In this document: piece by piece, positions 1 through 64,000 of the stretch
How positions within the stretch are numbered: position 1 is the stretch's first letter
Layout: each line of letters begins with the position of its first letter
From: Candidatus Levyibacteriota bacterium
GTDB taxonomy: Bacteria; Patescibacteriota; Microgenomatia; Levybacterales; UBA12049
Assembly: GCA_027459745.1 (NCBI GenBank)
Contig: DAIDHL010000004.1
Span: 15,240 to 79,239 of the forward strand
Reading direction: 5' to 3'
DNA length: 64,000 nucleotides
Notes under the pieces: generated by a model
What the model was told of the DNA's origin: nothing
Databases searched by the model: none
Seen by the model: only the letters and a program-made list of their open reading frames with translations
Position numbers and translations under genes: made by a program

Positions 1-1
1 G

Positions 2-118
2 TATGGTTTACGTACTGGAATATTTGGTGGAGCAGGAAATTTAATTTTTAATCGCTTTACAGGACCAGGTAGAGTCGGTATACAATCAATGTATCTTTAT
101 CTTCCAACGGGTAACTAA
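2..118 (+). CDS. 3' end (C-terminal ~38 aa) of a gene that starts upstream of the window. It ends ...NLIFNRFTGPGRVGIQSMYLYLPTGN*. It may belong to the AIM24/DUF124-like family.
   Basis: Open frame 2 runs from the window edge to TAA at 116-118. The C-terminal GPG...Q motif resembles the family from memory, which is weak evidence. Confidence 0.25.
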   Translation, partial: YGLRTGIFGGAGNLIFNRFTGPGRVGIQSMYLYLPTGN

Positions 119-123
119 GCGCT

Positions 124-441
124 TTATTTAAGATTGTGAATATCCTCTCTTAGTTGTTCATAAATCTCGTGTGCTGCATGTAAAAAATGTTTCTCAGCAT
201 CTTGCATATGCTTTCGTAAAACTTCCCAAGCTTTTTCATGATCTTGATTAGCTATATGCTGTAAAAATACTTTTTTATCTTCACCTTTGATATTACTCAA
301 TGCCTGGTCCATCATGACGTTATGAATTTGCTTCTGGGCGATTTGTAATAATTCTTCTTGTTGCTCCTGGGTTAAATCCAAACCTGACAATTCAACTTTT
401 ATATGTTCAAGCGTAACTAAATGTGAATAAAAATGCTTCAT
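124..441 (-). CDS. hypothetical small helical protein (105 aa)
   Basis: ORF-track ORF with Q/E/K/H-rich helical composition and no recognisable motif. Confidence 0.4.
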   Translation of the reverse strand: MKHFYSHLVTLEHIKVELSGLDLTQEQQEELLQIAQKQIHNVMMDQALSNIKGEDKKVFLQHIANQDHEKAWEVLRKHMQDAEKHFLHAAHEIYEQLREDIHNLK

Positions 442-495
442 ATTGTATTTATATCAACTAAATATTATAAAAATGATTTAACTCATTTAGTATCA

Positions 496-1425
496 TTACT
501 TTACTTCAATCGGTCCTAAGGGAATATTTTCACCAGAGCCATTAATAAAAAAATATAAAACTGGCCCTTTTTCTGCACCATCTTGACGATCTAAGTAACT
601 CATAACTTCTGGCGAACCGCCTAATTGTTTACCAGTCCATGGAGATGGACCTGAATCGGCGATATCTGCCACCAATGCCTTACCATTTTGTGGATTAACC
701 ACCAACATTTTTCTATATTTGAAAAAGTTATTATAAACTATCACATGTTCATTATATCCTGGACTTAAAAATGTCGGTACAGCAATATACCATTTTTCTC
801 TTTGTACATCCAAGCTAGTCATACTTGCTGCAGAATCAGCAAAATATCCCCAGGCTCCTAATCCAGGTGCCATACCAGAGCCATAATATTTTTGCGCATC
901 AGCTTCAGATGTAAACATAGTAGACATAGAATCGCCTGGATAACGTGCTAAGTGCTGTTCTTCGCCTATATATCCATAATTTTGATTTAAGTGAATACCA
1001 TTAACATCAGCAACAACCGAAAAACCAAAGCGAGCTGATAATATTCCGGTAATGCGATCTTCTTGCTCAGGAGTCAAGGGAACAACAGATGAAGGTAATT
1101 TATTATACAAGTCATTAATCAAAAACATTCTTTTGTTCAGCATTCCAAATTGTTCATTTGAAGGGACTATGGGTGGAATGGTAGTCGGATTTTTCGTGGG
1201 TGCAACTTGAGCAGCGGGCGTTGCTATAGAGGTGGGCAAAAGATTAGGTGTAATGGATAACATCACAATGCTTGCCGCTGAAGCAGTAAAAGGAGCGGTA
1301 TTACGGGTTAGCCATTCCAAAGCATCTTTATGCTTTTGCCACAATCTTTGGTGCAATTTTTGCTCACGTTCACTCCACTTATTTTTAAGATGTTCATAGT
1401 GAGAAATATAGTTTTTCTGAGACAT
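496..1425 (-). CDS. hypothetical membrane-anchored or secreted protein. The C-terminal domain may be a DPBB-fold cell-wall module (RlpA/3D-like).
   Basis: It has an N-terminal hydrophobic segment and a Pro/Thr-rich linker. The C-terminal block ...YIAVPTFLSPGYNEHVIVYNNF...KALVADIADSGPSPW...GSPEVMSYL resembles RlpA/3D domains from memory. Confidence 0.4.
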   Translation of the reverse strand: MSQKNYISHYEHLKNKWSEREQKLHQRLWQKHKDALEWLTRNTAPFTASAASIVMLSITPNLLPTSIATPAAQVAPTKNPTTIPPIVPSNEQFGMLNKRMFLINDLYNKLPSSVVPLTPEQEDRITGILSARFGFSVVADVNGIHLNQNYGYIGEEQHLARYPGDSMSTMFTSEADAQKYYGSGMAPGLGAWGYFADSAASMTSLDVQREKWYIAVPTFLSPGYNEHVIVYNNFFKYRKMLVVNPQNGKALVADIADSGPSPWTGKQLGGSPEVMSYLDRQDGAEKGPVLYFFINGSGENIPLGPIEVK

Positions 1426-1506
1426 AAAGTTAAGGTGGTTTTTAATAATACCTGAGGACCTTCCCTTATTAACTTAGTTTGGCATGCTCTGGTGTAAGTG
1501 TCAAAT

Positions 1507-4041
1507 TTATAGAGTATATTTTCTTAAAAAAATATGCTTCATGAATTCAACTAAAATTAAATATGTCGAAACAAGGATAATTAAGATAAAGAAATAAAGG
1601 GGAGGAGGAGTAACCAATCCAAGCGTCCCTGCTAGAGGCGAAAATGGCAAGAGCAATGATACTAAGACTATGCCTACGCAAGTCCCCAGTAACCATTTAC
1701 TCGGTTTGCTTAAAAAGAATGGACTACGTGAAGTACGTATAACAAATACTACTAAAATTTCCGTAGCCATTGACTCAATAAACCAACCTGTCTGAAATAA
1801 AGCATTTTGCGCATGAAAGATATAGATCATTACTCCAAAAGTTAGAAAATCATAAACTGAACTGATCGGACCAAAAAATATCATGTAATTACGTATGAAA
1901 TTAATATTCCAGTGTCTCGGACGAATTAGAGATTCATGATCCACATTGTCGGTAGGAATACTTAATTGTGATAAATCATATAGACCATTGGTAAGTAGAA
2001 TTTGCACTGGAGTCATAGGCAAAAATGGTAAGAGAAAAGAAGCACCTGCGGCTGAGAACATATTACCAAAATTAGAACTTGTACCCATCAAGATGTATTT
2101 GATTGTATTATTAAATGTCCGTCTTCCCTCCATGATACCATCAGCAATGACATCCAAACTCTTACGTAACAATACAATAGCAGCAGCATCTTTCGCGACA
2201 TCTATTGCAGTATTAACGGATATCCCCACATCAGCACTGCGCAGGGCGGGGATATCGTTGATGCCATCCCCCATAAAACCAACTGTATGACCTATATCTC
2301 TTAGAGTTTGAATTATTTTTAATTTTTGTGTTGGACTAACTCGGGTAAAAAGATTGGCTTGTTCAACTTTTTTCCTTAAGTCTTCATCAGTTAGCTTATC
2401 CATTTGCGGACCTGTAAGGACTCCTGCAACATTCATACCAACTTCTTTACAAACTTTTTGTGCAATAATCTCATTGTCTCCTGTAATTACTTTAATAGAT
2501 ATGTTTAACTTATTTAACTTCATTAACGCTTCTTTGGCTGAGGTTTTAGGAATATCGAGAAAACTCAAATATCCTAAAAATCTTAAATCTTTAACATCAT
2601 CCCATGAATAATCTTCTTTTTTGTTTATCTCTTTTTCTGCAATGGCAACGATACGTAAACCATCTTGGTTTAATTTAGAAAACTTTTCCGCCAGTTCTTT
2701 TCTCTGTCTATCATCGACACACCAGTCTAAAATAGCTTGTGGTGCACCCTTTACTATTAAACTATATTTACCCTCTTTAGCAATAACACTAAACATTGCC
2801 TTACGCGTATAATCAAAAGATTCCTCATCAACTTTACTGACATTTGCTGTTAAATGAATATGATTCTTGATGGCATAATGCCATATGGAAACATCAATTG
2901 CATTACCTGCAACTTTATGATGAATTATGGCTGTATTACACCTTAGACCGGCAATAAGTACTTGAGGATTTTTATGACCTTCTGCATCGATATAATCTAC
3001 CACCTCGATATTACCTTCAGTTAGAGTCCCTGTTTTGTCAGTACATAAAACATCCATATTTCCCAAATTCTCAATCGCAATCAGCTGTTTGGCTACAACT
3101 TTTTTCTTAGCAAGTTTTCCTGCTCCATGCGACAAACTAACAGTAACAATTACAGGTAGTAATTCTGGTGTTAAGCCAACAGCAATTGCCAGGGAAAAAA
3201 TCAAAGAATCAAGCAATTTATGACCTAATAGTGCATTAATTAAAAAGATTGCAGTAGTTAAAATTAAAATAACTTTTACTAATAATTGTCCGAATTTAGT
3301 CAATCCTTTTTCAAAATCAGTTTCCGGTTTTACATATAATGCAGATTTAGCAATTTTGCCGAATTCCGTTTGTTTGGCAATGTTGATTACAACACCTCTG
3401 GCTGAACCGCTCTCAACTGATGTTCCCATAAAAGCAATGTTTGACATCTCAGTCAAATTATTAGACTTTAAGTCAACAGCATTAGCAATCTTAAATACCG
3501 TCTTTGACTCACCGGTCAATGGAGATTCATTAACTTCCATGTCCTTACTTTCAATAATTCGTAAATCAGCAGGAATAATCGAACCCTCTGATAAAATCAC
3601 AATATCTCCGACTGTTAATTGCGAAACAGGAATTTCTAAATGCTCATCGTTACGCATTACCACAGCTGTGGGAGATATTTTTTTTAATAGATTGTCAATG
3701 GTCCTTTCTGCCGCATATTCGTTCCACATACCTAAAAACACGCTAATGAAAATTAAAGCAAAGATATAATAAGAGCTAATTTGCTGGCCTAAAAAGAAAG
3801 AAATTAAGGTGGCAACAGCTAATACGATAATTAATGGATTATCTTTGAACTGTCTGAGAAATATAAGTAAGGGGTTTACGTTTCTTTTGTGTATAGTATT
3901 TAGTCCATATTCACGCTGTCTATTCAATGCTTCGGTATTAGATAAACCTCCCAGTCGTGTTTGCAAACCGGTTAGTGTATCTTCGAAACTTAACTTGCAG
4001 AAGTAACTTGCATCTTTAACTACCTTATTTTTTTCATCCAT
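1507..4041 (-). CDS. P-type cation-transporting ATPase (P2/P3-type, MgtA-like Mg2+ or Ca2+ ATPase)
   Basis: 844 aa with a Cation_ATPase_N-like N-terminus. It carries DKTGTLT (phosphorylation site), TGDN, GDGINDIPAL and a TM4 PELLP motif (compare MgtA PEMLP and SERCA PEGLP). Confidence 0.9.
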   Translation of the reverse strand: MDEKNKVVKDASYFCKLSFEDTLTGLQTRLGGLSNTEALNRQREYGLNTIHKRNVNPLLIFLRQFKDNPLIIVLAVATLISFFLGQQISSYYIFALIFISVFLGMWNEYAAERTIDNLLKKISPTAVVMRNDEHLEIPVSQLTVGDIVILSEGSIIPADLRIIESKDMEVNESPLTGESKTVFKIANAVDLKSNNLTEMSNIAFMGTSVESGSARGVVINIAKQTEFGKIAKSALYVKPETDFEKGLTKFGQLLVKVILILTTAIFLINALLGHKLLDSLIFSLAIAVGLTPELLPVIVTVSLSHGAGKLAKKKVVAKQLIAIENLGNMDVLCTDKTGTLTEGNIEVVDYIDAEGHKNPQVLIAGLRCNTAIIHHKVAGNAIDVSIWHYAIKNHIHLTANVSKVDEESFDYTRKAMFSVIAKEGKYSLIVKGAPQAILDWCVDDRQRKELAEKFSKLNQDGLRIVAIAEKEINKKEDYSWDDVKDLRFLGYLSFLDIPKTSAKEALMKLNKLNISIKVITGDNEIIAQKVCKEVGMNVAGVLTGPQMDKLTDEDLRKKVEQANLFTRVSPTQKLKIIQTLRDIGHTVGFMGDGINDIPALRSADVGISVNTAIDVAKDAAAIVLLRKSLDVIADGIMEGRRTFNNTIKYILMGTSSNFGNMFSAAGASFLLPFLPMTPVQILLTNGLYDLSQLSIPTDNVDHESLIRPRHWNINFIRNYMIFFGPISSVYDFLTFGVMIYIFHAQNALFQTGWFIESMATEILVVFVIRTSRSPFFLSKPSKWLLGTCVGIVLVSLLLPFSPLAGTLGLVTPPPLYFFILIILVSTYLILVEFMKHIFLRKYTL

Positions 4042-4097
4042 ATACTCATCGTAGCTACTATTAATTTTAAGATCAATGACCTAAATATAAATTAAAA

Positions 4098-5342
4098 CTA
4101 TGAAGGTAAAAATTGAGAGACTAACAATGCAATAGAGCTAATTGCTATCAAAGCAAAAGTAATAATAACTATAATATTAATTATTCTACCATTGCGATAT
4201 CCATTTAATAATTTCTTATCATTAGCAAGTATATATACAAAGACAAGTACGGGTAATAACAAAACTGCATTTATAGCTTGCGTGAAGAATAATATCTGTA
4301 GAAGTGGTAAAAATGGAGCTATAACTAATATTGCGCCAATAAACAAGCTAAAAGAGAACAATCCATAAAACTCTGGCGCTTCGGTAAACGAGAAATTAAG
4401 TCCTGACTCAAAACCAAATGCTTCAGTAATTACATATGACGTAGCAACCGGAACTAAGGCAGCGCCGAATAAAGATGCATTTAACAAACCAAAAGCAAAC
4501 AAAATTCCCGCAAACTGACCAGCTAAAGGCTGTAATGCAATAGCTGCATCTTTAGCATCACTTATGGGAATATTATGAGCGAATAGTGTTACAGCACAAG
4601 CCACAATAATAAAGAAAGAAATGAAATTAGTTATAAAAGAACCTAAAAAGACATCCGCTCTTTCCGGATTCAGATCCTCTTTAGTCAATTTTTTGTCTAC
4701 TACATAATCTTGAATAAAAAATTGACCCCAAGGTGTAATTGTTGTACCTATAACTGCAATCATTGTAATAAGATAATTTTTACTTAAACTAAAATGTGGT
4801 GTAACTAGACTTTCCACAGCAACTCCCCAGTGTGGATGAGACATAAAAGCAGAAATAATGTAAACTAAATAGAAAGCAGAAGCAACTAAAAATATTTTCT
4901 CTAATTTTTTAAAACTTCCTTTAGTAACCAGAAAGAAAACTAGCAGAACAGCAAACGGGATTGAAACGTATTTATTAATATTGAATACTTCCAATGCAGA
5001 AGCGATTCCGGCAAATTCCGCTGCAATTGTTCCAATATTAGCGATGAGTAAAACTACCATAATAAATGTAGTCCAACGAATTCCAAACTTTTCACGAATC
5101 AAAGAAGCTAAACCCTTACCTGTAGCCAATCCCATTCTTGCTCCTATTTCCTGAGTAACAGCCAAACTGAAAGTAGTTATAAATAAAACCCACAACAATG
5201 AAAGCCCAAAGCTAGCACCTGCAACAGAATAAGTCGCAATACCACCCGCATCATTGTCTACTGAACCAGAAATAATACCTGGTCCTAATATGGCTAAAAT
5301 AGGCAAAATTCTTCCAAATCTTGTTTTAAATAGGTTCTTCAT
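4098..5342 (-). CDS. Nramp (SLC11) family transporter with a non-canonical metal site, possibly an NRMT-like Mg2+ transporter
   Basis: Clear similarity to MntH in TM1-TM3 (LGPG...AGASFG..LLWV...G.ATGK.LA..IR). DPGN is replaced by DAGG (SVDNDAGGIATYS), and TM6 ATVMPH is replaced by TTITPW, so the Met and His are lost. I set the start at the second ATG (MKNLFK..., 5342), which follows GAGGAG. The ORF track starts it at 5363. Confidence 0.8.
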   Translation of the reverse strand: MKNLFKTRFGRILPILAILGPGIISGSVDNDAGGIATYSVAGASFGLSLLWVLFITTFSLAVTQEIGARMGLATGKGLASLIREKFGIRWTTFIMVVLLIANIGTIAAEFAGIASALEVFNINKYVSIPFAVLLVFFLVTKGSFKKLEKIFLVASAFYLVYIISAFMSHPHWGVAVESLVTPHFSLSKNYLITMIAVIGTTITPWGQFFIQDYVVDKKLTKEDLNPERADVFLGSFITNFISFFIIVACAVTLFAHNIPISDAKDAAIALQPLAGQFAGILFAFGLLNASLFGAALVPVATSYVITEAFGFESGLNFSFTEAPEFYGLFSFSLFIGAILVIAPFLPLLQILFFTQAINAVLLLPVLVFVYILANDKKLLNGYRNGRIINIIVIITFALIAISSIALLVSQFLPS

Positions 5343-6513
5343 ATTCTTCTCCTCTCTGTACATGTTCTAGAACTGTATCAACTGAAATAGCACCAATTAC
5401 TTTATCATTTTCATCTACCACAGGCAGTAGACGAAGATTATACTCGGAGAATGTTCTTAATATTTCTTTAAAAGGGGCATCTGAGGTAACAGATTGTGCA
5501 GAAATTGCCACATCTTTTAGACTTGAATCTGGTTCTAGATTAAATAAATTTCTTACTGCAATTATTCCTTTTAAAGTATCTTCATTATCCACAACAACTA
5601 CGACCTCAGGACGTCTACGCATTAAGCGTAAAAATTCTATGGTTTCTGCAACTGTCGTATCTTCTTTCTCACGATAAAAATTAACATCCATCAGACCTCC
5701 AGCAACATTATCAGGATATACAGATAACCGTCTGACGTTTTGAATCTTATCCTGTTCAAGATTTTGAAAAATCTCCTTGCTGGTAAAAGGATTTAATTCT
5801 TTAAGAATATCTACAATATCTGCCACTGACATTTTTTGGACAATCTTCTTTAATGAATCTTTTGGTAAAGACTCCAATATTGATTGTTGTGTCTCTGGAT
5901 CTGCTTCTCCCAATGCTGCTGCCGCCATTCGTGGATCAAGTAATTCGACCACACCCAATCTTTCTTTTGTTCCTGCATCTTCTAAAATGTCAGCAATTTC
6001 CGCTGGATGAAATGCATTTAAGCTATTCTGACTTAATTTCAATCTAACCTGTCCCATTTGATAATCAAAAGCCTCAATCAATGTCCAAGGAATAGAAATA
6101 GTGCGCAAATTAAAGACGACTCCCAATCCGAGTCGTCTTAATATTCCAGAAAATCCGATATCGATTCCCACAATTTTATATACACCATTTTTTTTAAGGA
6201 TTACATCATTTACCCGCACTAGACGACGACCAGTAACATCGATCACTTGTTTATCCAACAAATCCTCTGCTAAATAAAAATCTTTATCATTATATGGAGA
6301 TAAAGTAATATCTTCAGTTTCAATGAAAAATCTTTTCTCGGTAAATTTTACTTGGTCAGTAGGTAAAGTGAACTTCTTACCTTCTTTGCGAATTAAAATA
6401 GTGGAAACATTAGCAGTAGATAAATCTTGAACCACACCAAAATCAATGACTTTAGCATACTCTCGTTGTCCTACGTAGACTGGTTTGTTTAATAATTGGC
6501 TCAGATAAACCAT
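5326..6513 (-). CDS. MgtE-like cytoplasmic regulatory protein (PRC-barrel, MgtE_N, CBS pair) with no transmembrane domain
   Basis: MgtE_N signature LNAFHPAEIADILEDAG..ERLGVVELLDPRMAAAALGEADPETQQSILESLP...MSVADIVDILKEL. Two CBS motifs (VGGLMDVNFYRE..., PVVDENDKVIGAISVDTVLEHV). The N-terminal region is PRC-barrel-like (KPVYVGQREYAKVIDFGV...). AAGGAGG lies 5 nt before the ATG of MVYLSQ (6513). The track start at 6549 lies upstream of that SD. Confidence 0.75.
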   Translation of the reverse strand: MVYLSQLLNKPVYVGQREYAKVIDFGVVQDLSTANVSTILIRKEGKKFTLPTDQVKFTEKRFFIETEDITLSPYNDKDFYLAEDLLDKQVIDVTGRRLVRVNDVILKKNGVYKIVGIDIGFSGILRRLGLGVVFNLRTISIPWTLIEAFDYQMGQVRLKLSQNSLNAFHPAEIADILEDAGTKERLGVVELLDPRMAAAALGEADPETQQSILESLPKDSLKKIVQKMSVADIVDILKELNPFTSKEIFQNLEQDKIQNVRRLSVYPDNVAGGLMDVNFYREKEDTTVAETIEFLRLMRRRPEVVVVVDNEDTLKGIIAVRNLFNLEPDSSLKDVAISAQSVTSDAPFKEILRTFSEYNLRLLPVVDENDKVIGAISVDTVLEHVQRGEEYEEPI

Positions 6514-6653
6514 ATCGCCCTCCTTTCGGACCAGAGCCAAAATATGCATGAGACTTTTAAACCAAGAAAAAGCACCAGTTTCAGCAACCTTTTAGGTGAA
6601 CTTAAAATGCTCGCCTGCCAAAATCACTCATGTTTATTTTCAACTCTAGTTGA

Positions 6654-6683
6654 ATTATCCGCCTCGATTTGCAGGTTTGTCAA
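6654..6683 (-). promoter_or_regulatory. sigma70-like promoter for the sensor/Nramp/ATPase operon
   Basis: On the minus strand, TTGACA is followed by an 18-nt spacer and GATAAT, about 135 nt upstream of the 6513 start. Confidence 0.4.
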
Positions 6684-6699
6684 TAAGAAGAATAGATTT

Positions 6700-7767
6700 T
6701 TAAATAGCGGGTGTTATTATTTTACCTGTTGGTTGCTCAAAAACTTTGCCATTATCAACAATTTTTCGTCCGTGCAGATAGACAGACATTATTTTCCCTT
6801 TAATTTGCATACCTGCAAATGGTGTCCACCCGCATTTACTGACTATTTTGTCGTTACTTAAAACATATTTCTGAGAAGTGTCAATTTCCACATATGTATC
6901 CAACTGTTCAGGTATAGAAAAAATTCTTCTTGGATTTGTATTTGTAACAGTTATCAATGTTTCCAAACTTATTCTCTTCTCAGCCACAGCCGTCAATAAT
7001 AACGGCAATGATGTTTCAACGCCTGGCACTCCAAAAGGAGAATTTTCGGAATTTTCTTTTTCTTCAATAGTATGGGGTGCATGATCTGTAGCGACAATAT
7101 CAATAAGACCTTCTCGCAATCCCTCCCACAAAGCATCCTGATCCATTTGTGTTTTCAGGACAGGTTTCATAACTGCATAGGCGCCAATCCGTTTTATATC
7201 CTCATCTGTCAAAAATAGATTATTAGGTGTAACTTCGCATGTTATATTCATTCCACTTTTCTTTGCTTTAACTACAGACATTAATTCTTGTTTTGAAGTT
7301 AAATGTGCAACATGAACTTTTGTACGATATTTCCCTGCTAATTCTATCGCTCTGTCTAATGTCTCATCTTCTGCATGAACAATTAATGTTTTTCCGTTAG
7401 GAATATGAGCAAAAATCTTTTCTGCTTCTTCAGGCGTAACTTTTAAATTACCTGTTGTATGATTCATATACAGCTTGTAGCCAAACACCTGATTTTTAAC
7501 TTCTTCAAAAAAAGGCAGAGCCTCCATGGTAGCGGCAAAATGAAACCCTAAATCGTTATAGATACGATTTTCTGCAAGCTTAAATTTTTCTTTCAAGGCC
7601 AGAGGATTTGAAGTAGGGATTGGATTATTTGGCATATCCAGAACAGTCGTTACCCCACCTGAAATAGCCGCTCTGGTGCCAGTTGCCATATCCTCTTTCT
7701 GAGCAGCACCCGGCTCTCTTAAATGAGTATGGACATCAATTACACCTGGTATGGTAAGTAGTTTCAT
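6700..7767 (-). CDS. pyrC: dihydroorotase
   Basis: N-terminal GVIDVHTHLREPG metal-binding motif of cyclic amidohydrolases. Operon context with pyrD, pyrE and pyrF. Confidence 0.8.
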   Translation of the reverse strand: MKLLTIPGVIDVHTHLREPGAAQKEDMATGTRAAISGGVTTVLDMPNNPIPTSNPLALKEKFKLAENRIYNDLGFHFAATMEALPFFEEVKNQVFGYKLYMNHTTGNLKVTPEEAEKIFAHIPNGKTLIVHAEDETLDRAIELAGKYRTKVHVAHLTSKQELMSVVKAKKSGMNITCEVTPNNLFLTDEDIKRIGAYAVMKPVLKTQMDQDALWEGLREGLIDIVATDHAPHTIEEKENSENSPFGVPGVETSLPLLLTAVAEKRISLETLITVTNTNPRRIFSIPEQLDTYVEIDTSQKYVLSNDKIVSKCGWTPFAGMQIKGKIMSVYLHGRKIVDNGKVFEQPTGKIITPAI

Positions 7768-8831
7768 AGAGTCTTTTTAATTTCCTGCGCCAAGAAAGGA
7801 TCCCACATTGCACCGGTGGCCGACATCACACTATCTGCTCCCGCTTCTATATAATCAAAATAATCCTTAGGAGTCATTACACCCCCTATACCTTCAATAT
7901 TAAATTTAAATTTTTTTCGCTCACGAATTTTTTTAAGCCTGCTAACTGTATCAATACCTGCCCATTTAATTCCTGCCCCACAAACTCCAGACCTAGCTCT
8001 ACCCTTACCAGGCAGTGCTTGCTCACCCTTATCATCTACAATTGTTGCTTGCAAAGTATTAATCCCAGCAATTGCATTGGCATATTCATTAGCAATTTCT
8101 GAAATTTTCTCCAATTGTTTATCATCTGAATAATATCCAACTTTTAATGTCAAAGGTAAATTACCAATTACTGAACGAATACCTTTGGAAATTTTTTCTG
8201 TAACTTCCAAATTGTAACAAACCAAGCCCTCATTACCAATATTAGGACATGACAAATTAGTCTCAAGTACTTTAGCCCCAGTCTCAGCAGCCAATTTGGC
8301 AGCCAAAATATAATCATTAATAAATTCTTGTTGGGTTTGATTAGGTTTTACAGTACCCATGAAACTCACAACTAGAACTTGACCTTTACCAGCATAGCTT
8401 ATAGCCTTTTTCACATCCTCCTGCCATACTTCAACATTTTTAGATGGTACACCAAATGAATTAGTAATTGACAATGGCTGCGTATAGTTAATATCTGCTT
8501 GGAGCGGATTTTGTAGGACTTCTAATGAAAGATCACCTGATGGATGAATCGCCAAAACATTGGGGAAAGGATGACAAGGAAAGAAATTTGTTCTAACTGT
8601 TTTATAGACAACTAAATCAAAACCTTTCTCGAAAGCAGCTTTGACAAAATTACTATTCAAGACTGGCCCTGCGGGAATTCCAAAAGGCAAATAGACTGGC
8701 TGCCCTAAGTAAGTTTTACTAGGCTCTCCACTTTGCTGATAAACTTTTCCATCCGCAAATGCACCAAATGGTCCTTCGTCATAATTTTCTTCATACGACT
8801 TTTTCGGATCATAGAAAGGATTTTGTAGCAT
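7764..8831 (-). CDS. pyrD: dihydroorotate dehydrogenase, class 1-like (Cys active-site base), with an N-terminal extension of about 60 aa
   Basis: NLSCPN motif and a TIM-barrel flavoprotein pattern (GIGGV...). There is a 4-nt ATGA overlap with pyrC. Confidence 0.8.
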   Translation of the reverse strand: MLQNPFYDPKKSYEENYDEGPFGAFADGKVYQQSGEPSKTYLGQPVYLPFGIPAGPVLNSNFVKAAFEKGFDLVVYKTVRTNFFPCHPFPNVLAIHPSGDLSLEVLQNPLQADINYTQPLSITNSFGVPSKNVEVWQEDVKKAISYAGKGQVLVVSFMGTVKPNQTQQEFINDYILAAKLAAETGAKVLETNLSCPNIGNEGLVCYNLEVTEKISKGIRSVIGNLPLTLKVGYYSDDKQLEKISEIANEYANAIAGINTLQATIVDDKGEQALPGKGRARSGVCGAGIKWAGIDTVSRLKKIRERKKFKFNIEGIGGVMTPKDYFDYIEAGADSVMSATGAMWDPFLAQEIKKTL

Positions 8832-8835
8832 AAAA

Positions 8836-9558
8836 TTATTGTCTTAAATAAGTTACAACTTTTTTATATTTTTCTTCTGTTATCTGTTTACTTGAACGAA
8901 GATATTCCAGAATTGAATAAATATCCATTGCAGCATATGTTTTATAGCCCATATCTAGCATCTTTTGCACTCCTCCTTGACTCCTATCTACTAAAACGAC
9001 CAAAGCTACAACTTCATAACCAAGTTTTTTAGCTTCTTCAAGTGCTTCGACTTTAGAATTACCATGCGCAATCACATCATCAATAATTACTAATTTTTTA
9101 CCTTGAACTTTTTCTGCATCCGGCTTAGCCACTATTGCCCTCGTACTATCACCTTCAACTTTATCAAAAATATCTACAAAAGGAATATCGGTCAAGATTG
9201 AGTATTCTTCTGCAAATGCAATCGCAGTCTTAGGGATAGCAGTACAATAATCTACTGTAGTATCTATTTTTACTTGTGATAACACTTCACCTATTTTCCC
9301 TATCAAATTTGGGGGTAATTTGCGTAAGTTAATATAAATTTGTGAGAGTGCAGCATCTGGTCTTTCTTCATGAATCTTCAAAGCAAATTCCTCTTCATTA
9401 ACAGGAAAATCTATCGGACTGGTATCCCGTTCAATGGTATAAAAAGAAAACTTTCCTTCAGGGTCTTGTTTGCGACGACGGACCTTTGCGTATGTTTTGG
9501 TGGAAATAAATAAATCTACTAATTCTTTTTGTGATTGTGTTAGCTGTTTGATATCCAT
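8836..9558 (-). CDS. pyrE: orotate phosphoribosyltransferase
   Basis: PRTase PRPP-binding loop KKLVIIDDVIAHGNSKVEA. It lies between pyrF and pyrD. Confidence 0.75.
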   Translation of the reverse strand: MDIKQLTQSQKELVDLFISTKTYAKVRRRKQDPEGKFSFYTIERDTSPIDFPVNEEEFALKIHEERPDAALSQIYINLRKLPPNLIGKIGEVLSQVKIDTTVDYCTAIPKTAIAFAEEYSILTDIPFVDIFDKVEGDSTRAIVAKPDAEKVQGKKLVIIDDVIAHGNSKVEALEEAKKLGYEVVALVVLVDRSQGGVQKMLDMGYKTYAAMDIYSILEYLRSSKQITEEKYKKVVTYLRQ

Positions 9559-10404
9559 TTATAAATAAGATATTATTTGCTGATATAACTTTTGGGCTTC
9601 CTTCTTAGCTGCTTGTGCATAGTCTATATCATTTGAGGCAAAAAGTATACTCCTACCGGCATTGATGATCATACCCTGACTTTTACTGTCTTTACCAGCT
9701 GTCACTGTGGCTTGCAAGTCTCCTCCTTGTGCACCAATACCTGGAATAAGAAAGGGAATATCACCTACCAAAGCGCGCACTTTGGCTAATTCTTCTGGAT
9801 AAGTAGCTCCTACAACGACACCGCAATTGCCATAAGTATTCCATTTCTGACTAATGTTTAAGGCTACCTTTTGATAAAGAGGCATTTTTGTACCATTATC
9901 TTCGATAATTAAATTTTGAAATTCGGACGAACCTTTATTGGAAGTTTTTACTAACAAAATAATGCCTTTATCTTTCCTTTCCAGAAACGGCTGCACTGCT
10001 TCCTGTCCCAGATACGAATGAAGAGTAATGGCGTCGGCATTTAAAATATCAAAGGCTGCGGTAGCATAGCCTTGATTGGTATTGCCAATATCTCCACGTT
10101 TGGCGTCCAAAATAACTGGCATTGCTTCATAATTTTCATGAATGTACGCAATTGTCTTTTGTAAAACTGCAAAACCTTCAGAGCCATACATTTCATAAAA
10201 AGCACTATTGGGTTTGAAAGCACAGACATATTCTGCTGTTGCATCGATAATAGCCTTATTAAATTGGAAAATCTGCTCTGCTTTATTTTTATAATTTTTA
10301 CGGATAACTTCAGGCAACTTATCAATTTGAGGATCAAGTCCCACGCATAAAAACTTATTTTCATTCCAATGAGTCTTTAATTTCTCTGTAAAAATCAGTT
10401 CCAT
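9559..10404 (-). CDS. pyrF: orotidine-5'-phosphate decarboxylase (long type-2 form)
   Basis: LDAKRGDIGNT active-site motif. It is the first gene of the pyrFEDC cluster. Confidence 0.8.
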   Translation of the reverse strand: MELIFTEKLKTHWNENKFLCVGLDPQIDKLPEVIRKNYKNKAEQIFQFNKAIIDATAEYVCAFKPNSAFYEMYGSEGFAVLQKTIAYIHENYEAMPVILDAKRGDIGNTNQGYATAAFDILNADAITLHSYLGQEAVQPFLERKDKGIILLVKTSNKGSSEFQNLIIEDNGTKMPLYQKVALNISQKWNTYGNCGVVVGATYPEELAKVRALVGDIPFLIPGIGAQGGDLQATVTAGKDSKSQGMIINAGRSILFASNDIDYAQAAKKEAQKLYQQIISYL

Positions 10405-10473
10405 CCGTTATCAGAAATATAATTAATTGCGGACTAATTGTCAATTGATATTCCGGTAATATTAATTTAATTT

Positions 10474-10482
10474 TGCTACAAT
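10474..10482 (+). promoter_or_regulatory. extended -10 element TGCTACAAT for the LCP gene
   Basis: TGn plus TACAAT lies 21 nt upstream of ATG 10503 with no SD in between. Confidence 0.4.
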
Positions 10483-10502
10483 ATTTACCTAACAAATATA
10501 TT

Positions 10503-11537
10503 ATGCCTCAGACTGAAAAAAAATCACTTCCTTTGATAGTTAGAATTATCATCTGTGTACTAGCTGCGGTTATTTTCTATATTTTTGGCTACAGTTTATA
10601 TATTTTAACCCGTGTACAACAATTTGTGGCCACCAGTACTACCCAAAAAATCGCAGTTACACCTCCAGTCAACTTACCCAATCTATCAAATCAGACAAAC
10701 ATTTTACTCTTAGGCAGTGATAATGATCAAAAATTTACCGGCAATCCACTTACACAAACTATGATGATTGTGCACATTGATTATACTAAGAAAGAAATTG
10801 ATATGTTCTCAATACCTAGGGATTTATGGGTAAAAATGCCAAACCTTAACACCTACGGAAAGATTGATCAGGCTGCAGAATATAACGGCATACCCTCTGC
10901 AATTGCGGTCGTTGAACAAACTTTTGGTATCCCTATAAATCATTATGCCTGGGTGGGATTGTATGGATTTATCAAAAGTATTGACGCTATAGGTGGTGTT
11001 AATATCGACGCCGTACATCCAGTACTTGATAATGCCTACCCTACCGATATCGGCAGTAATAATCCTTATGGAGTTCAGAGATTAGATATTCAAGCAGGTA
11101 TGCAACACATGGACGGACAAGAAGCCTTGCAGTATGTTAGATCCCGTCATGAAGATTTAATTGGAGATTTTGGCCGTACTCAACGGCAAAGACAGCTTTT
11201 ATTAACTTTAAAACAAACCTTATTACAATCTAAATCCTCTCTTTTGGATGTCCCACAAATTTTTGACAGTCTCAAGGGACAAATAAAAACCGACATCGAT
11301 CCACTTATTGCCATGCAACTCGCAACATTTTACATCACCAATAAAAGCACTATACAACAAAAACAATACACACTTACTCCCGGAGAATATTCACAAGTCG
11401 GTAATTCTACCGATGGACAAAGTATAGTTATAGCTGATCCTAACACATCATCTCAATTAGTAGGTAAAATATTCGGAGCCAAGGCACAGGAAATTACTCT
11501 ACAAAGTCTGTTGAATGAGAAAGGTATACAACCATGA
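10503..11537 (+). CDS. LytR-CpsA-Psr (LCP) family cell-envelope phosphotransferase
   Basis: N-terminal TM, then LLLGSDNDQ...MMIVHID...SIPRDLWV...GGVNIDAVHPV...DGQEALQYVRSRH..GDFGRTQRQRQLL. The track ORF starts at TTG 10473 and includes the TGCTACAAT promoter. ATG 10503 is the more likely start. Confidence 0.85.
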   Translation: MPQTEKKSLPLIVRIIICVLAAVIFYIFGYSLYILTRVQQFVATSTTQKIAVTPPVNLPNLSNQTNILLLGSDNDQKFTGNPLTQTMMIVHIDYTKKEIDMFSIPRDLWVKMPNLNTYGKIDQAAEYNGIPSAIAVVEQTFGIPINHYAWVGLYGFIKSIDAIGGVNIDAVHPVLDNAYPTDIGSNNPYGVQRLDIQAGMQHMDGQEALQYVRSRHEDLIGDFGRTQRQRQLLLTLKQTLLQSKSSLLDVPQIFDSLKGQIKTDIDPLIAMQLATFYITNKSTIQQKQYTLTPGEYSQVGNSTDGQSIVIADPNTSSQLVGKIFGAKAQEITLQSLLNEKGIQP

Positions 11538-12538
11538 TAAAAAAACGTACATTAATATTATTAGCGATAGTTTTTTTATTAGTAGGATATTTCCAGGCAG
11601 CAAATCATAGTAAAAAAAATACAGTGCAGAATACAGTTCAATTCGCCAATACAGAAATAGAACCTAATGACAAAATTACTCTTTCTAATTTGGGAGATAT
11701 ATATGAATTGACTAGTAAAAATATCACTCAGATTACCACCAATACTAGCTTAATTGAACCAATCACGATGGATAAAAATATTGCGGCTGTCTATAAACAA
11801 AATAATTATTCTTCGCTAATCGAATATGACTCATCAGGCAAAATGATAAAAACATTGTTTGATGGAAATGCAAATAAAATCGATAATATGTTATGGGTTA
11901 GTGATCCTGCAATTGATTCCACAAAAACTAAAATAGCCTATGTTTCCGATCAAAACAGAATCAGCACTAATATACCAGATAACGCGTTGTTTATTTTAGA
12001 TCTAAATAAAAATAAAACAACTTTAGTGGCTAGTCCAGATCATTATTCAGGAGGCATTGCTCATCCGGTATGGGACCCCATCGACCAAACAATATTACTC
12101 TATGACTATTATCAATACACCTCTTCCACACTTGAACCTTATTCAACAATCATGGAATATGATTTTCAAACAGATAATTCTTTTCCTCTAACTACTGACA
12201 AACAAAATGTCTTACAGGAAGCATTGTCCCCAGACGGTAAAAAGATATTATACCTTCAGCGTAATAGTAACGGCCTGGATGTTTCTTTATATTATGCAGA
12301 TTTTTCTGCAGATAATGGAATATCAAATACAGTAAAACTTACTAGTGGTGACTATGCATATCCTGAATTTTCTAATACACTGGACTATATTTATTATTTA
12401 TCTGCTGATGCTAATCAAGGATATAACCTTTTCAAGGCAAAAATTGTGAATAATAAATTAACTGCAATTACACCGATTACAACAGGAGATAGTTTGCAGG
12501 GTAACTCCTCATATTGGATTGATGAAATTACGCAATAG
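11534..12538 (+). CDS. hypothetical secreted protein with TolB/PD40-like beta-propeller repeats
   Basis: Signal or TM N-terminus. Repeated ...KIAYVSDQN... and ...LSPDGKKILYLQRNSNG... blocks. ATGA overlap with the LCP gene. Confidence 0.5.
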   Translation: MIKKRTLILLAIVFLLVGYFQAANHSKKNTVQNTVQFANTEIEPNDKITLSNLGDIYELTSKNITQITTNTSLIEPITMDKNIAAVYKQNNYSSLIEYDSSGKMIKTLFDGNANKIDNMLWVSDPAIDSTKTKIAYVSDQNRISTNIPDNALFILDLNKNKTTLVASPDHYSGGIAHPVWDPIDQTILLYDYYQYTSSTLEPYSTIMEYDFQTDNSFPLTTDKQNVLQEALSPDGKKILYLQRNSNGLDVSLYYADFSADNGISNTVKLTSGDYAYPEFSNTLDYIYYLSADANQGYNLFKAKIVNNKLTAITPITTGDSLQGNSSYWIDEITQ

Positions 12539-12570
12539 AAAAGTTATTACAAAATGTGTAAGATATAAAA

Positions 12571-13353
12571 ATGTCTAAAAATAGTATACTTAACTTCCTA
12601 AGCGCAAAAATACTAAGAAAAGTTCCGGAAATCACTATCTTTTTTTGGATAATCAAATTACTTACTACTGCTATGGGTGAGTCTACATCTGATTTTTTAG
12701 TTCATCAAATTGATCCAGTTATAGCTGTACTGTTAGGAGCTGGTGTATTTACAATAGCAATAGTTTTACAGTTTTGGGTAAAAAAATATATTCCATTTTT
12801 TTATTGGTTTGCAATCACTATGGTAGCTGTGTTTGGAACAATGGTAGCAGATGTACTACATATAGGATTAGGCATTCCTTACTCTGTTTCTTCAACCCTG
12901 TTTTTTATTTCGTTACTTGTCATATTATATGCTTGGTATTACTGTGAAAAAACTTTATCAATTCATAGTATCAATACTCGCAGAAGAGAAATATTCTATT
13001 GGTTAACTGTTATGGCAACATTTGCTTTAGGTACAGCCACGGGAGATATGACTGCTACTACCTTACAATGGGGGTATTTAACCTCAGGTATGTTCTTTGG
13101 AATTTTATTTCTTCTACCTTTATTAGCAAATAAATACTTCCATATAAATGAGGTATTCACTTTCTGGTTTGCTTACATAATGACTCGTCCATTTGGAGCT
13201 TCATTTGCCGACTGGACAGGCCGTACTACCGATTTGGGTGGTATTGGCTGGGGAACAGGTAATGTAAGTATCGGGTTGGGAGTACTGATAATATTGTTGG
13301 TTATTTACTTAAGCTTTTCTCAAATAGATATAAAAAACAACTCTCAAAGCTAA
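12571..13353 (+). CDS. hypothetical polytopic membrane protein
   Basis: 260 aa with about 7 hydrophobic helices and no diagnostic motif. Confidence 0.45.
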   Translation: MSKNSILNFLSAKILRKVPEITIFFWIIKLLTTAMGESTSDFLVHQIDPVIAVLLGAGVFTIAIVLQFWVKKYIPFFYWFAITMVAVFGTMVADVLHIGLGIPYSVSSTLFFISLLVILYAWYYCEKTLSIHSINTRRREIFYWLTVMATFALGTATGDMTATTLQWGYLTSGMFFGILFLLPLLANKYFHINEVFTFWFAYIMTRPFGASFADWTGRTTDLGGIGWGTGNVSIGLGVLIILLVIYLSFSQIDIKNNSQS

Positions 13354-14804
13354 TTAATATAGTATCCCAGAAAATCACCTGTTCTTTTATCAAAATGATA
13401 ATGTGATTTTATATATTTATTCACAATTGTTTTTTCATTGATGTTGACTTCATCCAGTATCACAAACTTAACCTTTTTATTTTTTAAATCACTAATTATT
13501 TCTTTTTGATAACTAAGAGGAATATTTAAGTAATCATATTTAGTAGCGTTATCACGATTGCTCAAAAAGTAGACCATTGGTGAATAATAGTTAATATAAA
13601 TGTTTTCTCTATTGCCGGTTTTACTATCCACATAGTGGGCTAACAAACTTGTCAAACTATTTGAAGATTGATCAAGATATACTCCTACTCTGTTTTGAGA
13701 GTCAAAGCTATTATCATTTCTTAAAGGTGTTTCCCATTTATAATATCCACCCAAGTAAGCAGTGTAGAAACCCACTCCAATAAAAAGTATTATCGTAATA
13801 TATAAAATAAATCTCAAATAAATTCCATTAATATAATTACACAACAAAAGCATATTTAAACCAGAAAAGGCCAGCAAAGCCACAAAATGATCAAGATCAG
13901 TCGTTGGTCTTATACCGATCAGATAAAATGCAATAATAAACGCAGGTACAACCAAGTACTCTTTTTTTCTTTTATAAACCACTCCTACAGTAATTAAAGA
14001 AATAATTAGAGGACTAGTATAGAAAAATAACTTCCCTATCTTACTGATTAAAGATCCTTCAGATAAAAAAGGTGTATCTAATGTTTTTTCTACTAATATC
14101 TTTTGGATAACATTAACGTTCAGACTCTGCACAAAAGGAATAAAGGAGTTAGTGCTTGTTAAATATATGATAAATACCAACAATATCAGTAGAAACCCTA
14201 TGCTATATATTTTAAAATTCTCATACCAGTATTTCCTGTCAAGAAAAGTTATACTACCCAAAGTGATCAATGGTATAGCAATTCCAAAATTTTGCTTCGA
14301 CAAAAAAATCAATGTGCTGAATACTCCCGCCCAAAAATAATATTTCCTGTTTTTAAGTAATCCGTAAAGCACAAATAGTAATGTATATAGAGTAAAACAC
14401 AGTCCATACATAGTAGGCCATGGGAAATTAATATGCATAGGCCCCCATACCACAAAAAATGAAGAGCCTAGAATAAGCAATAATGTTCGTCCTTGCAGTA
14501 ACTTCCAGATCCTGTAAATTGCGTACAAAGAAAATACACTTATTAACAGAGCTACAATTCTGCCTACTAAGACGCTTTGTCCAAATAGTTTAAAAAATAA
14601 AGCTACACTTGCAAATGAAATCGGTGTATAGACCATATCGAAGTCACGATATGGCACTAAACCATTGGCGGTTTGCATGGCAGCATGCAAAATATATCCT
14701 TCGTCATAATAAATAATTCCATGCACATGAAACCATATGAGAAGGATGAAGGCAATAAAATAAAAAACTAACAAATTCCAATTTTTACTTATCCATATAT
14801 ACAT
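13350..14804 (-). CDS. GT-C fold membrane glycosyltransferase-like protein (ArnT/PMT-like)
   Basis: 484 aa with about 11 TM helices, a first loop containing a YYDEGY-type acidic motif, and a C-terminal soluble domain. Family assignment is tentative. Confidence 0.45.
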   Translation of the reverse strand: MYIWISKNWNLLVFYFIAFILLIWFHVHGIIYYDEGYILHAAMQTANGLVPYRDFDMVYTPISFASVALFFKLFGQSVLVGRIVALLISVFSLYAIYRIWKLLQGRTLLLILGSSFFVVWGPMHINFPWPTMYGLCFTLYTLLFVLYGLLKNRKYYFWAGVFSTLIFLSKQNFGIAIPLITLGSITFLDRKYWYENFKIYSIGFLLILLVFIIYLTSTNSFIPFVQSLNVNVIQKILVEKTLDTPFLSEGSLISKIGKLFFYTSPLIISLITVGVVYKRKKEYLVVPAFIIAFYLIGIRPTTDLDHFVALLAFSGLNMLLLCNYINGIYLRFILYITIILFIGVGFYTAYLGGYYKWETPLRNDNSFDSQNRVGVYLDQSSNSLTSLLAHYVDSKTGNRENIYINYYSPMVYFLSNRDNATKYDYLNIPLSYQKEIISDLKNKKVKFVILDEVNINEKTIVNKYIKSHYHFDKRTGDFLGYYIN

Positions 14805-14912
14805 ATAGTATTTATATACTCAATATTATAATTACTACAAGTTTGCTAGTAATATACGATCTAAGAAATTGTTAAATTGGACAAGATAATAAATTTTATG
14901 CTTTAAGTTTAA

Positions 14913-17672
14913 TTAACTCATCTGAGGATAGTGACACTTCTTCCATTTTTTTCCACTGCCACACCAACAAGGGTCATTGCGGCTTAATTTTTTAACAGCA
15001 GAAACAACTTTTGCTTGTTGTCCTTTTTCAGTTTTCTTATCTTCCTGCACTGGAGTTGACTCAGGAGTTAGTACCTTATCTGATTGATTAACAGCTTGTC
15101 CTTTACTAATATTTATATGCTGATGGGAATTATCTTCTGAAGGCTGAACTTGTGTCCAATAGATTCGATGTACAATCTCATCATCCATTGATGCGATTAA
15201 CTTTTCAAACAATCTATATCCCTCATTTTTATATTCTACCAACGGATCACGTTGTGCATATCCACGAAGCTGAATTCCTTGGCGGAGATTGTCCATCACA
15301 TCCAAGTGATTCATCCAAAAGGTGTCGATTACACCCATTACTACCAACTGCTCAATTTTAGTTGCTAATTCAGGTCCAAATGCTTCAACTCTCTTTTTAT
15401 ATACATCACTGGATAAATTAGTTAAAAATGCTGTTTTTTCTTCAATACTTATAGACTGTTCCAATTGTTTAAAAATCTGTTGTCTAGAAGGTTCATCAAA
15501 ATTAATAATTGTAATTAGATTATTAATAATTTTCTCATTAACAGATTGTCCAGTCACATTTGCTTCTGCATCTGCCAAAGAAACAGCAGTATTTAAAACA
15601 GTAGTTATTTTATGCAAGATGTCTTCACGCAAAACTTGCGGATTTCTAGAAGCTTCTAAAACCTTCCTGCGACGTCCATAAACAATTTCACGTTGCTTAT
15701 TAAGTACATCGTCATACTCTACGACATATTTACGATTATCAAAATAGAATCGTTCTACCTTAATCTGTGCATTTTCAATTGCTTTAGTTACCAAAGGATG
15801 AGTCAGAGGGACATCTTCGGGCATATTAAATCGCGTCATTATCCCCGCAATCGTATCTCCACCAAATAAACGCATGATTTCATCGTCCAGACTTACATAA
15901 AATTGAGAAGTTCCAGGATCTCCCTGACGTCCGGAACGTCCACGTAGTTGATTATCAATACGACGGGATTCGTGTCTTTCTGTTCCTATGACATATAATC
16001 CACCAAGTTTTACTACTTCGTCATGTTCCCTCTTCCATTTCTCCAACTCCTTTTTATACTTACTCTCTTCTGCTTTACTTGTAATTTTGAGCTCTGAACT
16101 TTGACTCGGATTTGGCATTTCTCCTCCTAAGACAATATCTACTCCGCGTCCAGCCATGTTCGTAGCTACAGTTACTGCTCCTTTTTTACCAGCTTGAGCT
16201 ATAATCTCTGCCTCTCTTAAATGGTTTTTGGCATTCAAAATTTGATGAGGAACTTTCCTGCGACGTAGCAACTGTGAAATAATTTCATTCTTATCAATTG
16301 ACGTAGTACCTACCAAAACAGGTTGTCCGGTCTTGTACAAGCGCTCAATTTCAGCTGCAACTGCCGTATATTTAGCTCTACTACTCTTATAGATCATGTC
16401 AGACTTATCATCACGTTGGATAGGATTATGTGTGGGGATAACTACTACATCTAATTTATAAATTTTATGAAACTCTTCTGCTTCTGTGACAGCTGTACCG
16501 GTCATACCGGCAAGTTTTTCATACATGCGGAAGTAGTTCTGCAAAGAAATAGTAGCTAAGGTTTTTGACTCACGTTGAATTGGCACTCTTTCTTTGGCTT
16601 CGATAGCCTGATGAATCCCATCTGATAATCTACGACCAACCATTAAGCGTCCTGTAAATTCGTCGACTAAAATAACCTCATTATCACGCACAATATATTC
16701 TTTCTCTTTATGAAAGAGTGTCCGGGCTTTTAAGGCTGCTTCCAAATGATAAACAGTATCGAAATCATTTTCGTAAATATTGGCAATGCCAAATAACTTT
16801 TCTATCTTTTGCAAACCATGATCTGTTAAATGTGCTGTTCTTTGTTTTTCATCTACTTTATAATCAACCTCAGGTACTAACTTAGCCACAATTTCTGCAT
16901 AATCATAATATTTTTGTGAAGGAACCTCATCTGGCTGGGAAATAATATGGGGAGTTCTGGCTTCATCAATTAATACAGAGTCCACTTCATCCACAATCGC
17001 AAAATAATGTTCCCTCTGAGTAAGCTGAGAAATATCCTGTGCCATGTTATCACGCAGATAGTCAAAACCAAATTCTGAATTAATGCCATACACAACATCG
17101 GCTTTGTAAGCTTCTTGTCTGGTAATTTGTCGTAGGTGTATTAAACGTGCGTCTTGTAAGTTTTCAGCTTGAAAATCTGGATCATAGATAAATGACTGTT
17201 CACTAATAATTGAGGCCACTGATATTCCTAATAAATTAAATACAGGCCCCATCCACCCTGCATCACGACGAGCCAGGTAATCATTTACCGTAACTAAATG
17301 TACACCTTTGCCGGTCAAAGCATGTAAATATAGTGCAGGTATAGCAGATAATGTCTTTCCTTCTCCAGTTTTTTGTTCTGCAATTTTACCGTGTGCCAAA
17401 ATATAACCAGCCATTAACTGAACGTCGTAGGGAGACAATCCAATTGTTCTTCGCGCAGCTTCACGTACCAGCGCAAAAGCTTCCGGCAAAATAGTATCTA
17501 AACTTTCACCTTGTGCTAAACGCCCTTTGAAATCATTGGTTTTTTTGGCAAAATCTTTGTCCTTGAGTTTTTTGAACTTCTCACCGACTGCGTCAATCTC
17601 ACTTAAAATAGGCTGCATCCGGCTAATCTCTCTATCATTGGAGTCAAATAGTTTATTGAATATCGATAACAT
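14913..17672 (-). CDS. secA: preprotein translocase ATPase SecA
   Basis: 919 aa with the DEAD-like motor (MAGYILAHGKIAEQKTGEGKT, DEVDSVLIDEARTP) and a C-terminal zinc finger (CWCGSGKKWKKCH). Confidence 0.95.
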   Translation of the reverse strand: MLSIFNKLFDSNDREISRMQPILSEIDAVGEKFKKLKDKDFAKKTNDFKGRLAQGESLDTILPEAFALVREAARRTIGLSPYDVQLMAGYILAHGKIAEQKTGEGKTLSAIPALYLHALTGKGVHLVTVNDYLARRDAGWMGPVFNLLGISVASIISEQSFIYDPDFQAENLQDARLIHLRQITRQEAYKADVVYGINSEFGFDYLRDNMAQDISQLTQREHYFAIVDEVDSVLIDEARTPHIISQPDEVPSQKYYDYAEIVAKLVPEVDYKVDEKQRTAHLTDHGLQKIEKLFGIANIYENDFDTVYHLEAALKARTLFHKEKEYIVRDNEVILVDEFTGRLMVGRRLSDGIHQAIEAKERVPIQRESKTLATISLQNYFRMYEKLAGMTGTAVTEAEEFHKIYKLDVVVIPTHNPIQRDDKSDMIYKSSRAKYTAVAAEIERLYKTGQPVLVGTTSIDKNEIISQLLRRRKVPHQILNAKNHLREAEIIAQAGKKGAVTVATNMAGRGVDIVLGGEMPNPSQSSELKITSKAEESKYKKELEKWKREHDEVVKLGGLYVIGTERHESRRIDNQLRGRSGRQGDPGTSQFYVSLDDEIMRLFGGDTIAGIMTRFNMPEDVPLTHPLVTKAIENAQIKVERFYFDNRKYVVEYDDVLNKQREIVYGRRRKVLEASRNPQVLREDILHKITTVLNTAVSLADAEANVTGQSVNEKIINNLITIINFDEPSRQQIFKQLEQSISIEEKTAFLTNLSSDVYKKRVEAFGPELATKIEQLVVMGVIDTFWMNHLDVMDNLRQGIQLRGYAQRDPLVEYKNEGYRLFEKLIASMDDEIVHRIYWTQVQPSEDNSHQHINISKGQAVNQSDKVLTPESTPVQEDKKTEKGQQAKVVSAVKKLSRNDPCWCGSGKKWKKCHYPQMS

Positions 17673-17868
17673 AAATTTGTATCTGTCATTTCTAACAAAC
17701 TTTTAATTGCTTTATGGACATACCATAATCAAGAAAATGACTAAGAAGATTAGCTTTATTTTACCATACAAGCCTGGATAAACCAAACAGAAGAAGACTT
17801 TCTGAAACAACTATTGAAGCTATATGTCGAGATATTCAAATTTTGCTTTTGTCAATGGTAAATAATAC

Positions 17869-19191
17869 TTATTTCTCAGGTTTTAAAATATCCTTACCCA
17901 CATATTTACATAATACTTCCGGAACCTTCACACTTCCATCTGCTTGCTGGTAATTATCCAGAATGGCAATAATCATCCTACCCATGGCTACACCGGTATC
18001 ATTAACTGTATGAGCATATTTTTTCACTCCCTCTGTAGTCTGGTATTTAATATTTAATCTTCGTGCTTGGAAATCAGTAGCATTAGTATCACTCATTACT
18101 TCCATAAAGGTTTGTTGTGAGGGTAACCAAGCTTCTACGTCATATTTCTTATGTGCAGCAGCATATCCTGAGTCACCACTACACATTAATATAACATGAT
18201 AAGGTATTTGTAGTTGTTGTAATAACCATTCGTTAATGCCCAATAAATATTGCTGCATTTCTTCGGATTTTTCCTCTGATGTGACAGTGTCCATTTCCAA
18301 CTTATCAAATTGATGTACGCGCTTTATGCCTCTAACGTCTTTACCCCACGACCCAACTTCAGAACGAAAACATGGTGTGAAAGCAAATACTTTTTTGGGC
18401 AAATCTTTCTCTAAAATTGTTTTATCCATAAAATATGAAAAAAGTGAGGGCTCCGATGAGCCAACTAAGTATAATTCTTCACCTTCTTCAACATTTTTGG
18501 AGTCAACCTTATAAACTTGATCTACTTCTTCCGGAAAATGCGAAGAGCCAAACAAGGCTTTACCTTTCACCAATAATGGAACTATCATCGGACTAAATCC
18601 CTCTTCAATCAATTTATTTTTTAACAATTCAAACAAAGCATATTCCAACAAAAAACCTTCATTTTTAATATAAGCAAAGCGAGTACCTGATACTTTAGCA
18701 CTCTGTTCAACGTCTATGATATCTAACGTCTTACCTAAATCAAGATGATCTTTGGCAGCAAAATCAAATTTGGGCATATAAGCTTTAGATGTATCTTTTT
18801 TACCTAGTTTATCCTCGCTCAGATATCCATCCTTTGTCCAGGCTTTAACCTCGACATTGTCATCTTCCCCTTTACCCACTGGTACATCAGCAGAAAGCAT
18901 ATTAGGCACCCAGGATAATTTCTCATTTAAATTTTGCTGGACTTCTTTCAGTTCACTTTCTTTACTGGAAATGCCTGTACTTAAACTGCGCAGTCGTTGA
19001 ATTTCTTCAGGAGTTGGTTTTTGTTTGGAACCAGCATTTAACTGCTGACGCAGCCCATCAACTTCAATTTGTAAATTTTTCCTCTTTTCATCTAATTCCA
19101 AAATACCATCTACGTCAGCTGATGCCTTACGGTTAATAATATTTTGCCTAACTTCTTCAGTATGTTCACGAATAAATTTAATATCTAACAT
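17869..19191 (-). CDS. serS: seryl-tRNA synthetase
   Basis: N-terminal MLDIKFIREH.. coiled-coil arm and a class II core. The track ORF extends to 19239. The MLDIKF start matches the SerRS N-terminus. Confidence 0.9.
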   Translation of the reverse strand: MLDIKFIREHTEEVRQNIINRKASADVDGILELDEKRKNLQIEVDGLRQQLNAGSKQKPTPEEIQRLRSLSTGISSKESELKEVQQNLNEKLSWVPNMLSADVPVGKGEDDNVEVKAWTKDGYLSEDKLGKKDTSKAYMPKFDFAAKDHLDLGKTLDIIDVEQSAKVSGTRFAYIKNEGFLLEYALFELLKNKLIEEGFSPMIVPLLVKGKALFGSSHFPEEVDQVYKVDSKNVEEGEELYLVGSSEPSLFSYFMDKTILEKDLPKKVFAFTPCFRSEVGSWGKDVRGIKRVHQFDKLEMDTVTSEEKSEEMQQYLLGINEWLLQQLQIPYHVILMCSGDSGYAAAHKKYDVEAWLPSQQTFMEVMSDTNATDFQARRLNIKYQTTEGVKKYAHTVNDTGVAMGRMIIAILDNYQQADGSVKVPEVLCKYVGKDILKPEK

Positions 19192-19329
19192 ATTTGTAAT
19201 CCATTGACTATGGTATCCTAGAGAGATGCATGCATCCAAACTCTTGATTACACCAGAAGCATTTATACTTCAAAGCGATTATATCTCGTTTAGAATTCTC
19301 ACGCAAACTGAGACGTAAATCCAGACGCG

Positions 19330-19452
19330 AATCTGTCATTCCGGGCTTTTGTTATTGTTCATAGAGTGATCCGGAATCTATGTTTATAAAATATTTTTCT
19401 AGACTCCTGCCCCATTAGGAGATCATGTCCTTTCGCAGGAATGACAATTCAT
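19330..19452. repeat. pair of inverted TGTCATTCC / GGAATGACA(ATT) motif copies, MITE-like, in the serS 5' region
   Basis: tgtcattccgg at 19333-19343 and caggaatgacaatt at 19436-19449. Internal hairpins at attccgg...ccggaat and tcctttcgcagga. Confidence 0.5.
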
Positions 19453-19470
19453 TTTATATTTAAATATCTG

Positions 19471-19926
19471 CTAAGCAGATAACTTGAATAATTCTTTGTT
19501 ACGTATAAGAAATCCTTTTTGTTCTTCAATCACAGGCGTTGGTAAAAGATTAAAAAACCGTGGATCAGAACCCTGCTCAGTAGTTTGAGGTAAGCCTTCA
19601 ATAATATGACATTGCAAGACAATGCTTATCGACCAACCAAACCCTCTTTCTTTTTCCTCAGAAAGATACTCAATATGACCTAATTCTCTATCTACTTCAA
19701 TCTCCACATTTAATTCATCTTTGGCTACTCTTTTAGCTGCTTGTTCCAATGTTTCTTTGTAATAAACAGTTCCCCCTGGCATGTACCATTGCCCTTTCCA
19801 GGATGATAAGTTTCTTTTTGCCAATAAAATACCCCCAGGTGATGTTATAGCTAAGTCTATGCATAAACGAGGAACTCTGGAGTAAATAGATTTAAATTCT
19901 TCGTACTTAAACGGCAGTTTCACCAT
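19471..19926 (-). CDS. NUDIX hydrolase
   Basis: Degenerate Nudix box GTVYYKETLEQAAKRVAKDELNVEI. Confidence 0.6.
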   Translation of the reverse strand: MVKLPFKYEEFKSIYSRVPRLCIDLAITSPGGILLAKRNLSSWKGQWYMPGGTVYYKETLEQAAKRVAKDELNVEIEVDRELGHIEYLSEEKERGFGWSISIVLQCHIIEGLPQTTEQGSDPRFFNLLPTPVIEEQKGFLIRNKELFKLSA

Positions 19927-19929
19927 GAA

Positions 19930-20253
19930 TTATTTAGCTGTTTTTTTGTTAGAAGTTTTCTTTGTGGTTTTCTTAACTTCTTTAGCATCTTCTGTTTTGA
20001 CTGATGTGCTAGCCTTTCCACCATCAACTAATTTGGACAAATTTGATTTCAAACGAGCTGCTTTGTTCTTGTGAATAATATGATCTTGTGCGGCTCTGTC
20101 CAAAGAACTGAAAGCTTCACTTAAATTTTCCTTGGTCGGCTTTTGTCTGGCTTTTTTCAAAAGTTCGCGATACACCACACGTACTCGCTTATTTCTAAGT
20201 GTTCTTTTTTTGTCCTGACGCATCTTCTTTTTTGCGTGTTTCAATAGTGGCAT
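19930..20253 (-). CDS. rpsT: 30S ribosomal protein S20 with a Lys-rich C-terminal extension
   Basis: N-terminus ...KHAKKKMRQDKKRTLRNKRVRVVYRELLKK is typical of S20. Confidence 0.8.
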   Translation of the reverse strand: MPLLKHAKKKMRQDKKRTLRNKRVRVVYRELLKKARQKPTKENLSEAFSSLDRAAQDHIIHKNKAARLKSNLSKLVDGGKASTSVKTEDAKEVKKTTKKTSNKKTAK

Positions 20254-20302
20254 AGCTGTATTTTAGCATGATATACTTGTTTTGACAAGCATAATAGAAC
20301 CT

Positions 20303-21958
20303 ATGACTGATCTGTTTCGCAAAGGCTTAGACCTTATTCTAAAACGTCAAACCAACATCTTATCCGCAGCATTTGTCATAATGTCTACCGTAGTTTTATC
20401 ACAGCTGTTGGGCATAGTGAAAAAGCGTCTGTTAGTGTCTATCTTTGGACCCACCAACGCCGTAGGTGTATATACGGCAGCCTCTGTTTTGCCTGATTTT
20501 CTTTTTCAAGTAGTCATTGCAGTTGCCCTTTCCAGCGCCTTTATTCCTATTTTTGCTAATTACTTGAGTAAGAATGAGGAAAAAGAAGCGAATGAAATGG
20601 CCTCTGCTTTACTTACTGTAGGGTCGTCATTATTTATTATCTTGGGTGTAGTTCTAGCCATTTGCGCACCGTTCGTTTTACAAATTATGAATCTGGGCTC
20701 TGGTTTTTCTCCAGACCAAATGGCTTTAATGGTCAATTTAATGCGCTTACTACTGATTGGACAATTAATGTTTTTAATTGGTGTCTTCTTCACAGCTTTG
20801 TTACAAACGCATAATCACTTTTTTGTTCCTGGTTTTGCCGCAGCTTTGTATAACTTAGGTATCATCATAGGCATTTTGGCATTTAAGCAATACGGCATGT
20901 ATGGACCGACTATCGGCAATATCATCGGGGCTGCCTTATTTGTTTCATTGCAAATTCCCGTCATTCGCAAAGTAGGTTTTCACTTTAAGATAAATTTTGA
21001 TTTTCGTAATTCCGGCTTACAAAAGGTGTTGCATTTGATGTGGCCACGATCTATCTCAAATATTGTTTTCAATCTTTCTTCTGTCCTCACCATTTCTTTG
21101 ATCTCATTTATGCCCTCTGCAGGCAGAAATTATGTACTTTTGGATCTGGCGCAAGCGCTGGCTTTTGCTCCTGTTACGCTTTTTGGTCAATCGATAGCCC
21201 AAGCTGCATTCCCCGTCTTAGCCAAGGAAAAAGATAATCCAGAAGAATTTAAATCAACTTTCATTACCAGCTTCAATCAAATGTTATATTTAGTTCTGCC
21301 AGTATCGGTTCTGCTATTAGTTCTACGCATTCCAATAGTTCGTCTTATTTATGGTGCTTCAACTAATTTCGACTGGCCTGCGACAGTATTAACTGGCAGA
21401 ACGCTCGCATTTTTTAGTATCGCTATCTTTTCTGAAAGTTTGAAGGCTTTACTCGCACGCAGTTTTTATGCATTACATGACACCAAGACACTTTTGGTCA
21501 GTAGTACATTGAGTACATTTTTGATGTTGGGACTATCTGCCTACTTTATCGTCGGTTTAAAATTAGGCATTATGTCTATCGCTTTTTCGTACTCAGTTGC
21601 GAGCATTTTGGAAATGTGTATTTTGTTTTTAATTTTAGAACACCGTTTGCACGGATTTGACCGCAAGTTCCTGGTTTTCTCCTGGTTGAAAATCTTTTCG
21701 GCCACTTTTTTCACTGCCTTTGCCCTTTATATACCTATTAAACTTCTCGACCAACTAGTCTTTGATACAACCAAAACTATTAATCTTTTATTACTAACCG
21801 GTATTTCAAGTTTGGCTGGCATAGTTATTTATGTGTTTCTTACCTGGTTGTTTAACGTCAAAGAAGCCTTTACTTATGTGGTAATGTTCAAAAAGCTTGG
21901 TACCTGGCGAGATATCATGAAAAAACAATCCGAAATCATAGAAAACACCAAGTTTTAA
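20303..21958 (+). CDS. murJ: lipid II flippase MurJ (MviN)
   Basis: About 14 TM helices with a MurJ-like N-terminus (ILSAAFVIMSTVVLSQLLGIVKKRLLVSIFG). The track ORF starts at TTG 20282. ATG 20303 is preceded by CATAAT. Confidence 0.85.
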   Translation: MTDLFRKGLDLILKRQTNILSAAFVIMSTVVLSQLLGIVKKRLLVSIFGPTNAVGVYTAASVLPDFLFQVVIAVALSSAFIPIFANYLSKNEEKEANEMASALLTVGSSLFIILGVVLAICAPFVLQIMNLGSGFSPDQMALMVNLMRLLLIGQLMFLIGVFFTALLQTHNHFFVPGFAAALYNLGIIIGILAFKQYGMYGPTIGNIIGAALFVSLQIPVIRKVGFHFKINFDFRNSGLQKVLHLMWPRSISNIVFNLSSVLTISLISFMPSAGRNYVLLDLAQALAFAPVTLFGQSIAQAAFPVLAKEKDNPEEFKSTFITSFNQMLYLVLPVSVLLLVLRIPIVRLIYGASTNFDWPATVLTGRTLAFFSIAIFSESLKALLARSFYALHDTKTLLVSSTLSTFLMLGLSAYFIVGLKLGIMSIAFSYSVASILEMCILFLILEHRLHGFDRKFLVFSWLKIFSATFFTAFALYIPIKLLDQLVFDTTKTINLLLLTGISSLAGIVIYVFLTWLFNVKEAFTYVVMFKKLGTWRDIMKKQSEIIENTKF

Positions 21959-22008
21959 ATTAAACTTTCTTCTTGCTTTAAAAATTATTTCTGCTAAAAA
22001 TAGTCTAC

Positions 22009-22767
22009 ATGACAAGTCATATAAAAATTCCTGTTAAATTTAAACCAGTTATAGATCAACTTTTGGATTTGCAAAAAATTGATCGATATCAAGGAGTAAT
22101 CATCTTCGGATCATTGGCCCGAGGAGATTCCAATGACCATAGCGATGTTGACGTCAATATCATTATAAATGAAGATAATGAATGTGAGAAAGTAAATCAT
22201 CCATACATAAATAAAATAAAACTAGATCTGAATATTTTATCTTTAAAGCAATTCAATACCAAAATGGATCGGCAAATTAAAAAACATGAACGTATACCCT
22301 GGATTGCTGAAGCATTAATACTTTTTGACAAAACTGGAGAATTAAAAAAATTACAACAAGAGGCAAAGAAAATAAAACCTCTAAAAATCAAAAGTAAAGA
22401 ATATCCTTGGATTAATTTTTTGATTTATAACGTGAACGCCAAAGTGGAAAGGTATATTCATGACCAACCCGAACAGGCATTATTTGTCATGACTACAGAA
22501 TTAAGCTATCTTTTAAGGATTTATTATCAACTTAAAGGCCGATGGTGGGTGAGTAATAAAAGATTATTAACACAATTAGCACAAACTGACACTCAACTTG
22601 CAAACTACATTAAAAAGTTTATGTCTGCACCTGAAATTAAAAGTAAATATAATTATTGGCAAAAAATCGTAGCTTATATTTCACATCCTTTAGGCGGACT
22701 AAAACCTCTGATTGAAAAAAACTGTCAATGCAAAACCTGCAAACTAGACTTAGTAAACTTTAGTTAA
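22009..22767 (+). CDS. nucleotidyltransferase-fold protein (Pol-beta/ANT/Lnu-like)
   Basis: GVIIFGSLARGDSNDHSDVDVNII matches GS-x9-DxD, followed by a helical C-terminal domain. There is no adjacent HEPN partner. Confidence 0.65.
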   Translation: MTSHIKIPVKFKPVIDQLLDLQKIDRYQGVIIFGSLARGDSNDHSDVDVNIIINEDNECEKVNHPYINKIKLDLNILSLKQFNTKMDRQIKKHERIPWIAEALILFDKTGELKKLQQEAKKIKPLKIKSKEYPWINFLIYNVNAKVERYIHDQPEQALFVMTTELSYLLRIYYQLKGRWWVSNKRLLTQLAQTDTQLANYIKKFMSAPEIKSKYNYWQKIVAYISHPLGGLKPLIEKNCQCKTCKLDLVNFS

Positions 22768-22863
22768 GAAATAAATTTATCATTAAACAATGTCAGCAGG
22801 TAAACCAAGTCTTTCTTCAACTCTAGTTAATCTTTTACTTTGACTCATTTGCTCTCTATTAAG

Positions 22864-23079
22864 CTAGTCTAAGATAATACTCTTATCCTTTTTTAAAGAT
22901 CTCAAAGATTTCGTATGACCGTTAACGGTTTTGGTGATATCTTGCAAAAGTTTGTCATGATTTTTTAGCATTTCTTTCTGGCTTTCTAACATTTTTCCAT
23001 GACTAGACAATTCTTCCTTAATAGGAGCTAAATTTTCTTCAAGTAATTTAGAAATCCGCTGCAAATCTTGTGTGATCAT
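22864..23079 (-). CDS. hypothetical small coiled-coil protein (71 aa)
   Basis: ORF with heptad-like K/E/L composition. Coding status is uncertain. Confidence 0.3.
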   Translation of the reverse strand: MITQDLQRISKLLEENLAPIKEELSSHGKMLESQKEMLKNHDKLLQDITKTVNGHTKSLRSLKKDKSIILD

Positions 23080-23135
23080 CGTAGGTGTAATATATGTCTC
23101 TCAGTAATAGCTGTCAAGTTAATGCCTATAAAAAC

Positions 23136-23161
23136 AAAAAAAATCCCGCCTTTGCGCGGGA
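23136..23161 (-). terminator. rho-independent terminator downstream of groEL
   Basis: On the minus strand, TCCCGCGCAAAGGCGGGA hairpin followed by T8. Confidence 0.65.
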
Positions 23162-23249
23162 CATTGCATGATTCTAGAGCCATCTTTGGCTTCCCAGAAT
23201 GAGGATTACCTTTTTGCTTTATAAACTTTATGGACTTTATAACTTTCGA

Positions 23250-24899
<1,650 letters not shown>

Positions 24900-25199
24900 T
24901 TACTCCATTATTGCTAAAATATCTTTTTCTTCGACAATTACACAATCTTCACCATTTACTTTGACTTCATTGCCACCCCATTTTTTGTACATCACTTTAT
25001 CTCCGACCTTAACTGACATAGGTTTGACATCACCCTTAGGACCAATATGACCTTTGCCTGCCGCTAGCACTTCACCAATCTGTGGTTTTTCTTTGACACT
25101 ATCTGGCAAGATAATCCCACCGGCTGTTTTTTCTTCTGCTTTTACAGGCCTAATTAAAACATTGTCGAATAATGGTCTAATTTTATTTTTTGCTGTCAT
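24900..25199 (-). CDS. groS: co-chaperonin GroES
   Basis: 99 aa starting ...IRPLFDNVLIRP... It lies directly upstream of groEL. Confidence 0.95.
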   Translation of the reverse strand: MTAKNKIRPLFDNVLIRPVKAEEKTAGGIILPDSVKEKPQIGEVLAAGKGHIGPKGDVKPMSVKVGDKVMYKKWGGNEVKVNGEDCVIVEEKDILAIME

Positions 25200-25247
25200 A
25201 TTAATCTAATTAGTAGGCAATTCGCACTTAAGAATTGTTACTGCTAG

Positions 25248-25276
25248 TTTATACAAAAAAATTAAAATAATGTCAA
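25248..25276 (-). promoter_or_regulatory. sigma70-like promoter for groES-groEL
   Basis: On the minus strand, TTGACA, a 17-nt spacer, then TATAAA. Confidence 0.4.
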
Positions 25277-25363
25277 TAGCCTATAGCTAACACATGTATA
25301 CTTGACACCCCATTATTTCTTCTATACGATGATTATAAGTGCTAAAAGAGCACATGGATTTAT

Positions 25364-26254
25364 ATGCATTCATCTAATTGGAAACGTTTGGTACTTATTG
25401 GTTTTATTGCCATTTTATTAGTGGCCATCCCAGTGGCATTATATTTAGTTAAACAAACGACTAATACAGCATCACACGCTACTCCAGCTACTAATTTAAC
25501 GTTTACTCCACCTTCCAGTAATCCAGCACCTATTACGGCCAACGTTGGAGATACTGTTCCCTTAACATTAAACATTGATCCTGGGACTAATTTAGTTACT
25601 TCAGTCAAGGTTTATATTCAATACGATCCTACCAAACTCAGTGCTTCCAGTACTTCATTTACTGTGAATAATTCTGCTTTTCCTGTTACAGTCGATGGCC
25701 CTACTTATTCTCCAGGTTCTATTTCTTTTTCTGTATCTATCGGAGCTGATTATACCAAAGCGATTCAATCTCCTACCAGCGTAGGTACTTTAACTTTTAC
25801 AGCTTTAGCAGCTACTAATCCTAATACTCCTACCCAAGTAAGCGTTACAACTCAATCTCAAGTCTTATCTGCCGGACCAAATGACCAATATCCAGAAAAC
25901 GTACTACTGTCAAGACCTATCGCTTATATCGCAGTTAATGGTCCTGCTCAACCTTCCCTTACTCCAACAGGGGTGCCTGGACCCACAGCTACACCTATAC
26001 CCGGACAACCGACTAATACTCCCACACCGACATTAGAAGCCACTCCAACCTCTACTCCTGCAGCTACACCAGTGGCAATTGCAACGCCTACAACCGCTGT
26101 AGTAGCTGTTATTGCTAATCCAACAGATACTCCGGTTCCCCCCTTACCTAGTGCAACTATAGCCGCTACTGGCTCTACAGATATAACATTTGGTGCTGGT
26201 GCTATATTAACAGTACTTTCTGTTATCGGTGGTGTAATCTTCTTCGTGCTATAG
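25364..26254 (+). CDS. surface protein with an N-terminal TM or signal, an Ig-like domain, a Pro/Thr-rich linker and a C-terminal hydrophobic anchor
   Basis: 296 aa with TPTPT/ATPT repeats. The C-terminus is ...LPSATIAATGSTDITFGAGAILTVLSVIGGVIFFVL*. Confidence 0.6.
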   Translation: MHSSNWKRLVLIGFIAILLVAIPVALYLVKQTTNTASHATPATNLTFTPPSSNPAPITANVGDTVPLTLNIDPGTNLVTSVKVYIQYDPTKLSASSTSFTVNNSAFPVTVDGPTYSPGSISFSVSIGADYTKAIQSPTSVGTLTFTALAATNPNTPTQVSVTTQSQVLSAGPNDQYPENVLLSRPIAYIAVNGPAQPSLTPTGVPGPTATPIPGQPTNTPTPTLEATPTSTPAATPVAIATPTTAVVAVIANPTDTPVPPLPSATIAATGSTDITFGAGAILTVLSVIGGVIFFVL

Positions 26255-26258
26255 TACG

Positions 26259-26332
26259 TTACTTACTACTTACTACTTACTACTTACTACTTACTACTTA
26301 CTACTTACTACTTACTACTTACTACTTACTAC
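26259..26332. repeat. heptanucleotide microsatellite (TTACTAC) x about 10
   Basis: Perfect tandem 7-mers fill the gap between the convergent stop codons of the surface-protein gene and lepA. Confidence 0.9.
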
Positions 26333-28110
26333 TATTTATTCTCCATCATCGCGAAGAGAGCCTCTTGAGGTAAATGAATTTTCGCAGATGAGACCATACG
26401 CTTTTTACCTTTTTTCTGAGCTTCTAGCAACTTATCTTTTCTCGTTCTATCTCCGCCAGACATTTTGGCTAATACATCTTTACGATAAGGAGGAATCTCT
26501 TCGCGTGCAACAATATTTCCATTCATTAACGCTTGAATAATTTGCCTGAATTGTTGACGAGGTAGTGACTCTTTTAATTTCTGTGCTTTTTGTCTAGCTA
26601 TATATAATCCCTCATCCCGATACGCCAATTCAGATAGAACATCAATAATATTGTCGTTAATTTTTACATCTACGTTTACCAAATCTGCCTGCTTATATGC
26701 CGTTAACTCATAGTCAATACTAGCATAACCAGAACTTACTGTTTTCAACTCTGCAGAAAGTCCACGTATAAACATACTATATGGTAATTCATAACTTAAA
26801 GTCGCATAAGTATCATGATATTGCAGATCAACCAAATCTCCTTTTCGTTTTTGACAGACTGTCATAACATTACCCACGTATTCATTGGGAATGTAGACAG
26901 TAAGTAACATATAAGGCTCACGCATTGTTCCATCTGACGATTTCTCATATAATACATTAGGCATTGTTAGTAATAAATCCAACCCAAATTCCTGGGCCAA
27001 TCGTTCTTTAACTATCTCCGCATGTAATAAGCCCAAAAAACCCACGCGAAACCCACTACCCAAATAAGCAGAATATTCTTCAGTATAAGTTAGTGAAGTG
27101 TCGTTTAGCATTAATTTACCCAATGACTCACGTAAGTTAGCAAAATCAGAAGCATCTTTGGGGTACATGCCGAAGAAGACCATAGGCTTGGGAGTTTGAT
27201 AACCTGGTAATGGATAAACCTCGTTTCCTTTATCGTCAATTGCTAATTTTGAATTTTGAATTTTAAGATTTGCATTGACTATGGTATCTCCCACTCTGCC
27301 TTGGCGTATATCTTTGATACCAGTAATAACATAACCAATTTCTCCTGCGACTAACTGGCTGCTTGGCTGTAAAAAGGGATTAAACACACCTACCTCAGTC
27401 ACCGTAGTAGAGGTTCCACCTTGGAAAATTTTAATTTGATCACCTATTTTAATTGATCCACCAAACATACGAATATAAGTTACAACTCCACGATATTCAT
27501 CATATACAGCATCAAAAATTAAAGCCCTTAATGGTTTTTCAATTTCATTACTGGGAGAAGGCAATTTTTCTACTATCCGATCCAGCAATAACTGCACGTT
27601 CTCACCAGTTTTAGCTGAAATAAAAATAATCTCTTCTTCTTTAAATCCAAATACTGATACCAACTCTTTGACTACTAAATCTGTCTGGGCGTTGGGTAAA
27701 TCAATTTTATTAATTACGGGAATCATGACTAGTCTTTGTTTTTTTGCTTCAAAATAATGTGCTACTGTTTGCGCCTGAATTCCCTGGGTAGCATCAACTA
27801 ATAACACTGCTCCTTCACAAGCGGCGAGCGTACGAGAGACCTCGTAAGAAAAATCTACATGTCCTGGTGTGTCAATCAAGTTTAATATGTACTCATTACC
27901 ATCGGACGCATGATAAAGCATGCGTACTGGTGCTAATTTAATAGTAATGCCTCTTTTTTTGCTGATCGCATTCATATCCAAAAACTGCTCTCCCAACTTG
28001 TCTTTGGCAATCGTTTGGGTAATTTCCAAAAACCGATCCGACAATGTCGATTTACCATGGTCTACATGGGCGATAATAGCAAAATTCCGCACTAACTTTG
28101 GGTCAATCAT
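26332..28110 (-). CDS. lepA: elongation factor 4 (LepA)
   Basis: N-terminus MIDPKLVRNFAIIAHVDHGKSTLSDR with a GTPase and a LepA-specific C-terminal domain. Confidence 0.95.
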   Translation of the reverse strand: MIDPKLVRNFAIIAHVDHGKSTLSDRFLEITQTIAKDKLGEQFLDMNAISKKRGITIKLAPVRMLYHASDGNEYILNLIDTPGHVDFSYEVSRTLAACEGAVLLVDATQGIQAQTVAHYFEAKKQRLVMIPVINKIDLPNAQTDLVVKELVSVFGFKEEEIIFISAKTGENVQLLLDRIVEKLPSPSNEIEKPLRALIFDAVYDEYRGVVTYIRMFGGSIKIGDQIKIFQGGTSTTVTEVGVFNPFLQPSSQLVAGEIGYVITGIKDIRQGRVGDTIVNANLKIQNSKLAIDDKGNEVYPLPGYQTPKPMVFFGMYPKDASDFANLRESLGKLMLNDTSLTYTEEYSAYLGSGFRVGFLGLLHAEIVKERLAQEFGLDLLLTMPNVLYEKSSDGTMREPYMLLTVYIPNEYVGNVMTVCQKRKGDLVDLQYHDTYATLSYELPYSMFIRGLSAELKTVSSGYASIDYELTAYKQADLVNVDVKINDNIIDVLSELAYRDEGLYIARQKAQKLKESLPRQQFRQIIQALMNGNIVAREEIPPYRKDVLAKMSGGDRTRKDKLLEAQKKGKKRMVSSAKIHLPQEALFAMMENK

Positions 28111-28232
28111 GCCTCACATTATAGTTTATTACCCACTTAAAGGCAAAATAAGCACAAAAAATCGAGGAGTTTTTAAATTTACAACTTCACCTCATATTAC
28201 CTAGAAAACCCCTTGGCATCGTCAAGTACCCT

Positions 28233-28241
28233 TGCTACAAT
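28233..28241 (+). promoter_or_regulatory. extended -10 element TGCTACAAT for the cyclophilin gene, which is probably leaderless
   Basis: It sits 7 nt before ATG 28249. Confidence 0.4.
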
Positions 28242-28248
28242 ATCCATT

Positions 28249-28986
28249 ATGAACAATGGCCAAATCATCATCGGCTCAACCATCGTAATCATTTTTGTTG
28301 GTATTTTTCTTTTTCTTAATTTCAACAGTAACCAAAATAAATGGGGGTCCTTATTACCTCCTACTCCCACGATAGATATGACTGCTCCTTTTCAATTAAT
28401 CTCTCCTGCACAGCCTCAGGCTCAACAAAACATACAAGGTGCACAGACTCAGCAGCAAGTGCAACAACCTCCTCCTCCAACGGCTGCTCCTACATCAGCT
28501 GCAAGTTCATTTGAAGGTCCTTTACCAGCCACAGTATCTGCTACGATTCATACAGCTAAAGGAGATATTGTTCTAAGTCTATTTGCTGATAAAGCTCCTA
28601 AAACAGTGGGGAACTTTATTGCCAAAGCCCAAGCAGGTTTTTATAATAATCTGACTTTCCATCGTGTAGAAGATTGGGTAGTCCAGGGAGGAGATCCTAA
28701 GGGAGATGGAACTGGAGGTGGACAAATGCCAGCTGAGCAAACACCTGGAATAAATTTTGTTACGGGCTCATTAGGTATAGCCCGTGGTTCTGATCCGACT
28801 ATTAATAACGCTGCGCAATTTTTTATTACCAAAAAACAGGCTGATTGGCTCAATGGACAATATACTAACTTTGGCATAGTAACTAGTGGCATGGATGTGG
28901 TAAATAAGCTGGCAGTTGGAGATAAAATTCAGACTATTTCAGTTGATCTGACCCAAACCGAAGGCGGTGGCTACACTTCACCCTAA
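28249..28986 (+). CDS. cyclophilin-type peptidyl-prolyl cis-trans isomerase, membrane-anchored with a Q/P-rich linker
   Basis: ...VGNFIAKAQAGFYNNLTFHRVEDWVVQGGDP.GDGTGG... The track ORF (28213) overlaps the promoter element, so ATG 28249 is used. Confidence 0.85.
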   Translation: MNNGQIIIGSTIVIIFVGIFLFLNFNSNQNKWGSLLPPTPTIDMTAPFQLISPAQPQAQQNIQGAQTQQQVQQPPPPTAAPTSAASSFEGPLPATVSATIHTAKGDIVLSLFADKAPKTVGNFIAKAQAGFYNNLTFHRVEDWVVQGGDPKGDGTGGGQMPAEQTPGINFVTGSLGIARGSDPTINNAAQFFITKKQADWLNGQYTNFGIVTSGMDVVNKLAVGDKIQTISVDLTQTEGGGYTSP

Positions 28987-29123
28987 GCTGTTATAATACT
29001 CCCCATGCACGAAGCGGTAGAATATCAAAGGATACTTCTGTTCCTAGAAGTCCAAAAGAAACCATACGTTGTTATATAGCCGACCCACAAGGAAACATCT
29101 TACTTCTGCAAAAAACATCCTAC

Positions 29124-29528
29124 TTGTATGAAGTCCCTGGAGGTAAGATCGATGAGGGTGAAGAAGTAGCGACTCCAAAACAGCAAATGGATGCATTAGT
29201 ACGGGAAGTATTAGAAGAAACAAATATTAATATTACAAAGAATCCAATTCACAAAACACATGAATATTCATATATTTTCCCGCATAACGGAAAACTCTTA
29301 AAGTCTTATGTACATGCTTATCTAACTCTTGTTGCTACTGAGCAAAAACTTGGGATAAGTATTAATAATGTTTTTAAACCTGATGGCTCACCTGAGGATA
29401 ATCATATGAGTTTTATTTGGGCAAATTCTAAAGACTTAAATAATCTTAGACGTTCAGGACAACTTTTAGGTAATTCTAAATTTTATGCACCTGTACTCTT
29501 TAGGCTACGCCAACTGAGAGCACAATAA
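29124..29528 (+). CDS. NUDIX hydrolase. The annotated TTG start is too far 3'; the homologous frame extends 5' to about 28998 with no canonical start codon.
   Basis: Nudix box ...PGGKIDEGE...REVLEETNI with a 6-aa insertion. The upstream in-frame peptide ...ETIRCYIADPQGNILLLQKTSYL reads like Nudix beta strands. Confidence 0.55.
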   Translation: MYEVPGGKIDEGEEVATPKQQMDALVREVLEETNINITKNPIHKTHEYSYIFPHNGKLLKSYVHAYLTLVATEQKLGISINNVFKPDGSPEDNHMSFIWANSKDLNNLRRSGQLLGNSKFYAPVLFRLRQLRAQ

Positions 29529-29571
29529 AGAAACTGCTTGGTACTTGAAAATTAGACTGTTTTAGTCCTAC

Positions 29572-29594
29572 AAAAAAACTCCCTTTTGGGAGTT
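29572..29594 (-). terminator. rho-independent terminator for rpsG, possibly bidirectional
   Basis: AACTCCC-TTTT-GGGAGTT hairpin with A7 on the plus side, which is T7 on the minus strand. Confidence 0.55.
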
Positions 29595-29650
29595 CTATTT
29601 AACCTATAGATAAACTAGATCCTGAAACAAATTCAGGATGACAATACGGT

Positions 29651-30124
29651 TTACCAACGGAAGTGGGCAAAAGCGCGGTTTGCTTCGGCTTGGCGATGCA
29701 TGGTATCTCTTTTCTTAATTGCTTCTCCGGCATTATTAGCTGCATCAATCAATTCTTGAGCTAATTTCTGGGCAAAGGTATGATATTCACTATTTGGTCT
29801 CTTACGAGCAGCTTCTAGTATCCATCTAATTGCCAAGGAAACTTTGCGATCTGCCCTTACCTCGACTGGTACTTGATAGTTAGCTCCACCAACACGGCGA
29901 GCCTTTACTTCTACTTTAGGTGAAATAGTTGAGAGTGCTTTTTCAAATGTTTCCAGAGGCTCCATGCCTTTTTCTTTAATCAAATCAAATGCAGCATACA
30001 TTTGTCTCTGCGCGACTGATTTTTTACCATCTACCATCAAACAGTTGGTAAATTTGGCTACCATAATATTGTTGAAAAGCAAATCCGGTTTTATTCTTCT
30101 TTTATCAATTTTTGCATGTCTCAT
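29651..30124 (-). CDS. rpsG: 30S ribosomal protein S7
   Basis: 157 aa ...MVDGKKSVAQRQMYAAFDLIKEK... Confidence 0.9.
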   Translation of the reverse strand: MRHAKIDKRRIKPDLLFNNIMVAKFTNCLMVDGKKSVAQRQMYAAFDLIKEKGMEPLETFEKALSTISPKVEVKARRVGGANYQVPVEVRADRKVSLAIRWILEAARKRPNSEYHTFAQKLAQELIDAANNAGEAIKKRDTMHRQAEANRAFAHFRW

Positions 30125-30142
30125 ATTTTTATAGATCTAAAC

Positions 30143-30568
30143 TTACGCTCCTTTTGACGCACTTGGCATCTTGGCACCATACTTACTACGTGATGTATGA
30201 CGGCCTTCTACACCTTGTAAATCGAATTTACCACGTACAATATGGTATTTCACTCCAGGTAAATCTTTAACACGGCCACCGCGAACTAAAACAATACCGT
30301 GTTCGGACAAACTGTGGCCAATACCTTGAATGTAAGCAGTAACTTCGACTTTGTTGGATAATTTAACACGAGCAACTTTACGCAAAGCAGAATTAGGCTT
30401 CTTAGGAGTCATTGTTTTTACCAAAGTAACTACTCCCCGCTTTTGTGGAGAACTCAAATCTTTGTATTCACGGTCTTTGGCGTTAAACATGCGACGCAAA
30501 CCGGTAACTTTGACCTTTTTAATTTTATGTTTTCGACCATGTCTGGCCAATTGCGATAATGTTGGCAT
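30143..30568 (-). CDS. rpsL: 30S ribosomal protein S12
   Basis: ...[29 protein letters not shown]...[18 protein letters not shown]. Confidence 0.92.
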
Positions 30569-30622
30569 AACTTAATTATTATATCACACTTTACGCTCAA
30601 GGGAAACTTTCATGATGGGCAA

Positions 30623-33600
30623 TTAGGCAGCTAAAATAGGTTCCTCTATGCTCTGCTTCTCCTCAACTGGTACTGTGCTTTCGGCAGTTGCACCATCAGC
30701 ATAGGCTGCACCATCAACTGGAATCAAGCGTCCAATGATGACATTTTCTTTCAAACCAATCAAATTGTCTTCGCGGCCTTCAAGCGCAGCTTCCGTTAAT
30801 ACTTTGGTAGTCTCCTGGAAAGAAGCAGCTGACAGCCATGAGTCAGAGAACAAAGATGCTTTAGTGATACCCAAGATCATCTGTTTACCAGTTACTGGGT
30901 TTCCACCTTCTGATAAGATTTCAGAATTAATTTCTTCAAACTTAGCTTTACTGACGAAATCACCTGGAATCAAAGCTGAATCACCCACACTATCAATCAT
31001 GACCTTATCTGACATCTTGCGCAAGATAACCTCAAAATGTTTGTCATTAATCATAATACCCTGAGATTCGTACACTTTTTGTGCTTCAGTAATAATATAG
31101 TGCTGTGATGCATTCAAGCCTCCAACCTTCAGAACCTCTTTAGGATCAAGATAGCCTTCAGCTAGAGGTGTTCCCGCTACAACCTCATCACCCTCTTCTA
31201 CCGTCAACGTTGAGGCTAATGGAACGAAGTATTCTTGTACTTCAATAGGTTTAATCTTGGTATTACGTATTTGAATCAAGTATCCTTCTTCATTCTTCTC
31301 AATTCCTACACGGCCACTAATTTCACTTACAGGAGCTAAACTCTTAGGCGTACGCATTTCAAACAACTCCTCGACGCGAGGTAAACCTTGAGTCACGTCT
31401 GACATCACAACGCCTCCAAAATGCTTAACACGCATAGTTAACTGTGTACCAGGTTCTCCAATACTTTGTGCAGCGATAACTCCTACAGGTACTCCCAAAT
31501 CAACTTTTTTCTTAGTAGAGAAGTCCCAACCATAACATTTTGCACAAATTCCATAAGGCAATTTACACGTCATAGCTGAACGAATAGTTACTTCGGTAAC
31601 ATTATTACTTACGATATCCTTAGCTGCTTCTTCGTCAATCTCTTGTCCAGCCTTCATCACAATCTTACGAGTTTTTGTTACAGCATCTGTGGCTAAAAAT
31701 CTACCTATGATCCGATCTGCAAATTCAACTGTTCTTTCTTTCTCGCCCGCAACAACCGTAACACCTTCAGTCGTACCACAATCCTCACTCATTATAATGA
31801 CGTCATGTGAAACATCGACTAGACGTCGAGTTAAGTAACCTGCGTTTGCAGTCTTCAAAGCACCATCAGTCAAACCTTTTCGAGATCCTCGAGTAGAAGC
31901 GACGTACTCAAAAACTGATAATCCTTCACGGAAGTTAGACTTAATCGGCAATTCAACGATTTTACCCATAGGATCAACGATCAATCCACGCATAGCTGAG
32001 AGCTGTTTTAGCTGTTCAATACCTGCACGTGTACCTCCAGAAGCAATCATAGTACGAATAACGTTGTTGGGTTGCAAATTCTTCCAGGTTAAATCAGCCA
32101 AACTATCTGTAATCTCTAACCATACATTGTTAGACAAACGTTTCTTTTCTTCCAAAGTAATCAATCCTTGCTGATACTGACCTTCAATAGTCGTAACTTT
32201 CTTTTCTGCATCTTCAATCATGCTATCTTTATTATCAATTGTCTCACTATCAAAGATAGATAAAGATACTCCAGAAACTGTTGCCCCGTAGAAGCCGAAA
32301 TGTTTTACATTATCAATCAAATTAGCTACTTCATCAGCTGAATGTTGCTTCATTGCTGATGTAACCAATTTTTTGATACTAGATGCATTAACAGCCTGGT
32401 TGATAAACGGCATATCATCCAGCAAAACTTCATTAAATAATATTCTACCTACAGTTGTTTCTATTAATTCGGTACTGCCATTTTCATTCAATCTAACCTT
32501 GATTGGTTCTTTCATACGGATATTTCCCAAATCAAAAGACATGATTGCACTATGTGTATTGGCATATTCTTGAATTTCTTCTTCAGATTTGCGCAACGAT
32601 TCATCCATTTCAGTTAAGAAATATACACCAAACGCCATTTCTTTGTTAGGCAAAGTAATAGGACTTCCATCAGCTGGTTTAAGCAAGTTGTGACTTGGCA
32701 ACATCAAATTGATAGCCTCTTCTTGAGCTTTACTGGATAATGGAATATGTACAGCCATTTGATCCCCGTCAAAGTCAGCATTGTAGCCAGAACAGACGCA
32801 AGGATGCAAACCAATAGCTGATCCTTCAATTAAGACCGGGAAGAAAGCCTGCATACCCAATTTGTGTAAAGTAGGAGCACGATTAAGCAAAATTGGATGA
32901 TTCTTAGTAATTTCCTCTAAAATATCAAATACTTCTGGTGGACGTTTTTCGATGTAACGTTTAGCTGACTTAATATTGGTAGCAAGACCTCTCATAATAA
33001 CTTCACGCAAAACGAAAGGTTTGAACATCTCCAATGCCATTTCTTTTGGCAAACCACACTGAGTAAGCTTTAATTCAGGAGAAACAACGATAACTGAACG
33101 CCCTGAATAATCGACCCGTTTTCCGAGCAAGTTTTGACGGAAGCGACCTTGCTTACCTCGTAACATATCAGATAATGAACGTAGAGGAGCAACAACGGTT
33201 TGAGATGAACGCTGTGTAACATCAATTAAAGCATCTACTGATTCTTGCAACATACGTTTTTCATTTCGCAAAATGATTTCAGGTGCTCCCAAAGAAATTA
33301 AATGCTTCAATCGATTGTTGCGGTTGATCACACGACGATATAAATCATTCAAATCTGAAGTAGCAAAACGTCCACCCGCTAATTGAACCATAGGACGAAG
33401 ATCTGGAGGTATAATCGGCAATATGGACATAATCATACTGGCTGGTTTTACACCTGCTTTACGCATAGATTCGACCAAACGCAAGCGCTTAATTACTTTA
33501 AGGTATCTTTGTCCACTAGATTTTTCTGCTTCTTTGCGTAACGAAACAATAACTTCAGACAAATCTAGTTTCTCGACTAATTCTGCCAAAGCATCCGAAC

Positions 33601-34429
33601 CAGTTTTGATAGTAAAGAAGACGGGAATATCATACTCAAGCAATTTAAAATACTCATCCTCTGATAAGACACTGGAAACCTTCAAACCTTTTAATAGCTT
33701 AAGCAAAGTATCTGCGATTTCATCTAACTTCTTAGATTCAGATTCGTAGGATTCATTCAATTTAGCTAGCCTCTGACGCTGAGACAATTCAATTTCCTGA
33801 TTAATTAATTGCTTTTGTTCCCTTTTGACACGCAGTTCTTTGGTGTCCCCTTTTTGTTCTTTCAAATCATCTTTCAATTTGGCTTGCTCATCATCCGAAC
33901 GGCCTTTCAACTCCGAACGACGTTCTTCAATCTTCTCAGTTAAAACCTCAATCGCTTGTTTCTTTTTTTCCTCATCGATAGCCGTAACTAAATAAGAAGC
34001 ATAGTAAATTACTGATTCAAGATTCTTTTGTGGAATATCCAGCAAGGTGGCTAATGGAGAAGATGAGCCTTTAAAGAACCATACATGTGCACATGGACTG
34101 GATAACGTAATGTGACCAATTCTTTCGCGGCGTACACGTGACAGAGTAACTTCAACTCCACATTTATCACATACAATACCACGATAGCGAATTCTTTTAT
34201 ATTTTCCACAATAACATTCCCAATCTTTGGTTGGACCAAAAATTCTTTCATCAAATAAGCCATCTTTTTCGGGTCTGAGGGTACGGTAATTGATAGTTTC
34301 CGGCTTGGTAACTTCACCATAAGACCAATTCATGATATCTTGCTTGCTAGCGATCATGATCTTCAAAGATTTAAAATCTAAAATTGTAGCGTCTTTCATG
34401 ACTTTTTTACTATCGTTATTCATCTTCAT
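30623..34429 (-). CDS. rpoC: DNA-directed RNA polymerase subunit beta'
   Basis: 1268 aa with the NADFDGDQMAVH catalytic loop and a zinc-binding N-terminus. Confidence 0.97.
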   Translation of the reverse strand: MKMNNDSKKVMKDATILDFKSLKIMIASKQDIMNWSYGEVTKPETINYRTLRPEKDGLFDERIFGPTKDWECYCGKYKRIRYRGIVCDKCGVEVTLSRVRRERIGHITLSSPCAHVWFFKGSSSPLATLLDIPQKNLESVIYYASYLVTAIDEEKKKQAIEVLTEKIEERRSELKGRSDDEQAKLKDDLKEQKGDTKELRVKREQKQLINQEIELSQRQRLAKLNESYESESKKLDEIADTLLKLLKGLKVSSVLSEDEYFKLLEYDIPVFFTIKTGSDALAELVEKLDLSEVIVSLRKEAEKSSGQRYLKVIKRLRLVESMRKAGVKPASMIMSILPIIPPDLRPMVQLAGGRFATSDLNDLYRRVINRNNRLKHLISLGAPEIILRNEKRMLQESVDALIDVTQRSSQTVVAPLRSLSDMLRGKQGRFRQNLLGKRVDYSGRSVIVVSPELKLTQCGLPKEMALEMFKPFVLREVIMRGLATNIKSAKRYIEKRPPEVFDILEEITKNHPILLNRAPTLHKLGMQAFFPVLIEGSAIGLHPCVCSGYNADFDGDQMAVHIPLSSKAQEEAINLMLPSHNLLKPADGSPITLPNKEMAFGVYFLTEMDESLRKSEEEIQEYANTHSAIMSFDLGNIRMKEPIKVRLNENGSTELIETTVGRILFNEVLLDDMPFINQAVNASSIKKLVTSAMKQHSADEVANLIDNVKHFGFYGATVSGVSLSIFDSETIDNKDSMIEDAEKKVTTIEGQYQQGLITLEEKKRLSNNVWLEITDSLADLTWKNLQPNNVIRTMIASGGTRAGIEQLKQLSAMRGLIVDPMGKIVELPIKSNFREGLSVFEYVASTRGSRKGLTDGALKTANAGYLTRRLVDVSHDVIIMSEDCGTTEGVTVVAGEKERTVEFADRIIGRFLATDAVTKTRKIVMKAGQEIDEEAAKDIVSNNVTEVTIRSAMTCKLPYGICAKCYGWDFSTKKKVDLGVPVGVIAAQSIGEPGTQLTMRVKHFGGVVMSDVTQGLPRVEELFEMRTPKSLAPVSEISGRVGIEKNEEGYLIQIRNTKIKPIEVQEYFVPLASTLTVEEGDEVVAGTPLAEGYLDPKEVLKVGGLNASQHYIITEAQKVYESQGIMINDKHFEVILRKMSDKVMIDSVGDSALIPGDFVSKAKFEEINSEILSEGGNPVTGKQMILGITKASLFSDSWLSAASFQETTKVLTEAALEGREDNLIGLKENVIIGRLIPVDGAAYADGATAESTVPVEEKQSIEEPILAA

Positions 34430-37400
34430 CTACTCCTTTCGCATTCAAAGCAGCATCATCTGGACCTTCTTCATTTGAGATTTCCATGCCTTCTGCCGCA
34501 GCGTTATCTTCATCAACTACTTCTTCTGCATTCAATGATTCTTCCAATTGAGTCACCTCAGCTTTAAGTTTTTCTGATTCAATTTCTTCTTTAGCTTCAG
34601 AAGTCTCATTATACAAGGTTGCGCCAACTGGTACAACATTCAAACCCAATGACTGCAATTCTTTGATCAACACCTTGAAAGACTCTGGCACTTTTGGTGT
34701 AGGGATATCTACGCCTTTAACAATGGCTTCAAACGCTTTAGCGCGACCCACCACATCATCAGCTTTGATAGTCAACATTTCTTGCAAAATATGACGTGCA
34801 CGATGAGCTTCTAATGCCCAAACTTCCATTTCTCCCAATCTTTGTCCTCCCATTTGAGCTTTTCCACCCAAAGGTTGTTGAGTAACTAATGAATATGGTC
34901 CAGTTGAACGAGCATGGGTTTTGTCTTCGACCATGTGGATCAATTTCATAACATACTCAATACCCACCACTACTGGGTTTTCAAATTCTTGACCTGTACG
35001 ACCATCGAATAGCTTTAATTTTCCACTTACAGGCAACCCCGCTTGATTTAATAATCCAACTAATTTCTCTTCAGAAATCTTTTCAAATACTGGCAAAGCA
35101 ACTTTCATGCCTAATTTGCGAGCTGCCAAGCCAAGATGAGCTTCCAATACTTGACCCAGATTCATACGAGCTAAGATACTCATTGGGGAAATAATAATAT
35201 CAACTGGTGTACCATCTTCAAGATGTGGCATATCAGCTTCCGGCAAAATGCGGGAAATAATACCTTTGTTTCCATGACGTCCAGCTAACTTGTCTCCCAC
35301 AACTACGTGCCTATATTGGGCTACTTCAACGATAATTTTACGCAAAGTACCTGGTTCTAATTCATCACCAGCTTTTCTATCCAAAATCTGAACACTAATA
35401 ACTGTTCCTCTTTCACCATGTGGGACACGTAGACTAGTATCGCGAACTTCACGAGCTTGCTCACCAAAGATAGCACGCAACAATCTTTCTTCAGCTGTTA
35501 ACTCGGTTTCACCTTTAGGTGCAATTTTACCGACCAAAATATCACCTGGACCAACATCACTACCAACTACGATAATACCGCCTTCGTCCAATTTGGCCAA
35601 TTCATCTTCTGCAACGTTAGGAATATCTTGAGTGGTTTCTTCTGGTCCAAGCTTGGTTTCTACAACTGCAGCTTCATATTTCTCAATATGGATAGATGAC
35701 AATACATCTTCGCGCACCAAACGATCGGAAATAACTAAAGCGTCTTCATACCCAAGACCATCCAAAGAAGTGTAAGCAATTAATAAGTTTTGTCCCAATG
35801 CCAATTCACCATCTTCGGAGGCTGGACCATCGATCAAAACATCACCTTTTTTGATTTTTTGTCCTACAGACACCACTGCTCTCTGAGTGTAAGCTGTGGC
35901 ATTGGCTGTACGACGGAAAGATTCGATGTCAAATTTCTTCTTTTCTTTATTGTCATTTTCGATAATAACTTTTTCTGAGTCAACAAAAGTTACTGTCCCA
36001 TCAAAGGGAGCCAAGACAACACGTCCCATGACTCTAGAGATAGTAGCTTCCATACCTGTGCCAACAACTGGACTTTCTGGTTTAACTAATGGTACTGCTT
36101 GGCATTGCATATGAGTACCCATTAAAGCACGAATACCGTCGTCATGCGCAAGATAAGGAATCAAAGAGGCACTAGCACCCACTACCTGACGTGGTGTGAC
36201 ATCAATATAATTAACGACATTGCTATCAGATTCAAGAAACTCTCCCCCATGACGTGCAGGCACACGCTCGTCAGTAATAATTCCATCTTCGGAAACATTT
36301 ACTCCCGCATGGGTAATATAATGTTCTACTTCATCATCAGCTGCCAAATACTCGATTTCATTAGTAACTTGTGATACAGTTTTACCACCCTTTGTGATCT
36401 GTTTAACTTTGCGGTATGGAGTCTCCAGGAACCCAAAATCATTGACTCTGGCGTAAAGTGAGATATAAGTAACTAAACCGATATTTGGTCCTTCGGGACT
36501 TCTAATGGGACATATGCGACCATATTGCGAACTGTTAATATCACGAATAGAAAACGCGGCTCTTTCGCGTGAAATACCACCGGTACCCATAACGGTCAAG
36601 CGGTTTAAATTGTCGATTTCAGAGAGTGGATTGGTTTGGTCTAGGATAGTGGAGAGCTGTGAGGTACGGAAGAATTCATTAATAGCAGCCATAATTGGAC
36701 GGGCATTAATAAGATTGGATACCGTGACTTGTTGACCATCAGTTTGCAAAAGACTCATGCGTTCTTTAATACTTCTTTCAACTCGCAAAACTCCAACTCT
36801 AAAAGCATTAGCAGCCACCAATTCGCCCACACTACGTACACGACGATTAGCCAAACTATCAATGTCATCAGTGAAACCTTTTCCTTGAGTAAGTTGAATT
36901 AAATAGGAAATAGTAGAAACAATATCATCGACTGTTAATACTTGATCTTCAGTAGGCGTAAAACCAGGAGTATTGGTCAACTTTTTGTTGACTTTATAAC
37001 GACCAACTTGGCCCAAATCATAACGGCGATTATTGAAAAATAAGTTATAGAAACTTTCACGTACTTTATCGATAACTAATGGTTCACCTGGATGCATTTT
37101 GCGGAAAATCTCCAGCAAAGCTTCTGTCTCAGAACCAGTCTCATCTTTGATTAAGGTATTTTCAATGAGAGACTCTTTAGCATCTGCTTCCAAAGGAGCA
37201 AAGCGTTCTTTGATGGTTTCATTACCAGATATACCAATGGCTCTCAAAAAAGTAGTTGCTAAAAATTTGCGTCGACGATCAATCTTAACCGTAATAGTAT
37301 TATAACGGGTTGTAGAAAATTCCAACCAAGAGCCATGTACTGGTCTAATTTCAGCTGTATATAATGTTTTACCTGTAGCTGGATCAGAAGATGCAGTAAA

Positions 37401-37841
37401 GAAAACGCCAGGTGAACGAACTAATTGATTAACCACTGCACGTTCAATACCATTAACAATAAATGTACCCCGGTCTGTCATTTGGGGGATATCTCCTAAA
37501 AATACTTCCGCTTCTTGCACTTTATCTGTTTTTAAATTCTTTAAGGCAACACGTACATATAATGGAGCATCGAAGGTCAGTCCTTTAGATAACGCAACTG
37601 CTGGATCATTGGTTGGTTCTCCAATTCTGTAATTATGAAATGTCAGGGTCCAGTTTTTACCAGTAAAATCTTCGACGGGAGAAATTTCTTTGAGGATTTC
37701 GCCAATTGCTACATCTTGAAACCATTTATAAGATTTTCTTTGTACGGCAAGCAGATCCATCTGTGGCAAAACATCATAGGCTTTACCCCAAACTTGACGA
37801 TTCATCTTTTTATGATCAACAGACATTGAATTTTTAGGCAT
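34416..37841 (-). CDS. rpoB: DNA-directed RNA polymerase subunit beta
   Basis: 1141 aa with typical beta-subunit blocks and a 14-nt overlap with rpoC. Confidence 0.97.
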   Translation of the reverse strand: MPKNSMSVDHKKMNRQVWGKAYDVLPQMDLLAVQRKSYKWFQDVAIGEILKEISPVEDFTGKNWTLTFHNYRIGEPTNDPAVALSKGLTFDAPLYVRVALKNLKTDKVQEAEVFLGDIPQMTDRGTFIVNGIERAVVNQLVRSPGVFFTASSDPATGKTLYTAEIRPVHGSWLEFSTTRYNTITVKIDRRRKFLATTFLRAIGISGNETIKERFAPLEADAKESLIENTLIKDETGSETEALLEIFRKMHPGEPLVIDKVRESFYNLFFNNRRYDLGQVGRYKVNKKLTNTPGFTPTEDQVLTVDDIVSTISYLIQLTQGKGFTDDIDSLANRRVRSVGELVAANAFRVGVLRVERSIKERMSLLQTDGQQVTVSNLINARPIMAAINEFFRTSQLSTILDQTNPLSEIDNLNRLTVMGTGGISRERAAFSIRDINSSQYGRICPIRSPEGPNIGLVTYISLYARVNDFGFLETPYRKVKQITKGGKTVSQVTNEIEYLAADDEVEHYITHAGVNVSEDGIITDERVPARHGGEFLESDSNVVNYIDVTPRQVVGASASLIPYLAHDDGIRALMGTHMQCQAVPLVKPESPVVGTGMEATISRVMGRVVLAPFDGTVTFVDSEKVIIENDNKEKKKFDIESFRRTANATAYTQRAVVSVGQKIKKGDVLIDGPASEDGELALGQNLLIAYTSLDGLGYEDALVISDRLVREDVLSSIHIEKYEAAVVETKLGPEETTQDIPNVAEDELAKLDEGGIIVVGSDVGPGDILVGKIAPKGETELTAEERLLRAIFGEQAREVRDTSLRVPHGERGTVISVQILDRKAGDELEPGTLRKIIVEVAQYRHVVVGDKLAGRHGNKGIISRILPEADMPHLEDGTPVDIIISPMSILARMNLGQVLEAHLGLAARKLGMKVALPVFEKISEEKLVGLLNQAGLPVSGKLKLFDGRTGQEFENPVVVGIEYVMKLIHMVEDKTHARSTGPYSLVTQQPLGGKAQMGGQRLGEMEVWALEAHRARHILQEMLTIKADDVVGRAKAFEAIVKGVDIPTPKVPESFKVLIKELQSLGLNVVPVGATLYNETSEAKEEIESEKLKAEVTQLEESLNAEEVVDEDNAAAEGMEISNEEGPDDAALNAKGVDEDE

Positions 37842-37878
37842 TGGCGAGAAATATTATTGGCAGTAACTTCCTATACGC

Positions 37879-37906
37879 AAAAAAAGACACAGAGATACTC
37901 TGTATC
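37879..37906 (-). terminator. terminator-like hairpin plus U7 inside the rpoB 5' leader (putative attenuator)
   Basis: On the minus strand, an imperfect palindrome GATACAGAGTATCTCTGTGTC followed by TTTTTTT. It lies about 40 nt upstream of the rpoB ATG and downstream of the promoter at 37933-37960. Confidence 0.35.
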
Positions 37907-37932
37907 TGTATTGGCTGTAATAAAGTGTCTTA

Positions 37933-37960
37933 GTTATATCATAGCAATTCAAGCATGTCA
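37933..37960 (-). promoter_or_regulatory. sigma70-like promoter for rpoB-rpoC
   Basis: On the minus strand, TTGACA, a 17-nt spacer, then TGATATAAC. Confidence 0.45.
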
Positions 37961-38033
37961 AGATACTAATTGAAAATCATCATATGTATTATGTAAAAAA
38001 CAAACAATAAGAAAAACTGTTTAATTTTTCTTA

Positions 38034-38492
38034 CTATTGTTGTACTGGAGCTGGTTGTAGTTGAGGTGCTGAATTTACTACTGGTAGAGTACTGGAAGAC
38101 ATATATTTGGAATTGCCATAACCTAACATCAGATAACCAATAGCACCAAATAGCCATAGCATTACCACTCCAAAGGTGTCACTCCTGCCAAAGTTCCTTG
38201 CCAATCCAATTGATGCCAAAATAGAGATAACTAAATTTACTAGAGGTATTAAATAAAGGATTAACCACCACCCAGGTTTGCCGGAAATTTTGAGCAACAC
38301 ATAGGCATTATAAAAAGGTATTAAGATTGCCCAACCAGGTCGACCAGCCTTAGTAAAGATCTTCCAGAAAGCAACTAGATAAACCGCTAAAATTACTAAT
38401 TCAATAACTAAGAAAACTATAAAGAAGCTACTGTTGGCTGCCGTTTGTTGCATATCTTCTTTAACTGTAATTAACTCTGACTTATTTGTCAA
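38034..38492 (-). CDS. small integral membrane protein of a widespread DUF family
   Basis: 152 aa with 3-4 TM helices and the conserved ...GRPGWAILIPFYNAYVLLKISGKPGWW... block. Confidence 0.5.
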   Translation of the reverse strand: MTNKSELITVKEDMQQTAANSSFFIVFLVIELVILAVYLVAFWKIFTKAGRPGWAILIPFYNAYVLLKISGKPGWWLILYLIPLVNLVISILASIGLARNFGRSDTFGVVMLWLFGAIGYLMLGYGNSKYMSSSTLPVVNSAPQLQPAPVQQ

Positions 38493-38657
38493 CAGATAAT
38501 ATATGCTAAATTTTAAGGCTCTAATCGATAGGGTTTAATGCTAGTGTTTTTATTAAGAACAGATATAAGTAGTGACAAAGTAATTTACTTCCTCAGATGA
38601 TTACTTCGCCATTTATAAATCTCGCAATGGCATAATTTTTCTAAACTCTAATAGGCA

Positions 38658-38666
38658 TGCTATAAT
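38658..38666 (+). promoter_or_regulatory. extended -10 element TGCTATAAT for alaS (leaderless or very short leader)
   Basis: It sits 9 nt before ATG 38676. Confidence 0.4.
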
Positions 38667-38675
38667 AACTTTATT

Positions 38676-40634
38676 ATGACTGCAGCTGAAATACTCAACA
38701 AATATATCGCTTTTTTTGAAGCACATGGACACAAAAGAATTGCCGGTGCGCCTCTGATTCCGCAGAATGATCCTACTACCCTTTTTACTAGTTCTGGTAT
38801 GCAACCCCTCATCCCATATTTAATGGGTGAAGTACATCCTGATGGAACCCGCTTAGTGAATGCCCAAAATGCCTTTCGTGCCGTAGATATCGAAGAAGTT
38901 GGAGATGACAGACATACCACTTTTTTCAGAATGCTAGGCAACTGGAGCTTGGGAGATTACTTCAAGGCCGATGAAATTCCTTGGTTATATGAATTTTTAA
39001 CTAATAAACAAACAGGCTTAGGAATTGATCCAACTAAATTACATTTTACGGTTTTTAAAGGCTTTGAGGATATTCCCCAAGATAACGAGGCTTATAAAAT
39101 CTGGGAAGAAGTTTTGCAGATTGCTGGTGTTAAAGATTACCAAGATCGCTTGCATTGGTATGGAGCAGAAAAAAACTGGTGGTCGCGAGCGGGAACTCCC
39201 GATAAAATGCCTGTAGGAGAAATTGGTGGTCCTGATACCGAAGTATTTTATGACTTTGGCGATGAAAATATTCATAAGCAGAGTCTGTGGGCAGATCAAC
39301 CATGTCATGTTAACTGTGATTGTGGACGTTACTGGGAAATTGCTAATAGCGTGTTCATGCAATATAGGAAAACAGAGAAAGGAAAATTTGAGAAACTTCC
39401 CAAACAAAATGTCGATTTTGGTGGAGGGTTAGAAAGACTTCTCGGAGCGGTAGACGGACTAACTGATATGTTCCAAACTTCTCTATTTAAACCTACTATT
39501 GCGACCCTAGAACAACAAACTGGTAAATCTTATGCTGATAACAAACAATCCATGCAAATTATTACTGATCATCTGGGAGCCAGCTGTTTGATAATAGTTA
39601 ATGGAGTTAAACCCGCTAATAAAGATCAGGGATATGTATTGCGCCGTCTTTTAAGACGTGCTTTTGATAATTTCAGCTTACTTGGCGGGAAAGACATTTT
39701 ACCTGTTTTGGAAACAATAATCGGCCAGTACAATGAGACCGACCCCATTCTCGAACAACAATTTGAAGAAATTAAAAATACAATTTTAGAAGAATTACAA
39801 AAATACGAACATACCAAGCATGAAGCTAAGAAGTTTATAGAGAAAAAGTATGGAAATAATGTCATTGCGAAGAACGAAGTGACGAAGCAATCTAGCCCGG
39901 ATCTGATAAAAAACAATGAGATTGCCGCGCTCTCCCGACAAGTCGGGATCGCTCGCAGTGACGGGAAATCACCCTTACATGATGGTGATACCAGAGAAAT
40001 CTCTGCGGACGATGCCTTCATCTTGTATACCACTCATGGATTATCTCCTACACAAATTAAAAGTCTAGGTTATTCATTTAATGATCAGGAATTTGCCCAA
40101 AAAATGGAAGAACATCAAAAACTTTCCCGCTCAGGAGCAGAAAAGAAATTCCGAGGAGGTTTGGCAGACCATAGCAAGAAAACTGTCATGGGGCATACTG
40201 CTACTCACTTAATGCATCAAGCCTTACGCGACGTGCTGGGAAACCAGATTCATCAGTCTGGCTCAAATATCACCAGCGAAAGAATCCGTTTTGACTTTAA
40301 CTTTGATCGCAAGCTTACTGAAGATGAAATTAAACAAGTGGAAACAATTGTTAATAAAAAGATAAAAGAGAACCTACCCGTACACTTTGAGCTAATTCCA
40401 ACCAAAGAAGCATATGACATGGGGGCAATTGGACTGTTCATGGATACTTATGGCGAGAAATCCAAAATCTACTTTATAGGCGATACTGCGAAAAGTTATA
40501 AAGATGCTTACTCTATTGAATTTTGTGGTGGTCCACATGTTGATTTTACAGGACAGCTAAAATCGTTTAAGATAATAAAGCAAGAGAATCTAGGTGCAAA
40601 CCTTAAACGTCTCTATGCAGCTGTGGGAGATTAA
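38676..40634 (+). CDS. alaS: alanyl-tRNA synthetase, short form lacking the C-terminal C-Ala domain, with an insertion in the tRNA-recognition region
   Basis: Catalytic N-terminus (DPTTLFTSSGMQPL..., FFRMLGNWSLGDYFK). Editing-domain HTATHLMHQALRDVLG and ...CGGPHV near the C-terminus. 652 aa, against about 870 for canonical AlaRS. Confidence 0.9.
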   Translation: MTAAEILNKYIAFFEAHGHKRIAGAPLIPQNDPTTLFTSSGMQPLIPYLMGEVHPDGTRLVNAQNAFRAVDIEEVGDDRHTTFFRMLGNWSLGDYFKADEIPWLYEFLTNKQTGLGIDPTKLHFTVFKGFEDIPQDNEAYKIWEEVLQIAGVKDYQDRLHWYGAEKNWWSRAGTPDKMPVGEIGGPDTEVFYDFGDENIHKQSLWADQPCHVNCDCGRYWEIANSVFMQYRKTEKGKFEKLPKQNVDFGGGLERLLGAVDGLTDMFQTSLFKPTIATLEQQTGKSYADNKQSMQIITDHLGASCLIIVNGVKPANKDQGYVLRRLLRRAFDNFSLLGGKDILPVLETIIGQYNETDPILEQQFEEIKNTILEELQKYEHTKHEAKKFIEKKYGNNVIAKNEVTKQSSPDLIKNNEIAALSRQVGIARSDGKSPLHDGDTREISADDAFILYTTHGLSPTQIKSLGYSFNDQEFAQKMEEHQKLSRSGAEKKFRGGLADHSKKTVMGHTATHLMHQALRDVLGNQIHQSGSNITSERIRFDFNFDRKLTEDEIKQVETIVNKKIKENLPVHFELIPTKEAYDMGAIGLFMDTYGEKSKIYFIGDTAKSYKDAYSIEFCGGPHVDFTGQLKSFKIIKQENLGANLKRLYAAVGD

Positions 40635-40705
40635 GCAAGAGGTTCTGGTAAATAGTAATTATAAAAAATTCTATTACCTATACCCGTTTGCTATAACCTA
40701 ACAAT

Positions 40706-43132
40706 ATGAACCTGCCATTTTTTTCAAAGGGGAAACCAAAAACTCAAATCAGCTATTTCCTCGCTTTAACTCTACGCGATGAACAAATAGGAGCATACGT
40801 TCTTAAAGAAGAAGAAAGTAAGTTACACCTTATAGGTAAAAGTGAGGAGACATTAGATAAATCCATCGAACAACTAGATTTTAAAAATTGGATCGATATT
40901 TTAGATCGCACGATCAGTCAAGCAGAAAATTCATTACCCAAAAATGTCATGACGCGCAACACCATGTTTGGCGTCAAAGAAAGCTGGGTAGAGGAAAATA
41001 AAATCAAAACAGATTATCTACACAAACTCAAACAGGTTTGTGATGAATTAGGCTTACAGCCAACCGGTTTTTTGGTTATATCCGAAGCAATAGCTCACCG
41101 TTTGCAACAGGAAGAAGGAGCGCCTCTAACCGCTATCTTAGTAGAAATTGGCAAAAGCCAGATGACTGTTTCCCATGTTAGAGCAGGAAAAATCTTAGAA
41201 ACTAAACACACTATAATTATTGAATCGGCTGCGAGAACGCTTGATGCTTTACTCAAACACTTTATTACCGCTACTGTGCTACCAGCCAGAATTATTTTGT
41301 TTGATGGAAATAATACAGAAAATTTGACACAAGAGTTTATTGCACATCAGTGGAGTAAGAGTTTGCCTTTTCTTCACATGCCACAGATCACCCCTCTACC
41401 TCATGGTTTCGATGCACGCTCAGTCATCCTAGGGGCTGCTGAACAAATGGGACTACAAGTTTCTAGTGATATTAACATGGCAGGATTGCCAGAAAAGTCA
41501 GCTGAGGTGCCTCCTTCATTAATGGATAATTTACAGCCTGTGGCTCCAATTATTGATACCAATAATAATCAATCGACATCCGAAATCCTTCCCACTGGTG
41601 AGGAATCAACTGACACCATGGCACGTGAGTTTGAAAAAAGATTAAGCGAAAGATTAAACGAAGAAGACCACAGTCAAGAAAAAACTGTCGAAGATACCGC
41701 TGTTGTTACAGCTGAAGAATTTGGATTTGTAAAGGGAATCGATATTACGACTTTGCCCCATAAAGAAACACCAACAATGACTGAAAATAAGAATTCCGAA
41801 TTATCCGAAAGTTTAAAAGTTCAGCCAGATTATAACAATGACTACACAAGCCATAATCTTGAGACAGCAGCAGAATCTACAAAATCACATAAGACATTCT
41901 CACTGACAGCTTTGCCTTTAAATTTGGAATTTATAAAAAAACTTTTTCATAAATTTATCACAGACAAATCAGACTCTCCTGTAGAGTCTGGAATACCACG
42001 CTGGCTGATTATAGTTCCAGCAGTTTTGCTGGTAATAGTTGCAGGAATCATCTGGTATATTTTCAATGTCAAAGCTACGGTTGATCTTACGCTCAAGCCG
42101 AAAATTGTCGAGGAACAAGGGACTATCACTTTTGCTCTAGGTTCTGGTAATGACTTTTCTAATGATACAGTTGGAGCTCAAGATGTCTCAGTTGACTTAA
42201 GCGGGACTGCCAGTACTACCACTACCGGCAGTAAAGATGTAGGAACTCCTGCCAAGGGTGCAGTCACTGTTTATAATAATTCTGACAGTCCTGAAACCCT
42301 AGCTTCAGGTACCACTGTCACCTCAACAAACAATCTTGTGTTTACCCTGGATAATGATGTGACTATTGCTTCAGCCTCAGGAGATGTTTTCAGCGGTACC
42401 AAACCAGGGACTGCTGATGTAAATGTCACAGCCAAAGATATCGGTTCTCAATATAATCTTCCTTCGGGTATGACATTTTCTATCAACGCCGGCAATTCAG
42501 TAGCTGCTAAAAATAATAATGCTTTCAGTGGAGGAAGTAAAAAAACTGTTACAGTTGTCTCTCAGGCAGATATTAATAAGTTATTAACTTCTCTACCTCA
42601 AAGTCTAACAGACAAGGCGAAGAGTCAATTACAAAGCCAGATCTCAGGTGATCAAACACTTTTACCCGGCATAATCAGTCAGGAATTTAAGTCTAAATCT
42701 TTTAATCACAATCTTGGAGATCAAACTAATTCAGTCACACTTACAGCAACTATTACATTTCACGGGGCGGCATATAAAAGCCAAGACTTACAAGATTTAG
42801 CCAAAACTATGTTAAAAGATAAATTTACAGGGAATTCATCTTTATCTGATAAAGGAATTACGGCTAACGTTAACAAATTGCAACCATCTTCTGATGGTAA
42901 ATCTATCGGCGCAACTCTTGACTTACAAGCTGGACTTCTACCCAATATTGATACTTCAAGTTTAGTTACACAAATCACTGGTAAAACTGCTAATCAAGCC
43001 ACACAAATTCTAAATGGGATACCCCAAATTGAATCAAGTACCATCCAGCTCAGCCCGCATATTCCCCTGATACCACAAATTTTGCCACGCTTTTCCAAAC
43101 ACATCATAATTGAAGTCAACGGAAATGGCTAA
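40706..43132 (+). CDS. large bitopic membrane protein with a cytoplasmic N-domain, one TM, and an extracellular T/S/N/G-rich beta-rich domain
   Basis: 808 aa with TM IPRWLIIVPAVLLVIVAGIIWYIF at about aa 435. The N-domain pattern ...LAILVEIGKSQMTVSHVRAGKIL... suggests a degenerate actin-like (FtsA/PilM-like) fold, which is an inference. The 3' end overlaps the sortase gene by 23 nt. Confidence 0.6.
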   Translation: MNLPFFSKGKPKTQISYFLALTLRDEQIGAYVLKEEESKLHLIGKSEETLDKSIEQLDFKNWIDILDRTISQAENSLPKNVMTRNTMFGVKESWVEENKIKTDYLHKLKQVCDELGLQPTGFLVISEAIAHRLQQEEGAPLTAILVEIGKSQMTVSHVRAGKILETKHTIIIESAARTLDALLKHFITATVLPARIILFDGNNTENLTQEFIAHQWSKSLPFLHMPQITPLPHGFDARSVILGAAEQMGLQVSSDINMAGLPEKSAEVPPSLMDNLQPVAPIIDTNNNQSTSEILPTGEESTDTMAREFEKRLSERLNEEDHSQEKTVEDTAVVTAEEFGFVKGIDITTLPHKETPTMTENKNSELSESLKVQPDYNNDYTSHNLETAAESTKSHKTFSLTALPLNLEFIKKLFHKFITDKSDSPVESGIPRWLIIVPAVLLVIVAGIIWYIFNVKATVDLTLKPKIVEEQGTITFALGSGNDFSNDTVGAQDVSVDLSGTASTTTTGSKDVGTPAKGAVTVYNNSDSPETLASGTTVTSTNNLVFTLDNDVTIASASGDVFSGTKPGTADVNVTAKDIGSQYNLPSGMTFSINAGNSVAAKNNNAFSGGSKKTVTVVSQADINKLLTSLPQSLTDKAKSQLQSQISGDQTLLPGIISQEFKSKSFNHNLGDQTNSVTLTATITFHGAAYKSQDLQDLAKTMLKDKFTGNSSLSDKGITANVNKLQPSSDGKSIGATLDLQAGLLPNIDTSSLVTQITGKTANQATQILNGIPQIESSTIQLSPHIPLIPQILPRFSKHIIIEVNGNG

Positions 43133-43877
43133 TAAGTATTACTACCACAAAAGAGATATTCAAAAAATCCGGGAAATTGTCCGTTATATTGGTTTAGCAA
43201 TTTTTTTAACTGGTATTTTGGGCTTGCTTTATGTTTTTTTCCCATTAGTATCCTGGCAGATCTATTTAGTTCCACAATTAGCTTCACAGGACGTGGTCTC
43301 ACCTATACCTGATCAATCAGTACTATCTTCTAATTCGGTCGGGTCTTTGATACAAGATTCTATAAAAGATATCGGAGTAAATTACTCTAATGCAAATAAT
43401 TGGTTTCCCGGATACGCTCCTGAGAATTCTAGTAAATCTTCCTCTGTGCATATTTTTTATCTTTCCATTCCAGCCTTGAATATTTATCATGCAACTGTAA
43501 GTAATGCAGATAATGATTTGGATCATCATTTGGTAAATTTCGCCGGTACAGCTTCTCCCCCTGAAAAAGGCAATACAGTTATATTTGGTCATTCAACTCT
43601 ACCTCAGTGGTTTGATCCGCATAACTACAAGGCTATCTTTGCCACCGCTCTCAATTTAAAAGTTGGCGATAAAATTATTGCTACAGTTAATGGAGCAGAT
43701 TATAACTATGTCATTGATAACATCAGCATTGTTAATGCAGATGACTACACGCCTTTAGAACAACAATATGATGATAGTTATATGACAATTATCACCTGTA
43801 CCCCACCTGGAACTACCTGGAAACGCCTTGTTATTCATTCTCGTCTTGCAAAGTTAACAAATTCTTCTCTACAATAG
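43110..43877 (+). CDS. sortase family transpeptidase
   Basis: N-terminal TM anchor, catalytic His (VIFGHS), a TLXTC-type motif (MTIITCTP) and a conserved Arg (RLVIHSRL). Confidence 0.8.
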   Translation: MKSTEMANKYYYHKRDIQKIREIVRYIGLAIFLTGILGLLYVFFPLVSWQIYLVPQLASQDVVSPIPDQSVLSSNSVGSLIQDSIKDIGVNYSNANNWFPGYAPENSSKSSSVHIFYLSIPALNIYHATVSNADNDLDHHLVNFAGTASPPEKGNTVIFGHSTLPQWFDPHNYKAIFATALNLKVGDKIIATVNGADYNYVIDNISIVNADDYTPLEQQYDDSYMTIITCTPPGTTWKRLVIHSRLAKLTNSSLQ

Positions 43878-44206
43878 AGATATTAATAGAAGGTTTGTCG
43901 TAGTTTCGAGTCGGAGGACTGATTGTCTATTTTTAGAATCAACAACTTGAGCTTGAGCAAAGATTTTAATATTTTTATACTCAACTCGTTTTATTTTCAA
44001 ACTTATGAATCCCAACATTACTACTCGTTTTCAAGCTGTGATGAAACAAATCTGGCCTACTGTATATAAAATAATCAACAGCACGATATATTTTTTAATT
44101 GAACTCATTCGCTCTGCAGTAAGGATTGCAATAGAACAAATCAAAAACGGTGGTGCATAAATAGTTATAAAGATGGAATTTATAACGTTTATAAATCTTT
44201 CTCTCT

Positions 44207-45484
44207 ATGGATGAAAAAGAATTAGCCTTAGAAGCAATAAGAAAAAAATTAGTTGGTAAAAAACTTTCTTACAAGGAAATTTATGCCATTATGGATGAAA
44301 TTTCACATCAACGTTTTAGTACGGTTCTCACAACCTACTTTACTGCTTCAGGTTATTCGAATGGTTTTACGGATGATGAGATCTTTTATCTAACTAAAGC
44401 CATGGTAGAAACAGGCGATCAGCTCCATTTTAAAGGCATTGTTGCAGACAAGCATTCTATCGGTGGTATCTCTGGTACAAGGACTACCATGATAGTCGTT
44501 CCCATAGTCTCTTCTGCTGGTTTTACTATTCCGAAAAGTTCCAGTCGCGCCATCACCACCCCCGGAGGAACAGCTGATGATATGGAAGTCATCGCACCAG
44601 TAATTTTTAACAAAGAACAAATTTATAAAATCGTAGAAAATACTAATGGTTGTATTGTCTGGGGCGGTAGTGTGAATATTGCCCCCGCTGACGATATTAT
44701 TATCAAGGTAGAAGAGCCATTGATGTTTGAAAGCTTTGACAAAATCCTGGTATCTATCATGGCCAAAAAAGTAGCATTTGGTTCTAATCATGTAGTAATT
44801 GATCTCCCTTATGGTAAATTAGTTAAAGTCCATTCTTTATCTGATGCTAACGTTCTTAAAAAGAAATTCGAGACTCTGGCTGCAAAGTTTGATATTAAAA
44901 TAAAAGTGCTGGTAAGTGAGACAGATCAGCCGGCTGGCAGAGGAATTGGCCCGCTTTTAGAAGCCAGAGAAGCCATTAGAGTTTTAGAACAACACACTAG
45001 TCGCCCTTTAGATTTGGAAGAGCGTGCCTTAAGTTTGGCAGGAAACTTACTTGACTTATGTTTGGCGGATAGTAGTCAAGATTTACAGAAAAAAATTAAA
45101 AGTGAATTCGGTGACGGTTATAACTGGGCTAAGTCTTTATTAGCTAACGGACAAGCACACAAGAAAATGTCTGAAATTATTAAAGCTCAGGGAGGAAACC
45201 CGGATTTAGTGAGCGAGGATTTAAAACCCGGGAAGTATGCACATGAAATTTTATCACCTCATACCGGGAAGATTACAGAATTCCAGATCATAAATAGTAC
45301 TGTACTGGCCAAGCTCTTAGGAGCACCTCATAGAAAAAGAGCTGGCATTTACTTACATAAAAAATTAGGAGAAAGTGTTGAAAAAAATGAGATATTGTGT
45401 ACACTATACAGTGATAGTCAAACTGATATGCACGAAGCCATTGAAACTCTAAATAATTTGCCTTTATATACTATCGCGAGATAG
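44207..45484 (+). CDS. pyrimidine-nucleoside (thymidine/AMP-type) phosphorylase family protein
   Basis: DKHSIGGISGTRTTMIVVPIVSSAGFTIPKSSSRAITTPGGTADDMEVIAP matches the TP/PyNP phosphate and pyrimidine loop. Confidence 0.8.
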   Translation: MDEKELALEAIRKKLVGKKLSYKEIYAIMDEISHQRFSTVLTTYFTASGYSNGFTDDEIFYLTKAMVETGDQLHFKGIVADKHSIGGISGTRTTMIVVPIVSSAGFTIPKSSSRAITTPGGTADDMEVIAPVIFNKEQIYKIVENTNGCIVWGGSVNIAPADDIIIKVEEPLMFESFDKILVSIMAKKVAFGSNHVVIDLPYGKLVKVHSLSDANVLKKKFETLAAKFDIKIKVLVSETDQPAGRGIGPLLEAREAIRVLEQHTSRPLDLEERALSLAGNLLDLCLADSSQDLQKKIKSEFGDGYNWAKSLLANGQAHKKMSEIIKAQGGNPDLVSEDLKPGKYAHEILSPHTGKITEFQIINSTVLAKLLGAPHRKRAGIYLHKKLGESVEKNEILCTLYSDSQTDMHEAIETLNNLPLYTIAR

Positions 45485-45491
45485 CAGCAAA

Positions 45492-46475
45492 ATGCACAGA
45501 CGCAGATCTCACTCAAATATGAATAGATTAGCTGTTTTTTTTACTATTGTATTGGTGATTATAGCCGGAGCAGGGGTTGTGTGGTGGAATCATGGTTCTG
45601 GTGCGCTTAACCCTAATGATACCTCAGCCAAGTTATTTGTGGTCCAATCTGGAGAATCATTACGAGAAATTGCCGGCTCACTGCAGCAAAATAATTTAAT
45701 TGTTGATACCAATATCTTCTACCTTATTGTTAAACAAAATAATCTAGAAAATAAGTTACAAGCTGGTGAGTTTAAATTGTCCGCTAGTATGACCCCCCTA
45801 CAAATCGCCCAGACATTAACTAAAGGTAGTCTCAATGTCTGGATCACAATCCCAGAAGGTAAGCGTGCTACAGAGATCGCCCAAATTTTACAGGCACATT
45901 TTCCCCAATATACCCCTGACTGGGAACAAAAATTAATTTCACAAGAAGGCTATTTATTCCCCGACACCTACCTTTTTCCCCAAGACGTCACGATTGATCA
46001 GATAATTAGCACAATGAGAAATAATTTTAACAAAAAGTTTGATAGTGTACCTACTAATCCCGACAATCCATTTACAGAAAAACAAATTGTTACAGTTGCC
46101 TCTTTAGTGGAACGGGAAGCAAAATATCCTGAAGATAGACCCCTAGTCGCATCTGTGATCTATAATCGTTTAAATTCGGGTATGCCACTACAAATCGATG
46201 CCTCTATTCAGTATGCAATGGGTACTCCTTCAAATTGGTGGCCTGTATTGACCGATAGTGGCGGTAATATTCTTCCAAATTCTGCATATAATACATACAC
46301 TAGAACTGGTTTGCCCCCAACTCCTATCTCAAATCCCGGATTAAGTTCACTGGCAGCGGCTATAAAACCAAACCAATCCAGTTATCTTTATTATGTCTCT
46401 GATAAGAATGGACATAACCATTATGAAACAACTCTTAGTCAACATAACGCTGATATCACCAGATACGGATTGTAA
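45492..46475 (+). CDS. mltG: endolytic murein transglycosylase MltG (YceG family)
   Basis: N-terminal TM and the YceG signature ...GLPPTPISNPGLSSLAAAIKP..SSYLYYV. Confidence 0.85.
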   Translation: MHRRRSHSNMNRLAVFFTIVLVIIAGAGVVWWNHGSGALNPNDTSAKLFVVQSGESLREIAGSLQQNNLIVDTNIFYLIVKQNNLENKLQAGEFKLSASMTPLQIAQTLTKGSLNVWITIPEGKRATEIAQILQAHFPQYTPDWEQKLISQEGYLFPDTYLFPQDVTIDQIISTMRNNFNKKFDSVPTNPDNPFTEKQIVTVASLVEREAKYPEDRPLVASVIYNRLNSGMPLQIDASIQYAMGTPSNWWPVLTDSGGNILPNSAYNTYTRTGLPPTPISNPGLSSLAAAIKPNQSSYLYYVSDKNGHNHYETTLSQHNADITRYGL

Positions 46476-46509
46476 TCTAATAGTCAGGAGACAGTAGAGG
46501 TTATTAAAT

Positions 46510-46875
46510 CTATTTTTTAACGGCTTTTCTGAAGAATTTGTGACCGGAAGTTATTCTTCTTACAGGTTGAGCAGGTTTTGCAGGTACTACTTTTTCTTCC
46601 GAAACTTGTTCATCTGGCATTTCACTTTCCAGCGGTTCGTCCATTTCGTCTTCGGGATCAATAATTTCTCCATCATCTTCCATAGCGCGTAAAATGTCCT
46701 CAACTTCATTGAATTTGCTCATACCTTCTTCAGATAAGGTTTGTAAAATTTGCCTTCCTTTTTTGGTGGTAAACATGAGGGTAACTAATACACCTACGAC
46801 TAAACCCAGAACGAACCCGTTCAACGAAGAACCAGATTTTATTTGTTGTACAGGCAGATATTCATTATTCTTCAT
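46510..46875 (-). CDS. YtxH-like small membrane protein with an acidic C-terminus
   Basis: GFVLGLVVGVLVTLMFTTKKGRQILQTL helix, then an E/D-rich tail. The start is taken at the second ATG. Confidence 0.45.
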   Translation of the reverse strand: MKNNEYLPVQQIKSGSSLNGFVLGLVVGVLVTLMFTTKKGRQILQTLSEEGMSKFNEVEDILRAMEDDGEIIDPEDEMDEPLESEMPDEQVSEEKVVPAKPAQPVRRITSGHKFFRKAVKK

Positions 46876-47161
46876 GGTGTCGGTCTTTATGTTCATCTCG
46901 TTTCAAGAATGTCTTAATAATTTTTGCCACCGCCATAAACGAGCCAGAACTGACCAATCCACTTATTCCTCCCAAAGATGACAAAGGCTTTGAGACTGCA
47001 TCAGCAATAGTATCGGCAGTATCCAGTACTTTGTTGGCCTTGAAAAGAGTGTGACGAACCTCGCGAAGAATGAAGAAGACTTGTACACCAAGCACTACCA
47101 ACAATAACGTAAGAACGATAATTACAAATAACAGAACAAGTTGGACAGAGTCAATGTTCAT
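46865..47161 (-). CDS. DUF948-like small membrane protein
   Basis: N-terminal TM LVLLFVIIVLTLLLVVLGVQVFFIL followed by a helical region. It overlaps the downstream YtxH-like gene. Confidence 0.45.
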   Translation of the reverse strand: MNIDSVQLVLLFVIIVLTLLLVVLGVQVFFILREVRHTLFKANKVLDTADTIADAVSKPLSSLGGISGLVSSGSFMAVAKIIKTFLKRDEHKDRHHEE

Positions 47162-47321
47162 ATTTATACCGCGAAGCCAAGTACGACTTGTCGATGAGTA
47201 TATCTACTTTACTAGCAATTAAGTTGAGTGTCAATATAACAAACAGAAACAATCATTTTTCATTAAAGCAAAATATGTAAAAAGATGTCTAAGAAATTAA
47301 CTACTTCCTATGCACTATAAC

Positions 47322-47948
47322 TTATTTTACTTCCACGGTACGATCAATGATGGTAGTTTTACCATAATGATTTTGTGCAGTAATCTCAATCTGAGTACTA
47401 CCGGGGAGCAGCGTCAAGTCTTTGAAGAAATTACCATTTTGATCTACGGTGACCATTTCACCGTTTACTAACACTAAATCATTGGGATCTGTACTACCTT
47501 TAACCTCAATATTAGCAGGCACTACTGAGTTGTCTGTAGGACTGTTGACCTGTAAAAAAGGGCTAAAAAAAACTGATCTATATTGGAAAACTAAATAACT
47601 TAATAAAAATAAACAAATAACTACTAAAGCGATACTAGAGCGCTGGATACGCAACGTTTTGTGTTTATATTTCTCTTGGGCAAAACTATCCGGTAGCACT
47701 TTGTTAGTTTTTTTAGGATCGAACTCTCTATGAAATAAAGCTAAAGCCTCGCGACGAGGAATACCTAAATAAGAAGCATAATTGGTTACAAATCCTTGAG
47801 CATAGGTAGCTGAAGGTAATTTAGCATATTCATCACTCTCAATAGCAGAAAGAAAAGCAGGGCGGATTTTAGTAGCAGAAGATACTTCTTCCAGCGAAAG
47901 ACCTTTTTTTCTTCTCTCTTCTGACAATAATTCCCCTAGATGAACCAT
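47322..47948 (-). CDS. rodZ: RodZ-like cytoskeleton protein (HTH, TM, C-terminal domain)
   Basis: N-terminal HTH ...LSLEEVSSATKIRPAFLSAIESDEYAKLP..TYAQGFVTNYASYLGI, then a TM helix. Confidence 0.55.
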   Translation of the reverse strand: MVHLGELLSEERRKKGLSLEEVSSATKIRPAFLSAIESDEYAKLPSATYAQGFVTNYASYLGIPRREALALFHREFDPKKTNKVLPDSFAQEKYKHKTLRIQRSSIALVVICLFLLSYLVFQYRSVFFSPFLQVNSPTDNSVVPANIEVKGSTDPNDLVLVNGEMVTVDQNGNFFKDLTLLPGSTQIEITAQNHYGKTTIIDRTVEVK

Positions 47949-48042
47949 ACCTTAGAATAATGAATTATGTAATACGAATTACGAATAATCAAGTAGAATA
48001 ATATTTAGATATTTTTTATTCTACTTACTATATAATACTGCT

Positions 48043-50232
48043 CTATTGTGGCGTATTCAAACTCTGCAAAAATTCTTCTGCGTCATGTACCAAAACATCG
48101 CGGGGTTTCGCACCCTCTGAATGACCTACTACTCCTGCTTCTTCTAACATATCAATCAAGCGTGCAGCTTTCGCATAACCAATGGACATTTTTCGCTGTA
48201 AGAAAGAAGAAGAAGCTTGTTTAAACTGACAAACGATACGCACTGCCTGTTCAAAATCAGCATCATGCCCATCTGCACCTATACCGCTACCCTTTTTACC
48301 AGTAGAAACGGGTTGGTTAATAATTTCTTCTGTATACTCAACTGCTACATTTTTAGACTTCAAAAACTCTACCAATTTCTTGGTTTCTTTTTCAGATACA
48401 AATGCGCCCTGTATACGAGTCGGCTTGGCCTGATCTGGCGGCACATACAACATATCCCCACGGCCTAGCAATTTTTCGGCTCCCGGCATGTCAAGAATAA
48501 CTCTAGAGTCAATCATAGAAGATACATTAAAGGCGACACGACTAGGGATATTAGCTTTGATCAAGCCGGTAATAACATTCACCGAAGGACGCTGCGTCGC
48601 GATAACCAGATGGATACCCACAGCACGGGCCATCTGTGCCAAACGTGTAATTGTATCTTCAACTTCTACCGGTGCAAACATCATCAAATCCGCTAACTCG
48701 TCAATGATGATAACTATATAAGGCATGGCCTGAAAACCTGAAAGTTCATTATAGGAATCAATGTTACGCACTCCTCTGTCGGCAAAAATCTTGTATCTTC
48801 TATCCATTTCTCCTGTGGCCCATTTTAAAGCAGAAAGGATTTTTTCCACATCTACAATCACCGGAGTTAACAGATGCGGAATACCGTTGTAGGTAGTTAA
48901 CTCCACTCGTTTTGGATCAATTAAGATCATTTTTACTTCTTGAGGCGAAGCTCGGAATAGTAATGAGGTAATAAAAGCATTCATCAACACAGATTTTCCC
49001 GAACCGGTAGTTCCAGCGATCAATACATGCGGCATTCTAGAAATATCAGCCACCAGGGGAGCACCTGAAACGTCCAGACCTAGTGAGACAGCCAATTTAG
49101 ATTTACTCTTTTGCATTACTGTGGAGGCCAGCATCGTCTTCAAGGTCACGACTTCCAATGAGCGATTAGGAATTTCAATTCCTACTAGATTGCGTCCAGG
49201 AATTGGGGCTTCAATACGAATTTGTCCGGTGGGTGCTTCAGTTGCCAAAGCCAAGTCATTGGCCAGAGAAGTAATTTTGGAGACTTTAGTACCCAAAGCA
49301 ATTTCCAAAGCATATTGAGTAACCGCCGGACCCAAATTTACTTCTGCCACCCGGGCATCGACTCCAAAACTAGATAGAGTTTTTTCAATTAAAGAAGCAA
49401 TCTTGTTGATATCGCCACGATCTGCTTTTTTGCCGGGATCATCTGATAGGAGAGACAATGGAGGGTATTCCCAAATACCTGACCCACTTAGGGCATTTGC
49501 TACTAACTTGTCAGATAATAATTCCCCATTTGGCCTTTTATCATTGGTTAGAATTGATGAATCTACTGCTTTTGCTAATGCCGGTTGGGCTGTCTTAACC
49601 ACCTGCATATCCGTTTTTTGGCCACCTTTTATTGTCAGTGGTTTATGAGAAAAACCTTCTTTACTTTTTCGTAAACCTTTAAATAAGCCAAAGGGCATGA
49701 GGCGTACACTATTTTTGGCAATTGAACTAAATATATAAGCAATCTCATCTACTGAAGTATCAAAAAAGACAATTATACCGACGAATATTCCCGCGATATA
49801 AACGACATCTGCAAATGCTTTATTGACAATATCCGATACTATTTGAAACATACCCGTTCCTATGGAACCACTGCGGGAAAGCGCAAGTAAGCTGACAAAA
49901 AAAAGCAGATAGCCAATTGCAACATTTATCTTGGAAAGATAAAACTTTAAATGAAAGAAAAGTAGTGCAAAGAAAATTAATACAAGCGGAAATAAAAATG
50001 CCACACTGCCGAACTTATCATTAAGCATCGTATTCACGGACAACAACAAACTGTTATTTTTACCATATGATAAATAAAGTAATGCCGCTACCAACAAAAA
50101 GCCTACCGCAAATAGGTTATATACAGTATTCTTTTTAAGCTTTAACTTAAATTTTTTTCGATGACCGCGTCTAGCCATAGGCAAGGATAACCAGTTCATG
50201 ATAGCACAAATCGACTGCTCTGACAAAGTCAA
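48043..50232 (-). CDS. ftsK: DNA translocase FtsK/SpoIIIE
   Basis: N-terminal TM helices, Walker A IAGTTGSGKSV, and a C-terminal gamma winged-helix (...FLQRKMSIGYAKAARLIDMLEEAGVVG). Confidence 0.92.
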   Translation of the reverse strand: MTLSEQSICAIMNWLSLPMARRGHRKKFKLKLKKNTVYNLFAVGFLLVAALLYLSYGKNNSLLLSVNTMLNDKFGSVAFLFPLVLIFFALLFFHLKFYLSKINVAIGYLLFFVSLLALSRSGSIGTGMFQIVSDIVNKAFADVVYIAGIFVGIIVFFDTSVDEIAYIFSSIAKNSVRLMPFGLFKGLRKSKEGFSHKPLTIKGGQKTDMQVVKTAQPALAKAVDSSILTNDKRPNGELLSDKLVANALSGSGIWEYPPLSLLSDDPGKKADRGDINKIASLIEKTLSSFGVDARVAEVNLGPAVTQYALEIALGTKVSKITSLANDLALATEAPTGQIRIEAPIPGRNLVGIEIPNRSLEVVTLKTMLASTVMQKSKSKLAVSLGLDVSGAPLVADISRMPHVLIAGTTGSGKSVLMNAFITSLLFRASPQEVKMILIDPKRVELTTYNGIPHLLTPVIVDVEKILSALKWATGEMDRRYKIFADRGVRNIDSYNELSGFQAMPYIVIIIDELADLMMFAPVEVEDTITRLAQMARAVGIHLVIATQRPSVNVITGLIKANIPSRVAFNVSSMIDSRVILDMPGAEKLLGRGDMLYVPPDQAKPTRIQGAFVSEKETKKLVEFLKSKNVAVEYTEEIINQPVSTGKKGSGIGADGHDADFEQAVRIVCQFKQASSSFLQRKMSIGYAKAARLIDMLEEAGVVGHSEGAKPRDVLVHDAEEFLQSLNTPQ

Positions 50233-50314
50233 GCTTACTTGATCCAGGCTGATAATTCAGTAATTATTCAGTCTTTTTTATCAAAATTAGTAGCTTAGAT
50301 TAAATCAATTTTTT

Positions 50315-51037
50315 TTGTCTGGAATGTCGAGGCTTTTGGGTGTAAAATCAAATAGTATGATTGAAATAATTAGAGGTTATATAAAAAAATTGACACTAAA
50401 AATAAAGCGCATGCGTGTTCAAAAGATGCATATCGATTATGTAGCCGGTTTGTTAACAATTCCTGTGTTATTGACTGCAGTTTTGGTCAATTTTGGTAAT
50501 TTGAATAAGAATGAAAAAGCTCCTACTACTACCACTCCCAGTCCGCAAGTAATTATCGTTACTACTGCCCCTAATAGTAATGCCAATACCCCTAACGCAC
50601 AAACATCACAAACTACACCTACTCCAATTTGCATGAAGTCGGTTGGTCCAGTCAGCATTACCTCACCCACTGAAGGACAAGCTGTGAGTGATAATCCTGT
50701 CTGTATCCAGATCGATTATTCTGACAGTAGTTATTGTTCTGTGGTCTGGTCTTACCGCATCAATGGTGGTTCCTGGTCTGATTTTAATAATAATTCTCCA
50801 TGTCTATATAATCTTTCCAACGGCAATGTTCAATTTCAACTCAGGGTTAACAGTACAGTTTCCAGTGACAGTACTACCTTGACCAGAAATTTTGTTTATA
50901 ACGGGGCAAATAATCCTGTCAGCACTCCTACCCCCACTAATACTCCAACTCCTACTCCCACCAACACACCTACTCCCACAGCTACACCTACGCTAGCCGC
51001 GACTCCCACCGTTGTGGCCCCCACAAAAGCACAATAA
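50315..51037 (+). CDS. hypothetical secreted or anchored protein with an Ig-like domain and a PT-repeat tail. The start codon is uncertain.
   Basis: TM VAGLLTIPVLLTAVLV. Cys-containing beta-rich domain. C-terminal PTPTNTPTPTPTNTPTPTATPT. Confidence 0.5.
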   Translation: MSGMSRLLGVKSNSMIEIIRGYIKKLTLKIKRMRVQKMHIDYVAGLLTIPVLLTAVLVNFGNLNKNEKAPTTTTPSPQVIIVTTAPNSNANTPNAQTSQTTPTPICMKSVGPVSITSPTEGQAVSDNPVCIQIDYSDSSYCSVVWSYRINGGSWSDFNNNSPCLYNLSNGNVQFQLRVNSTVSSDSTTLTRNFVYNGANNPVSTPTPTNTPTPTPTNTPTPTATPTLAATPTVVAPTKAQ

Positions 51038-51131
51038 ATTAGTATTGTTGTATCTTGTATTAAGTATTAAGGGGGAATATGCAGCGAATTACATTTTTTA
51101 TACTTTATACATAATACTAACTACTTTATAC

Positions 51132-51758
51132 TTACTTATCCGGGCACAGCTCTCCCAGCGGGCAATCAGCACACACATGTGGACGAGCCGGGCAATATTC
51201 CCGACCAAAATTTATAAGTAAATGTGAGAAATCCAACCAATCTGCTTTGGGGACAATTTTCAGCAAATCTTGCTCAATCTTTTCGGGCGTCTTTTGTTTG
51301 GTTAGGCCTAAACGCTGAGACAAACGCATGACGTGAGTATCCACCGCAATTCCCTCGGCTTTACCAAAAGCATTACTCATCACCACATTGGCTGTTTTTC
51401 TCGCCACTCCCGGCAAACTATCCAATTCTTCCATCGTCTCTGGCACTTTACCATGAAATTTCTCGACGATCATTTTACTGGCGGCCACAATATTTTTGGC
51501 TTTATTAAAATGAAAATTAACTTTTTTGAGATGTTTATCCAATTCTTCGGGTGTTAGTTTGGCAAAATCTTCAGCAGTTTTATACTTCTTAAATAAATTT
51601 GGAGTAACAGTATTGACAGTTTTATCCGTCGCCTGGGCAGACAAAATGGTGGCAATCAACAGCTGCAAGGGAGTTTTATAATACAGCGCAGTATGTGGTT
51701 TGGGATAAACTTTCCTTAATCTTTTAATTATTTCCTTGACCTTCTCTTCCCTAGTCAT
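51132..51758 (-). CDS. nth: endonuclease III (DNA glycosylase/AP lyase)
   Basis: HhH-GPD fold with a C-terminal 4Fe-4S loop CPARPHVCADCPLGELC (C-x6-C-x2-C-x5-C). Confidence 0.9.
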   Translation of the reverse strand: MTREEKVKEIIKRLRKVYPKPHTALYYKTPLQLLIATILSAQATDKTVNTVTPNLFKKYKTAEDFAKLTPEELDKHLKKVNFHFNKAKNIVAASKMIVEKFHGKVPETMEELDSLPGVARKTANVVMSNAFGKAEGIAVDTHVMRLSQRLGLTKQKTPEKIEQDLLKIVPKADWLDFSHLLINFGREYCPARPHVCADCPLGELCPDK

Positions 51759-51809
51759 AATATTAGCAATTTTAGCACAAGGGGGTGTTTGTTATAATAG
51801 ATTTAATTT

Positions 51810-52391
51810 ATGATACGAAAAGCTACCCCTGATGATTTAGAAAGTATCTATTCTTTATATAAAGCAAATTCTCTTGACATTACTAATTTAGTAGATCCTA
51901 CTTATGCAACTAAGATACAAAGAGATGGATTTCTATTAGATCTTGAGGAAAAATCTGACATACTTGAACGGATACAAACGAATACTATCTTCAATGTTTA
52001 TGAGTTAGAAGGGAATGTTGTTGGTTTTATAAATATCAACAAAGAAATATACTTTCCGGAAGATTCTGATAATATTATCTGGTTTGATAATGATTTAAAG
52101 AACAAGTATTACCATCGAGACAGCTCCATAACACTTCATGAAATACTCATTAGCCAAACTCATAAAGAACAAGGGATTGGTAAACAATTATTAGAAAATA
52201 GTTTACAAATATTGAAAGAAATGGATTATACAGATTTATTTTCGATAGTAGTATTTGCTCCACTAACAAATTGTGCTTCAGTACTTTTTCATGCAAAAAA
52301 TGGATTTGAGAGAGCTTGTGTTAGTATGCCAACTGATTTATTCGGATTAAAGAATTACCAAAGCGTCCTTTTTCATCTACAAATTAAATAA
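51810..52391 (+). CDS. GNAT-family N-acetyltransferase
   Basis: Motif A-like HKEQGIGKQLLE. 193 aa, and AT-rich on inspection. Confidence 0.6.
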   Translation: MIRKATPDDLESIYSLYKANSLDITNLVDPTYATKIQRDGFLLDLEEKSDILERIQTNTIFNVYELEGNVVGFININKEIYFPEDSDNIIWFDNDLKNKYYHRDSSITLHEILISQTHKEQGIGKQLLENSLQILKEMDYTDLFSIVVFAPLTNCASVLFHAKNGFERACVSMPTDLFGLKNYQSVLFHLQIK

Positions 52392-52457
52392 TATTTTAAA
52401 CCCAATCCACCTGGGTGGTGGCCAATCATCTTAAAGTTATACTAGACCATGTTCGAT

Positions 52458-53303
52458 TTAATTATCAAGGTAGAAGATATAGACGTATCCGAAAGTTGTT
52501 ATAGAATAACCTGCTCCCATAGTACCCCCGAATGTGGGAGTTCCTTCTTTCTTAATTAAAATACCTAAATTTGCTAATTCAGCTAATGGCCCTATAAGCT
52601 CTTTTTCTTTTAAATGCTCCTGATAAGATATATTGTGCCATAACTCCTTTTCAGGCTTATTTGTATATCCGTATTTCTTTTTTAGAATCAAACTATTTAC
52701 ATTATAATTTTGATAAATGTATTTACTTATGTAGTCTGAGATTATAACTCTGTTTCTAGTGATATCTTCGAGTCTTTTTCCTTCTATTCCAGTTCTATCA
52801 GTGTACTGTAATAATTCTTTTTGTATATCCTCCTCAACTTTTCCCAATAGTTCATTTTTTATAAAGGTTAATATATTGAGCCCTGCAAAAGAAATTTGAT
52901 TTGTAGTCCAAATCAGCTTTTCAACTTCAAACTTTTCAATCTCTTCTTTATTTTTATCGGTTAAGTTTAAAAGTATTTTCTGATAGGCTCGTCTTTTTTC
53001 ATTAGCTCTTTCTTTAATATATGCTTCCAATAAAAGAACAAAGCAGTCTTGAAACTCCTCATGCTCAAATAGCTTTTGGCTAAATTTCCCTAAATTATCT
53101 CTAACAAACTCTACCCATTCTAAAACACGCTGCTGCCGTAATTTCATCCCTCTTCCGAAGTATGCTTTAGATAGTTTATAAGCAATATTTATACCCGGAA
53201 TCGAAGTAGCAATAGCATCTACAACCTCATCTGCTGTAATAGAGCCTACCTCTTCAAGCAGTAGCTCATCACTCTTTGTTATTTTTGCAATTTTACGTTT
53301 CAT
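52458..53303 (-). CDS. hypothetical protein (281 aa), second gene of a coupled pair
   Basis: Long ORF with no recognisable motif. It starts 1 nt after the stop of the upstream ORF. Confidence 0.5.
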   Translation of the reverse strand: MKRKIAKITKSDELLLEEVGSITADEVVDAIATSIPGINIAYKLSKAYFGRGMKLRQQRVLEWVEFVRDNLGKFSQKLFEHEEFQDCFVLLLEAYIKERANEKRRAYQKILLNLTDKNKEEIEKFEVEKLIWTTNQISFAGLNILTFIKNELLGKVEEDIQKELLQYTDRTGIEGKRLEDITRNRVIISDYISKYIYQNYNVNSLILKKKYGYTNKPEKELWHNISYQEHLKEKELIGPLAELANLGILIKKEGTPTFGGTMGAGYSITTFGYVYIFYLDN

Positions 53304-53304
53304 G

Positions 53305-54168
53305 TTATTTTACATATGCATCCTCGGCAATAGTAACACCAATTTTTTTAATTCTAGGACCTTTTTCTTCAATTACTACGGGTACAATTCCCTTATAAAA
53401 TCTGGCAGCAAAAGAGAAAATCATTAAATCTCTAACAAATACAAAAATGTTGTGATATACAATTTCAGAAAATTCTTTTGCTGATTGTTGTTTAGATGTC
53501 TTGGGAACCGAAATTGAGAGTTTACCATTTTTATCATATTCACAAACTAGTGGTGTCATTCGGATATTTTTATAATGTTGAGTAGTAGTCCTTAGCCTAA
53601 TAATAGATTCTGAGCAAGGTTTAAAAAGCTCAACTATTTGAATGATATTTGCTATTTTTTCATTATCTTCACTTGGAGTATTATTCTTAATCGCTTTAAT
53701 TAATTTTTCGCCATTTTCGCCGTATGTATGCAATTTAATACCAAGTAAAGGCTCAAACATTTTCATCAATATGTCCAAGGTAGATTTAGCCTGACTCAAT
53801 ACTTCTTCAATAGTTCCTTCTAAAATATCAGAATGTTGGGCTATACGTTTACCATCTTTTTTTATTTTTTCTTTAAATTCTTCTACTAAATCTGTCTCTT
53901 CCTCTGCATATCTATCTACAGCATTTGCTAATTTACTAAGCTTTTTAAATATCTCGATTGATGTAAGAAATAGATATTCTTTCTGCTTCGCTGGAATATC
54001 TATGGCTTGTTGAGGTATTCCTAACAAATTCATTATAAATTGTTCTCCAATTTCTTGACCTTTTTTAGACGTAAGAAGAATTAAATTTGTTGAGTTAGGA
54101 GTTAAATTAAATCTCTTCTCTTTTGCTTCAGTCTTTTTGTTATCATCCATAATATTATCACACCTCAA
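53305..54168 (-). CDS. hypothetical protein (287 aa), first gene of a coupled pair
   Basis: Long ORF with no recognisable motif. It is preceded by a 344-nt non-coding region. Confidence 0.5.
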   Translation of the reverse strand: MRCDNIMDDNKKTEAKEKRFNLTPNSTNLILLTSKKGQEIGEQFIMNLLGIPQQAIDIPAKQKEYLFLTSIEIFKKLSKLANAVDRYAEEETDLVEEFKEKIKKDGKRIAQHSDILEGTIEEVLSQAKSTLDILMKMFEPLLGIKLHTYGENGEKLIKAIKNNTPSEDNEKIANIIQIVELFKPCSESIIRLRTTTQHYKNIRMTPLVCEYDKNGKLSISVPKTSKQQSAKEFSEIVYHNIFVFVRDLMIFSFAARFYKGIVPVVIEEKGPRIKKIGVTIAEDAYVK

Positions 54169-54481
54169 TGTATCTTTTTATAGCCAATGAACTCAATGAC
54201 ACGCCTCCCCTGTTCAAATATTTGCTATCCACACATAAAACAAAAAAAACTTCTTGCGAAGTTCTCGTGGGCGGGCATTTTATTGTCTGTCCAGGCTAAC
54301 TCGCCTGTATTTTGTTATGAGGAGTATAGCAAAAATAATATTACAATGCTAGAATTTGTGGCAAATATTATAGGAATAGTTTGTATCTAATATAAATTAG
54401 GTCTCAGAATTTATTTGATTTTTGGAATTTGGGGGTTGGGATTTATAGAGAATAAAATTTTTAATACAAACCTCATCCTAT

Positions 54482-54502
54482 CCTTCTCCTAAGAGGAGAA
54501 GG
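54482..54502 (-). terminator. stem-loop 10 nt after the rnj stop codon (9-bp stem, no clean U-tract)
   Basis: CCTTCTCCT-AAG-AGGAGAAGG. Confidence 0.3.
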
Positions 54503-54512
54503 GAGATTAAGA

Positions 54513-56252
54513 TTAGATCTCAATCACTATCGGCATGATGAGGGGGCGGCGGCGGAGTTGTTTAAATACCAACTTACCCGTAATATCAGATATAAGCTTG
54601 CGCATATGCACCCAATTATTTACCCTGCTCTTCTTTGCACTCAAATTATTGCGAATCTCCCTCTCCAAAGAACCTTTGATATCCTGCACATCAGTCTGCA
54701 ATAAACCTCTCGTCACCACTTCTGGTGGACTAACTAATTGTCCATCCTCAGCTGACACTTCCACCATCACAATCATAATACCCTCTTTGGCCAATTGCTC
54801 CCGATCACGCAGAATAAAATTTTCTACCTCTTCACCCGAATACTGATCCACATACACATGCTCAATCTGAATTCTCTTGCCCAGACGCATACTCTCCTGA
54901 TTCAATAACACTTCCTGACCATCCTCTATCAACAACACATTCTTGCGTTGATAACCAAACTTCTCAGCTAGACGTCTATAAGCCACCATTTGCTTATAAT
55001 TACCACTAATCGGAATCAAAAACTTCGGTCTGGTCAAAGACATCAGCAGCATACTATCGTCAGACGATCCATGACCGGATACGTGAAATTTGTCAGACAC
55101 TTGGGTATATAACACTCTAGCTCCACTCTTAGACAGCGTATCCACCAATTGATCCACCAACACTTCATTGCCCGGAATAGGATCAGAAGAAAAAATTATT
55201 ACATCATCAGGAGATAATTTGACGTCTTTGTGCTCGCCATTGGCAATTCTACTCATACCGGAATTTTCCTGACCCTGCGCACCAGCCACTAATAACAACA
55301 ATTGCTTGTCACTATAATTTTTCAGTTCATCCATCTCGATGATGGTATTCTGTCGCACCTGCAAATAACCAATCTGTCGTCCTATATCTGAGTTCTTAAT
55401 CAAAGAACGACCAATAAAACAAACTTTACGATTGTATTTTTCCGCTGCTTTAATCGCTTGATTCAAACGAGAAATATTCGAGGAATAAGTCGTAATAATA
55501 CATTTACCCTTACAATTCTCCACTTCCCGTTCAAAACTTTCAGCAATTGAGTCTTCCGAAGGAGTAAAGCCTTTACGTTCTGCACCCAAACAGTCAGCCA
55601 ACAAACACATAATTCCCTGATTGGCAGCATTCACAATACCGGCAAAATCAGTTTTCTTGCCATCAGCTGGCGTCAAATCAAATTTGTAATCAGCCGCATG
55701 ATAAAAATTGCCGACGGGAGTCTTGACAAAAATATGTGAACTATCAGGAATAGAATGAGTCACACGGATGAAGGAAACGGTAAAAGGACCCAAATTTATT
55801 TCCCGATTATCAAAAGGCACGGTTTCGACTTTACCAGGTAGTTCAAACTCTTTTAATTTGGCATTGGCAAAAGCAGCGGTTAAGGGAGAAGCATACATGG
55901 GGAAATTATAACCAGCTGATTGCAACTGAGGTAGAACAAATGGCAATGCCCCGATATGATCCTCATGACCATGTGAGAATACCATCCCTACGATCTTTTT
56001 ATTCTTATTATTCTTCAACAAATAACGTACATCTGGCAACAATAGATCCACACCCAACATCGTCTCGTCTGCAAAGCCCATACCGCAATCTACAATCAGA
56101 ATCTGATCCTTATATTCATAGAGATACATATTGCGCGTGACATCACCCGGCCCACCTAAGGGTAGCAGGGAAAGTATATCGTTATTTTTTTTGAAAAACT
56201 TCTTTTGTCCTTCTGGAGCAAATTGAGGTTGCTTCGTTAAATTTTCATCCAT
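54513..56252 (-). CDS. rnj: ribonuclease J (metallo-beta-lactamase/beta-CASP)
   Basis: HxHxDH motif (FSHGHEDHIGALPFV), then beta-CASP and a C-terminal domain. 579 aa. Confidence 0.92.
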   Translation of the reverse strand: MDENLTKQPQFAPEGQKKFFKKNNDILSLLPLGGPGDVTRNMYLYEYKDQILIVDCGMGFADETMLGVDLLLPDVRYLLKNNKNKKIVGMVFSHGHEDHIGALPFVLPQLQSAGYNFPMYASPLTAAFANAKLKEFELPGKVETVPFDNREINLGPFTVSFIRVTHSIPDSSHIFVKTPVGNFYHAADYKFDLTPADGKKTDFAGIVNAANQGIMCLLADCLGAERKGFTPSEDSIAESFEREVENCKGKCIITTYSSNISRLNQAIKAAEKYNRKVCFIGRSLIKNSDIGRQIGYLQVRQNTIIEMDELKNYSDKQLLLLVAGAQGQENSGMSRIANGEHKDVKLSPDDVIIFSSDPIPGNEVLVDQLVDTLSKSGARVLYTQVSDKFHVSGHGSSDDSMLLMSLTRPKFLIPISGNYKQMVAYRRLAEKFGYQRKNVLLIEDGQEVLLNQESMRLGKRIQIEHVYVDQYSGEEVENFILRDREQLAKEGIMIVMVEVSAEDGQLVSPPEVVTRGLLQTDVQDIKGSLEREIRNNLSAKKSRVNNWVHMRKLISDITGKLVFKQLRRRPLIMPIVIEI

Positions 56253-56310
56253 ATTTCTAAATTTGTAAACTAATTACCTGCCATCCTAAACTTGATTCAG
56301 GATCCATTCT

Positions 56311-56343
56311 TGCTGGATTCCAGCTTCCGCTGGAATGACAATT
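56311..56343 (-). repeat. AATTGTCATTCC plus hairpin motif copy (shared with 19430-19449 and 29621-29645)
   Basis: Minus-strand reading aattgtcATTCCAGCggaaGCTGGAATcc, 53 nt 3' of the stop of the Lon-like gene. Confidence 0.5.
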
Positions 56344-56395
56344 TGAAATTCTAAACCCTATTATACCATTTTTTAACCTATAATTCTTAATTATA

Positions 56396-57661
56396 CTACC
56401 AGCTTGGTAGGAATTCTTTGATATTTGTATCATTTACTAACACTGTTTGTGCTTTGCCTTCCACAATTAACCTCGCAGATTTACGGCACATATTATCGAT
56501 AGTTCTTTCCAAAGTACGAATACCCGAATCAAATCCCAAGGGTCTGATAACCCCCGCCCACGAATTTTCATCTATAGTCATTTGCTGCGGTAATAATCCT
56601 GCCTGTTGTCTTATCTTGGGAAAAAGATAAGTTTTGGCAATTACTATTTTTTCCTCATCAGAATAAGAGGGCATTTGGATAATTTCCAGACGATCCATCA
56701 CGGCCGTTGAAATAGCCGTCGTATTATTAGCCGTGGCTACAAACAATACATTCGAGAGATCAAAAGGATAATCAATATAATGATCTATAAAAGCTGCATT
56801 TTGTTCTGGGTCCAAAAGCTCAACCAACACGCCCATAATGTCGGCACGTGAGGCTTCAGTTACACGATCCAATTCATCAAGTAAAATAACCGGATTCTTT
56901 GTTTTAGCATGCACTAACTTCTTAATGACCGACCCCGGCTCTGCATCAGGAAAAGCTCTTGACTGGCCTCTTAAAGCCAATGAATCAGCCATGCCCCCAA
57001 ACGGTATGCGCTCAAATTGTTTACCTAGCGCTTCAGAAATGGACTTTGCAAGGGTGGTTTTCCCTGTCCCCGCCAAGCCAACTAAACACAAAATGGGTGC
57101 ATGTTGAATATTATTCACCCCACCATTCTTTAGATTTAGAATAATTGTAGCCAGATAATCCAAAATTCTACTTTTAATAGGCTCTAGTCCGTAATGATTT
57201 TTATCCAAGATTTCTTTGGCTTTGACCAAATTCAATGAATCTTCACTCAACGTAGTCCATGGAAGACCAATGACCCAATTAATATAGTTGGAAGTACTTT
57301 CATATTCCAAAATATAATTAGAGCTCATAAATCCTGAGCTGGCTCTAATCAGAGCCAAACGGGCTATGCGCTCAACCAATGATTGATGCAGATCCATTGG
57401 CAGCTTCACGGAGTCAATTTTCTCGCCTAATTTTCTTATTTGATCATTCGAGTTCATTTTTGCTTTGTCCTCTTCCTTCTCTTTAGTTGCGGTTTGGCGA
57501 TTATCTGCCGAAATTATCTCCGGTCCCTGTGCAGGAGTGGGAACATTTTGTGGTGTTGACACACTTTGATTAACTGGTTGAGTCTGAGCTGGTGGAGCAT
57601 TTATTCCAGTGGCTGGGACACTAGAAGAAACCAAATTATCCGGTTGGGCAGTGGGATTCAT
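56396..57661 (-). CDS. Lon-like AAA+ ATPase lacking both the N-terminal LAN domain and the S16 protease domain
   Basis: Block-by-block similarity to the Lon ATPase module (LDKNHYGLEPIKSRILDYLA.., PILCLVGLAGTGKTTLAKSISEALG, PVILLDELDRV, LDPEQNAAFIDHYIDYPFDLSNVLFVATAN, ...RTLERTIDNMCRK). The protein ends right after the AAA+ alpha subdomain. The N-terminus has about 70 low-complexity residues. Confidence 0.8.
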   Translation of the reverse strand: MNPTAQPDNLVSSSVPATGINAPPAQTQPVNQSVSTPQNVPTPAQGPEIISADNRQTATKEKEEDKAKMNSNDQIRKLGEKIDSVKLPMDLHQSLVERIARLALIRASSGFMSSNYILEYESTSNYINWVIGLPWTTLSEDSLNLVKAKEILDKNHYGLEPIKSRILDYLATIILNLKNGGVNNIQHAPILCLVGLAGTGKTTLAKSISEALGKQFERIPFGGMADSLALRGQSRAFPDAEPGSVIKKLVHAKTKNPVILLDELDRVTEASRADIMGVLVELLDPEQNAAFIDHYIDYPFDLSNVLFVATANNTTAISTAVMDRLEIIQMPSYSDEEKIVIAKTYLFPKIRQQAGLLPQQMTIDENSWAGVIRPLGFDSGIRTLERTIDNMCRKSARLIVEGKAQTVLVNDTNIKEFLPSW

Positions 57662-57743
57662 GATGCTTATATCATACGCAAAATATATTTATTTGGCAAA
57701 CATTTTGCTTGTTTCTTATCATTAACCAAACTACAATTAAAAC

Positions 57744-58529
57744 ATGGTTGCATTAGAAAAACATAGTCATGTACCAAAATGGAGATCAGCTCTTTTTACA
57801 ATGGCTAACCGTCATCTTACACGCCCCCTAGCTGAGCGCTCATTTAATCCCAAGGTTGCAGAACGAGCACTTGCTTCGGCAGAGCGAATTCCTCAAGAAC
57901 AAGTCGCGCAAATCGCACAAAGGATAGGTTTATTCTATGAGATAGATTCAGAACAAATCGCACAAGCTGCACAAACTCCTGCCTATATTTATAACCGAGA
58001 ACAAAAAATGCAAGAAGAATTATTGTATCTCTATCAAAATCTTAGACAAGAACGCGTAGCAGACAGAAATAAATCATTAAAGAATCGTCGAGTCATGAAA
58101 TCAGGCACCAAACGCTTTTGGCAAGCAGTAAAAGATTATACAAAAGAATATAGGACTTTTCCTGAATTTGAACGAGATCTAGCAAATATCTTCTCCCATA
58201 AACGTCAAGACATTGAAGAAGAAGGAGGCAGTTTTGAAGCCACACCTAAACCTAAAATCATTATCTTAAATGAAGAAATTGATAAATTTCAAAACATTCT
58301 CGACCATGAAGTTTATCATGCCTTGACATATTTTCCACCTACTTCACCTCAGACTTATGACGCTACTATTGGTTTCTCTCATAAAGGATCAAGTAAATTC
58401 TCGAATATGCTCACTGAAGCTTGCACCGAGGTACTTCGTATTGCCGAAGCACATCCAGATCTTTCTACACTGGATCTTTATACGCTTATATCTGATGATT
58501 ATGCATTCTTCACGCACTGCAAAAACTGA
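57744..58529 (+). CDS. hypothetical protein with an HExxH motif (HEVYH). It may be frameshifted at the 3' end.
   Basis: 261 aa. An out-of-frame ORF (58357-58677) continues about 50 codons beyond the stop, which may mean the true protein is longer. Confidence 0.45.
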   Translation: MVALEKHSHVPKWRSALFTMANRHLTRPLAERSFNPKVAERALASAERIPQEQVAQIAQRIGLFYEIDSEQIAQAAQTPAYIYNREQKMQEELLYLYQNLRQERVADRNKSLKNRRVMKSGTKRFWQAVKDYTKEYRTFPEFERDLANIFSHKRQDIEEEGGSFEATPKPKIIILNEEIDKFQNILDHEVYHALTYFPPTSPQTYDATIGFSHKGSSKFSNMLTEACTEVLRIAEAHPDLSTLDLYTLISDDYAFFTHCKN

Positions 58530-58673
58530 ACCGCCCTTCACTACTCGAGATTTAGCAAAATTTTACTTTAAACCAAGAGCAGGTGTAAAGACTGGAGAAG
58601 AACTAACTAAGTTATTAACTTCTCATTTAAATGAAGATGAAATATCTATGAGTTTGTCGGCGATCACTGACGC

Positions 58674-60965
58674 TTAGAAGTGTTTTTTGCGGCGCATACC
58701 TTTGCCAAATCTATCGTTACGATTAAAATTGTCTCCTCTTTCACGTCTGAATTGCTGTGACAATGGATGATCTGTACCATGTCTAGCCTCATCTCGATCA
58801 GGCCTTTCACCTCTCTCATTATTTCTCTTTTGTTCCTGTTCTTTAGCTTCTTCGACTGATAGCATTGATAAATTAATTCTTCCCTGATCATCAACCTGAA
58901 TTACTCTGACTTTCACAACTTGACCAACTTGCACAACATCTTCAGGAGATTTTACAAAGTCCTTGGACATTTGTGAAACATGTACCATACCTTCTTTGCC
59001 TGGCAAGAATTCTACAAAAGCTCCAAAAGACAAGATTCTTTTGACCGGACCTTCAAATTCTTCACCTATTTGTACTTCACGTACAATTCCTTTGACCCAA
59101 TCATAAGCCTTTTGAACTGACTCATCGCTGGTACCAGAAACAGTAACAGTTCCATCATCTTCCACATCTACTGTGGCTCCAGTTTGAGCAATGATATGTT
59201 TGATAGTCTTTCCACCAGGTCCGATAATTTCTCCTATGCGGTCAACCGGAATTTGCAAAACTTCGATCTTGGGTGCATAAGCAGACAATTCTGAGCGAGA
59301 AGAAGGCATAACACTCTGCATAACTTCTAAAATTTGCATTCTGGCTTTTTTAGCACGTTCAAATATCTCAGCAATTTGTTCGACTGTCAAACCCAGAACT
59401 TTAACATCCAGCTGAATAGCCGTGACACCAGTATCAGTTCCTGCAACTTTAAAGTCCATATCGCCAGAGAAATCTTCCAGTCCAATAATGTCAGTTAACA
59501 ACACATACTTGTCTTCATCTGACATCATACCGACAGAAATTCCAGCCACTGGTTTGATGATTGGTACACCTGCATCCATTAAAGCCAAAGTAGAGCCACA
59601 AGTAGAAGCCATAGAAGTAGAGCCATTGGAGGACATAATTTCTGACACTACACGAATAGTGTATGGGAAAACATCTCTGCTTGGAATAACTGCTTCCAAA
59701 GCTCTTTCTGCCAATGCACCATGTCCAATTTCACGACGAGATGGTGTACCCATTCTGCCAGCTTCACCTACAGAATATGGTGGCATGGAATAATGATGAA
59801 TATATCGCTTACTTTCTTCACCTTCTGCTGATTCAATTAATTGTTCCATGCGTGGAGAACCTAAAGTAACAACCGTCAAAGCCTGTGTCATACCGCGCTG
59901 GAAAATAGCTGATCCATGAGTTCTAGGCAAAAGACCAACTTCAACATGCAAAGGACGAATCTCATCCATCTTACGGCCATCGGCTCTCTTTCCATTTTTC
60001 AGAACATCAGAGCGAATTTGTTTGAACATGACATATTCCATCGCCTTGGCGATAGTTTTTTTGTCGACTTCACTACCTCCGTCGCGCATCTTTTCTGTAT
60101 CGTAAATCTTATTCAACAAAATATCTGTTTCATCGCCGCTGCCTTCCTTGCTGACACGAGATACAACTAAGTCCTTAATATCTGTTAAATATTCTTTCTC
60201 AATTAAGGCGGCTACTTCATGTAATTTGGTATTTGGTACCACTACTTTCTTCTCTTGACCAACTTTAGCTCTAAATTCTTCAATATATTTGATGATTTCT
60301 CCGGTTGCATTGTGGGCCTCTTTGGCGGCTTCAACCAATACATTTTCTGGTACTTGTTTTGCTCCAGCTTCGATCATGTGAGTTTTTTCTTTGGTTTGAC
60401 TGAAGACGATGTCTAATTCTGAATGCAATGTCTCAGAAGTAGTTGGGTTGACGATTAATTCACTGCCATCATCTGGACTTTGCACATATCCAACACGCAC
60501 TGCACCAATTGGTCCTTTCCAAGGAATACGTGAGATATGCAAAGCAGCCGAAACTGCGATAAGCGATAAGATATCCGGTTCGTGTTCGCCATCAACTGAC
60601 AAGACAGTAACAACTACCTGAACTTCATTTTTGTATTCTTTTGAAAATAAAGGACGAATAGAGCGGTCAATCAAACGGCCGATCAAAATTGATTCATCAG
60701 TTGGACGACCTTCACGTTTTACCCAACGAGAACCTTTGATTCTTCCACCAGCATATAATCTTTCGACATATTCAACTGACAGTGGGAAATAATCAATATC
60801 TTCACGGAGTTTGCCTTCTACGACTGTAGCGTGCACCATAGTATCACCCATGCGGGCTAACACAGCGGCTGTAGCTTGTTCAGCCAAACGACCTGTTTCT
60901 AAGGTTACCTTTTCTCCTGCTAATTCAAATTCTAAGGAGACAATTTTATTTGCTTTTTTTGCCAT
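58674..60965 (-). CDS. pnp: polynucleotide phosphorylase with a basic RGG-like C-terminal tail
   Basis: Two RNase PH domains, KH and S1 (...FGAFVEFLPGKEGMVHVSQMS...). 763 aa. Confidence 0.95.
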   Translation of the reverse strand: MAKKANKIVSLEFELAGEKVTLETGRLAEQATAAVLARMGDTMVHATVVEGKLREDIDYFPLSVEYVERLYAGGRIKGSRWVKREGRPTDESILIGRLIDRSIRPLFSKEYKNEVQVVVTVLSVDGEHEPDILSLIAVSAALHISRIPWKGPIGAVRVGYVQSPDDGSELIVNPTTSETLHSELDIVFSQTKEKTHMIEAGAKQVPENVLVEAAKEAHNATGEIIKYIEEFRAKVGQEKKVVVPNTKLHEVAALIEKEYLTDIKDLVVSRVSKEGSGDETDILLNKIYDTEKMRDGGSEVDKKTIAKAMEYVMFKQIRSDVLKNGKRADGRKMDEIRPLHVEVGLLPRTHGSAIFQRGMTQALTVVTLGSPRMEQLIESAEGEESKRYIHHYSMPPYSVGEAGRMGTPSRREIGHGALAERALEAVIPSRDVFPYTIRVVSEIMSSNGSTSMASTCGSTLALMDAGVPIIKPVAGISVGMMSDEDKYVLLTDIIGLEDFSGDMDFKVAGTDTGVTAIQLDVKVLGLTVEQIAEIFERAKKARMQILEVMQSVMPSSRSELSAYAPKIEVLQIPVDRIGEIIGPGGKTIKHIIAQTGATVDVEDDGTVTVSGTSDESVQKAYDWVKGIVREVQIGEEFEGPVKRILSFGAFVEFLPGKEGMVHVSQMSKDFVKSPEDVVQVGQVVKVRVIQVDDQGRINLSMLSVEEAKEQEQKRNNERGERPDRDEARHGTDHPLSQQFRRERGDNFNRNDRFGKGMRRKKHF

Positions 60966-61132
60966 AATTTTAATCTTTTGTTAGTATAACACAGTACTTG
61001 TGTAAAGAAGAATAGTTATTATTATTCTATACATCCAACTATGCGGTCTGTAGAAGATAGTATTACGTATTAGGTATGATGTATTAGGCAACTTCTGCAT
61101 AATACGAAATACTCAATACATAATACTGACTT

Positions 61133-61402
61133 TTAGTTCTTCAGACCTATTTTCTTTAATATTTCGCCTGATCTTGCTTTATCAACTTTTTCTAAAAAGT
61201 TAATCAATCTGCGTCTTTTTGCGATCATGGATAACAAGCCTCTGCGACTATGTACATCATGAGCGTGAATTTTTAAATGTTCAGCCAAACGATCGATACG
61301 GTGACTGAGAAGAGCAATTTGTACTTCAGGACTGCCAGTATCACTGTCGCCAGTCTTGAATTGTTTGATGATTTCTTGTTTTTGTGTAGTATTCAACGGC
61401 AT
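61133..61402 (-). CDS. rpsO: 30S ribosomal protein S15
   Basis: MPLNTTQKQEIIKQFKTGDSDTGSPEVQIALLSHRIDRLAEHLKIHAHDVHSRRGLL. The track ORF extends 13 codons further 5'. Confidence 0.9.
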   Translation of the reverse strand: MPLNTTQKQEIIKQFKTGDSDTGSPEVQIALLSHRIDRLAEHLKIHAHDVHSRRGLLSMIAKRRRLINFLEKVDKARSGEILKKIGLKN

Positions 61403-61585
61403 AGTAAAACGTATTATACCAGTTTTTTTATTTCCTGGCAACCAACCAGTAAAGCTACCTTTGTTTATCCTTCTAACAGAAAACCCATCCCTGTGCCTGG
61501 AAGGGGCAAATATGCTATACTAGTTCTTACCACATCTCGTCAGTGTAACCTCATTACATGAGTTGTAGTTTTCAACCAAATAGCT

Positions 61586-63061
61586 ATGATTATCGCCAAA
61601 AACATCTCTTATTCCTATTCTCGACTCAATGTCTATGAAGAATCCAGCTTTTCGGTAGTCAAAGGTAACACTGTAGCTTTGGTGGGTCCCAACGGCGCGG
61701 GCAAATCTACACTTTTTAAACTCTTGATGGGTGAAGATACTGTTTCTGATGGTACATTAGAAGTTGTAGGCAAAATTGGCTATGTCCCCCAGGAAATCAA
61801 ACATGATCCTATTCTTGAACAAGCACCAGATATCCGATCTTATATCGATCCTGAGCTAAAAAAGGAAGAATATGAATTGCTGATAATGATGCATTCACTC
61901 GAGGTTAACGCAGAATTAGATACTGCACCTAGAATCCTGAGTGGCGGCCAGAGAACCAAACTTGCCCTGCTGCGGGCAATTATCGCTGAACCCGACGTTT
62001 TACTCCTCGATGAACCCACCAACTTTCTCGATACCGAGGGCAAACGCTGGATCATGGAGTTCTTGAGTGAATATCCCAATACTCTGATCGTCATCTCACA
62101 TGATATCAACCTACTGGATAACCATATAGATAAGGTACTGGCCATTAATCCTACTAATAAAAAGATAGAAGAATACAAAGGTAATTATTCTAAATATCTG
62201 CAGGTCAAAGAAAGTAATGAAAAAATGTTGGTCAAACAATATGAAAATGATCAACACGAAATTACGCGTATGAAAAAAAGTCTACTAAAAATGGCTCGTA
62301 TGAGTTCAGAGAAAGGAGCTCGGGCACGCGCCAATGTGCAAACACGTATAGATCGTCTCAAAGATGCTTTGCCAGAACTTCCAAGGGAATTGGCACATAT
62401 CAAATTTGTGTTACCTGATCCGCTACCAACTGGTGAAATACCGCTTAGTGCGCAAAATATTAGCAAAAGTTACAACGATGAGCTAGTTTTGACTGATGTT
62501 TCACTCTCTATTCGCCGCGGTGAAAGAATTGCTTTGTATGGACCCAATGGCGCGGGCAAAAGTACATTTATCAAGATTTTAATGGGAAGAATTCAGCCCG
62601 ATAGTGGTGAAGTGGAAAAAGATCCTAACCTGCATATTGGCTATTATTCTCAGGAGTTTGAAACTTTTGATTTTGACAAAACTATTCTGGAAACCGTAGA
62701 AACTGTGTGTAGTTTACCGTTGGATAAAATACGTCCTGTGTTGGCTAAATTTAACTTTCTTCGTCACCGCATTTTCCAGACCGTAGGCTCACTGTCAGGT
62801 GGAGAAAAAACCCGCCTCTCGATTGCTCTATTAATGCTGCAAAACTATAACTTACTCATCCTGGATGAACCAACTACCTATTTGGATGTCACCTCACAAA
62901 AAATCATTTTGGAGGCTTTGAAAAGTTATAAAGGTGCTATGCTGTTTGTCAGTCACACCGAGGAATTTGTGGAAGGCTTAACTCCTAATCGTATTATGTT
63001 ATTGCCGGAAAATAAAATTAAATATTGGATTCCTAAAGACTTAAGTAATTACGACGCCTAA
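61586..63061 (+). CDS. ABC-F family ATPase (tandem ABC domains, no TMD)
   Basis: Two Walker A motifs (GPNGAGKSTLFKLLMGE, GPNGAGKSTFIKILMGR) and two signatures (LSGGQRTKLAL, LSGGEKTRLSIAL). Confidence 0.9.
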   Translation: MIIAKNISYSYSRLNVYEESSFSVVKGNTVALVGPNGAGKSTLFKLLMGEDTVSDGTLEVVGKIGYVPQEIKHDPILEQAPDIRSYIDPELKKEEYELLIMMHSLEVNAELDTAPRILSGGQRTKLALLRAIIAEPDVLLLDEPTNFLDTEGKRWIMEFLSEYPNTLIVISHDINLLDNHIDKVLAINPTNKKIEEYKGNYSKYLQVKESNEKMLVKQYENDQHEITRMKKSLLKMARMSSEKGARARANVQTRIDRLKDALPELPRELAHIKFVLPDPLPTGEIPLSAQNISKSYNDELVLTDVSLSIRRGERIALYGPNGAGKSTFIKILMGRIQPDSGEVEKDPNLHIGYYSQEFETFDFDKTILETVETVCSLPLDKIRPVLAKFNFLRHRIFQTVGSLSGGEKTRLSIALLMLQNYNLLILDEPTTYLDVTSQKIILEALKSYKGAMLFVSHTEEFVEGLTPNRIMLLPENKIKYWIPKDLSNYDA

Positions 63062-63064
63062 TTC

Positions 63065-64000
63065 ATGACCCAACGAGACGCATTTAATTTACTCAAAATG
63101 GGACACAACGTCTACCTGACGGGAGCTGCGGGTAGTGGAAAAACTTATCTGCTTAATCAATATATCGCTTATCTCAAACAGCACAAAATCCCCGTGGGAA
63201 TTACGGCTTCCACTGGCATTGCCGCCACGCATATGAACGGCAAAACTATTCATTCTTGGTCGGGTATTGGCATCAAAGATACGCTCAATGAAAACGATAT
63301 TCGCGATTTATTGCGAAAGTCATATTTGAAAACTATTACTAAAACCAAAGTTTTAATCATCGACGAAATTTCCATGCTGCATGCCCATCGCCTCGATTTG
63401 ATTGACCAAATCTGCCGCGCTTTTAAATCTCAACCTTTTTTGCCGTTTGGCGGTATTCAGGTTATTTTATGTGGCGACTTTTTTCAGTTACCACCAGTGA
63501 GTAAAAAAGGCGAGGATAATAGTTTTGTACATACTTCACAGGCCTGGAATACCATGGAGTTAAGAGTTTGTTATTTGGATGAACAACACCGCCAGGGTGA
63601 TAAAGTTTTTCTGCAGATGCTAAAACAAATTCGTGATAATCATGTAACTCGTGACACGCGTGAGATATTGGAAAGTAGACTCAATCAGGAAGTCGAAATG
63701 GACCTCCCACCGACTAAACTGTTTACGCATAATATAGATGTCGATAGTATTAATAATCGCCAACTGGATAAAATAAATACCAAACCCAGCAGCTACCCCA
63801 TGTCCTCGACAGGTAATCCCAATCTGCTGGAATTATTAAAGAAAAGCTGCCTAGCCCCGGAAAAATTACAATTAAAAAAAGACGCCGTCGTGATGTTTGT
63901 CAAAAATAATTTCGCTAAAGGCTATGTTAATGGAACTTTGGGTAAAATTATTGGTTTTGATAACGATAATTTCCCAATTGTCGAAACGGCTGATAAAAGA
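63065..64000 (+). CDS. PIF1/RecD-like helicase, 5' part (truncated by the window end)
   Basis: Walker A GAAGSGKTY, ...TASTGIAA..., ...IIDEISML..., ...LCGDFFQLPPV. Confidence 0.8.
   Translation, partial: MTQRDAFNLLKMGHNVYLTGAAGSGKTYLLNQYIAYLKQHKIPVGITASTGIAATHMNGKTIHSWSGIGIKDTLNENDIRDLLRKSYLKTITKTKVLIIDEISMLHAHRLDLIDQICRAFKSQPFLPFGGIQVILCGDFFQLPPVSKKGEDNSFVHTSQAWNTMELRVCYLDEQHRQGDKVFLQMLKQIRDNHVTRDTREILESRLNQEVEMDLPPTKLFTHNIDVDSINNRQLDKINTKPSSYPMSSTGNPNLLELLKKSCLAPEKLQLKKDAVVMFVKNNFAKGYVNGTLGKIIGFDNDNFPIVETADKR

Follow-up and report, generated by a model that had tools for sequence, protein, structure and literature searches.

We analysed a 64,000-nt window of the Candidatus Levyibacteriota bacterium genome (assembly GCA_027459745.1, contig DAIDHL010000004.1, positions 15,240 to 79,239); all coordinates below are those of the window. 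Three genes lie co-directionally on its minus strand, as originally predicted: a gene for a soluble MgtE-like partner protein (5326..6513), an NRMT-type permease gene (4098..5342) and mgtA (1507..4041). The sigma-70-like promoter predicted for them was also found as a candidate (TTGACA-18 nt-GATAAT; 6654..6683, minus strand). It matches the consensus at 11 of 12 positions and was the top-scoring site in 1300..6900, and in L001 and L081, the two closest relatives, the sequence of both hexamers is unchanged. The promoter scan overall was not above chance (16 sites found, 21.6 expected). We treat the site as a candidate single promoter for all three genes, with co-transcription likewise a candidate. 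The 5' leader of about 135 nt (6514..6653, minus strand) carries no recognisable riboswitch: Rfam scanning of positions 1..12000 returned no family, M-box included, at E ≤ 1, and the M-box was absent from 10 related loci as well. The leader fold z-score was only -2.0 and its conservation was limited to the two closest relatives. As no Mg2+ riboswitch is present, no DNA feature links expression to Mg2+. The permease gene and mgtA are separated by an AT-rich spacer of 56 nt (4042..4097, minus strand) with no terminator-like site; its sole promoter-like match is weak (9/12, at 4091..4064).

The partner gene encodes 395 aa. Its reading frame spans 5326..6549, and an alternative ATG at 6549 would give 407 aa; the start is most likely the ATG at 6513, which has an AGGAGG ahead of it and fits the alignment of family members. 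Pfam searches detected MgtE_N (E = 4.4e-22), CBS (E = 8.1e-13) and PRC (E = 8.3e-10) domains and no membrane domain (no match to PF01769), in agreement with the predicted PRC, MgtE_N and CBS pair lacking transmembrane helices. Relatives of the partner form 854 clusters at E ≤ 1e-30. The TIGR00400 mgtE profile scored 109.6 bits (cut-off 232.75) and covered only profile positions 24-254 of 450. Identification of the partner as an MgtE channel was rejected on the TIGR00400 score and the lack of the five-helix PF01769 domain with its pore Asp (D432). In an AlphaFold2 model (pLDDT 86), 230 columns superimposed on the MgtE cytosolic domain 2yvy with a TM-score of 0.82 and an rmsd of 2.3 Å, both CBS motifs included. 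The partner is thus a poreless homologue of the MgtE cytoplasmic domain.

Five segments can be distinguished in the partner, all encoded on the minus strand. Residues 1-66 (6316..6513) tentatively form a first PRC-barrel-like domain: the model is all-beta there and sub-threshold PRC matches (E = 0.0015 to 0.11) were obtained for 4/5 family members. This is the least conserved domain of the protein. The second PRC barrel (residues 78-160; 6034..6282) scored 39 bits against the Pfam PRC cut-off of 21.2 and contains the motif LLDKQVIDxxGxRxVRVND and W143. Conservation is highest here, reaching at least 90% at 18 of 83 columns over three phyla; that this barrel is the most conserved region of the partner is new relative to the searched literature. 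The helical MgtE_N domain follows (residues 161-269; 5707..6033; PF03448); its alignment with Thermus MgtE starts at native residue 22. Next comes the CBS pair (residues 270-386; 5356..5706), which superimposes on that of MgtE. The protein ends in an acidic tail, RGEEYEEPI (residues 387-395; 5329..5355; family consensus EEEExxDxI), at the first turns of the MgtE plug helix. The tail aligns with E255, E258 and D259 of Thermus MgtE, and AlphaFold2 confidence is low there. The MgtE-like half as a whole is strongly acidic (net charge -18).

The original prediction described this protein as exactly the Mg2+-sensing portion of MgtE. Its homology to the N and CBS domains stood, with the fold, arrangement and acidic surface of the Thermus thermophilus MgtE cytosolic domain (2YVY, 2ZY9), but the partner has no membrane domain and carries two additional N-terminal PRC barrels, which are foreign to canonical MgtE. 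It also differs at the metal sites. When the six cytosolic Mg2+ ligands of Thermus MgtE (E59, D91, D95, D226, D247, D250) were compared, only D95 was found to be kept (D235 in the partner, Mg6 site), both here and in Patescibacteria relatives; the others are substituted (E59 to A, D91 to A, D226 to N, D247 to T, D250 to E). This loss of most MgtE Mg2+-ligand residues in the window lineage is likewise new relative to the searched literature. E232 and D379, which neighbour ligand sites, are conserved. The ATP-contact residues of MgtE are not kept either, the stacking residue F227 being Leu in the partner and N203 not being conserved. Mg2+ ligand sites vary among true MgtE proteins too (PMC10200709), so Mg2+ sensing is weakened and not excluded by these substitutions; sensing by the partner would rest on domain homology and not on conserved ligands.

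The second gene encodes a permease of 414 aa with the Nramp/LeuT-type fold (4098..5342, minus strand; Pfam Nramp PF01566, 299.5 bits, E = 4e-89). Its ATG at 5342 is preceded by a GAGGAG ribosome-binding site and lies within the 3' end of the partner gene, giving the 17-nt overlap that had been predicted. The permease aligned end to end with EleNRMT of Eggerthella lenta (7QIA, 7QIC, 7QJI, 7QJJ; Ramanadane et al. 2022, eLife 11:e74589) at E = 6e-104 (7qia), while matches to MntH-type structures were far weaker (about 1e-18; DraNramp 2.5e-18; ScaDMT-type chains 5e-12). Alignment with EleNRMT and 70 linked NRMTs confirmed the predicted loss of the canonical metal-site Met and His. In TM1 (5241..5252, minus strand), the canonical DPGN is D31-A32-G33-G34, within VDNDAGGI (AGNDAGGI in EleNRMT), so that the Asp is kept and the Asn has become Gly. 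In TM6 (4728..4745, minus strand), the canonical A-x-x-M-P-H is T200-T201-I202-T203-P204-W205 (TTIAPW in EleNRMT). The Ala is replaced by Thr at the EleNRMT T224 position and the soft-metal Met is gone; its position is occupied by Thr, the commonest state among sensor-linked NRMTs, whereas EleNRMT has Ala. The TM6b histidines of the proton pathway are lost, the first being replaced by Trp and the second by Ile (Trp and Asn in EleNRMT). Equivalents of EleNRMT D55, G58, T224, Q379 and E133, all required for its Mg2+ transport (PMC8806188), are present in the permease. It is therefore an Nramp relative of the NRMT type (Nramp-related magnesium transporters, an SLC11 outgroup) with an altered metal site. 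EleNRMT carries Mg2+ and Mn2+ without H+ coupling and functions alone in liposomes, and the paper describing it treats the permease alone and discusses no partner protein (PMC8806188). Because the site residues are shared, uncoupled Mg2+/Mn2+ transport is expected for the window permease, and Mg2+ would be its substrate.

To examine the conservation of this arrangement, 80 related genome loci were gathered with a sensor profile, 75 of which were evaluable (not cut by a contig end). An NRMT gene was present at 72/80 and lay directly downstream of the sensor gene in 71/75 evaluable loci, spanning Patescibacteria, Chloroflexota and deltaproteobacteria. In Patescibacteria the two genes overlap by a conserved 14 or 17 nt. 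Sensor genes with no NRMT nearby number at least three (L050, L059, L079). Sensor and NRMT genes form a conserved pair with coupled translation, and at the level of gene order the predicted pairing of a poreless MgtE-type sensor with an Nramp-fold permease is strongly conserved across three phyla.

This partnership had been thought undescribed, but Shin et al. 2014 (PLoS Genet 10:e1004429) had already reported that most NrmT genes come after one encoding a homologue of the MgtE cytoplasmic domain, showed the genomic context in their Fig. S5 and proposed cytoplasmic feedback regulation (PMC4072509). The window locus is a Levyibacteriota (Patescibacteria) copy of that two-gene NrmT/NRMT system. 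It shares with the NrmT operons of C. acetobutylicum (Ca_c0685) and A. capsulatum (Acp2976/Acp2977) the order of MgtE-like soluble protein then permease, the altered permease metal site and the proposed regulatory role. It differs in its Patescibacteria host, in the overlap of the permease start codon with the upstream gene, in the MgtA gene that follows and in the lack of an M-box, an element found upstream of many, not all, NrmT-operon members and not strictly defining them (PMC4072509). PRC barrels, where the window partner is most highly conserved, go unmentioned in that paper.

A further group of relatives, of about 600 aa (e.g. P0137, P0159, P0245), has the same PRC-PRC-MgtE_N-CBS head as the partner, including the second-PRC signature LLDKQ...RVND, fused to an MgtE membrane domain. 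Unlike the partner, they retain most of the Mg2+ ligands of the cytosolic domain, and they carry substitutions at the pore residues N329, N332 and D432. For P0137 and P0231 an NRMT gene follows directly, while two of the four examined did not adjoin one. The head of these proteins probably regulates the pore in cis. Relatives with an altered-pore MgtE membrane domain, some preceding an NRMT gene, are also new relative to the searched literature.

The third gene (1507..4041, minus strand) encodes a magnesium-translocating P-type ATPase of 844 aa that is a true MgtA, as predicted. It scored 774.3 bits against TIGR01524 (cut-off 610.75), and among solved structures E. coli MgtA matched it best (8uy7, E = 3e-185, residues 26-842). 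Compared with the type IIIB ATPase MgtA of E. coli and Salmonella (8UY7), the alignment is full-length, with DKTGT (in LCTDKTGTLT) and PExLP in TM4 (in GLTPELLPVIV) shared; GLTPELLP aligned with GLTPEMLP, the variation noted in the original prediction. The N-terminus is shorter, and no mgtL-type leader or M-box was detected ahead of the gene (Rfam, E ≤ 1), only the 56-nt spacer. Such Mg2+-responsive leaders, known from enterobacteria and Firmicutes, do not define the protein family. In other genomes the synteny expected for all three genes extended to the sensor-NRMT pair and not to mgtA: an intact mgtA adjoined the pair in 0/80 related loci. In L001, the closest relative (89%-identical), mgtA has decayed to two short stop-containing fragments beside intact sensor and NRMT genes, and the other 79 loci have no mgtA at this place. 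The genes around the three nearest mgtA orthologues (72-73% identity) are unrelated; one of these orthologues shares an assembly with a sensor-NRMT pair, but on a different contig. Other Patescibacteria have mgtA located away from the pair. mgtA is a lineage-specific neighbour and no conserved member of the pair.

Taken together, these data make it probable, in our judgement, that the locus encodes an NrmT/NRMT-type system in which an Nramp-fold Mg2+ carrier is combined with a detached regulatory subunit, with MgtA standing separate. The adjacency and overlap of the genes, the ~600-aa relatives beside NRMT genes, the conserved second PRC barrel and the acidity of the partner argue for a regulatory subunit; partner-independent transport, the lost Mg2+ and ATP ligands, the orphan sensor genes, the lack of a riboswitch and the seemingly Mn2+-dominated transport of the A. 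capsulatum homologue argue against it.

The partner might instead not gate the permease but act as a metal chaperone or buffer, or as a CBS/PRC signalling protein on another target (ribosome, RNA or enzyme), the two genes sharing a metal regulon. We regard this as unlikely, though several results are in line with it. NrmT proteins of C. acetobutylicum and A. capsulatum transport without their partners, co-expression of Acp2976 with Acp2977, the single pair tested, did not improve rescue, and Shin et al. themselves raised chaperone activity as an alternative for the ancillary protein (PMC4072509). The orphan sensor genes and the loss of most canonical ligands in the window lineage point the same way. 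PRC barrels reportedly occur also in RNA-metabolism proteins such as RimM, an observation credited to Anantharaman and Aravind in 2002. On the other hand, near-universal adjacency over three phyla and conserved overlapping starts suggest that both proteins are made in matched amounts. NRMT genes are also adjoined by membrane-anchored relatives that share the head, and a chaperone role leaves it unexplained that the conserved core is the second PRC barrel and not the acidic domains.

It also seems improbable that the permease takes up chiefly Mn2+ or some other divalent metal and not Mg2+, with the partner sensing that metal or something else. A. capsulatum Acp2977, which has an MgtE-like neighbour and no M-box, seemingly behaved mainly as a Mn2+ transporter (PMC4072509), and the M-box is likewise missing from the window and the 10 related loci. 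Transport of Mn2+ by EleNRMT and the Thr in place of its Ala at the former Met position fit such a substrate too, but the soft-metal ligand Met is missing and the Mg2+-transport residues T224, G58 and D55 of EleNRMT are conserved. Finally, the originally predicted composite Mg2+ module of sensor, NRMT and MgtA, in which the sensor would coordinate a low-affinity carrier with a high-affinity pump, is very improbable and already contradicted by the comparative data: the genes are co-directional across a short spacer without a predicted terminator and the arrangement is older than the split from the L001 lineage, but mgtA adjoins the pair only in the window genome, with a remnant in L001, and its nearest orthologues lie elsewhere.

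In the favoured reading, that of a carrier with a detached regulatory subunit, the permease would be an EleNRMT-like Nramp-fold carrier that takes up hydrated Mg2+ (and Mn2+), probably without proton coupling. The partner would be translated in step with it through the 17-nt overlap and would most likely serve as its cytoplasmic regulatory subunit, docking at the inner face of the permease, probably through the second PRC barrel; we infer both this physical contact and what the partner senses. MgtA would be a separate, ordinary high-affinity Mg2+ importer that adjoins the pair by chance in the window lineage. Feedback control is plausibly required for a carrier that is uncoupled and electrogenic, and the partner would limit uptake in the replete cell, as CorA and MgtE do with built-in domains.

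Three successive ORFs were found on the minus strand at 1507..6549. The first of them, the sensor gene, occupies ORF 5326..6549 (minus strand). Its public copy (P0001, 407 aa) begins at the ATG at 6549, but the family alignment and an AGGAGG box favour the ATG at 6513, which gives a protein of 395 aa. This protein matched the Pfam families MgtE_N (E = 4.4e-22), CBS (8.1e-13) and PRC (8.3e-10). Only profile positions 24-254 of 450 of the MgtE equivalog model were matched, well under the cut-off; the sensor therefore comprises the cytoplasmic half of MgtE and lacks the membrane domain. Residues 22-253 of native Thermus MgtE could be aligned with it in sequence, and an AlphaFold2 model (25 homologues, pLDDT 86) superimposed on the MgtE cytosolic domain with a TM-score of 0.82 and an rmsd of 2.3 A. 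Unlike canonical MgtE, which has no PRC barrel, the sensor carries at least one. An extra N-terminal barrel in residues 1-66, where PRC matches were sub-threshold only, is likely, if tentative. The second PRC barrel was the best conserved sensor domain across three phyla, ahead of the MgtE-like half, with 18 of its 83 columns conserved at 90% or above; L86, D87, Q89, D92, G95, R100-D103, D118, R126, R127, G129 and W143 were near-invariant.

The NRMT (Nramp-related magnesium transporter) gene (4098..5342, minus strand) overlaps the end of the sensor gene by 17 nt and begins at an ATG preceded by GAGGAG. Its product matched the Nramp family PF01566 with E = 4e-89, and its best solved relative by far was the magnesium transporter EleNRMT of Eggerthella lenta (E = 6e-104, vs ~1e-18 for Mn2+ Nramps). 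The metal-site motifs read D-A-G-G in TM1 and T-T-I-T-P-W in TM6, and T224, G58, D55, Q379 and E133 of EleNRMT were all matched in the alignment. EleNRMT carries both Mg2+ and Mn2+, uncoupled from protons, and its Mg2+ transport needs T224, G58 and D55 (PMC8806188). The third gene, mgtA (1507..4041, minus strand), lies 56 nt downstream of the NRMT gene. Its product scored 774 bits with the curated magnesium P-type ATPase model, above the cut-off of 610.75, and could be aligned over the full length to E. coli MgtA (E = 3e-185), with GLTPELLP opposite GLTPEMLP. A promoter-like TTGACA-18-GATAAT (6683..6654, minus strand) is kept in the two nearest relatives. These results confirmed throughout what the original prediction had described in the sequence: an MgtE-type sensor, a permease with an altered metal site, an MgtA-like ATPase and a promoter.

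No riboswitch, the M-box included, was matched by Rfam at E <= 1 in positions 1..12000 of the window, and none was found in 10 related loci. A new structured leader was rejected, as the fold z-score was just -2.0 and nhmmer and blastn matched it in the two closest relatives only. A leader peptide was also discarded: the 9-codon ORF (MSDFGRRAF) is not conserved in frame in either of these relatives (L001, L081). On the same strand, immediately upstream of the sensor gene (6700-10404), are genes for pyrimidine biosynthesis, which by sequence encode dihydroorotase, DHODH, OPRT and OMP decarboxylase. In three deltaproteobacterial loci (L063, L064 and L080, ~5000-6600) the sensor gene has a divergent pyr operon upstream, which includes a PyrR binding site; this may be coincidence. 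Downstream of mgtA are two co-directional ORFs of 309 and 105 aa (496-1425 and 124-441, minus strand), both conserved in L001, for which no Pfam family was matched.

A search with the sensor profile gave 80 genome loci, spread over Patescibacteria, Chloroflexota and deltaproteobacteria, with the majority of homologues in Patescibacteria. The closest, L001, a Candidatus Levyibacteriota metagenome-assembled genome, encodes 89% identical proteins and is flanked by the same genes. An NRMT homologue was present in 72 of the 80 loci. Five of the eight loci lacking one stop at a contig edge just past the sensor gene, leaving 75 evaluable loci. In 71 of these the NRMT gene directly follows the sensor gene; it is 3.2 kb away in one, beyond inserted ABC-transporter genes, and absent in three. 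In Patescibacteria, almost without exception, the NRMT start codon lies 14 or 17 nt inside the sensor gene, which is a hallmark of translational coupling. DAGG is shared by the sensor-linked NRMTs (DAPG in Chloroflexota), and TM6 mostly reads TTITPW. No sensor-Nramp fusion was found in the 80 loci.

Several loci depart from this arrangement. In Chloroflexota, ABC permease and ABC ATPase genes are inserted between the pair in L056 (8336-12742), and in L060 (8275-10808) a tandem pair of NRMT copies comes after the sensor gene. No NRMT gene lies near the sensor homologues of 451-468 aa in L050 (6629-7984), L079 (6656-8020) and L059 (288-1694); among the genes around them are those for a GAF-SpoIIE phosphatase and a tyrosyl-tRNA synthetase. 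The NRMT of the 86%-identical relative L081 (9172-9750) was called as 192 aa, ~230 nt before the contig end, which may reflect truncation, a frameshift or an assembly artefact. A distant second Nramp-family paralogue (29-33% identity; TM1 DDDPSG, TM6 GTTISPY) was seen near the pair in several Levyibacteriota-like loci (L010, 10601-11731; L013, 2834-4201; L018, 5729-6862; L027, 3160-4290). In L013 it adjoins a type III P-type ATPase scoring under both the H+ (IIIA) and Mg2+ (IIIB) cut-offs.

The original prediction had gone further and proposed a three-part module and a domain partnership not yet described. The pairing and its likely role stood; the novelty and the third member did not. Shin et al. 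(2014, PLoS Genet) had already reported that an MgtE-like gene accompanies most NRMT genes and showed the pairing in their Fig. S5 (PMC4072509). As far as we searched, later papers on NRMTs and on SLC11 evolution do not return to this gene, and the later literature searched yielded nothing about the partner protein or the combination of PRC with MgtE.

As to the third member, an mgtA homologue followed the NRMT gene in none of the 80 related loci. At the mgtA position of L001, a 530-nt gap separates the intact NRMT gene from the gene that follows. It contains two short mgtA fragments broken by stop codons (9500-9870), one covering residues 53-107 (44% identity) and the other residues 792-844 (70% identity). 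The common ancestor of both genomes therefore had mgtA, which later decayed in L001, where the sensor and NRMT genes are intact. The Mg2+ pump was lost recently from this sister lineage. The three closest mgtA orthologues have unrelated neighbours, and one shares an assembly with a sensor-NRMT pair on a separate contig. Recent horizontal transfer of mgtA was rejected, as the closest homologues (60-73% identity) belong to Levyibacteriota and further Patescibacteria. At this level of identity MgtA is common among Patescibacteria and hence native to the group. Judged by gene content and order, MgtA is outside the sensor-NRMT unit.

We searched 1.84 billion representatives for sensor relatives, obtaining 854 clusters at E <= 1e-30, and looked at the best 150. 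None of these was a sensor-Nramp fusion; the long proteins considered as such proved to be fusions to the MgtE membrane domain. They are ~600 aa long, with a PRC-PRC-N-CBS head joined to that domain: P0137 (L084), P0159 (L085), P0231 (L086/L087), P0245 (L088), P0214 and P0236. P0137 scored above the MgtE equivalog cut-off. Nearly all cytosolic Mg2+ ligands are kept in these proteins, and the MgtE pore residues N329, N332 and D432 are replaced, D432 by A in P0137, S in P0159 and G in P0245; in P0137, GGNTGNQ reads GGEVVAQ. An NRMT gene directly follows P0137 and P0231 and does not follow P0159 and P0245 (two of the four examined). In the literature searched, PRC-bearing MgtE proteins were not found described. 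The altered pores, some beside NRMT, suggest a route to the soluble partner: a PRC-bearing MgtE would have come to adjoin an NRMT gene, its pore would have decayed into an anchor, and the anchor would finally have been lost.

The cytosolic Mg2+ sites of Thermus MgtE, as defined by experiment, are Mg4 (D91/D247), Mg5 (D226/D250), Mg6 (D95) and Mg7 (E59) (PMC5882242). Chloroflexota free sensors keep D91, D95, D247 and D250. In the window sensor and its relatives in Patescibacteria, D95 is the only ligand left, along with the nearby residues E232 and D379, and the ATP-stacking F227 is Leu throughout. The MgtE-like half of the window sensor is acidic (net charge -18), and its C-terminus is an acidic tail where the MgtE plug helix has E255, E258 and D259. 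Mg2+ sensing is plausible, without backing from conserved ligands in the window lineage.

CorA and MgtE limit uptake through built-in cytoplasmic sensors. An uncoupled, potential-driven Mg2+ carrier lacking such feedback would overload the cell; given this risk and a conserved, translationally coupled partner, the most likely reading of the partner is a sensor that would work in trans. In the photosynthetic reaction centre, the PRC barrel of the H subunit packs on the cytoplasmic face of the membrane subunits. By this analogy, and because it is best conserved and absent from canonical MgtE, the second PRC barrel is a candidate surface for docking to NRMT. We suggest, as a possibility rather than a probability, that PRC-PRC-MgtE_N-CBS is a detachable gating subunit, derived from a PRC-bearing MgtE whose pore decayed beside NRMT. 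With its second PRC barrel it would dock on an uncoupled LeuT-fold carrier, at the cytoplasmic face, and shut this carrier upon a cytosolic signal, which in Patescibacteria may no longer act through the canonical MgtE Mg2+ sites.

Several points count against such gating. The partner was dispensable for transport, with no visible effect in the sole pair tested, and the homologue from A. capsulatum appeared to favour Mn2+ (PMC4072509). EleNRMT functions alone (PMC8806188), and orphan sensor genes exist. Neither the Rfam searches nor the leader fold revealed any Mg2+-linked signal in the DNA. Regulation as such was already proposed in 2014; the new parts of the gating proposal would be PRC-mediated docking and the evolutionary route.

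The interest of the locus is modest and lies mainly in the partner's role, a question standing since 2014; the sole structural and functional NRMT work was done without the partner. Alone, the window locus adds little. The comparative data around it offer concrete points for testing, namely the residues that do not vary in the second PRC barrel, the start codon whose overlap is conserved, the membrane-anchored relatives with an altered pore and the loss of classical Mg2+ ligands in Patescibacteria. Gene content suggests that the reduced genomes of Patescibacteria keep two separate Mg2+ uptake routes, one of which (mgtA) can be lost. If the gating proposal is true, the regulatory domain of a channel would have passed in trans to an unrelated transporter fold.

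Follow-up and report, generated by a model that had tools for sequence, protein, structure and literature searches.

What does an 808-residue, single-pass membrane protein do when the end of its gene overlaps the start of a sortase gene? We considered this question in a 64,000-nucleotide stretch of a Candidatus Levyibacteriota genome (hereafter, the window, to which all nucleotide positions refer). Within the CPR, the Microgenomates form a large branch without cultivated members, and their surface biology is thought to govern host attachment. The sortase family is reported to be near-ubiquitous in Microgenomates, and most of the membrane proteins enriched in this lineage have no assigned function (PMC6744442). 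We found no paper on the family of the large protein in the literature on sortases, baseplates and CPR.

Conservation of the gene pair

Both open reading frames delineated by the initial annotation were confirmed, and both are real coding genes. The features of the locus discussed in this section are as follows.

40706..43132, + strand: gene for the 808-aa single-pass membrane protein; ORF with ATG start, homologues found
43125..43877, + strand: sortase gene; conserved ATG start, 250 aa, His-Cys-Arg triad, TM anchor at the N-terminus
43125..43132, + strand: start/stop overlap ATGGCTAA, sortase ATG against the stop codon of the large gene; 8 nt
45492..46475, + strand: mltG/yceG, peptidoglycan strand-terminating lytic transglycosylase; PF02618, E = 1e-77

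The overlap between the two genes exists as annotated, but its length is 8 nt and not 23 nt. The longer value is obtained if the sortase ORF is counted from a TTG (43110..43877, + strand, 255 aa), whereas the conserved start is the ATG at 43125 (MANKYY...) and not the TTG at 43110. Among 77 large-gene/sortase junctions, that of the window included, 62 have the 8-nt ATG overlap, one more has GTG at the same place and five have a 4-nt ATGA overlap; an overlap of 8 nt or 4 nt is kept in 68 of the 77, at protein identities of 40–50%. Promoter and terminator scans around the gene pair gave background levels, and Rfam and tRNA scans of the window, including the 329-nt gap after the sortase gene, returned no matches.

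The large protein has at least 455 homologues, with about 40% full-length identity, and its family comprises 2,749 clusters at E ≤ 1e-30. Relatives are encoded in at least 222 species genomes, and the position of the large gene is fixed in the 160 related loci examined. The pairing singled out by the initial annotation is conserved in these relatives: a sortase gene lies directly downstream of the large gene in all 76 Levybacteria loci. Because the whole block is syntenic in Levybacteria, adjacency there alone is weak evidence, and we therefore sampled divergent lineages as well; in these more divergent Microgenomates, which include Roizmanbacteria, the sortase is directly downstream in 78 of 82 loci. 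The two genes stay adjacent where the flanking alaS, TP and ruvX genes vary. In three loci, an SGNH/GDSL hydrolase occupies the sortase position, and this protein is also TM-anchored and extracytoplasmic, with a gene that likewise overlaps the stop codon of the large gene. As the large gene adjoins no sortase gene in these three loci, its partnership with the sortase is not obligatory, and the replacement fits a role for the large protein as the partner of an ecto-enzyme.

The surrounding block (alaS ... mltG ... rodZ-like ... ftsK) is largely syntenic, and for this reason the adjacency could reflect shared regulation without contact between the two proteins. Genes in the neighbourhood have housekeeping and cell-envelope functions (rpoB, alaS and those for MurJ, LCP, MltG, a RodZ-like protein and FtsK), and across Microgenomates mltG usually lies no more than about two genes from the pair, in either orientation. 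No pilus, secretion or dcw genes (pilB, pilC, pilin, ftsZ) occur beside the large gene in the window or in the related loci checked. The 64-kb window contains no sheath, tube, spike, gp25-like, gpI-like or other phage genes, no contractile-tail genes emerged from gene calling and marker-gene scanning in the related loci, and no relatives of the large protein were found in 2.9 million viral contigs.

Architecture of the large protein

The large protein can be divided into a cytoplasmic domain, a linker, a TM helix and an ectodomain.

40706..41470, aa 1-255, + strand: cytoplasmic N-domain, minimal actin-like (ASKHA) fold with degenerate nucleotide-binding motifs (AF2 and Foldseek)
41471..41989, aa 256-428, + strand: variable acidic cytoplasmic linker; 32 D/E versus 16 K/R
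41714-41731, aa 337-342, + strand: conserved short linker motif EEFGFV; F341 invariant
41999..42064, aa 432-453, + strand: single TM helix RWLIIVPAVLLVIVAGIIWYIF; sole hydrophobic window in the protein
42068..43129, aa 455-808, + strand: ectodomain, beta-barrel then alpha/beta units, Baseplate J/gp47 homologue (Pfam, PDB profile, AF2 and Foldseek)

The proposal that the N-domain has a degenerate actin-like fold of the FtsA/PilM type was upheld by structure prediction. The AF2 model (pLDDT 88.9, pTM 0.85) consists of two beta-beta-beta-alpha-beta-alpha-beta-alpha halves, which is the RNase-H-like subdomain order. Its best PDB match in Foldseek is PilM (E = 4e-10, TMq 0.56-0.59); EutJ, PPX/GppA and FtsA come next, all four lie at E of about 1e-10 to 1e-8, and 752 PDB chains match at E ≤ 1e-3. 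The domain is minimal: its 255 residues form the two core subdomains only, without the inserted 1C/SHS2-type subdomain of PilM and FtsA. Fold comparison was the only approach that revealed this identity, as whole-protein and family-profile sequence searches against PDB chains gave no ASKHA match. PilM_2, FtsA/SHS2 and T2SSL do not appear among the Pfam matches of the protein itself, and PilM_2 (PF11104), FtsA/SHS2, T2SSL (PF05134) and PilN are absent from the best 25 of the 46 Pfam families matched by 62 members at E ≤ 1. Kinship with PilM or FtsA did not extend to the sequence level, with no membership in the PilM, FtsA or GspL families and no pilus or divisome genes nearby.

The nucleotide-binding motifs of the N-domain have degenerated across the family. 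The phosphate-1 position reads TLRDE, NISNE, QIGVP and similar, with N, Q, T or L in place of the Asp; at phosphate-2, the sequences are EIGK, VGFE or LGIE, without the conserved DxG (DxGxxT); and the adenosine GG is absent before the last helix. Because these motifs are not conserved, the N-domain is probably a pseudo-ATPase. The acidic linker and the one TM helix of the initial annotation were both recovered, the former by composition and the latter as the single hydrophobic window; homologues also have one TM helix, at the same relative position. In the EEFGFV motif of the linker, G340 is nearly as invariant as F341 across Levy-, Davies- and Roizmanbacteria.

Sequence and fold both identify the ectodomain as a homologue of phage baseplate wedge proteins. 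It matches PF04865 (Baseplate J) with 23.1 bits against a gathering cut-off of 21.1 (E = 5e-5), as do 59 of the 62 family members examined (best E = 1.4e-8), and a family profile searched against the PDB matches diffocin TRI-2 (E = 1.4e-4). The AF2 model has a pLDDT of 91.1, and Foldseek aligns it with baseplate proteins of XM1, phi812, Mu and diffocin (probability 1.0, ~340-360 aligned columns); a BFVD search also returns Baseplate J proteins. The relationship is to the Baseplate J/gp47/T4 gp6-type wedge proteins of contractile-tail phages and tailocins, with which the ectodomain has the YNLP and F-x-GG motifs in common, and the named matches are diffocin TRI-2 (8v3w), Mu gp47 (9ki1) and a phi812 baseplate protein (9euf). 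Domain order is the same over about 340-360 columns, but the low global TM score (about 0.22) means that the domains are arranged differently or that their arrangement is uncertain, and ring formation cannot be read from the model. Unlike the wedge proteins, the domain here forms the ectodomain of a membrane-anchored cellular ASKHA fusion that is encoded in a housekeeping locus. This Baseplate J identity was missed by the initial annotation.

The ectodomain had been described as T/S/N/G-rich and beta-rich. The first part stands (41% S/T/N/G over aa 471-808, with no Cys); the second holds for the first ~165 residues of the model, which are all-beta, but not for the remainder, which is alpha/beta. 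In the ectodomain, the Lys and Gly residues of KAKG and FSGGxKK are nearly invariant, and there is a T-G turn, 'ATGKK'. At the C-terminus, the pattern LSPxIPxxPxxLPRxxxxIxxEV..N[GE] forms a conserved folded strand with no TM helix. An LPXTG-like C-terminal signal with a hydrophobic segment was not found in the protein, as the initial annotation had stated, and an NCBIfam scan of it gave no match.

In GspL, one TM helix connects a cytoplasmic ASKHA domain with a domain outside the cytoplasm, and the cytoplasmic domain serves as an adaptor that binds proteins and has no canonical nucleotide site. The large protein resembles both GspL/EpsL of type II secretion and PilM-PilN of type IV pili in joining an ASKHA domain of ~250 aa to an extracytoplasmic domain through one TM helix. 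In contrast to these proteins, it belongs to none of their sequence families and has no 1C-type inserted subdomain; its ectodomain is Baseplate-J-like, whereas that of PilN/GspL is small and ferredoxin-like; and its partner gene encodes a sortase, with secretion and pilus genes absent nearby. The GspL-type architecture is a resemblance of layout and not homology. RodZ, a single-pass adaptor that binds MreB, is alike in concept in that it connects the outside of the membrane with a cytoskeletal or positional element in the cytoplasm, but its cytoplasmic domain is a helix-turn-helix rather than an ASKHA domain, and there is no homology to the large protein. A RodZ-like gene is present in the same conserved block as the large gene.

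The sortase and its candidate substrates

The assignment of the downstream gene as a sortase proved correct. Matches to PF04203 (E = 6e-19, 68.4 bits versus a cut-off of 26.6) and TIGR01076 (E = 2.4e-16, 59.8 bits versus 39.35) are both above cut-off, the catalytic triad is complete, with His in VIFGHS, Cys in IITCTP and Arg in RLVIHSR, and there is one N-terminal TM helix. The protein falls below every class cut-off of the NCBIfam models (best, class C, 58.5 bits versus 160), and the nearest solved structures are those of class C sortases (for example, 4d7w and 6ixz). It has the sortase fold, triad, N-terminal TM anchor and LPXTG-like substrate signal in common with class C and other membrane-anchored sortases, but differs from them in its scores below all class cut-offs, in being a single housekeeping copy with a putative non-pilin scaffold as gene partner, and in a substrate signal that ends at the TM helix.

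A search for substrates found cohesin and PKD proteins with a C-terminal sorting signal, one of them in the window.

25364..26254, + strand: candidate canonical sortase substrate, cohesin-domain surface protein (Cohesin, PF00963) ending ...IAATG-STDITFGAGAILTVLSVIGGVIFFVL
26159-26173, + strand: IAATG motif of this candidate substrate

Most of the 76 full-length homologues of the cohesin protein end in [LIM][AP]xTG[SP], a spacer and a TM helix; several lack the C-terminal signal or are incomplete. Cohesin and PKD proteins encoded elsewhere in these genomes end in [LIM][AP]xTG and a TM helix and are abundant candidate substrates. No family model matched this C-terminal signal, which in Microgenomates ends at the TM helix with no basic tail.

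We rejected the large protein as a canonical sortase substrate, as it has no sorting signal, and we also rejected its internal 'xATGK' as a cryptic sorting motif that lacks the L/I/M-P/A positions. The conserved 'xATGK' is judged coincidental because it is sited in a beta-hairpin of the Baseplate J barrel. The suggestion in the initial annotation that the large protein is a partner rather than a substrate gains support because canonical substrates carry the signal and the large protein does not; its function as a scaffold is what we infer.

Possible functions of the pair

We hypothesize, with a probability of about 0.4, that the large protein is a transmembrane scaffold of the GspL/PilM-PilN kind, which serves the housekeeping sortase as a partner or sets its position. 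The two genes would be a cell-envelope module of Microgenomates, coupled in translation and inherited vertically, in which the large protein would act as a non-enzymatic transmembrane adaptor akin to GspL or a PilM-PilN fusion. Its pseudo-actin domain would bind a cytoplasmic partner or positional cue. The N-terminus of PilN docks onto PilM, and the conserved linker motif may dock onto the pseudo-actin domain in a comparable way. Members of the Baseplate J family build oligomeric rings in phage baseplates, and the baseplate-like ectodomain may self-associate on the outer face of the membrane, where it could recruit or position the co-made sortase so that the attachment of surface proteins to nascent peptidoglycan takes place at defined sites. 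The persistent proximity of MltG fits this picture of sortase positioning.

A different possibility, which we regard as somewhat doubtful, is that the large protein acts in the cell envelope or in morphogenesis without contact with the sortase (for example, as a peptidoglycan-associated adaptor that works with MltG or the elongation or division machinery), with an operon common to both because they are wall-biogenesis genes. Such a role is consistent with three observations: MltG is encoded no more than about two genes away in nearly all lineages, also where the order is inverted as in the Roizmanbacteria type; the conserved block also includes ftsK and a RodZ-like gene; and an SGNH hydrolase takes the place of the sortase at three loci. 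However, the overlap with the sortase gene is far more tightly conserved than the spacing to any other neighbour, and the pair persists where alaS, TP and ruvX vary. It seems unlikely that the large protein is instead a non-canonical sortase substrate, cleaved internally or at its C-terminus, or a Lys-nucleophile acceptor for [LIM][AP]xTG proteins, and so the membrane-anchored base on which a covalent surface assembly is built. Translational coupling suggests that both proteins are made in matched amounts, the nearly invariant Lys and Gly residues and the 'ATGKK' turn of the ectodomain could serve such chemistry, and the closest solved sortases are pilus-building class C enzymes; yet the protein ends in a conserved folded strand rather than a sorting signal, the 'xATGK' lies in a barrel hairpin without the L/I/M-P/A positions, and canonical substrates are abundant, with no pilin motif found.

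Although PilM is the top structural match of the N-domain and the succession of cytoplasmic ASKHA domain, single TM helix and ectodomain matches the layout of GspL, we rejected an assignment as a PilM-PilN/GspL-type alignment subunit of a type IV pilus or related filament machine, which we consider improbable. PilM_2, T2SSL, PilN and FtsA are missing from the best 25 of 46 Pfam families for the 62 members, there are no pilus genes in the 64-kb window or among the genes checked in related loci, and the ectodomain has the wrong fold, that of Baseplate J rather than a PilN/GspL-type domain. Moreover, CPR genomes have been reported to carry separate, co-localized PilM, PilN and PilO genes (PMC6744442, PMC7143001). 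We also rejected, as very improbable, a baseplate gene of a phage, prophage or tailocin. PGAP names homologues 'baseplate J/gp47 family protein', in keeping with the Baseplate_J Pfam match above the gathering score and the fold matches to wedge proteins, but the protein starts with an ASKHA domain and contains a TM helix, its neighbours are rpoB, alaS, mltG and ftsK rather than tail genes, its gene position is fixed in the 160 related loci, with relatives in at least 222 species genomes, and no relative was found in the viral contigs.

A broader extension of the scaffold hypothesis is more speculative, and we advance it only tentatively. A baseplate-wedge fold may have been domesticated early in Microgenomates as a core, vertically inherited membrane protein; together with the pseudo-actin domain, it could constitute an oligomeric trans-membrane platform that organizes the sortase-dependent display of cohesin, PKD and dockerin surface proteins and that may be the base of a surface or host-attachment apparatus in these ultra-small, episymbiotic bacteria.

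A family of several thousand sequence clusters, which databases name 'hypothetical' or, misleadingly, 'baseplate J/gp47 family protein', now has a fold-level identity and a conserved genetic partner. Predictions of which surface proteins are anchored to the wall in these organisms can build on the likely Microgenomates sorting signal ([LIM][AP]xTG followed by a TM helix, without a basic tail). If the large protein is indeed a scaffold, it would be the first described dedicated membrane adaptor for a housekeeping sortase, a case in which a core cellular gene has taken over a phage baseplate fold and a new variant of the GspL/PilM-type pseudo-actin adaptor.

A translationally coupled, conserved gene pair

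The window is AT-rich (GC ~37%), has its closest relatives in genomes of Levybacteria (Levyibacteriota, Microgenomates, CPR) and carries the core genes for SecA, SerRS, MurJ, GroEL, LepA, RpoB/C, AlaRS, MltG, FtsK, RNase J and PNPase. Both open reading frames of interest, for the 808-aa membrane protein ('the large protein') and for the gene that overlaps its end, lie where the initial annotation placed them:

38676-40634, forward strand: short alanyl-tRNA synthetase (652 aa), directly upstream of the large gene
40706..43132, forward strand: large gene, ATG start, 808 aa
43110..43877, forward strand: sortase open reading frame counted from TTG, 255 aa
43878-44206: non-coding gap of 329 nt, from the sortase to a thymidine/AMP-phosphorylase-like gene (TP)
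45492-46475, forward strand: mltG/yceG
47322-47948 and 46510-47161, reverse strand: RodZ-like protein and two small membrane proteins (one YtxH-like), between mltG and ftsK

Neither Rfam nor tRNA scans matched the gap, and it has no convincing terminator. The RodZ-like protein has an HTH_25 domain, a TM helix and a Glucodextran_B domain; like the two small membrane proteins, it keeps its place in this block in Levybacteria and in other Microgenomates loci. An alanyl-tRNA synthetase gene precedes the large gene in most lineages, and the only domains that gene calls assign to it in related loci are tRNA-synt_2c and tRNA_SAD.

The downstream protein is a sortase (PF04203, E = 6e-19; TIGR01076, E = 2.4e-16) with an N-terminal TM helix and an intact triad, judged by its His (VIFGHS), Cys (IITCTP) and Arg (RLVIHSR) motifs. 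It scores under the cut-off of every sortase class, and its nearest solved structures are class C sortases. The two genes do overlap, as had been proposed, but by less than the 23 nt first given, a length that requires the TTG at 43110. Comparison of 77 junctions places the conserved start at the ATG at 43125, which overlaps the end of the large gene, stop codon included, by 8 nt (ATGGCTAA). This arrangement recurs in 62 of the 77, with GTG at the same place in 1 and a 4-nt ATGA overlap in 5. The large protein ends in N-[GE] because the sortase ATG overlaps there.

The large-protein family numbers 455 or more 90%-identity clusters within the set of scored candidates. A full HMMER scan of 1.84 billion representatives returned 2,749 clusters at E <= 1e-30, rising to 8,198 at E <= 1e-10 and 11,033 at E <= 1e-3; some of the weaker hits may be phage Baseplate J proteins. 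One architecture is common to every full-length sequence in the top 150 hits; some hits are truncated fragments. In GTDB contigs, taken as one genome per species, 222 genomes encode a relative. Of the 80 best loci, 76 have enough contig, and in every one of these the sortase comes immediately after the large gene. Since the whole block (alaS-X-sortase-TP-mltG ... rodZ-like-ftsK, where X is the large gene) is syntenic across that Levybacteria clade, we sampled more distant lineages, combining six look-up loci with 80 found by scanning metagenomes with the most divergent member as seed. Members at 25-30% identity occur in Daviesbacteria, Roizmanbacteria and unclassified Patescibacteria, and they retain the X-sortase pair though other neighbours differ: the order is alaS-X-sortase-ruvX-mltG in Daviesbacteria, whereas in Roizmanbacteria and the clade of protein P0388 mltG lies upstream on the opposite strand, followed by X-sortase and then unrelated genes. 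Of the 82 divergent loci with room, 78 have the sortase immediately downstream, so the adjacency that the initial annotation expected in relatives is borne out; one further locus has a single gene inserted. Méheust et al. (PMC6744442) reported the sortase family to be nearly ubiquitous in Microgenomates.

The three real exceptions (L107, L135 and L138) have a TM-anchored SGNH/GDSL hydrolase instead, which in L135 (7171-8034) and L138 (7168-8037) overlaps the large-gene stop codon much as the sortase does. In L107 the hydrolase is at 4313-5251, with a multi-TM glycosyltransferase-like gene in between. All three hydrolases combine an SGNH/GDSL-hydrolase-like domain (AAFGDSMVDT...GIHPS) with a linker rich in P, S and T. 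In most loci mltG is no more than about two genes away from the pair, on one side or the other; across loci L001-L166 most lineages have it downstream and co-directional, whereas loci of Roizmanbacteria or P0388 type have it upstream and in the opposite orientation. Taxon labels are unreliable for many loci. Many records with a clearly Levybacteria-type syntenic block, L002, L006 and L010 among them, bear titles such as 'uncultured Gammaproteobacteria bacterium', Methylomirabilota or Saccharimonadales and are probably mislabelled or misbinned MAGs.

Domains of the large protein

The single strongly hydrophobic segment (aa 432-453) is preceded by a domain of ~255 aa and a 173-aa linker (32 D/E versus 16 K/R), and followed by a Cys-free region of ~350 aa, in which aa 471-808 are 41% S/T/N/G. 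We modelled the N-domain with AlphaFold2 from a 62-sequence alignment (pLDDT 88.9, pTM 0.85). The model consists of two beta-beta-beta-alpha-beta-alpha-beta-alpha halves, the actin-like (ASKHA) core, with no inserted subdomains. Foldseek against the PDB gave 752 matches at E <= 1e-3, led by Pseudomonas aeruginosa PilM (E = 4e-10, TMq 0.56-0.59) and followed by EutJ, PPX/GppA and FtsA. None of the listed matches of the 62 members (E <= 1) is to a Pfam family of PilM, FtsA or GspL, and the family profile found no ASKHA chain in the PDB by sequence.

Across Levy-, Davies- and Roizmanbacteria, the aligned sequences show no conservation at the nucleotide-binding positions. Some lineages preserve an 'xIGxxxxK' outline in the phosphate-1 hairpin, but N, Q, T or L stands in place of the Asp; where the phosphate-2 DxG would be there is EIGK, VGFE or LGIE; and the last helix is not preceded by GG. 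Invariant residues occur at other positions (F88, P119, P140, L192-P193, W216, F222-L223-H224 and P226). On sequence grounds we therefore read the domain, predicted at the outset to be a degenerate actin-like fold and now matched to one by model and alignment, as a probable pseudo-ATPase that binds protein. The acidic linker differs in length and sequence between members, with one short stretch, EEFGFV (aa 337-342), conserved: F341 is invariant and G340 almost invariant.

The ectodomain matches Pfam Baseplate_J (PF04865) at aa 513-611 with E = 5e-5, just over the gathering score, as do 59 of the 62 family members (best, 1.4e-8); 19 of the 62 also match the related GlxA beta-barrel. The family profile matches the diffocin baseplate protein TRI-2 (8v3w; E = 1.4e-4), with the conserved YNLPS and AFSGG motifs aligned. 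In the AlphaFold2 model (pLDDT 91.1, pTM 0.70), the beta-rich character originally predicted holds for the all-beta N-terminal part, but the remainder is built of alpha/beta units. Foldseek retrieved wedge proteins of phages XM1, phi812, Mu (gp47), Pa193 and A-1(L) and of diffocin with probability 1.0 over ~340-360 columns, and a search of a viral structure library returned Baseplate J proteins throughout. Global TM-scores are low (~0.22), so the proteins have the same domains in the same order, but the way these domains are placed relative to one another differs or is poorly predicted. By profile and predicted fold, the ectodomain belongs to the Baseplate J family, but no tail gene set surrounds it.

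Sorting signals and candidate substrates

Three further genes in the window bear on the role of the sortase:

10473-11537 and 20282-21958, both forward strand: LCP (LytR-CpsA-Psr) protein and MurJ
25364-26254, forward strand: cohesin-domain protein with an N-terminal anchor, candidate sortase substrate, C-terminus ...IAATG-STDITFGAGAILTVLSVIGGVIFFVL

The cohesin-domain protein has 76 homologues (P0121-P0196) among the cohesin and PKD surface proteins of Levybacteria and other Patescibacteria. Of the full-length homologues, most carry [LIM][AP]xTG[SP] (for example, MPATGS, LAETGP or LPKTGP), ~8 residues, GxG and a TM helix, ending in ...GGxLFFxL with no basic tail; none of the NCBIfam models matches this signal. 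An unrelated locus has a similar C-terminus, APSATISDPGPGD, then a TM helix. Five paralogues (P0166, P0167, P0176, P0180 and P0193) have a dockerin domain at the C terminus instead, a hint that cohesin-dockerin assemblies may form at the surface of the cell. LCP, MurJ and MltG indicate that the organism makes peptidoglycan to which the sortase could attach proteins.

A possible transmembrane adaptor

That the large protein is itself a substrate or acceptor of the sortase is unlikely: as first noted, it lacks an LPXTG-like motif, and its C terminus is a conserved folded segment (LSPxIPxxPxxLPRxxxxIxxEV..N[GE]), whereas LPXTG-like candidates exist that do carry a signal. An origin as a phage gene, which the ectodomain might suggest, is also unlikely, and we rejected it given the lack of tail genes nearby, the fixed position among housekeeping genes and the absence of any relative in 2.9 million viral contigs. 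GspL and PilM-PilN are closest in layout, but the large protein matches neither family in sequence, lacks an inserted subdomain, sits in a different gene context and has an ectodomain unlike theirs. Méheust et al. (PMC6744442) also reported that the type IV pilus genes of CPR bacteria, PilM, PilN and PilO among them, are clustered at another place in the genome, and a role in pilus alignment is unlikely. The main rival, an envelope or morphogenesis role without sortase contact, seems somewhat less likely to us than the reading below, given the conserved coupling of the two genes. Our literature search yielded no description of this family or of its link to a sortase; a putative pseudo-actin single-pass adaptor would here be combined with an unprecedented ectodomain and an unprecedented partner enzyme.

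We favour, with a probability of about 0.4 for the mechanism as a whole, a non-enzymatic transmembrane adaptor of the GspL/PilM-PilN type. The pseudo-actin domain would bind a cytoplasmic partner, and the conserved linker motif may dock on it, by analogy with the PilN N terminus, which docks on PilM. Baseplate J family proteins form oligomeric rings in phage baseplates, and the baseplate-like ectodomain would self-associate outside the membrane. The large protein would thereby position the co-translated sortase, or in a few lineages the SGNH hydrolase, near sites of wall synthesis, a placement that the persistent MltG neighbour fits.

Follow-up and report, generated by a model that had tools for sequence, protein, structure and literature searches.

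The genomes of Patescibacteria, of the candidate phyla radiation (CPR), are very small and are believed to encode few recognised defence systems, which leaves the immunity of these bacteria to phages poorly understood. In a 64,000-nt stretch from a Candidatus Levyibacteriota bacterium (the window), three genes lie between the conserved genes nth and rnj, which raises the question of whether this island is a foreign cassette, whether its genes belong together and what they might do. We find that the cassette is real, horizontally acquired, of defence-island type and composed of apparently undescribed families, and we infer a mechanism for two of its genes.

An insertion between rnj and nth

Pfam confirms both flanking genes, and the arrangement that an earlier note had read from the sequence, three genes between nth and rnj with a convergent GNAT gene, is borne out. 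The locus is laid out as follows.

51132..51758, minus strand: nth (endonuclease III), conserved flank outside the insert (Pfam HhH-GPD, 1.3e-27)
51759..54512, no strand: insert of about 2.75 kb by comparison with the closest relative, defined by L007 synteny and composition (GC 0.31)
51810..52391, plus strand: divergent GNAT N-acetyltransferase, 193 aa, convergent with ORF-B, assigned by Pfam Acetyltransf_1
52407..52421, no strand: GC-rich hairpin between the convergent GNAT gene and ORF-B, a terminator-like site
52458..53303, minus strand: ORF-B, 281 aa, with a conserved all-helical N-terminal domain, a variable middle and a predicted winged-helix-like C-terminal end
53305..54150, minus strand: ORF-A, 281 aa, ATG start, a narrow orphan family
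54151..54512, minus strand: leader or intergenic region upstream of ORF-A, 362 nt
54513..56252, minus strand: rnj (RNase J), conserved flank outside the insert (Pfam RNase_J_b_CASP, 1.6e-42; RNase_J_C, 8.4e-19)

ORF-A and ORF-B are co-directional with a single-nucleotide gap, as described before: the ORF-A stop TAA (53305-53307) is followed, one base on, by the ORF-B ATG at 53303. The 281 aa previously given for ORF-B stand, but the 287 aa given for ORF-A correspond to the longest mechanical ORF (53305-54168, minus strand), which begins at a TTG. An ATG at 54150 lies downstream of a GAGGTG Shine-Dalgarno-like sequence, and every homologue starts there; ORF-A is therefore 281 aa, and the long non-coding gap upstream of it, put at 344 nt before, extends over 362 nt (54151-54512). 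From its sequence, the GC-rich hairpin at 52407-52421 between GNAT and ORF-B is likely a bidirectional terminator.

The closest relative that we found, the Levyibacteriota locus L007, is collinear with the window over about 17 kb and 12 flanking genes, with flanking proteins 78–99% identical (nth 83%, rnj 84%). In this genome the rnj stop codon and the nth start are separated by 5 nt and the syntenic site has none of the three island genes, so GNAT, ORF-B and ORF-A constitute an insertion rather than a feature kept at this position in all relatives, the pattern that the earlier note had set against its own reading.

The composition of the island, judged AT-rich by eye in the earlier note, can now be given in numbers. 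Its GC is 0.312 versus a window mean of 0.372, a deviation of 2.7 sd (with an sd of 0.022 among windows of equal length). No stretch of this length has a lower value, and only 0.5% of same-size windows are as AT-rich. GC3 is 0.19 in ORF-A, 0.20 in GNAT and 0.26 in ORF-B, compared with 0.41 in nth and 0.40 in rnj, the values of ORF-A and GNAT being the lowest in the window; GC is thus lower than in the window as a whole and GC3 lower than in the flanking genes, contrary to the equal GC that had been named as a counter-indication. In most loci the A and B genes are also AT-richer than their own host contig. Another part of the window (11.0-14.8 kb) is equally AT-rich and codes for envelope and membrane proteins, so low GC by itself is not diagnostic.

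Homologues of A and B occur in widely differing genomic contexts. Searches for flanking direct or inverted repeats or att sites around the inserted segment found none, there is no tRNA in the window, and no ORF of the window matches the recombinases seen at three homologous loci (L001, L003 and L018). IMG/VR viral contigs and PLSDB plasmids yielded no relatives of A or B. The missing genes in L007, the deviant composition and the differing contexts of the homologues uphold the earlier view of a horizontally acquired insert: the segment 51759-54512 is foreign DNA placed in the ancestral rnj–nth operon of a Levybacteria-like CPR bacterium.

These data also bear on the reading of A and B as ordinary Microgenomates genes, lineage-specific and of a housekeeping or metabolic kind, with AT-richness that merely reflects amino-acid composition. 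Very high protein conservation and low dN/dS would suit such genes, as would the existence of normal envelope genes in an equally AT-rich part of the window. The absence of A and B from the syntenic site in L007, their varying contexts and their patchy distribution oppose this reading, as does the lowering of GC3 and not of GC1/GC2 only. Neither Pfam nor NCBIfam shows the clear homology to a metabolic family that had earlier been named as a counter-argument, and defence and mobile-element genes dominate the neighbours. We regard a housekeeping role as very improbable.

Loose association of the island genes

The GNAT gene matches Acetyltransf_1 (1.4e-7; 32.2 bits versus a cut-off of 20.7), and an acetyl-CoA loop of the Q/RxxGxG/A kind, Q-G-I-G-K-Q, is visible in its translation at residues ~121-126. 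NCBIfam and PDB matches are weak, with no specific subfamily reaching its cut-off, and there is no PADLOC-DB v2 match at E<=1, as is also the case for A and B. The earlier picture of one three-gene cassette has to be given up, and GNAT was rejected as a member of the module: it is missing from all other A or B loci, and in L004, a 90%-identical copy, DNA homology with the window ends exactly at the ORF-B stop codon. GNAT would then be unrelated cargo that arrived in the same or a second insertion event.

Adjacency of A and B is confined to three contigs (the window, L004 and L020), with a spacer of 1-3 nt at 100%, 90% and ~70% identity. In at least 13 other loci they are apart, A without B in L005, L008, L009 and L011-L015 and B without A in L003, L016-L019, L021 and the P0064 locus. 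Because A and B are mostly found without each other, they do not form an obligate pair, and the tight coupling that the earlier note had proposed reduces to adjacency in these three contigs, with other partners elsewhere. Tight spacing and overlaps are common across the compact genome of the window, and only 5 nt separate rnj from nth in L007; the 1-nt gap between A and B is therefore weak evidence of functional coupling. BLASTP and hhalign both ruled against paralogy of A and B.

The same picture could arise if A and B were separate Abi-like or defence genes, each a system of one gene, that happen to be neighbours in a miniature defence island, with co-transcription incidental in so compact a genome and neither gene needing the other. 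Each gene lacks the other in most loci, and an hmmsearch with four profiles ruled against a hidden divergent B downstream of A elsewhere. In L018 a solitary B is flanked by divergent genes, and spacers of 1-8 nt or overlaps with unrelated neighbours are usual in these genomes. The one family to which B shows a weak resemblance, Abi-alpha, works as a single gene (PMC6356687). However, A-B is the commonest same-strand pairing for either family, with constant order and a 1-3 nt spacer in all three contigs, and this order is kept across ~30% protein divergence with saturated dS. Independent action is, in our judgement, somewhat unlikely.

Upstream of this gene pair, the leader contains the following elements.

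54482-54502: rnj-proximal hairpin
54396-54367 and 54364-54335, minus strand: promoter-like sites from a promoter scan, in which the site count is not above chance
54292-54307: hairpin
54236-54264: GAACTTC-GCAA-GAAGTT stem followed by a T8 run

The leader folds with a z-score of -2.74, matches no Rfam family or known RNA, and is not conserved at other A/B loci.

The A and B families and their genomic neighbourhoods

The earlier note had found no assignable motif in either protein, and PADLOC, Pfam, NCBIfam, PHROGs and Foldseek against the PDB agree in giving no significant match for A or B. ORF-A belongs to a narrow, highly conserved family (62–79% identity) under strong purifying selection (dN/dS ~0.07, dS saturated), and has no PDB match by sequence profile. 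Two blocks are invariant, HTYGxNG and R187-TTTQ-H192-Y (Rx4H); within and beside the latter R187, T188, Q191, H192, Y193 and N195 are invariant, and R187-T-T-T-Q-H192 is unchanged throughout 21 sequences. The AF2 model of ORF-A is largely helical with a pLDDT of 62.7, which falls below 50 at residues 178-194, that is, at the Rx4H motif.

As a motif-level lead, the invariant Rx4H block suggests that ORF-A is a HEPN-type RNase. By our own estimate, about 1 in 5 proteins of this size would contain some Rx4H by chance. There is no Pfam HEPN match for ORF-A, and Foldseek against the PDB returned no HEPN structure. Against the HEPN idea, the motif spans six residues, the model has low confidence there, and hhalign finds no relation between A and protein C, an alternative partner of B. 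Protein C (270 aa) carries an invariant RN[YF]ATH at a relative position similar to that of the ORF-A Rx4H; homology of the two proteins is not supported (hhalign probability <1%), and protein C has no PADLOC match and no PDB match by sequence profile.

ORF-B represents what appears from sequence searches to be an undescribed family, which comprises at least 324 clusters at 50% identity; it is likewise under strong purifying selection (dN/dS ~0.09, dS saturated). Foldseek against BFVD gave no significant match for ORF-B, the profiles of ORF-B and of the broad B family have no PDB match by sequence, and 150 B relatives yielded no recurrent match in PADLOC. A repeated search with the 150-sequence alignment brought back nearly the same close relatives and added no annotation. 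The AF2 model has a pLDDT of 73, rising above 90 for residues ~140-250, and its C-terminal half consists of helices and a beta-hairpin (H219-237, H240-245, E249-252, E265-268, H270-280). This confidently modelled C-terminal stretch is predicted to be winged-helix-like, and the pattern L..LG.l...(wing)..Y.lT.fG is conserved there family-wide; wHTH matches of ORF-B or its relatives to DUF2513/YjcQ, DUF4364 and Orc/Cdc6 chains are all sub-threshold. Abi_alpha is matched by more B relatives than any other Pfam family (8/150 at E<=1, best 5.9e-4), with all matches below the Pfam threshold and none at E<=1 for the ORF-B of the window itself.

Three A homologues (L011, L005, L013) lie directly after a type IIG R-M enzyme (PADLOC 1.6e-107) that adjoins an HKD+Snf2 protein; those of L014/L015 lie between GmrSD and a Ppl/AAA_21-like (Lamassu-like) ATPase with a trypsin-like protease, and that of L001 is within a serine-recombinase element. 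B homologues immediately follow a SIR2_2 gene in L021 (Pfam 8.4e-8, PADLOC SIR2 4e-6), adjoin a ParB-MTase and a type I R-M system in L016, and in L003 and L018 have a TraG/DUF87 ATPase and a large serine recombinase as neighbours. At the P0064 locus a B homologue is followed by a PLDc_2 gene, and the B relative P0108 carries a fused Mrr nuclease domain (Mrr_cat). This adjacency to defence genes stands as a set of recurrent examples, not as an enrichment. Motifs seen by eye in other neighbours of A (HEPN-like RHGIAH and RNKLAH, PD..ExK, two TM helices) found no support in Pfam and PDB sequence searches and are used as leads only.

Homologues that reside in islands of anti-phage genes and in mobile elements of the integrative kind make A and B plausible, though unproven, new defence genes. 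The defence or toxin-type function proposed earlier is thus supported by association, through neighbours that are bona fide defence genes or mobile-element genes, but this support does not extend to a PADLOC match for A or B themselves. The contexts show that the A-B operon belongs to a conflict and anti-phage gene pool that circulates in Microgenomates on defence islands and serine-recombinase elements.

Some of these contexts would also fit a module that serves the element. In that case CPR integrative elements would use A-B for TA-like addiction or maintenance, for exclusion or for regulation, and the window copy would be stranded after loss of the rest of its element. In both L003 and L018, B has the TraG/DUF87 ATPase gene on one side and the HTH and serine-recombinase genes on the other, and in L001 a related recombinase adjoins A. 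A small XRE-type HTH gene is found close by repeatedly, and the modelled C-terminus of B is of a DNA-binding type; a window copy with neither recombinase nor repeats is consistent with a remnant. Yet A and B are both ~280 aa, unlike the usual pairing of a small antitoxin with its toxin, and they are not obligately paired. Many copies lie in R-M, GmrSD or SIR2 surroundings without element genes in the fetched flanks, and the supposedly stranded copies are still under strong purifying selection. We consider service to an element improbable.

Proposed function and comparison with known systems

Our preferred reading is that the foreign insert carries an A-B operon from the defence and mobile gene pool that acts by abortive infection, a proposal that we hold tentatively, at somewhat below even chances. 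B would be a nucleic-acid-binding sensor or adaptor, with a distantly Abi_alpha-like N-terminal helical domain and a C-terminal winged helix. It may be combined, genome by genome, with toxic effectors that can replace one another, namely a SIR2-type NADase encoded upstream, an Mrr-type nuclease as a fusion, a PLD nuclease encoded downstream, protein C, or A. In the window A would be the effector, an enzyme-like protein for which the Rx4H block prompts the proposal of a HEPN-type RNase. On infection, or when a mobile element invades, the A-B pair would arrest or kill the cell. Against this proposal, A and B have no direct homology to known defence proteins, and defence genes, which evolve fast, seldom show sequences as strongly conserved as these.

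A and B are strongly conserved families without a fold match that recur among R-M, GmrSD, SIR2 and Lamassu-like genes and integrative elements, which makes them concrete, clonable defence candidates. If they are not defensive, they are still markers of a CPR family of serine-recombinase/TraG integrative elements.

The nearest comparator of B is Abi-alpha (PF14337, Abi_alpha/DUF4393), whose member EF2833 from prophage 6 of Enterococcus faecalis V583 has an experimentally defined abortive-infection phenotype with premature lysis on infection (PMC6356687). Both proteins are of similar size (272 aa for EF2833, 281 aa for ORF-B), all-helical, without a known catalytic motif and able to stand alone, and both are borne on prophages, mobile elements or phage-resistance islands. 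Abi-alpha is known from Firmicutes prophages, whereas B was found in CPR metagenomes, and searches of IMG/VR viral contigs and BFVD gave no relative of B. Unlike Abi-alpha, B is predicted to end in an extra winged-helix-like module, and a partner gene is often closely linked to it.

With type IV TA systems of the AbiE kind (AbiEi wHTH antitoxin and AbiEii nucleotidyltransferase), A-B shares a two-gene operon of mid-sized proteins, one with a winged-helix module (predicted in the case of B), a location on mobile DNA and, by analogy, the abortive-infection-like role proposed here. In contrast to AbiE, the predicted winged helix of B is C-terminal instead of N-terminal, A does not match the nucleotidyltransferase family (DUF1814), PADLOC gives no AbiE match, and A and B are not obligately linked.

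HEPN-domain RNase effectors occur in Abi, TA and R-M-linked systems, among them AbiV, AbiJ, AbiD/F and HepT, as Anantharaman et al. reportedly described in 2013. A resembles them in the invariant R-x4-H-Y of its most conserved segment, in its largely helical model and in its linkage to R-M systems and defence islands, as seen for many HEPN families; it differs in that its model is unreliable at the motif and places beta-strands between the motif and the last helix.

Finally, Lamassu, CBASS, Thoeris and retrons combine a constant core with swappable effectors. The island has no core protein of these systems and no PADLOC match, and B also occurs alone, unlike a core plus effector. The likeness lies in the pairing of B proteins ~70% identical to each other with SIR2, PLD, an Mrr fusion, protein C or A. 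On this basis the B family may supply the unchanging sensor or adaptor in a modular immune system so far undescribed, with these effectors, A may be a new, unusually conserved HEPN-like effector family, and the whole may be a defence family of the CPR's own that current catalogues have missed, an extension that we consider rather doubtful. The exchange of NADase and nuclease effectors around B is a directly testable architecture.

A foreign insertion between rnj and nth

The ORF map reproduces the gene layout of the earlier note, with two co-directional uncharacterised genes, A and B, and a GNAT gene between nth and rnj:

51132-51758, minus strand: nth, HhH-GPD Pfam match (1.3e-27)
51810-52391, plus strand: GNAT gene, Acetyltransf_1 in Pfam (32.2 bits against a cut-off of 20.7)
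52458-53303, minus strand: ORF-B, 281 aa
53305-54168, minus strand: ORF-A, as the mechanical ORF
54236-54264, minus strand: GAACTTC-GCAA-GAAGTT stem with T8 after it, ~85 nt upstream of the A start codon
54292-54307, minus strand: 5-bp hairpin in the leader
54396-54335, minus strand: two promoter-like sites in the leader
54482-54502, minus strand: perfect 9-bp hairpin in the leader, just past the rnj stop
54513-56252, minus strand: rnj, RNase J beta-CASP Pfam match (1.6e-42)

A single base separates the A stop codon from the B start codon. The ATG at 54150 is almost certainly the true start of A, since GAGGTG precedes it and all homologues begin there. Both proteins would then be 281 aa long, a size already given for B in the earlier note, while its 287 aa for A and its 344 nt of upstream non-coding sequence become 281 aa and 362 nt. 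This leader has a better predicted fold than shuffled sequence (z = -2.74), and its T8 stem-loop lies about 100 nt past the promoter-like hexamers (54236-54400, minus strand); it might be a short RNA gene or a transcription attenuator. It has no match in Rfam and no counterpart in other A or B loci.

A search with the RNase J protein, using one genome per species, found two relatives. In a Levyibacteriota MAG (L007), 12 flanking genes are arranged collinearly with those of the window and encode products of 78-99% identity, and the nth start codon lies 5 nt past the rnj stop codon (9732-9742). Positions 51759-54512 (~2.75 kb, comprising GNAT, B, A and the 362-nt leader) are therefore an insertion into a former rnj-nth operon, and the accessory nature proposed earlier is confirmed. 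In a more distant Levybacteria relative (L006), nth is missing and the position after rnj is taken by an unrelated 790-aa gene (9662-12034) with no match in a PDB sequence search; the site downstream of rnj thus seems to be a variable spot. The insertion route is left unmarked by tRNA, repeats or recombinase: no tRNA was found in the window, no direct or inverted repeats were found flanking the insert, and recombinases from related loci match none of the window ORFs. In the window, nth has just 51 nt upstream (51759-51809), shared divergently with GNAT; with the old operon split, its expression signals must be new.

The AT-richness first judged by eye holds on calculation: positions 51810-54512 have a GC content of 0.312, compared with 0.372 across the window, and no other stretch of that size is lower (standard deviation of same-size windows, 0.022). 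GC3 is 0.19 for A, 0.20 for GNAT and 0.26 for B, compared with 0.40-0.41 for nth and rnj. The stretch at 11.0-14.8 kb of the window is equally AT-rich (GC about 0.31); because it encodes envelope and membrane proteins, composition alone is insufficient evidence for a foreign island. By eye, the translations of 11000-14800 include LCP-like, beta-propeller-like secreted, polytopic membrane and large glycosyltransferase-like membrane proteins.

Two undescribed protein families

Neither A nor B has a significant match in Pfam, NCBIfam, PADLOC or PHROGs, profile searches of PDB sequences returned nothing, and PADLOC holds no model for either family. Family A comprises 41 database clusters, 62-79% identical and none of them named; family B has 56 close clusters, extended by exhaustive profile search to 324 clusters at 50% identity (E<=1e-3), in long (~280 aa) and short (200-230 aa) forms. 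Both families are undescribed. The two proteins were also considered as paralogues, which was rejected. Codon-level comparison gives a median dN/dS of 0.07 for A and 0.09 for B, with synonymous sites saturated, and strong purifying selection acts on both genes. The window holds a foreign AT-rich insertion with two selected genes of undescribed families. That they are ordinary housekeeping genes is contradicted by the synteny and context data, and we regard it as highly improbable.

The model of B (mean pLDDT 73, >90 at residues ~140-250) is all-helical, with the C-terminal order helix-helix-beta-hairpin-helix. Together with the family-wide pattern L..LG.l...(loop)..Y.lT.fG, this makes the C-terminal end look like a winged helix. 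One B relative (P0108) is fused to an Mrr_cat nuclease domain, and another has a SLOG domain match. Two further architectures were observed: in P0128 (273 aa), possibly a chimera at the contig or gene-call level, an N-terminal B domain is linked to a thymidylate kinase; P0158 (348 aa) belongs to the short B form and has a further ~150 aa at its C-terminus that make up a beta-rich domain. In the model of A (mean pLDDT 62.7), long helices lead into a small region of beta structure.

Genomic neighbourhoods and partner exchange

Homologues of A and B on other contig segments sit as follows:

A, L011, L005 and L013: immediately downstream of a type IIG restriction-modification enzyme (PADLOC 1.6e-107)
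A, L014/L015: flanked by a GmrSD type IV restriction enzyme on one side and a Ppl/AAA_21-like ATPase plus trypsin-like protease on the other
A, L008/L009: after a 1172-aa HEAT-repeat protein
A, L001: adjoining a large serine recombinase inserted beside UPF0102-rplS-pyrG
B, L021: 12 nt after a SIR2_2 gene (Pfam 8.4e-8, PADLOC SIR2 4e-6)
B, L016/L017: adjoining ParB-methyltransferase and type I R-M, with the 270-aa protein C 1 nt downstream
B, L003 (with C) and L018 (without C): with a TraG/DUF87 ATPase on one side and HTH plus large serine recombinase genes on the other
B, P0064 locus: upstream of a PLDc_2 gene

The type IIG enzyme, which the A homologue overlaps by 8 nt in L011, adjoins HKD+Snf2 helicase and DUF3800 genes at all three loci, and an EcoRI-type methylase and a T5orf172 gene lie upstream in L014/L015. 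Near the A and B loci as a group, a small XRE-type HTH gene is found repeatedly. Replic_Relax, RadC and DUF2958 occur near B in L003 and L018, which are evidently integrative mobile elements. The settings of A and B relatives are thus defence islands and integrative elements of CPR bacteria, whose immunity has, to our knowledge, been little explored. An addiction or regulatory module of such elements is a quite unlikely reading. No relative of either protein was found among IMG/VR viral contigs or PLSDB plasmids. A/B genes in most loci are AT-richer than their host contig, as in L019 (0.32 against 0.495), where a B homologue (157-1035) lies at the end of the contig segment; the mismatch suggests recent transfer into a different lineage.

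Several side observations concern these contigs. A CPR integrative-element family (L001 4657-8864; L018 104-7140; L003 204-10057) carries A or B homologues as cargo, with a gene set of large serine recombinase, TraG/DUF87 coupling-type ATPase, Replic_Relax, RadC, DUF2958 and small XRE HTH; UPF0102-rplS-pyrG is its insertion neighbour in two contigs. Genes directly downstream of A homologues vary (L013 2717-3370, L005 11325-11654, L009 8856-9473, L011 8847-9560) and show, by eye, effector-like motifs, namely FRHGIAHN and IRNKLAHE (HEPN-like), PD...ELK (nuclease-like) and two N-terminal hydrophobic helices; none of these was supported by sequence searches of Pfam and PDB. At L005 2400-9500, the genes for the PLD-SNF2 helicase and the Eco57I/TaqI_C methyltransferase, intact in L011, are split into many short ORFs, reflecting either a decayed system or assembly frameshift errors.

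A is followed by B, with a 1-3 nt spacer, in three places: the window, L004 (B 90% identical, contig cut inside A) and L020 (A 73%, B 69% identical). Every other locus has just one of the two genes, and profile searches of the adjoining sequence revealed no hidden homologue of the missing partner. In these genomes, spacers of 1-8 nt and overlaps are also usual next to unrelated genes, so the 1-nt spacing carries little weight; obligate A-B coupling is not supported. The main rival reading takes A and B for independent Abi-like systems of one gene each that merely lie side by side; we rate it as somewhat unlikely. B proteins ~70% identical to each other adjoin A, C or SIR2, so partners are often exchanged. 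C (~270 aa) is a recurrent downstream partner (L016 7845-8663, L017 2829-3647, L003 7003-7806) with a 1-nt spacer or 8-nt overlap at the junction, an invariant KSKRN[YF]ATH block and no family match. GNAT is missing from every other A/B locus, and DNA similarity between the window and L004 ends exactly at the B stop codon; GNAT is therefore outside any conserved unit. Of the earlier proposal of a three-gene defence cassette, the insertion stands, the defence role is supported by association only, and neither the three-gene unit nor the obligate coupling finds support.

Possible mechanism and known systems

We tentatively prefer a mechanism in which B would be a nucleic-acid-binding sensor or adaptor working with interchangeable effectors, A would be the effector in the window, possibly a HEPN-like RNase, and the outcome would be an abortive-infection-type response. 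The most conserved blocks of A are HTYGxNG and R187-TTTQ-H192-Y, and R187-TTTQ-H192 fits the Rx4-6H motif of HEPN RNases. No HEPN profile matches A, and its model is unreliable at this block, which counts against the idea. The invariant RN[YF]ATH of C lies at a similar relative position; hhalign gives no support for a relationship between A and C.

When 150 diverse B relatives were compared with Pfam, Abi_alpha (PF14337) matched the most (8 of 150 at E<=1, best 5.9e-4), and the winged-helix families DUF2513 and DUF4364 matched weakly. The B of the window itself falls short of E<=1 against Abi_alpha, so the link to that family serves as a lead and does not establish membership. Abi-alpha, from an Enterococcus prophage, is a protein of 272 aa that acts in abortive infection as a single gene (PMC6356687). 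As a type of object, the insert is familiar, a small horizontally acquired cassette of the defence-island kind; what is new here is its two undescribed protein families.

Follow-up and report, generated by a model that had tools for sequence, protein, structure and literature searches.

The window, i.e., the whole analysed stretch of 64,000 nucleotides, carries on its minus strand a complete gene for an AAA+ ATPase, which is accompanied by the genes for RNase J (rnj) and PNPase (pnp) (Table 1). NCBI gene call P0285 has the same length of 421 aa, belongs to the cluster of P0001 and is located on a 164,227-bp contig that also holds an exact copy of the neighbouring open reading frame (P0284). 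As judged by size and neighbour, P0285 is probably the database call of the window's ATPase.

Table 1. Features of the ATPase locus; residue numbers refer to the ATPase.
Feature	Position	Strand	Basis and remarks
RNase J gene (rnj)	54513..56252	minus	Pfam RNase_J_b_CASP, RNase_J_C, Lactamase_B; directly downstream of the ATPase gene
ATPase gene, complete	56396..57661	minus	open reading frame list; 421 aa plus stop codon; ATG start
Lon lid (small AAA+ subdomain), residues 331-421 plus stop	56396..56671	minus	Pfam Lon_lid PF22667 at 353-405 (E 1.3e-9); sensor-2 R382
AAA+ large (alpha/beta) subdomain, residues 141-330	56672..57241	minus	Pfam AAA PF00004 at 191-329 (E 8e-18)
Walker B LLDELDRV, residues 260-267	56861..56884	minus	D262 and E263 in 77/77 family members
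Pore loop 1 RGQSRAFPDAEPG, residues 231-243	56933..56971	minus	family-defining rebuilt loop
Walker A GLAGTGKTT, residues 195-203	57053..57079	minus	sequence; K201 in 77/77 family members
Helical bundle, residues 71-140, equivalent of LonA NTD-3H	57242..57451	minus	aligns with E. coli Lon 246-306
Disordered P/Q/T/A-rich N-terminal tail, residues 1-70	57452..57661	minus	AF2 pLDDT <50; lineage-specific
Putative sigma-70-like promoter TTGCCA-17-TATGAT	57671..57699	minus	consensus scan 10/12; ends 9 nt before ATG
PNPase gene (pnp)	58674..60965	minus	Pfam RNase_PH x2, KH, S1; conserved upstream neighbour

Domain architecture and relation to LonA

A sequence-only reading of this DNA had described the protein as a Lon-derived ATPase, and this was borne out by profile, structure and model comparisons. 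The TIGR00763 'lon' profile was matched only over positions 248-571 of 795, with a score of 330.5 bits (cutoff 608.05), and NF008053 scored 258.7 (cutoff 891). Among solved structures, query residues 72-418 were matched best by Lon AAA+ modules from B. subtilis, Y. pestis, E. coli and human (E 5e-74 and weaker), and E. coli Lon 246-579 aligned to residues 70-418 at 37% identity. The AF2 model of the monomer is folded from residue 71 to 420, and its top Foldseek matches were Lon proteins throughout. Against 6n2i, the E. coli Lon AAA+ domain, which has the same domain span, the model reached a target-normalised TM-score of 0.87 over 346 columns. However, 6n2i and the B. subtilis Lon AAA+/protease construct 3m6a are laboratory truncations of full-length proteases, whereas the ATPase is a natural, conserved gene product with a sequence signature of its own.

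LonA proteases (E. coli and Y. pestis Lon, human LONP1) and the ATPase have in common the NTD three-helix bundle, the AAA+ module and the Lon lid, and the Lon-specific lid and the bundle preceding the AAA+ core are both present in the window protein. The modelled bundle consists of helices 74-84, 89-109 and 114-132. Its residues Y126 and W129 align with Lon Y294 and W297, the packing partners of Y456 in the Y. pestis enzyme (PMC7239648), and by alignment only, Y295 and D297 take the positions of Lon Y456 and E458, all four being invariant in alignment A1. Thus, the W297/Y294/Y456 triad, whose roles in Lon packing along with that of E458 have been described (PMC7239648), is kept as W129/Y126/Y295, and the acidic E458 is conservatively replaced by D297. 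In LonA, the NTD-3H tops the AAA+ ring. The motifs quoted earlier, i.e., the pre-AAA segment LDKNHYGLEPIKSRILDYL (residues 152-170), Walker A, Walker B and the alpha-subdomain segment RTLERTIDNMCRK (residues 382-394), were all found in the open reading frame, and a segment DHYIDYP, aligned to the Lon pre-sensor-1 hairpin region, is conserved in the family. The Pro/Gln/Thr-rich N-terminal segment of 70 aa was likewise recovered: by composition, the first 69 residues are enriched in P, A, T and Q, and the AF2 model assigns the segment a pLDDT below 50.

The protein ends with ...NIKEFLPSW at the AAA+/protease boundary, three residues past the equivalent of E. coli Lon 579, and an S16 domain would start at about residue 585 in that numbering. 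This agrees with the end point and the lack of protease and LAN domains proposed from the sequence. Pfam identified only AAA and Lon_lid in the protein and gave no match to Lon_C (S16, PF05362) or to LAN (PF02190), the PUA-like domain that binds substrates, and neither the N nor the P domain of E. coli Lon had a tblastn match in the window. An HMM built from 100 Lon_C domains and run in six frames on the window and 87 loci only matched the positive control, L089 from Dependentiae. An HMM from 65 LAN domains had no match in the same loci and window, with no LAN positive control among the sequences searched. Together, the tblastn and HMM searches spanned 1.55 Mb, and in 80 related genomes, the DNA up to 10 kb from the gene was free of S16 and LAN domains. 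A frameshifted protease remnant downstream is impossible because, on the coding strand, the gene is followed by a 143-nt spacer and then by RNase J; with tblastn and HMMs negative in the window and the 87 loci, a frameshifted or nearby S16 domain was rejected. Such a domain, or placement in another AAA+ clade, would have spoken against the sequence-only reading; both were examined and neither was found.

Membership in the known Lon groups was also rejected. LonB is marked by a membrane insertion in the AAA+ module and LonC by degenerate Walker motifs, both with an S16 domain. The ATPase has no protease domain, its Walker motifs are intact, and the AF2 model contains no inserted helical hairpin, which excludes LonB, LonC and LonBA. 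It is not a LonA protease (endopeptidase La) either, as it lacks LAN, S16 with its Ser-Lys protease site and the pore-loop Y-I pair and scores below the TIGR00763 cutoff. Tandem-AAA+ Lon-like proteases (P0121, Candidatus Dependentiae MFC1854773.1), in which three AAA plus Lon_lid modules are followed by Lon_C, are also devoid of LAN, and the ATPase gives high scores with their Lon-type AAA+ modules. However, they keep S16, belong to other phyla and have different pore loops. They were rejected as parent or partner, as the named ones come from Candidatus Dependentiae and a Brassica gene model and none from Microgenomates.

Conservation of the family and its pore loop

Close homologues numbered more than 120, with lengths of 347-457 aa and, in all of the matches listed, AAA and Lon_lid only, and 80 family loci were collected from GTDB species genomes. 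The same truncated protein with the same end point is encoded by Microgenomates-type Patescibacteria (Levy-, Gottesman-, Woese-, Roizman-, Davies- and Dojkabacteria) in at least 78 species-level genomes, so that the gene is no curiosity of one genome. It may be a Lon paralogue, as proposed from the sequence, if a canonical Lon is encoded in these genomes as well. Counted from the residue that aligns with W421, the 78 complete family open reading frames run on for 0-8 residues before the stop codon. The family is set apart from 69 canonical LonA modules (MEROPS S16; TIGR00763) as a separate clade with a bootstrap of 100/100. Many members share a short, hydrophobic/aromatic C-terminal tail, FLPxW/Y/F, and many others end in ...KEFL or ...GEYLxx without it.

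The orthologue of L009 is 89% identical, and the core differs by 172 synonymous but only 15 non-synonymous codons. In the N-terminal tail, the frame is kept, with 25 identical, 14 synonymous and 29 non-synonymous codons; by this comparison the tail is fast-evolving, and the median family member has about 10 residues ahead of the conserved core. L009 has Ala in place of the internal Met69, an argument for translation from the upstream ATG. As judged from these alignments, the family is conserved Microgenomates-wide and under strong purifying selection. Since the truncated form and the rebuilt loop described below are conserved across a large bacterial group, the family is a new non-proteolytic offshoot of known Lon and not an assembly artefact.

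K201, D262, E263, N312, R324 and R382, i.e., the Walker A Lys, the Walker B Asp-Glu, the sensor-1 Asn, the Arg finger and the sensor-2 Arg, are invariant in 77/77 family members. All of these elements are those of LonA, and going by the alignment the residues for ATP binding, hydrolysis and inter-subunit coupling are all intact. In contrast, the Tyr-Ile pincer and R395 of LonA are replaced by a family-specific acidic loop. Canonical LonA pore loop 1 reads HRRT-Y-[VI]-GA[ML]PG, with Tyr in 69/69 modules, and in the Y. pestis Lon structure this residue (Y398, with I399) touches the threaded substrate (PMC7239648). The family loop reads QS[RK]x-x-P[DE]AEPG. Position 237 is F in 22 members, H in 16, Y in 11, R in 7, T in 5 and S in 5, with others besides; position 238 is P in 54/78, 239 is D/E in 77/78 and 241 is E in all 78. 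The window ATPase has F237-P238 in the canonical Tyr-Ile place. The proposal that the protein may be an unfoldase is therefore doubtful in the Lon sense, because the substrate-contacting Tyr is unconserved in the family, and an invariant Glu and a conserved Asp/Glu have been gained. About 40% of the family, including the window protein, keep F or Y at this position, and these members may have a residual threading ability.

FtsHi retains an inactivated protease domain, and LonC retains the protease and is without ATPase activity. Plant FtsHi (PMC8197885) and LonC are, like the present family, AAA+ protease lineages conserved after loss of one activity. Unlike these two, the ATPase family has deleted the protease domain outright, with apparently intact ATPase motifs. 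Full-text literature searches turned up no paper on Lon in Patescibacteria/CPR and none on a naturally occurring LonA that lacks the protease.

Gene neighbourhood and putative promoter

In most related loci, rnj adjoins the ATPase gene downstream (median gap 70 nt, with overlap in some cases), and pnp adjoins it upstream; only in the window does a 261-aa orphan open reading frame stand between pnp and the ATPase gene. The order pnp, ATPase gene, rnj on one strand was found in 44/80 loci, even where protein identity has dropped to about 48%, and further loci keep the pnp or rnj neighbour on one side only. In 12 loci, groES-groEL is located upstream of the ATPase gene in divergent (head-to-head) orientation, and Roizmanbacteria-like genomes have the gene next to groES-groEL. 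Hence, the gene sits among housekeeping genes of RNA turnover and protein folding and not among defence or mobile genes, and a functional tie to these neighbours appears plausible. Membership in anti-phage defence was rejected, as PADLOC yielded only weak generic AAA matches (best DolB, 2.7e-8, in the P-loop region) and the neighbours are housekeeping genes. Gene-order conservation within one bacterial class can reflect shared ancestry rather than function, and the two recurrent contexts hint at different roles, one at RNA decay and the other at the chaperonin. The PNPase of these genomes carries an Arg/Gly-rich C-terminal tail of 30-110 aa with a median net charge of +8 and a conserved short motif, and the tail of the window PNPase is basic as well.

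Two further candidates at these loci were discarded. The divergent 261-aa open reading frame contains HEVYH and was considered as a hidden protease. This orphan has a single identical entry in the databases, matches no family or structure and is without a counterpart at all 80 related loci, so that it is no conserved partner. In L070, PNPase and the ATPase seem to be fused into 1121 aa, but the fusion is an artefact of a masked run of N that lies between the two genes, and no fusion protein exists.

The predicted promoter in the window ends so close to the ATG that it suggests a leaderless or near-leaderless ATPase mRNA. A -10-like hexamer 4-11 nt 5' of the start was found at 48% of the family loci. 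The corresponding figures were 14% in shuffles, 11% at rnj and 4% at pnp. The ATPase gene would thus usually have its own, putative promoter, and as rnj rarely has a -10-like element of its own and the ATPase gene often does, a bicistronic ATPase-rnj transcript is suggested. Upstream of the gene and in the groES-proximal spacers, no credible match to the heat-shock operator CIRCE was found at up to 4 mismatches, and nothing in the window reached the Rfam gathering score for structured RNA.

Proposed function and alternatives

Taken as a whole, we consider it reasonably probable that the family is confined to Microgenomates-type Patescibacteria, descends from LonA with loss of LAN and S16, and acts as a stand-alone, ATP-hydrolysing ring remodeller that is neither a protease nor a threader of the Lon type. 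Of LonA, the protein has kept the three-helix bundle, the large AAA+ subdomain and the lid. Assembly into a Lon-like hexameric ring and ATP hydrolysis are most likely, given the invariant Arg finger and the homology, and the ATPase alone cannot degrade proteins. The loop by which Lon grips polypeptides has been swapped for the conserved acidic loop, and with the pore loop replaced and the protease domain missing, the ring is most likely a remodeller or chaperone without proteolysis and probably does not thread substrates as classical Lon does. Clients would be engaged unlike in Lon, plausibly by positively charged segments, and would not be threaded into a protease chamber.

A more specific form of the remodeller reading, and compatible with it, is that the ATPase serves RNA decay as an ATP-dependent partner of RNase J and/or PNPase in a minimal degradosome, e.g., by stripping basic RNA-binding proteins from RNA or by remodelling the nucleases via their basic tails. 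This is a tentative possibility, which draws on the adjacency of pnp, the ATPase gene and rnj on one strand in 44/80 loci with short gaps and some overlaps, on the bicistronic transcript suggested by the pattern of -10-like elements, on the acidic pore loop and on the Arg/Gly-rich PNPase tail. However, the linkage is missing in Roizmanbacteria-like and several other members, in which groES-groEL is the neighbour instead, no PNPase-ATPase fusion protein exists, and the synteny may be mere inheritance. We know of no Lon-type AAA+ that acts in RNA decay. Taken further, the ATPase might be an AAA+ motor whose pore loops changed from the hydrophobic Tyr-Ile pincer to the acidic motif and which specialises in pulling Arg/Lys-rich segments of RNA-associated proteins, e.g., the motif-bearing Arg/Gly-rich tail of PNPase or ribosomal proteins; co-expressed with RNase J, it would then form the ATP-dependent part of a CPR-specific RNA degradosome; as it stands, we regard this version as unlikely. 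The neighbouring RNA enzymes, and the title 'DNA-binding ATP-dependent protease La' given to the E. coli AAA+ fragment 6n2i by its PDB depositors, may also point to an ATPase that mainly binds DNA or RNA through the reported capacity of the Lon AAA+/alpha region. Such a nucleic-acid-binding module is very unlikely, and the DNA-binding role raised from the sequence gained no support: compared with canonical Lon, the lid is less basic (median net charge +1 vs. +4), the large subdomain is more acidic (-4 vs. -1), and the pore loop has gained two acidic residues.

Proteolysis could also occur in trans, if the ring docked on a separately encoded S16 ring or another peptidase in the manner of ClpX and ClpP. 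The truncation exactly at the domain boundary would fit such a split Lon, and the FLPxW/Y/F tail of many members is a possible docking peptide, but the tail motif is absent in many others. ClpX and HslU are likewise single-ring AAA+ ATPases without a protease domain that are related to ATP-dependent proteolysis; they have kept the aromatic residue of the pore loop, their docking elements are defined, and the genes for their peptidases usually lie next to their own. The present family, by comparison, has no conserved pore-loop aromatic and no peptidase gene nearby. As the partners of split enzymes usually adjoin each other in at least some genomes, the lack of any S16 domain within 10 kb in 80 loci or within the 64-kb window, along with the unconserved substrate-feeding Tyr/Ile pincer, renders a split Lon quite improbable. 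Nothing beyond the absent domains speaks for a canonical lon gene cut by a frameshift, an assembly break or pseudogenisation. An artefact or decaying gene is refuted by the end point shared by 78 independent species-level genomes, the invariant catalytic residues and the strong purifying selection, and the RNase J gene 143 nt downstream leaves no space for a protease remnant; we see practically no chance for it.

In the usual view, the ATPase and the protease of Lon are fused and inseparable. In an entire class of ultra-small, host-dependent bacteria, the motor alone has persisted over long evolutionary time, with a rebuilt substrate loop; this provides a natural experiment on the capacities of a Lon ring without its protease. 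The signature QS[RK]xxP[DE]AEPG, together with the stop at the lid, tells these proteins from true Lon proteases and is useful for naming, since one source (JGI) labels the homologues 'ATP-dependent Lon protease'. If the degradosome version were true, a protein-remodelling ATPase would fill the place that a DEAD-box helicase takes in other bacteria, and the ATPase may also have supplanted canonical Lon in these reduced genomes. The conserved arrangement of pnp, the ATPase gene and rnj offers a testable lead on how RNA and protein turnover are organised in Patescibacteria.

A Lon-derived ATPase without protease or LAN domain

The product of the gene had been described in the sequence-only reading as a Lon-derived AAA+ protein lacking both the S16 protease and the LAN domain. 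All motifs quoted there were found in place in the Lon-type ATPase, and the profile search it had proposed matched AAA (residues 191-329) and the Lon-specific lid (residues 353-405) in Pfam, with nothing further of substance and with neither Lon_C nor LAN matched in the protein. The endopeptidase La model of NCBIfam was matched in its central part only (profile positions 248-571 of 795), at 330 bits and thus far under the cutoff of 608 bits. The nearest solved structures were the Lon AAA+ modules of B. subtilis, Y. pestis, E. coli and human mitochondria (E from 5e-74; query residues 72-418). Residues 70-418 align with residues 246-579 of E. coli Lon at 37% identity, and the protein ends three residues past the aligned part, where the S16 domain is expected to start. 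An AlphaFold2 model, based on an alignment of 44 family sequences, predicted residues 1-70 to be disordered and residues 71-420 to be folded, and superposes on Lon AAA+ structures with a target-normalised TM-score of 0.87 against 6n2i, an engineered E. coli AAA+ fragment. The NCBI gene call P0285 has the same length, falls into database cluster P0001 and is probably the call for this protein.

That no protease domain is encoded nearby was likewise confirmed. Downstream of the stop codon, the coding strand has a spacer of 143 nt before the RNase J gene begins, which leaves no place for a frameshifted S16 remnant, the counter-case raised earlier. The N and P domains of E. coli Lon, used as tblastn queries, gave no match in the 64-kb window. 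Two HMMs, one of Lon_C (100 diverse domains) and one of LAN (65 domains), were run in all six frames against the window and 87 loci (1.55 Mb). Matches were limited to the two Lon_C-bearing genes of a Ca. Dependentiae control locus; the sequences searched included no positive control for the LAN HMM. Pfam scans of 30 of the larger window ORFs revealed no peptidase partner, but instead housekeeping and transport genes, among them RNA polymerase beta and beta', AlaRS, LepA, FtsK, endonuclease III, pyrimidine-synthesis genes, a P-type ATPase and an Nramp transporter.

Searching 5.8 billion proteins yielded more than 7,600 matches, of which the best 120 were inspected. These were all 347-457 aa long and had AAA and Lon_lid as their only domains; they are annotated as 'AAA family ATPase' (NCBI) or 'ATP-dependent Lon protease' (JGI), and organism names, where given, were Patescibacteria or Levybacteria. 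A scan of GTDB species-representative genomes yielded 80 family loci from Levy-, Gottesman-, Woese-, Roizman-, Chisholm-, Davies-, Dojka- and Woykebacteria and a few MAGs labelled Saccharibacteria; 'Gammaproteobacteria' labels on many of them are obviously wrong. Family ORFs are typically 340-380 aa long, and in the 78 complete ones the stop codon lies 0-8 residues past the position aligned to the last residue of the query. A neighbour-joining analysis placed the family apart from 69 canonical LonA AAA+ modules in every one of 100 bootstrap replicates, and HMMER scores exceeded 300 bits inside the family, falling to ~250 bits for canonical Lon. Compared with the closest orthologue (Ca. Levyibacteriota DAIDHK010000001.1, L009; 89% identity), the folded core differs by 172 synonymous and 15 non-synonymous codons, indicating strong purifying selection; the N-terminal tail carries 29 non-synonymous and 14 synonymous differences, with frame and composition preserved. 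An artefact or pseudogene was excluded, and the Lon-type ATPase is a real, Lon-derived gene under selection that encodes neither a protease nor a LAN domain.

A divergent protease-less Lon-type ATPase, P0160 (Ca. Dojkabacteria, MBN1617942.1, 548 aa), has a C-terminal extension of ~200 aa without any Pfam match and a pore loop that differs again (LRGTTSTDANGFPG), which hints at further diversification of the protease-less clade.

Nucleotide-handling residues and pore loop 1

Walker A K201, Walker B D262 and E263, sensor-1 N312, the trans-acting Arg finger R324 and sensor-2 R382 are invariant in all 77 aligned members, arguing for an ATP-hydrolysing oligomeric ring. W297, Y294, Y456 and E458 fasten the pre-sensor-1 hairpin of Lon onto the three-helix bundle (PMC7239648); by alignment, the first three are retained as W129, Y126 and Y295, and E458 is conservatively replaced by D297.

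Pore loop 1 differs. In Y. pestis Lon, the chain in transit is gripped by a pincer of Y398 and I399, with R395/R396 bracing the loop (PMC7239648). The canonical loop reads H-R-R-T-Y-[VI]-G-A-[ML]-P-G (Tyr in all 69 modules), and the family loop Q-S-[RK]-x-x-P-[DE]-A-E-P-G (see table). The query has F at position 237, conservative with respect to Tyr. Across the family the alignment indicates that an aromatic residue at this site is dispensable; the new pattern is itself conserved, so the loop is not decaying but rebuilt, and selected for something besides an aromatic paddle. The large subdomain and the lid are somewhat more acidic than their canonical Lon counterparts, which speaks against the earlier suggestion of a DNA-binding module; this idea was not supported.

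Features of the window and pore-loop positions of the Lon-type ATPase family
Feature	Position	Strand	Description
Lon-type ATPase ORF	56396..57661	-	ATG start, 421 aa
Promoter-like element			TTGCCA-17-TATGAT; ends 9 nt before Lon-type ATPase ATG
PNPase tail	58674..58860	-	last ~60 codons of pnp
GroES-GroEL pair	~23.3-25.2 kb		located by tblastn
Orphan ORF	57744..58529	+	261 aa
Two adjoining ORFs	52458..54168	-	281 and 287 aa
ORF without profile match	40706..43132	+	808 aa
Pore-loop residue	237		aligned to Lon Y398; F 22, H 16, Y 11, R 7, T 5, S 5, others (78 family sequences)
Pore-loop residue	238		aligned to Lon I399; P 54 (78 family sequences)
Pore-loop residue	239		D or E in 77 (78 family sequences)
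Pore-loop residue	241		E in 78 (78 family sequences)

Gene neighbourhood, promoter and PNPase tail

In relatives the gene order is ClpB/C-like ATPase, NusA, IF2, a gene of unknown function, S15, PNPase, Lon-type ATPase, RNase J and FtsK. The pnp gene lies directly upstream and rnj directly downstream on one strand in 44 of 80 loci, and further loci keep one of the two sides. Median gaps are 127 nt to pnp and 70 nt to rnj, and stop/start overlaps with rnj occur in several loci. Twelve loci (Roizmanbacteria-like genomes, OLB23 and others) show another arrangement, with the gene head-to-head with groES-groEL. The Lon-type ATPase gene resides in a housekeeping context.

In 48% of Lon-type ATPase loci the start codon is preceded at 4-11 nt by a -10-like hexamer; shuffled sequences gave 14%, rnj starts 11% and pnp starts 4%. 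At the gene starts of the 80 loci (L009-L088) it also preceded ftsK in 56%, and Shine-Dalgarno-like sequences were rare (7-15%) for all four genes, suggesting widespread leaderless translation in these genomes. Together with the promoter-like element in the window, these sequence patterns suggest that the Lon-type ATPase may have its own promoter and a leaderless mRNA and may be co-transcribed with rnj. In Roizmanbacteria-like genomes, the ~40 nt upstream of the ATPase gene carry a conserved TTGTCAAG-N(10-12)-AGTCTGCTAA element within a few bases of the ATG, inside the spacer between this gene and divergent groES-groEL (L046, L052, L056, L057, L061, L063, L066, L068, L069, L072 and L074). The element, which is not CIRCE, resembles a conserved promoter or operator of a putative leaderless transcript.

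Microgenomates PNPases (window and L009-L084) possess a basic, Arg/Gly-rich C-terminal tail of 30-110 aa (median 70; median net charge +8) past the S1 domain. It contains HPL[ST]xQF[RK]RER in Levybacteria-like genomes (HPLSQQFRRER in the window) and GPHFP[TA]SR[FL] in Woesebacteria-like genomes, a motif that looks like a docking peptide inside a putatively disordered tail.

Unique to this window is an orphan ORF, inserted in divergent orientation between pnp and the ATPase gene. It had no counterpart in the 80 related loci, L009 included, and no match in Pfam, NCBIfam, PADLOC or PDB; the single match among 5.8 billion proteins was an identical copy on a 164,227-bp NCBI contig. Its HExxH-like motif, HEVYH, may be due to chance. 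The two adjoining ORFs between rnj and ftsK, without Pfam, NCBIfam or PADLOC match, lie in the lowest-GC stretch of the window (0.31 vs ~0.38). The rnj-ftsK gap is much shorter in relatives. The pair may be a recently acquired insert. No profile of Pfam or NCBIfam matched the 808-aa ORF, and its positional counterpart in relatives (L002 and L006) has a weak Baseplate_J match only and adjoins a sortase gene. Rfam identified no family at gathering score in positions 1..64000, tRNA, rRNA and riboswitch families included.

Relation to known systems and proposed function

By sequence the protein qualifies as a Lon-type AAA+ module and probably as an active AAA+ ATPase; it does not qualify as LonA, given the missing domains, the score below the curated cutoff and the lack of a conserved pore Tyr. 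It also belongs to none of LonB, LonC and LonBA, which keep the protease domain. Neither NCBIfam nor Pfam has a curated family specific to such ATPases, and the full-text literature searched, which leaves out many subscription papers, described neither Lon in Patescibacteria nor a LonA that naturally lacks the protease. Separately, tandem Lon-like proteases were observed, with two to three AAA and Lon_lid modules followed by a single S16 and no LAN (57..6355 of control locus L089, JBHPCE010000027.1; database proteins P0124 and P0128; ~25 other representatives). In L089 a triple-AAA form of 1113 aa adjoins a single-AAA form of 924 aa; some long matches are eukaryotic gene-model fusions (e.g., Brassica napus). 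Multi-ring Lon proteins are not known to have been described.

A split Lon, with the S16 partner encoded far from the ATPase gene, appears improbable, as no adjacent S16 gene occurs in the 80 genomes and the pincer is lost. A role of the ring in RNA turnover would be a more specific reading, of low probability: the arrangement with pnp and rnj permits it, as does the charged PNPase tail with its conserved short motif. A general chaperone role agrees better with the groESL context seen in another sublineage.

The laboratory Lon AAA+ fragments have the same span, but the Lon-type ATPase is a natural, conserved product. It is functionally akin to the stand-alone unfoldases ClpX and HslU, but lacks the aromatic loop and an adjacent peptidase, and in concept it mirrors pseudo-proteases such as FtsHi. 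We infer that it would form a Lon-like, ATP-hydrolysing hexamer acting as a non-proteolytic remodeller, which would not thread clients with a Tyr-Ile pincer but engage them via an acidic pore, plausibly by positively charged segments.
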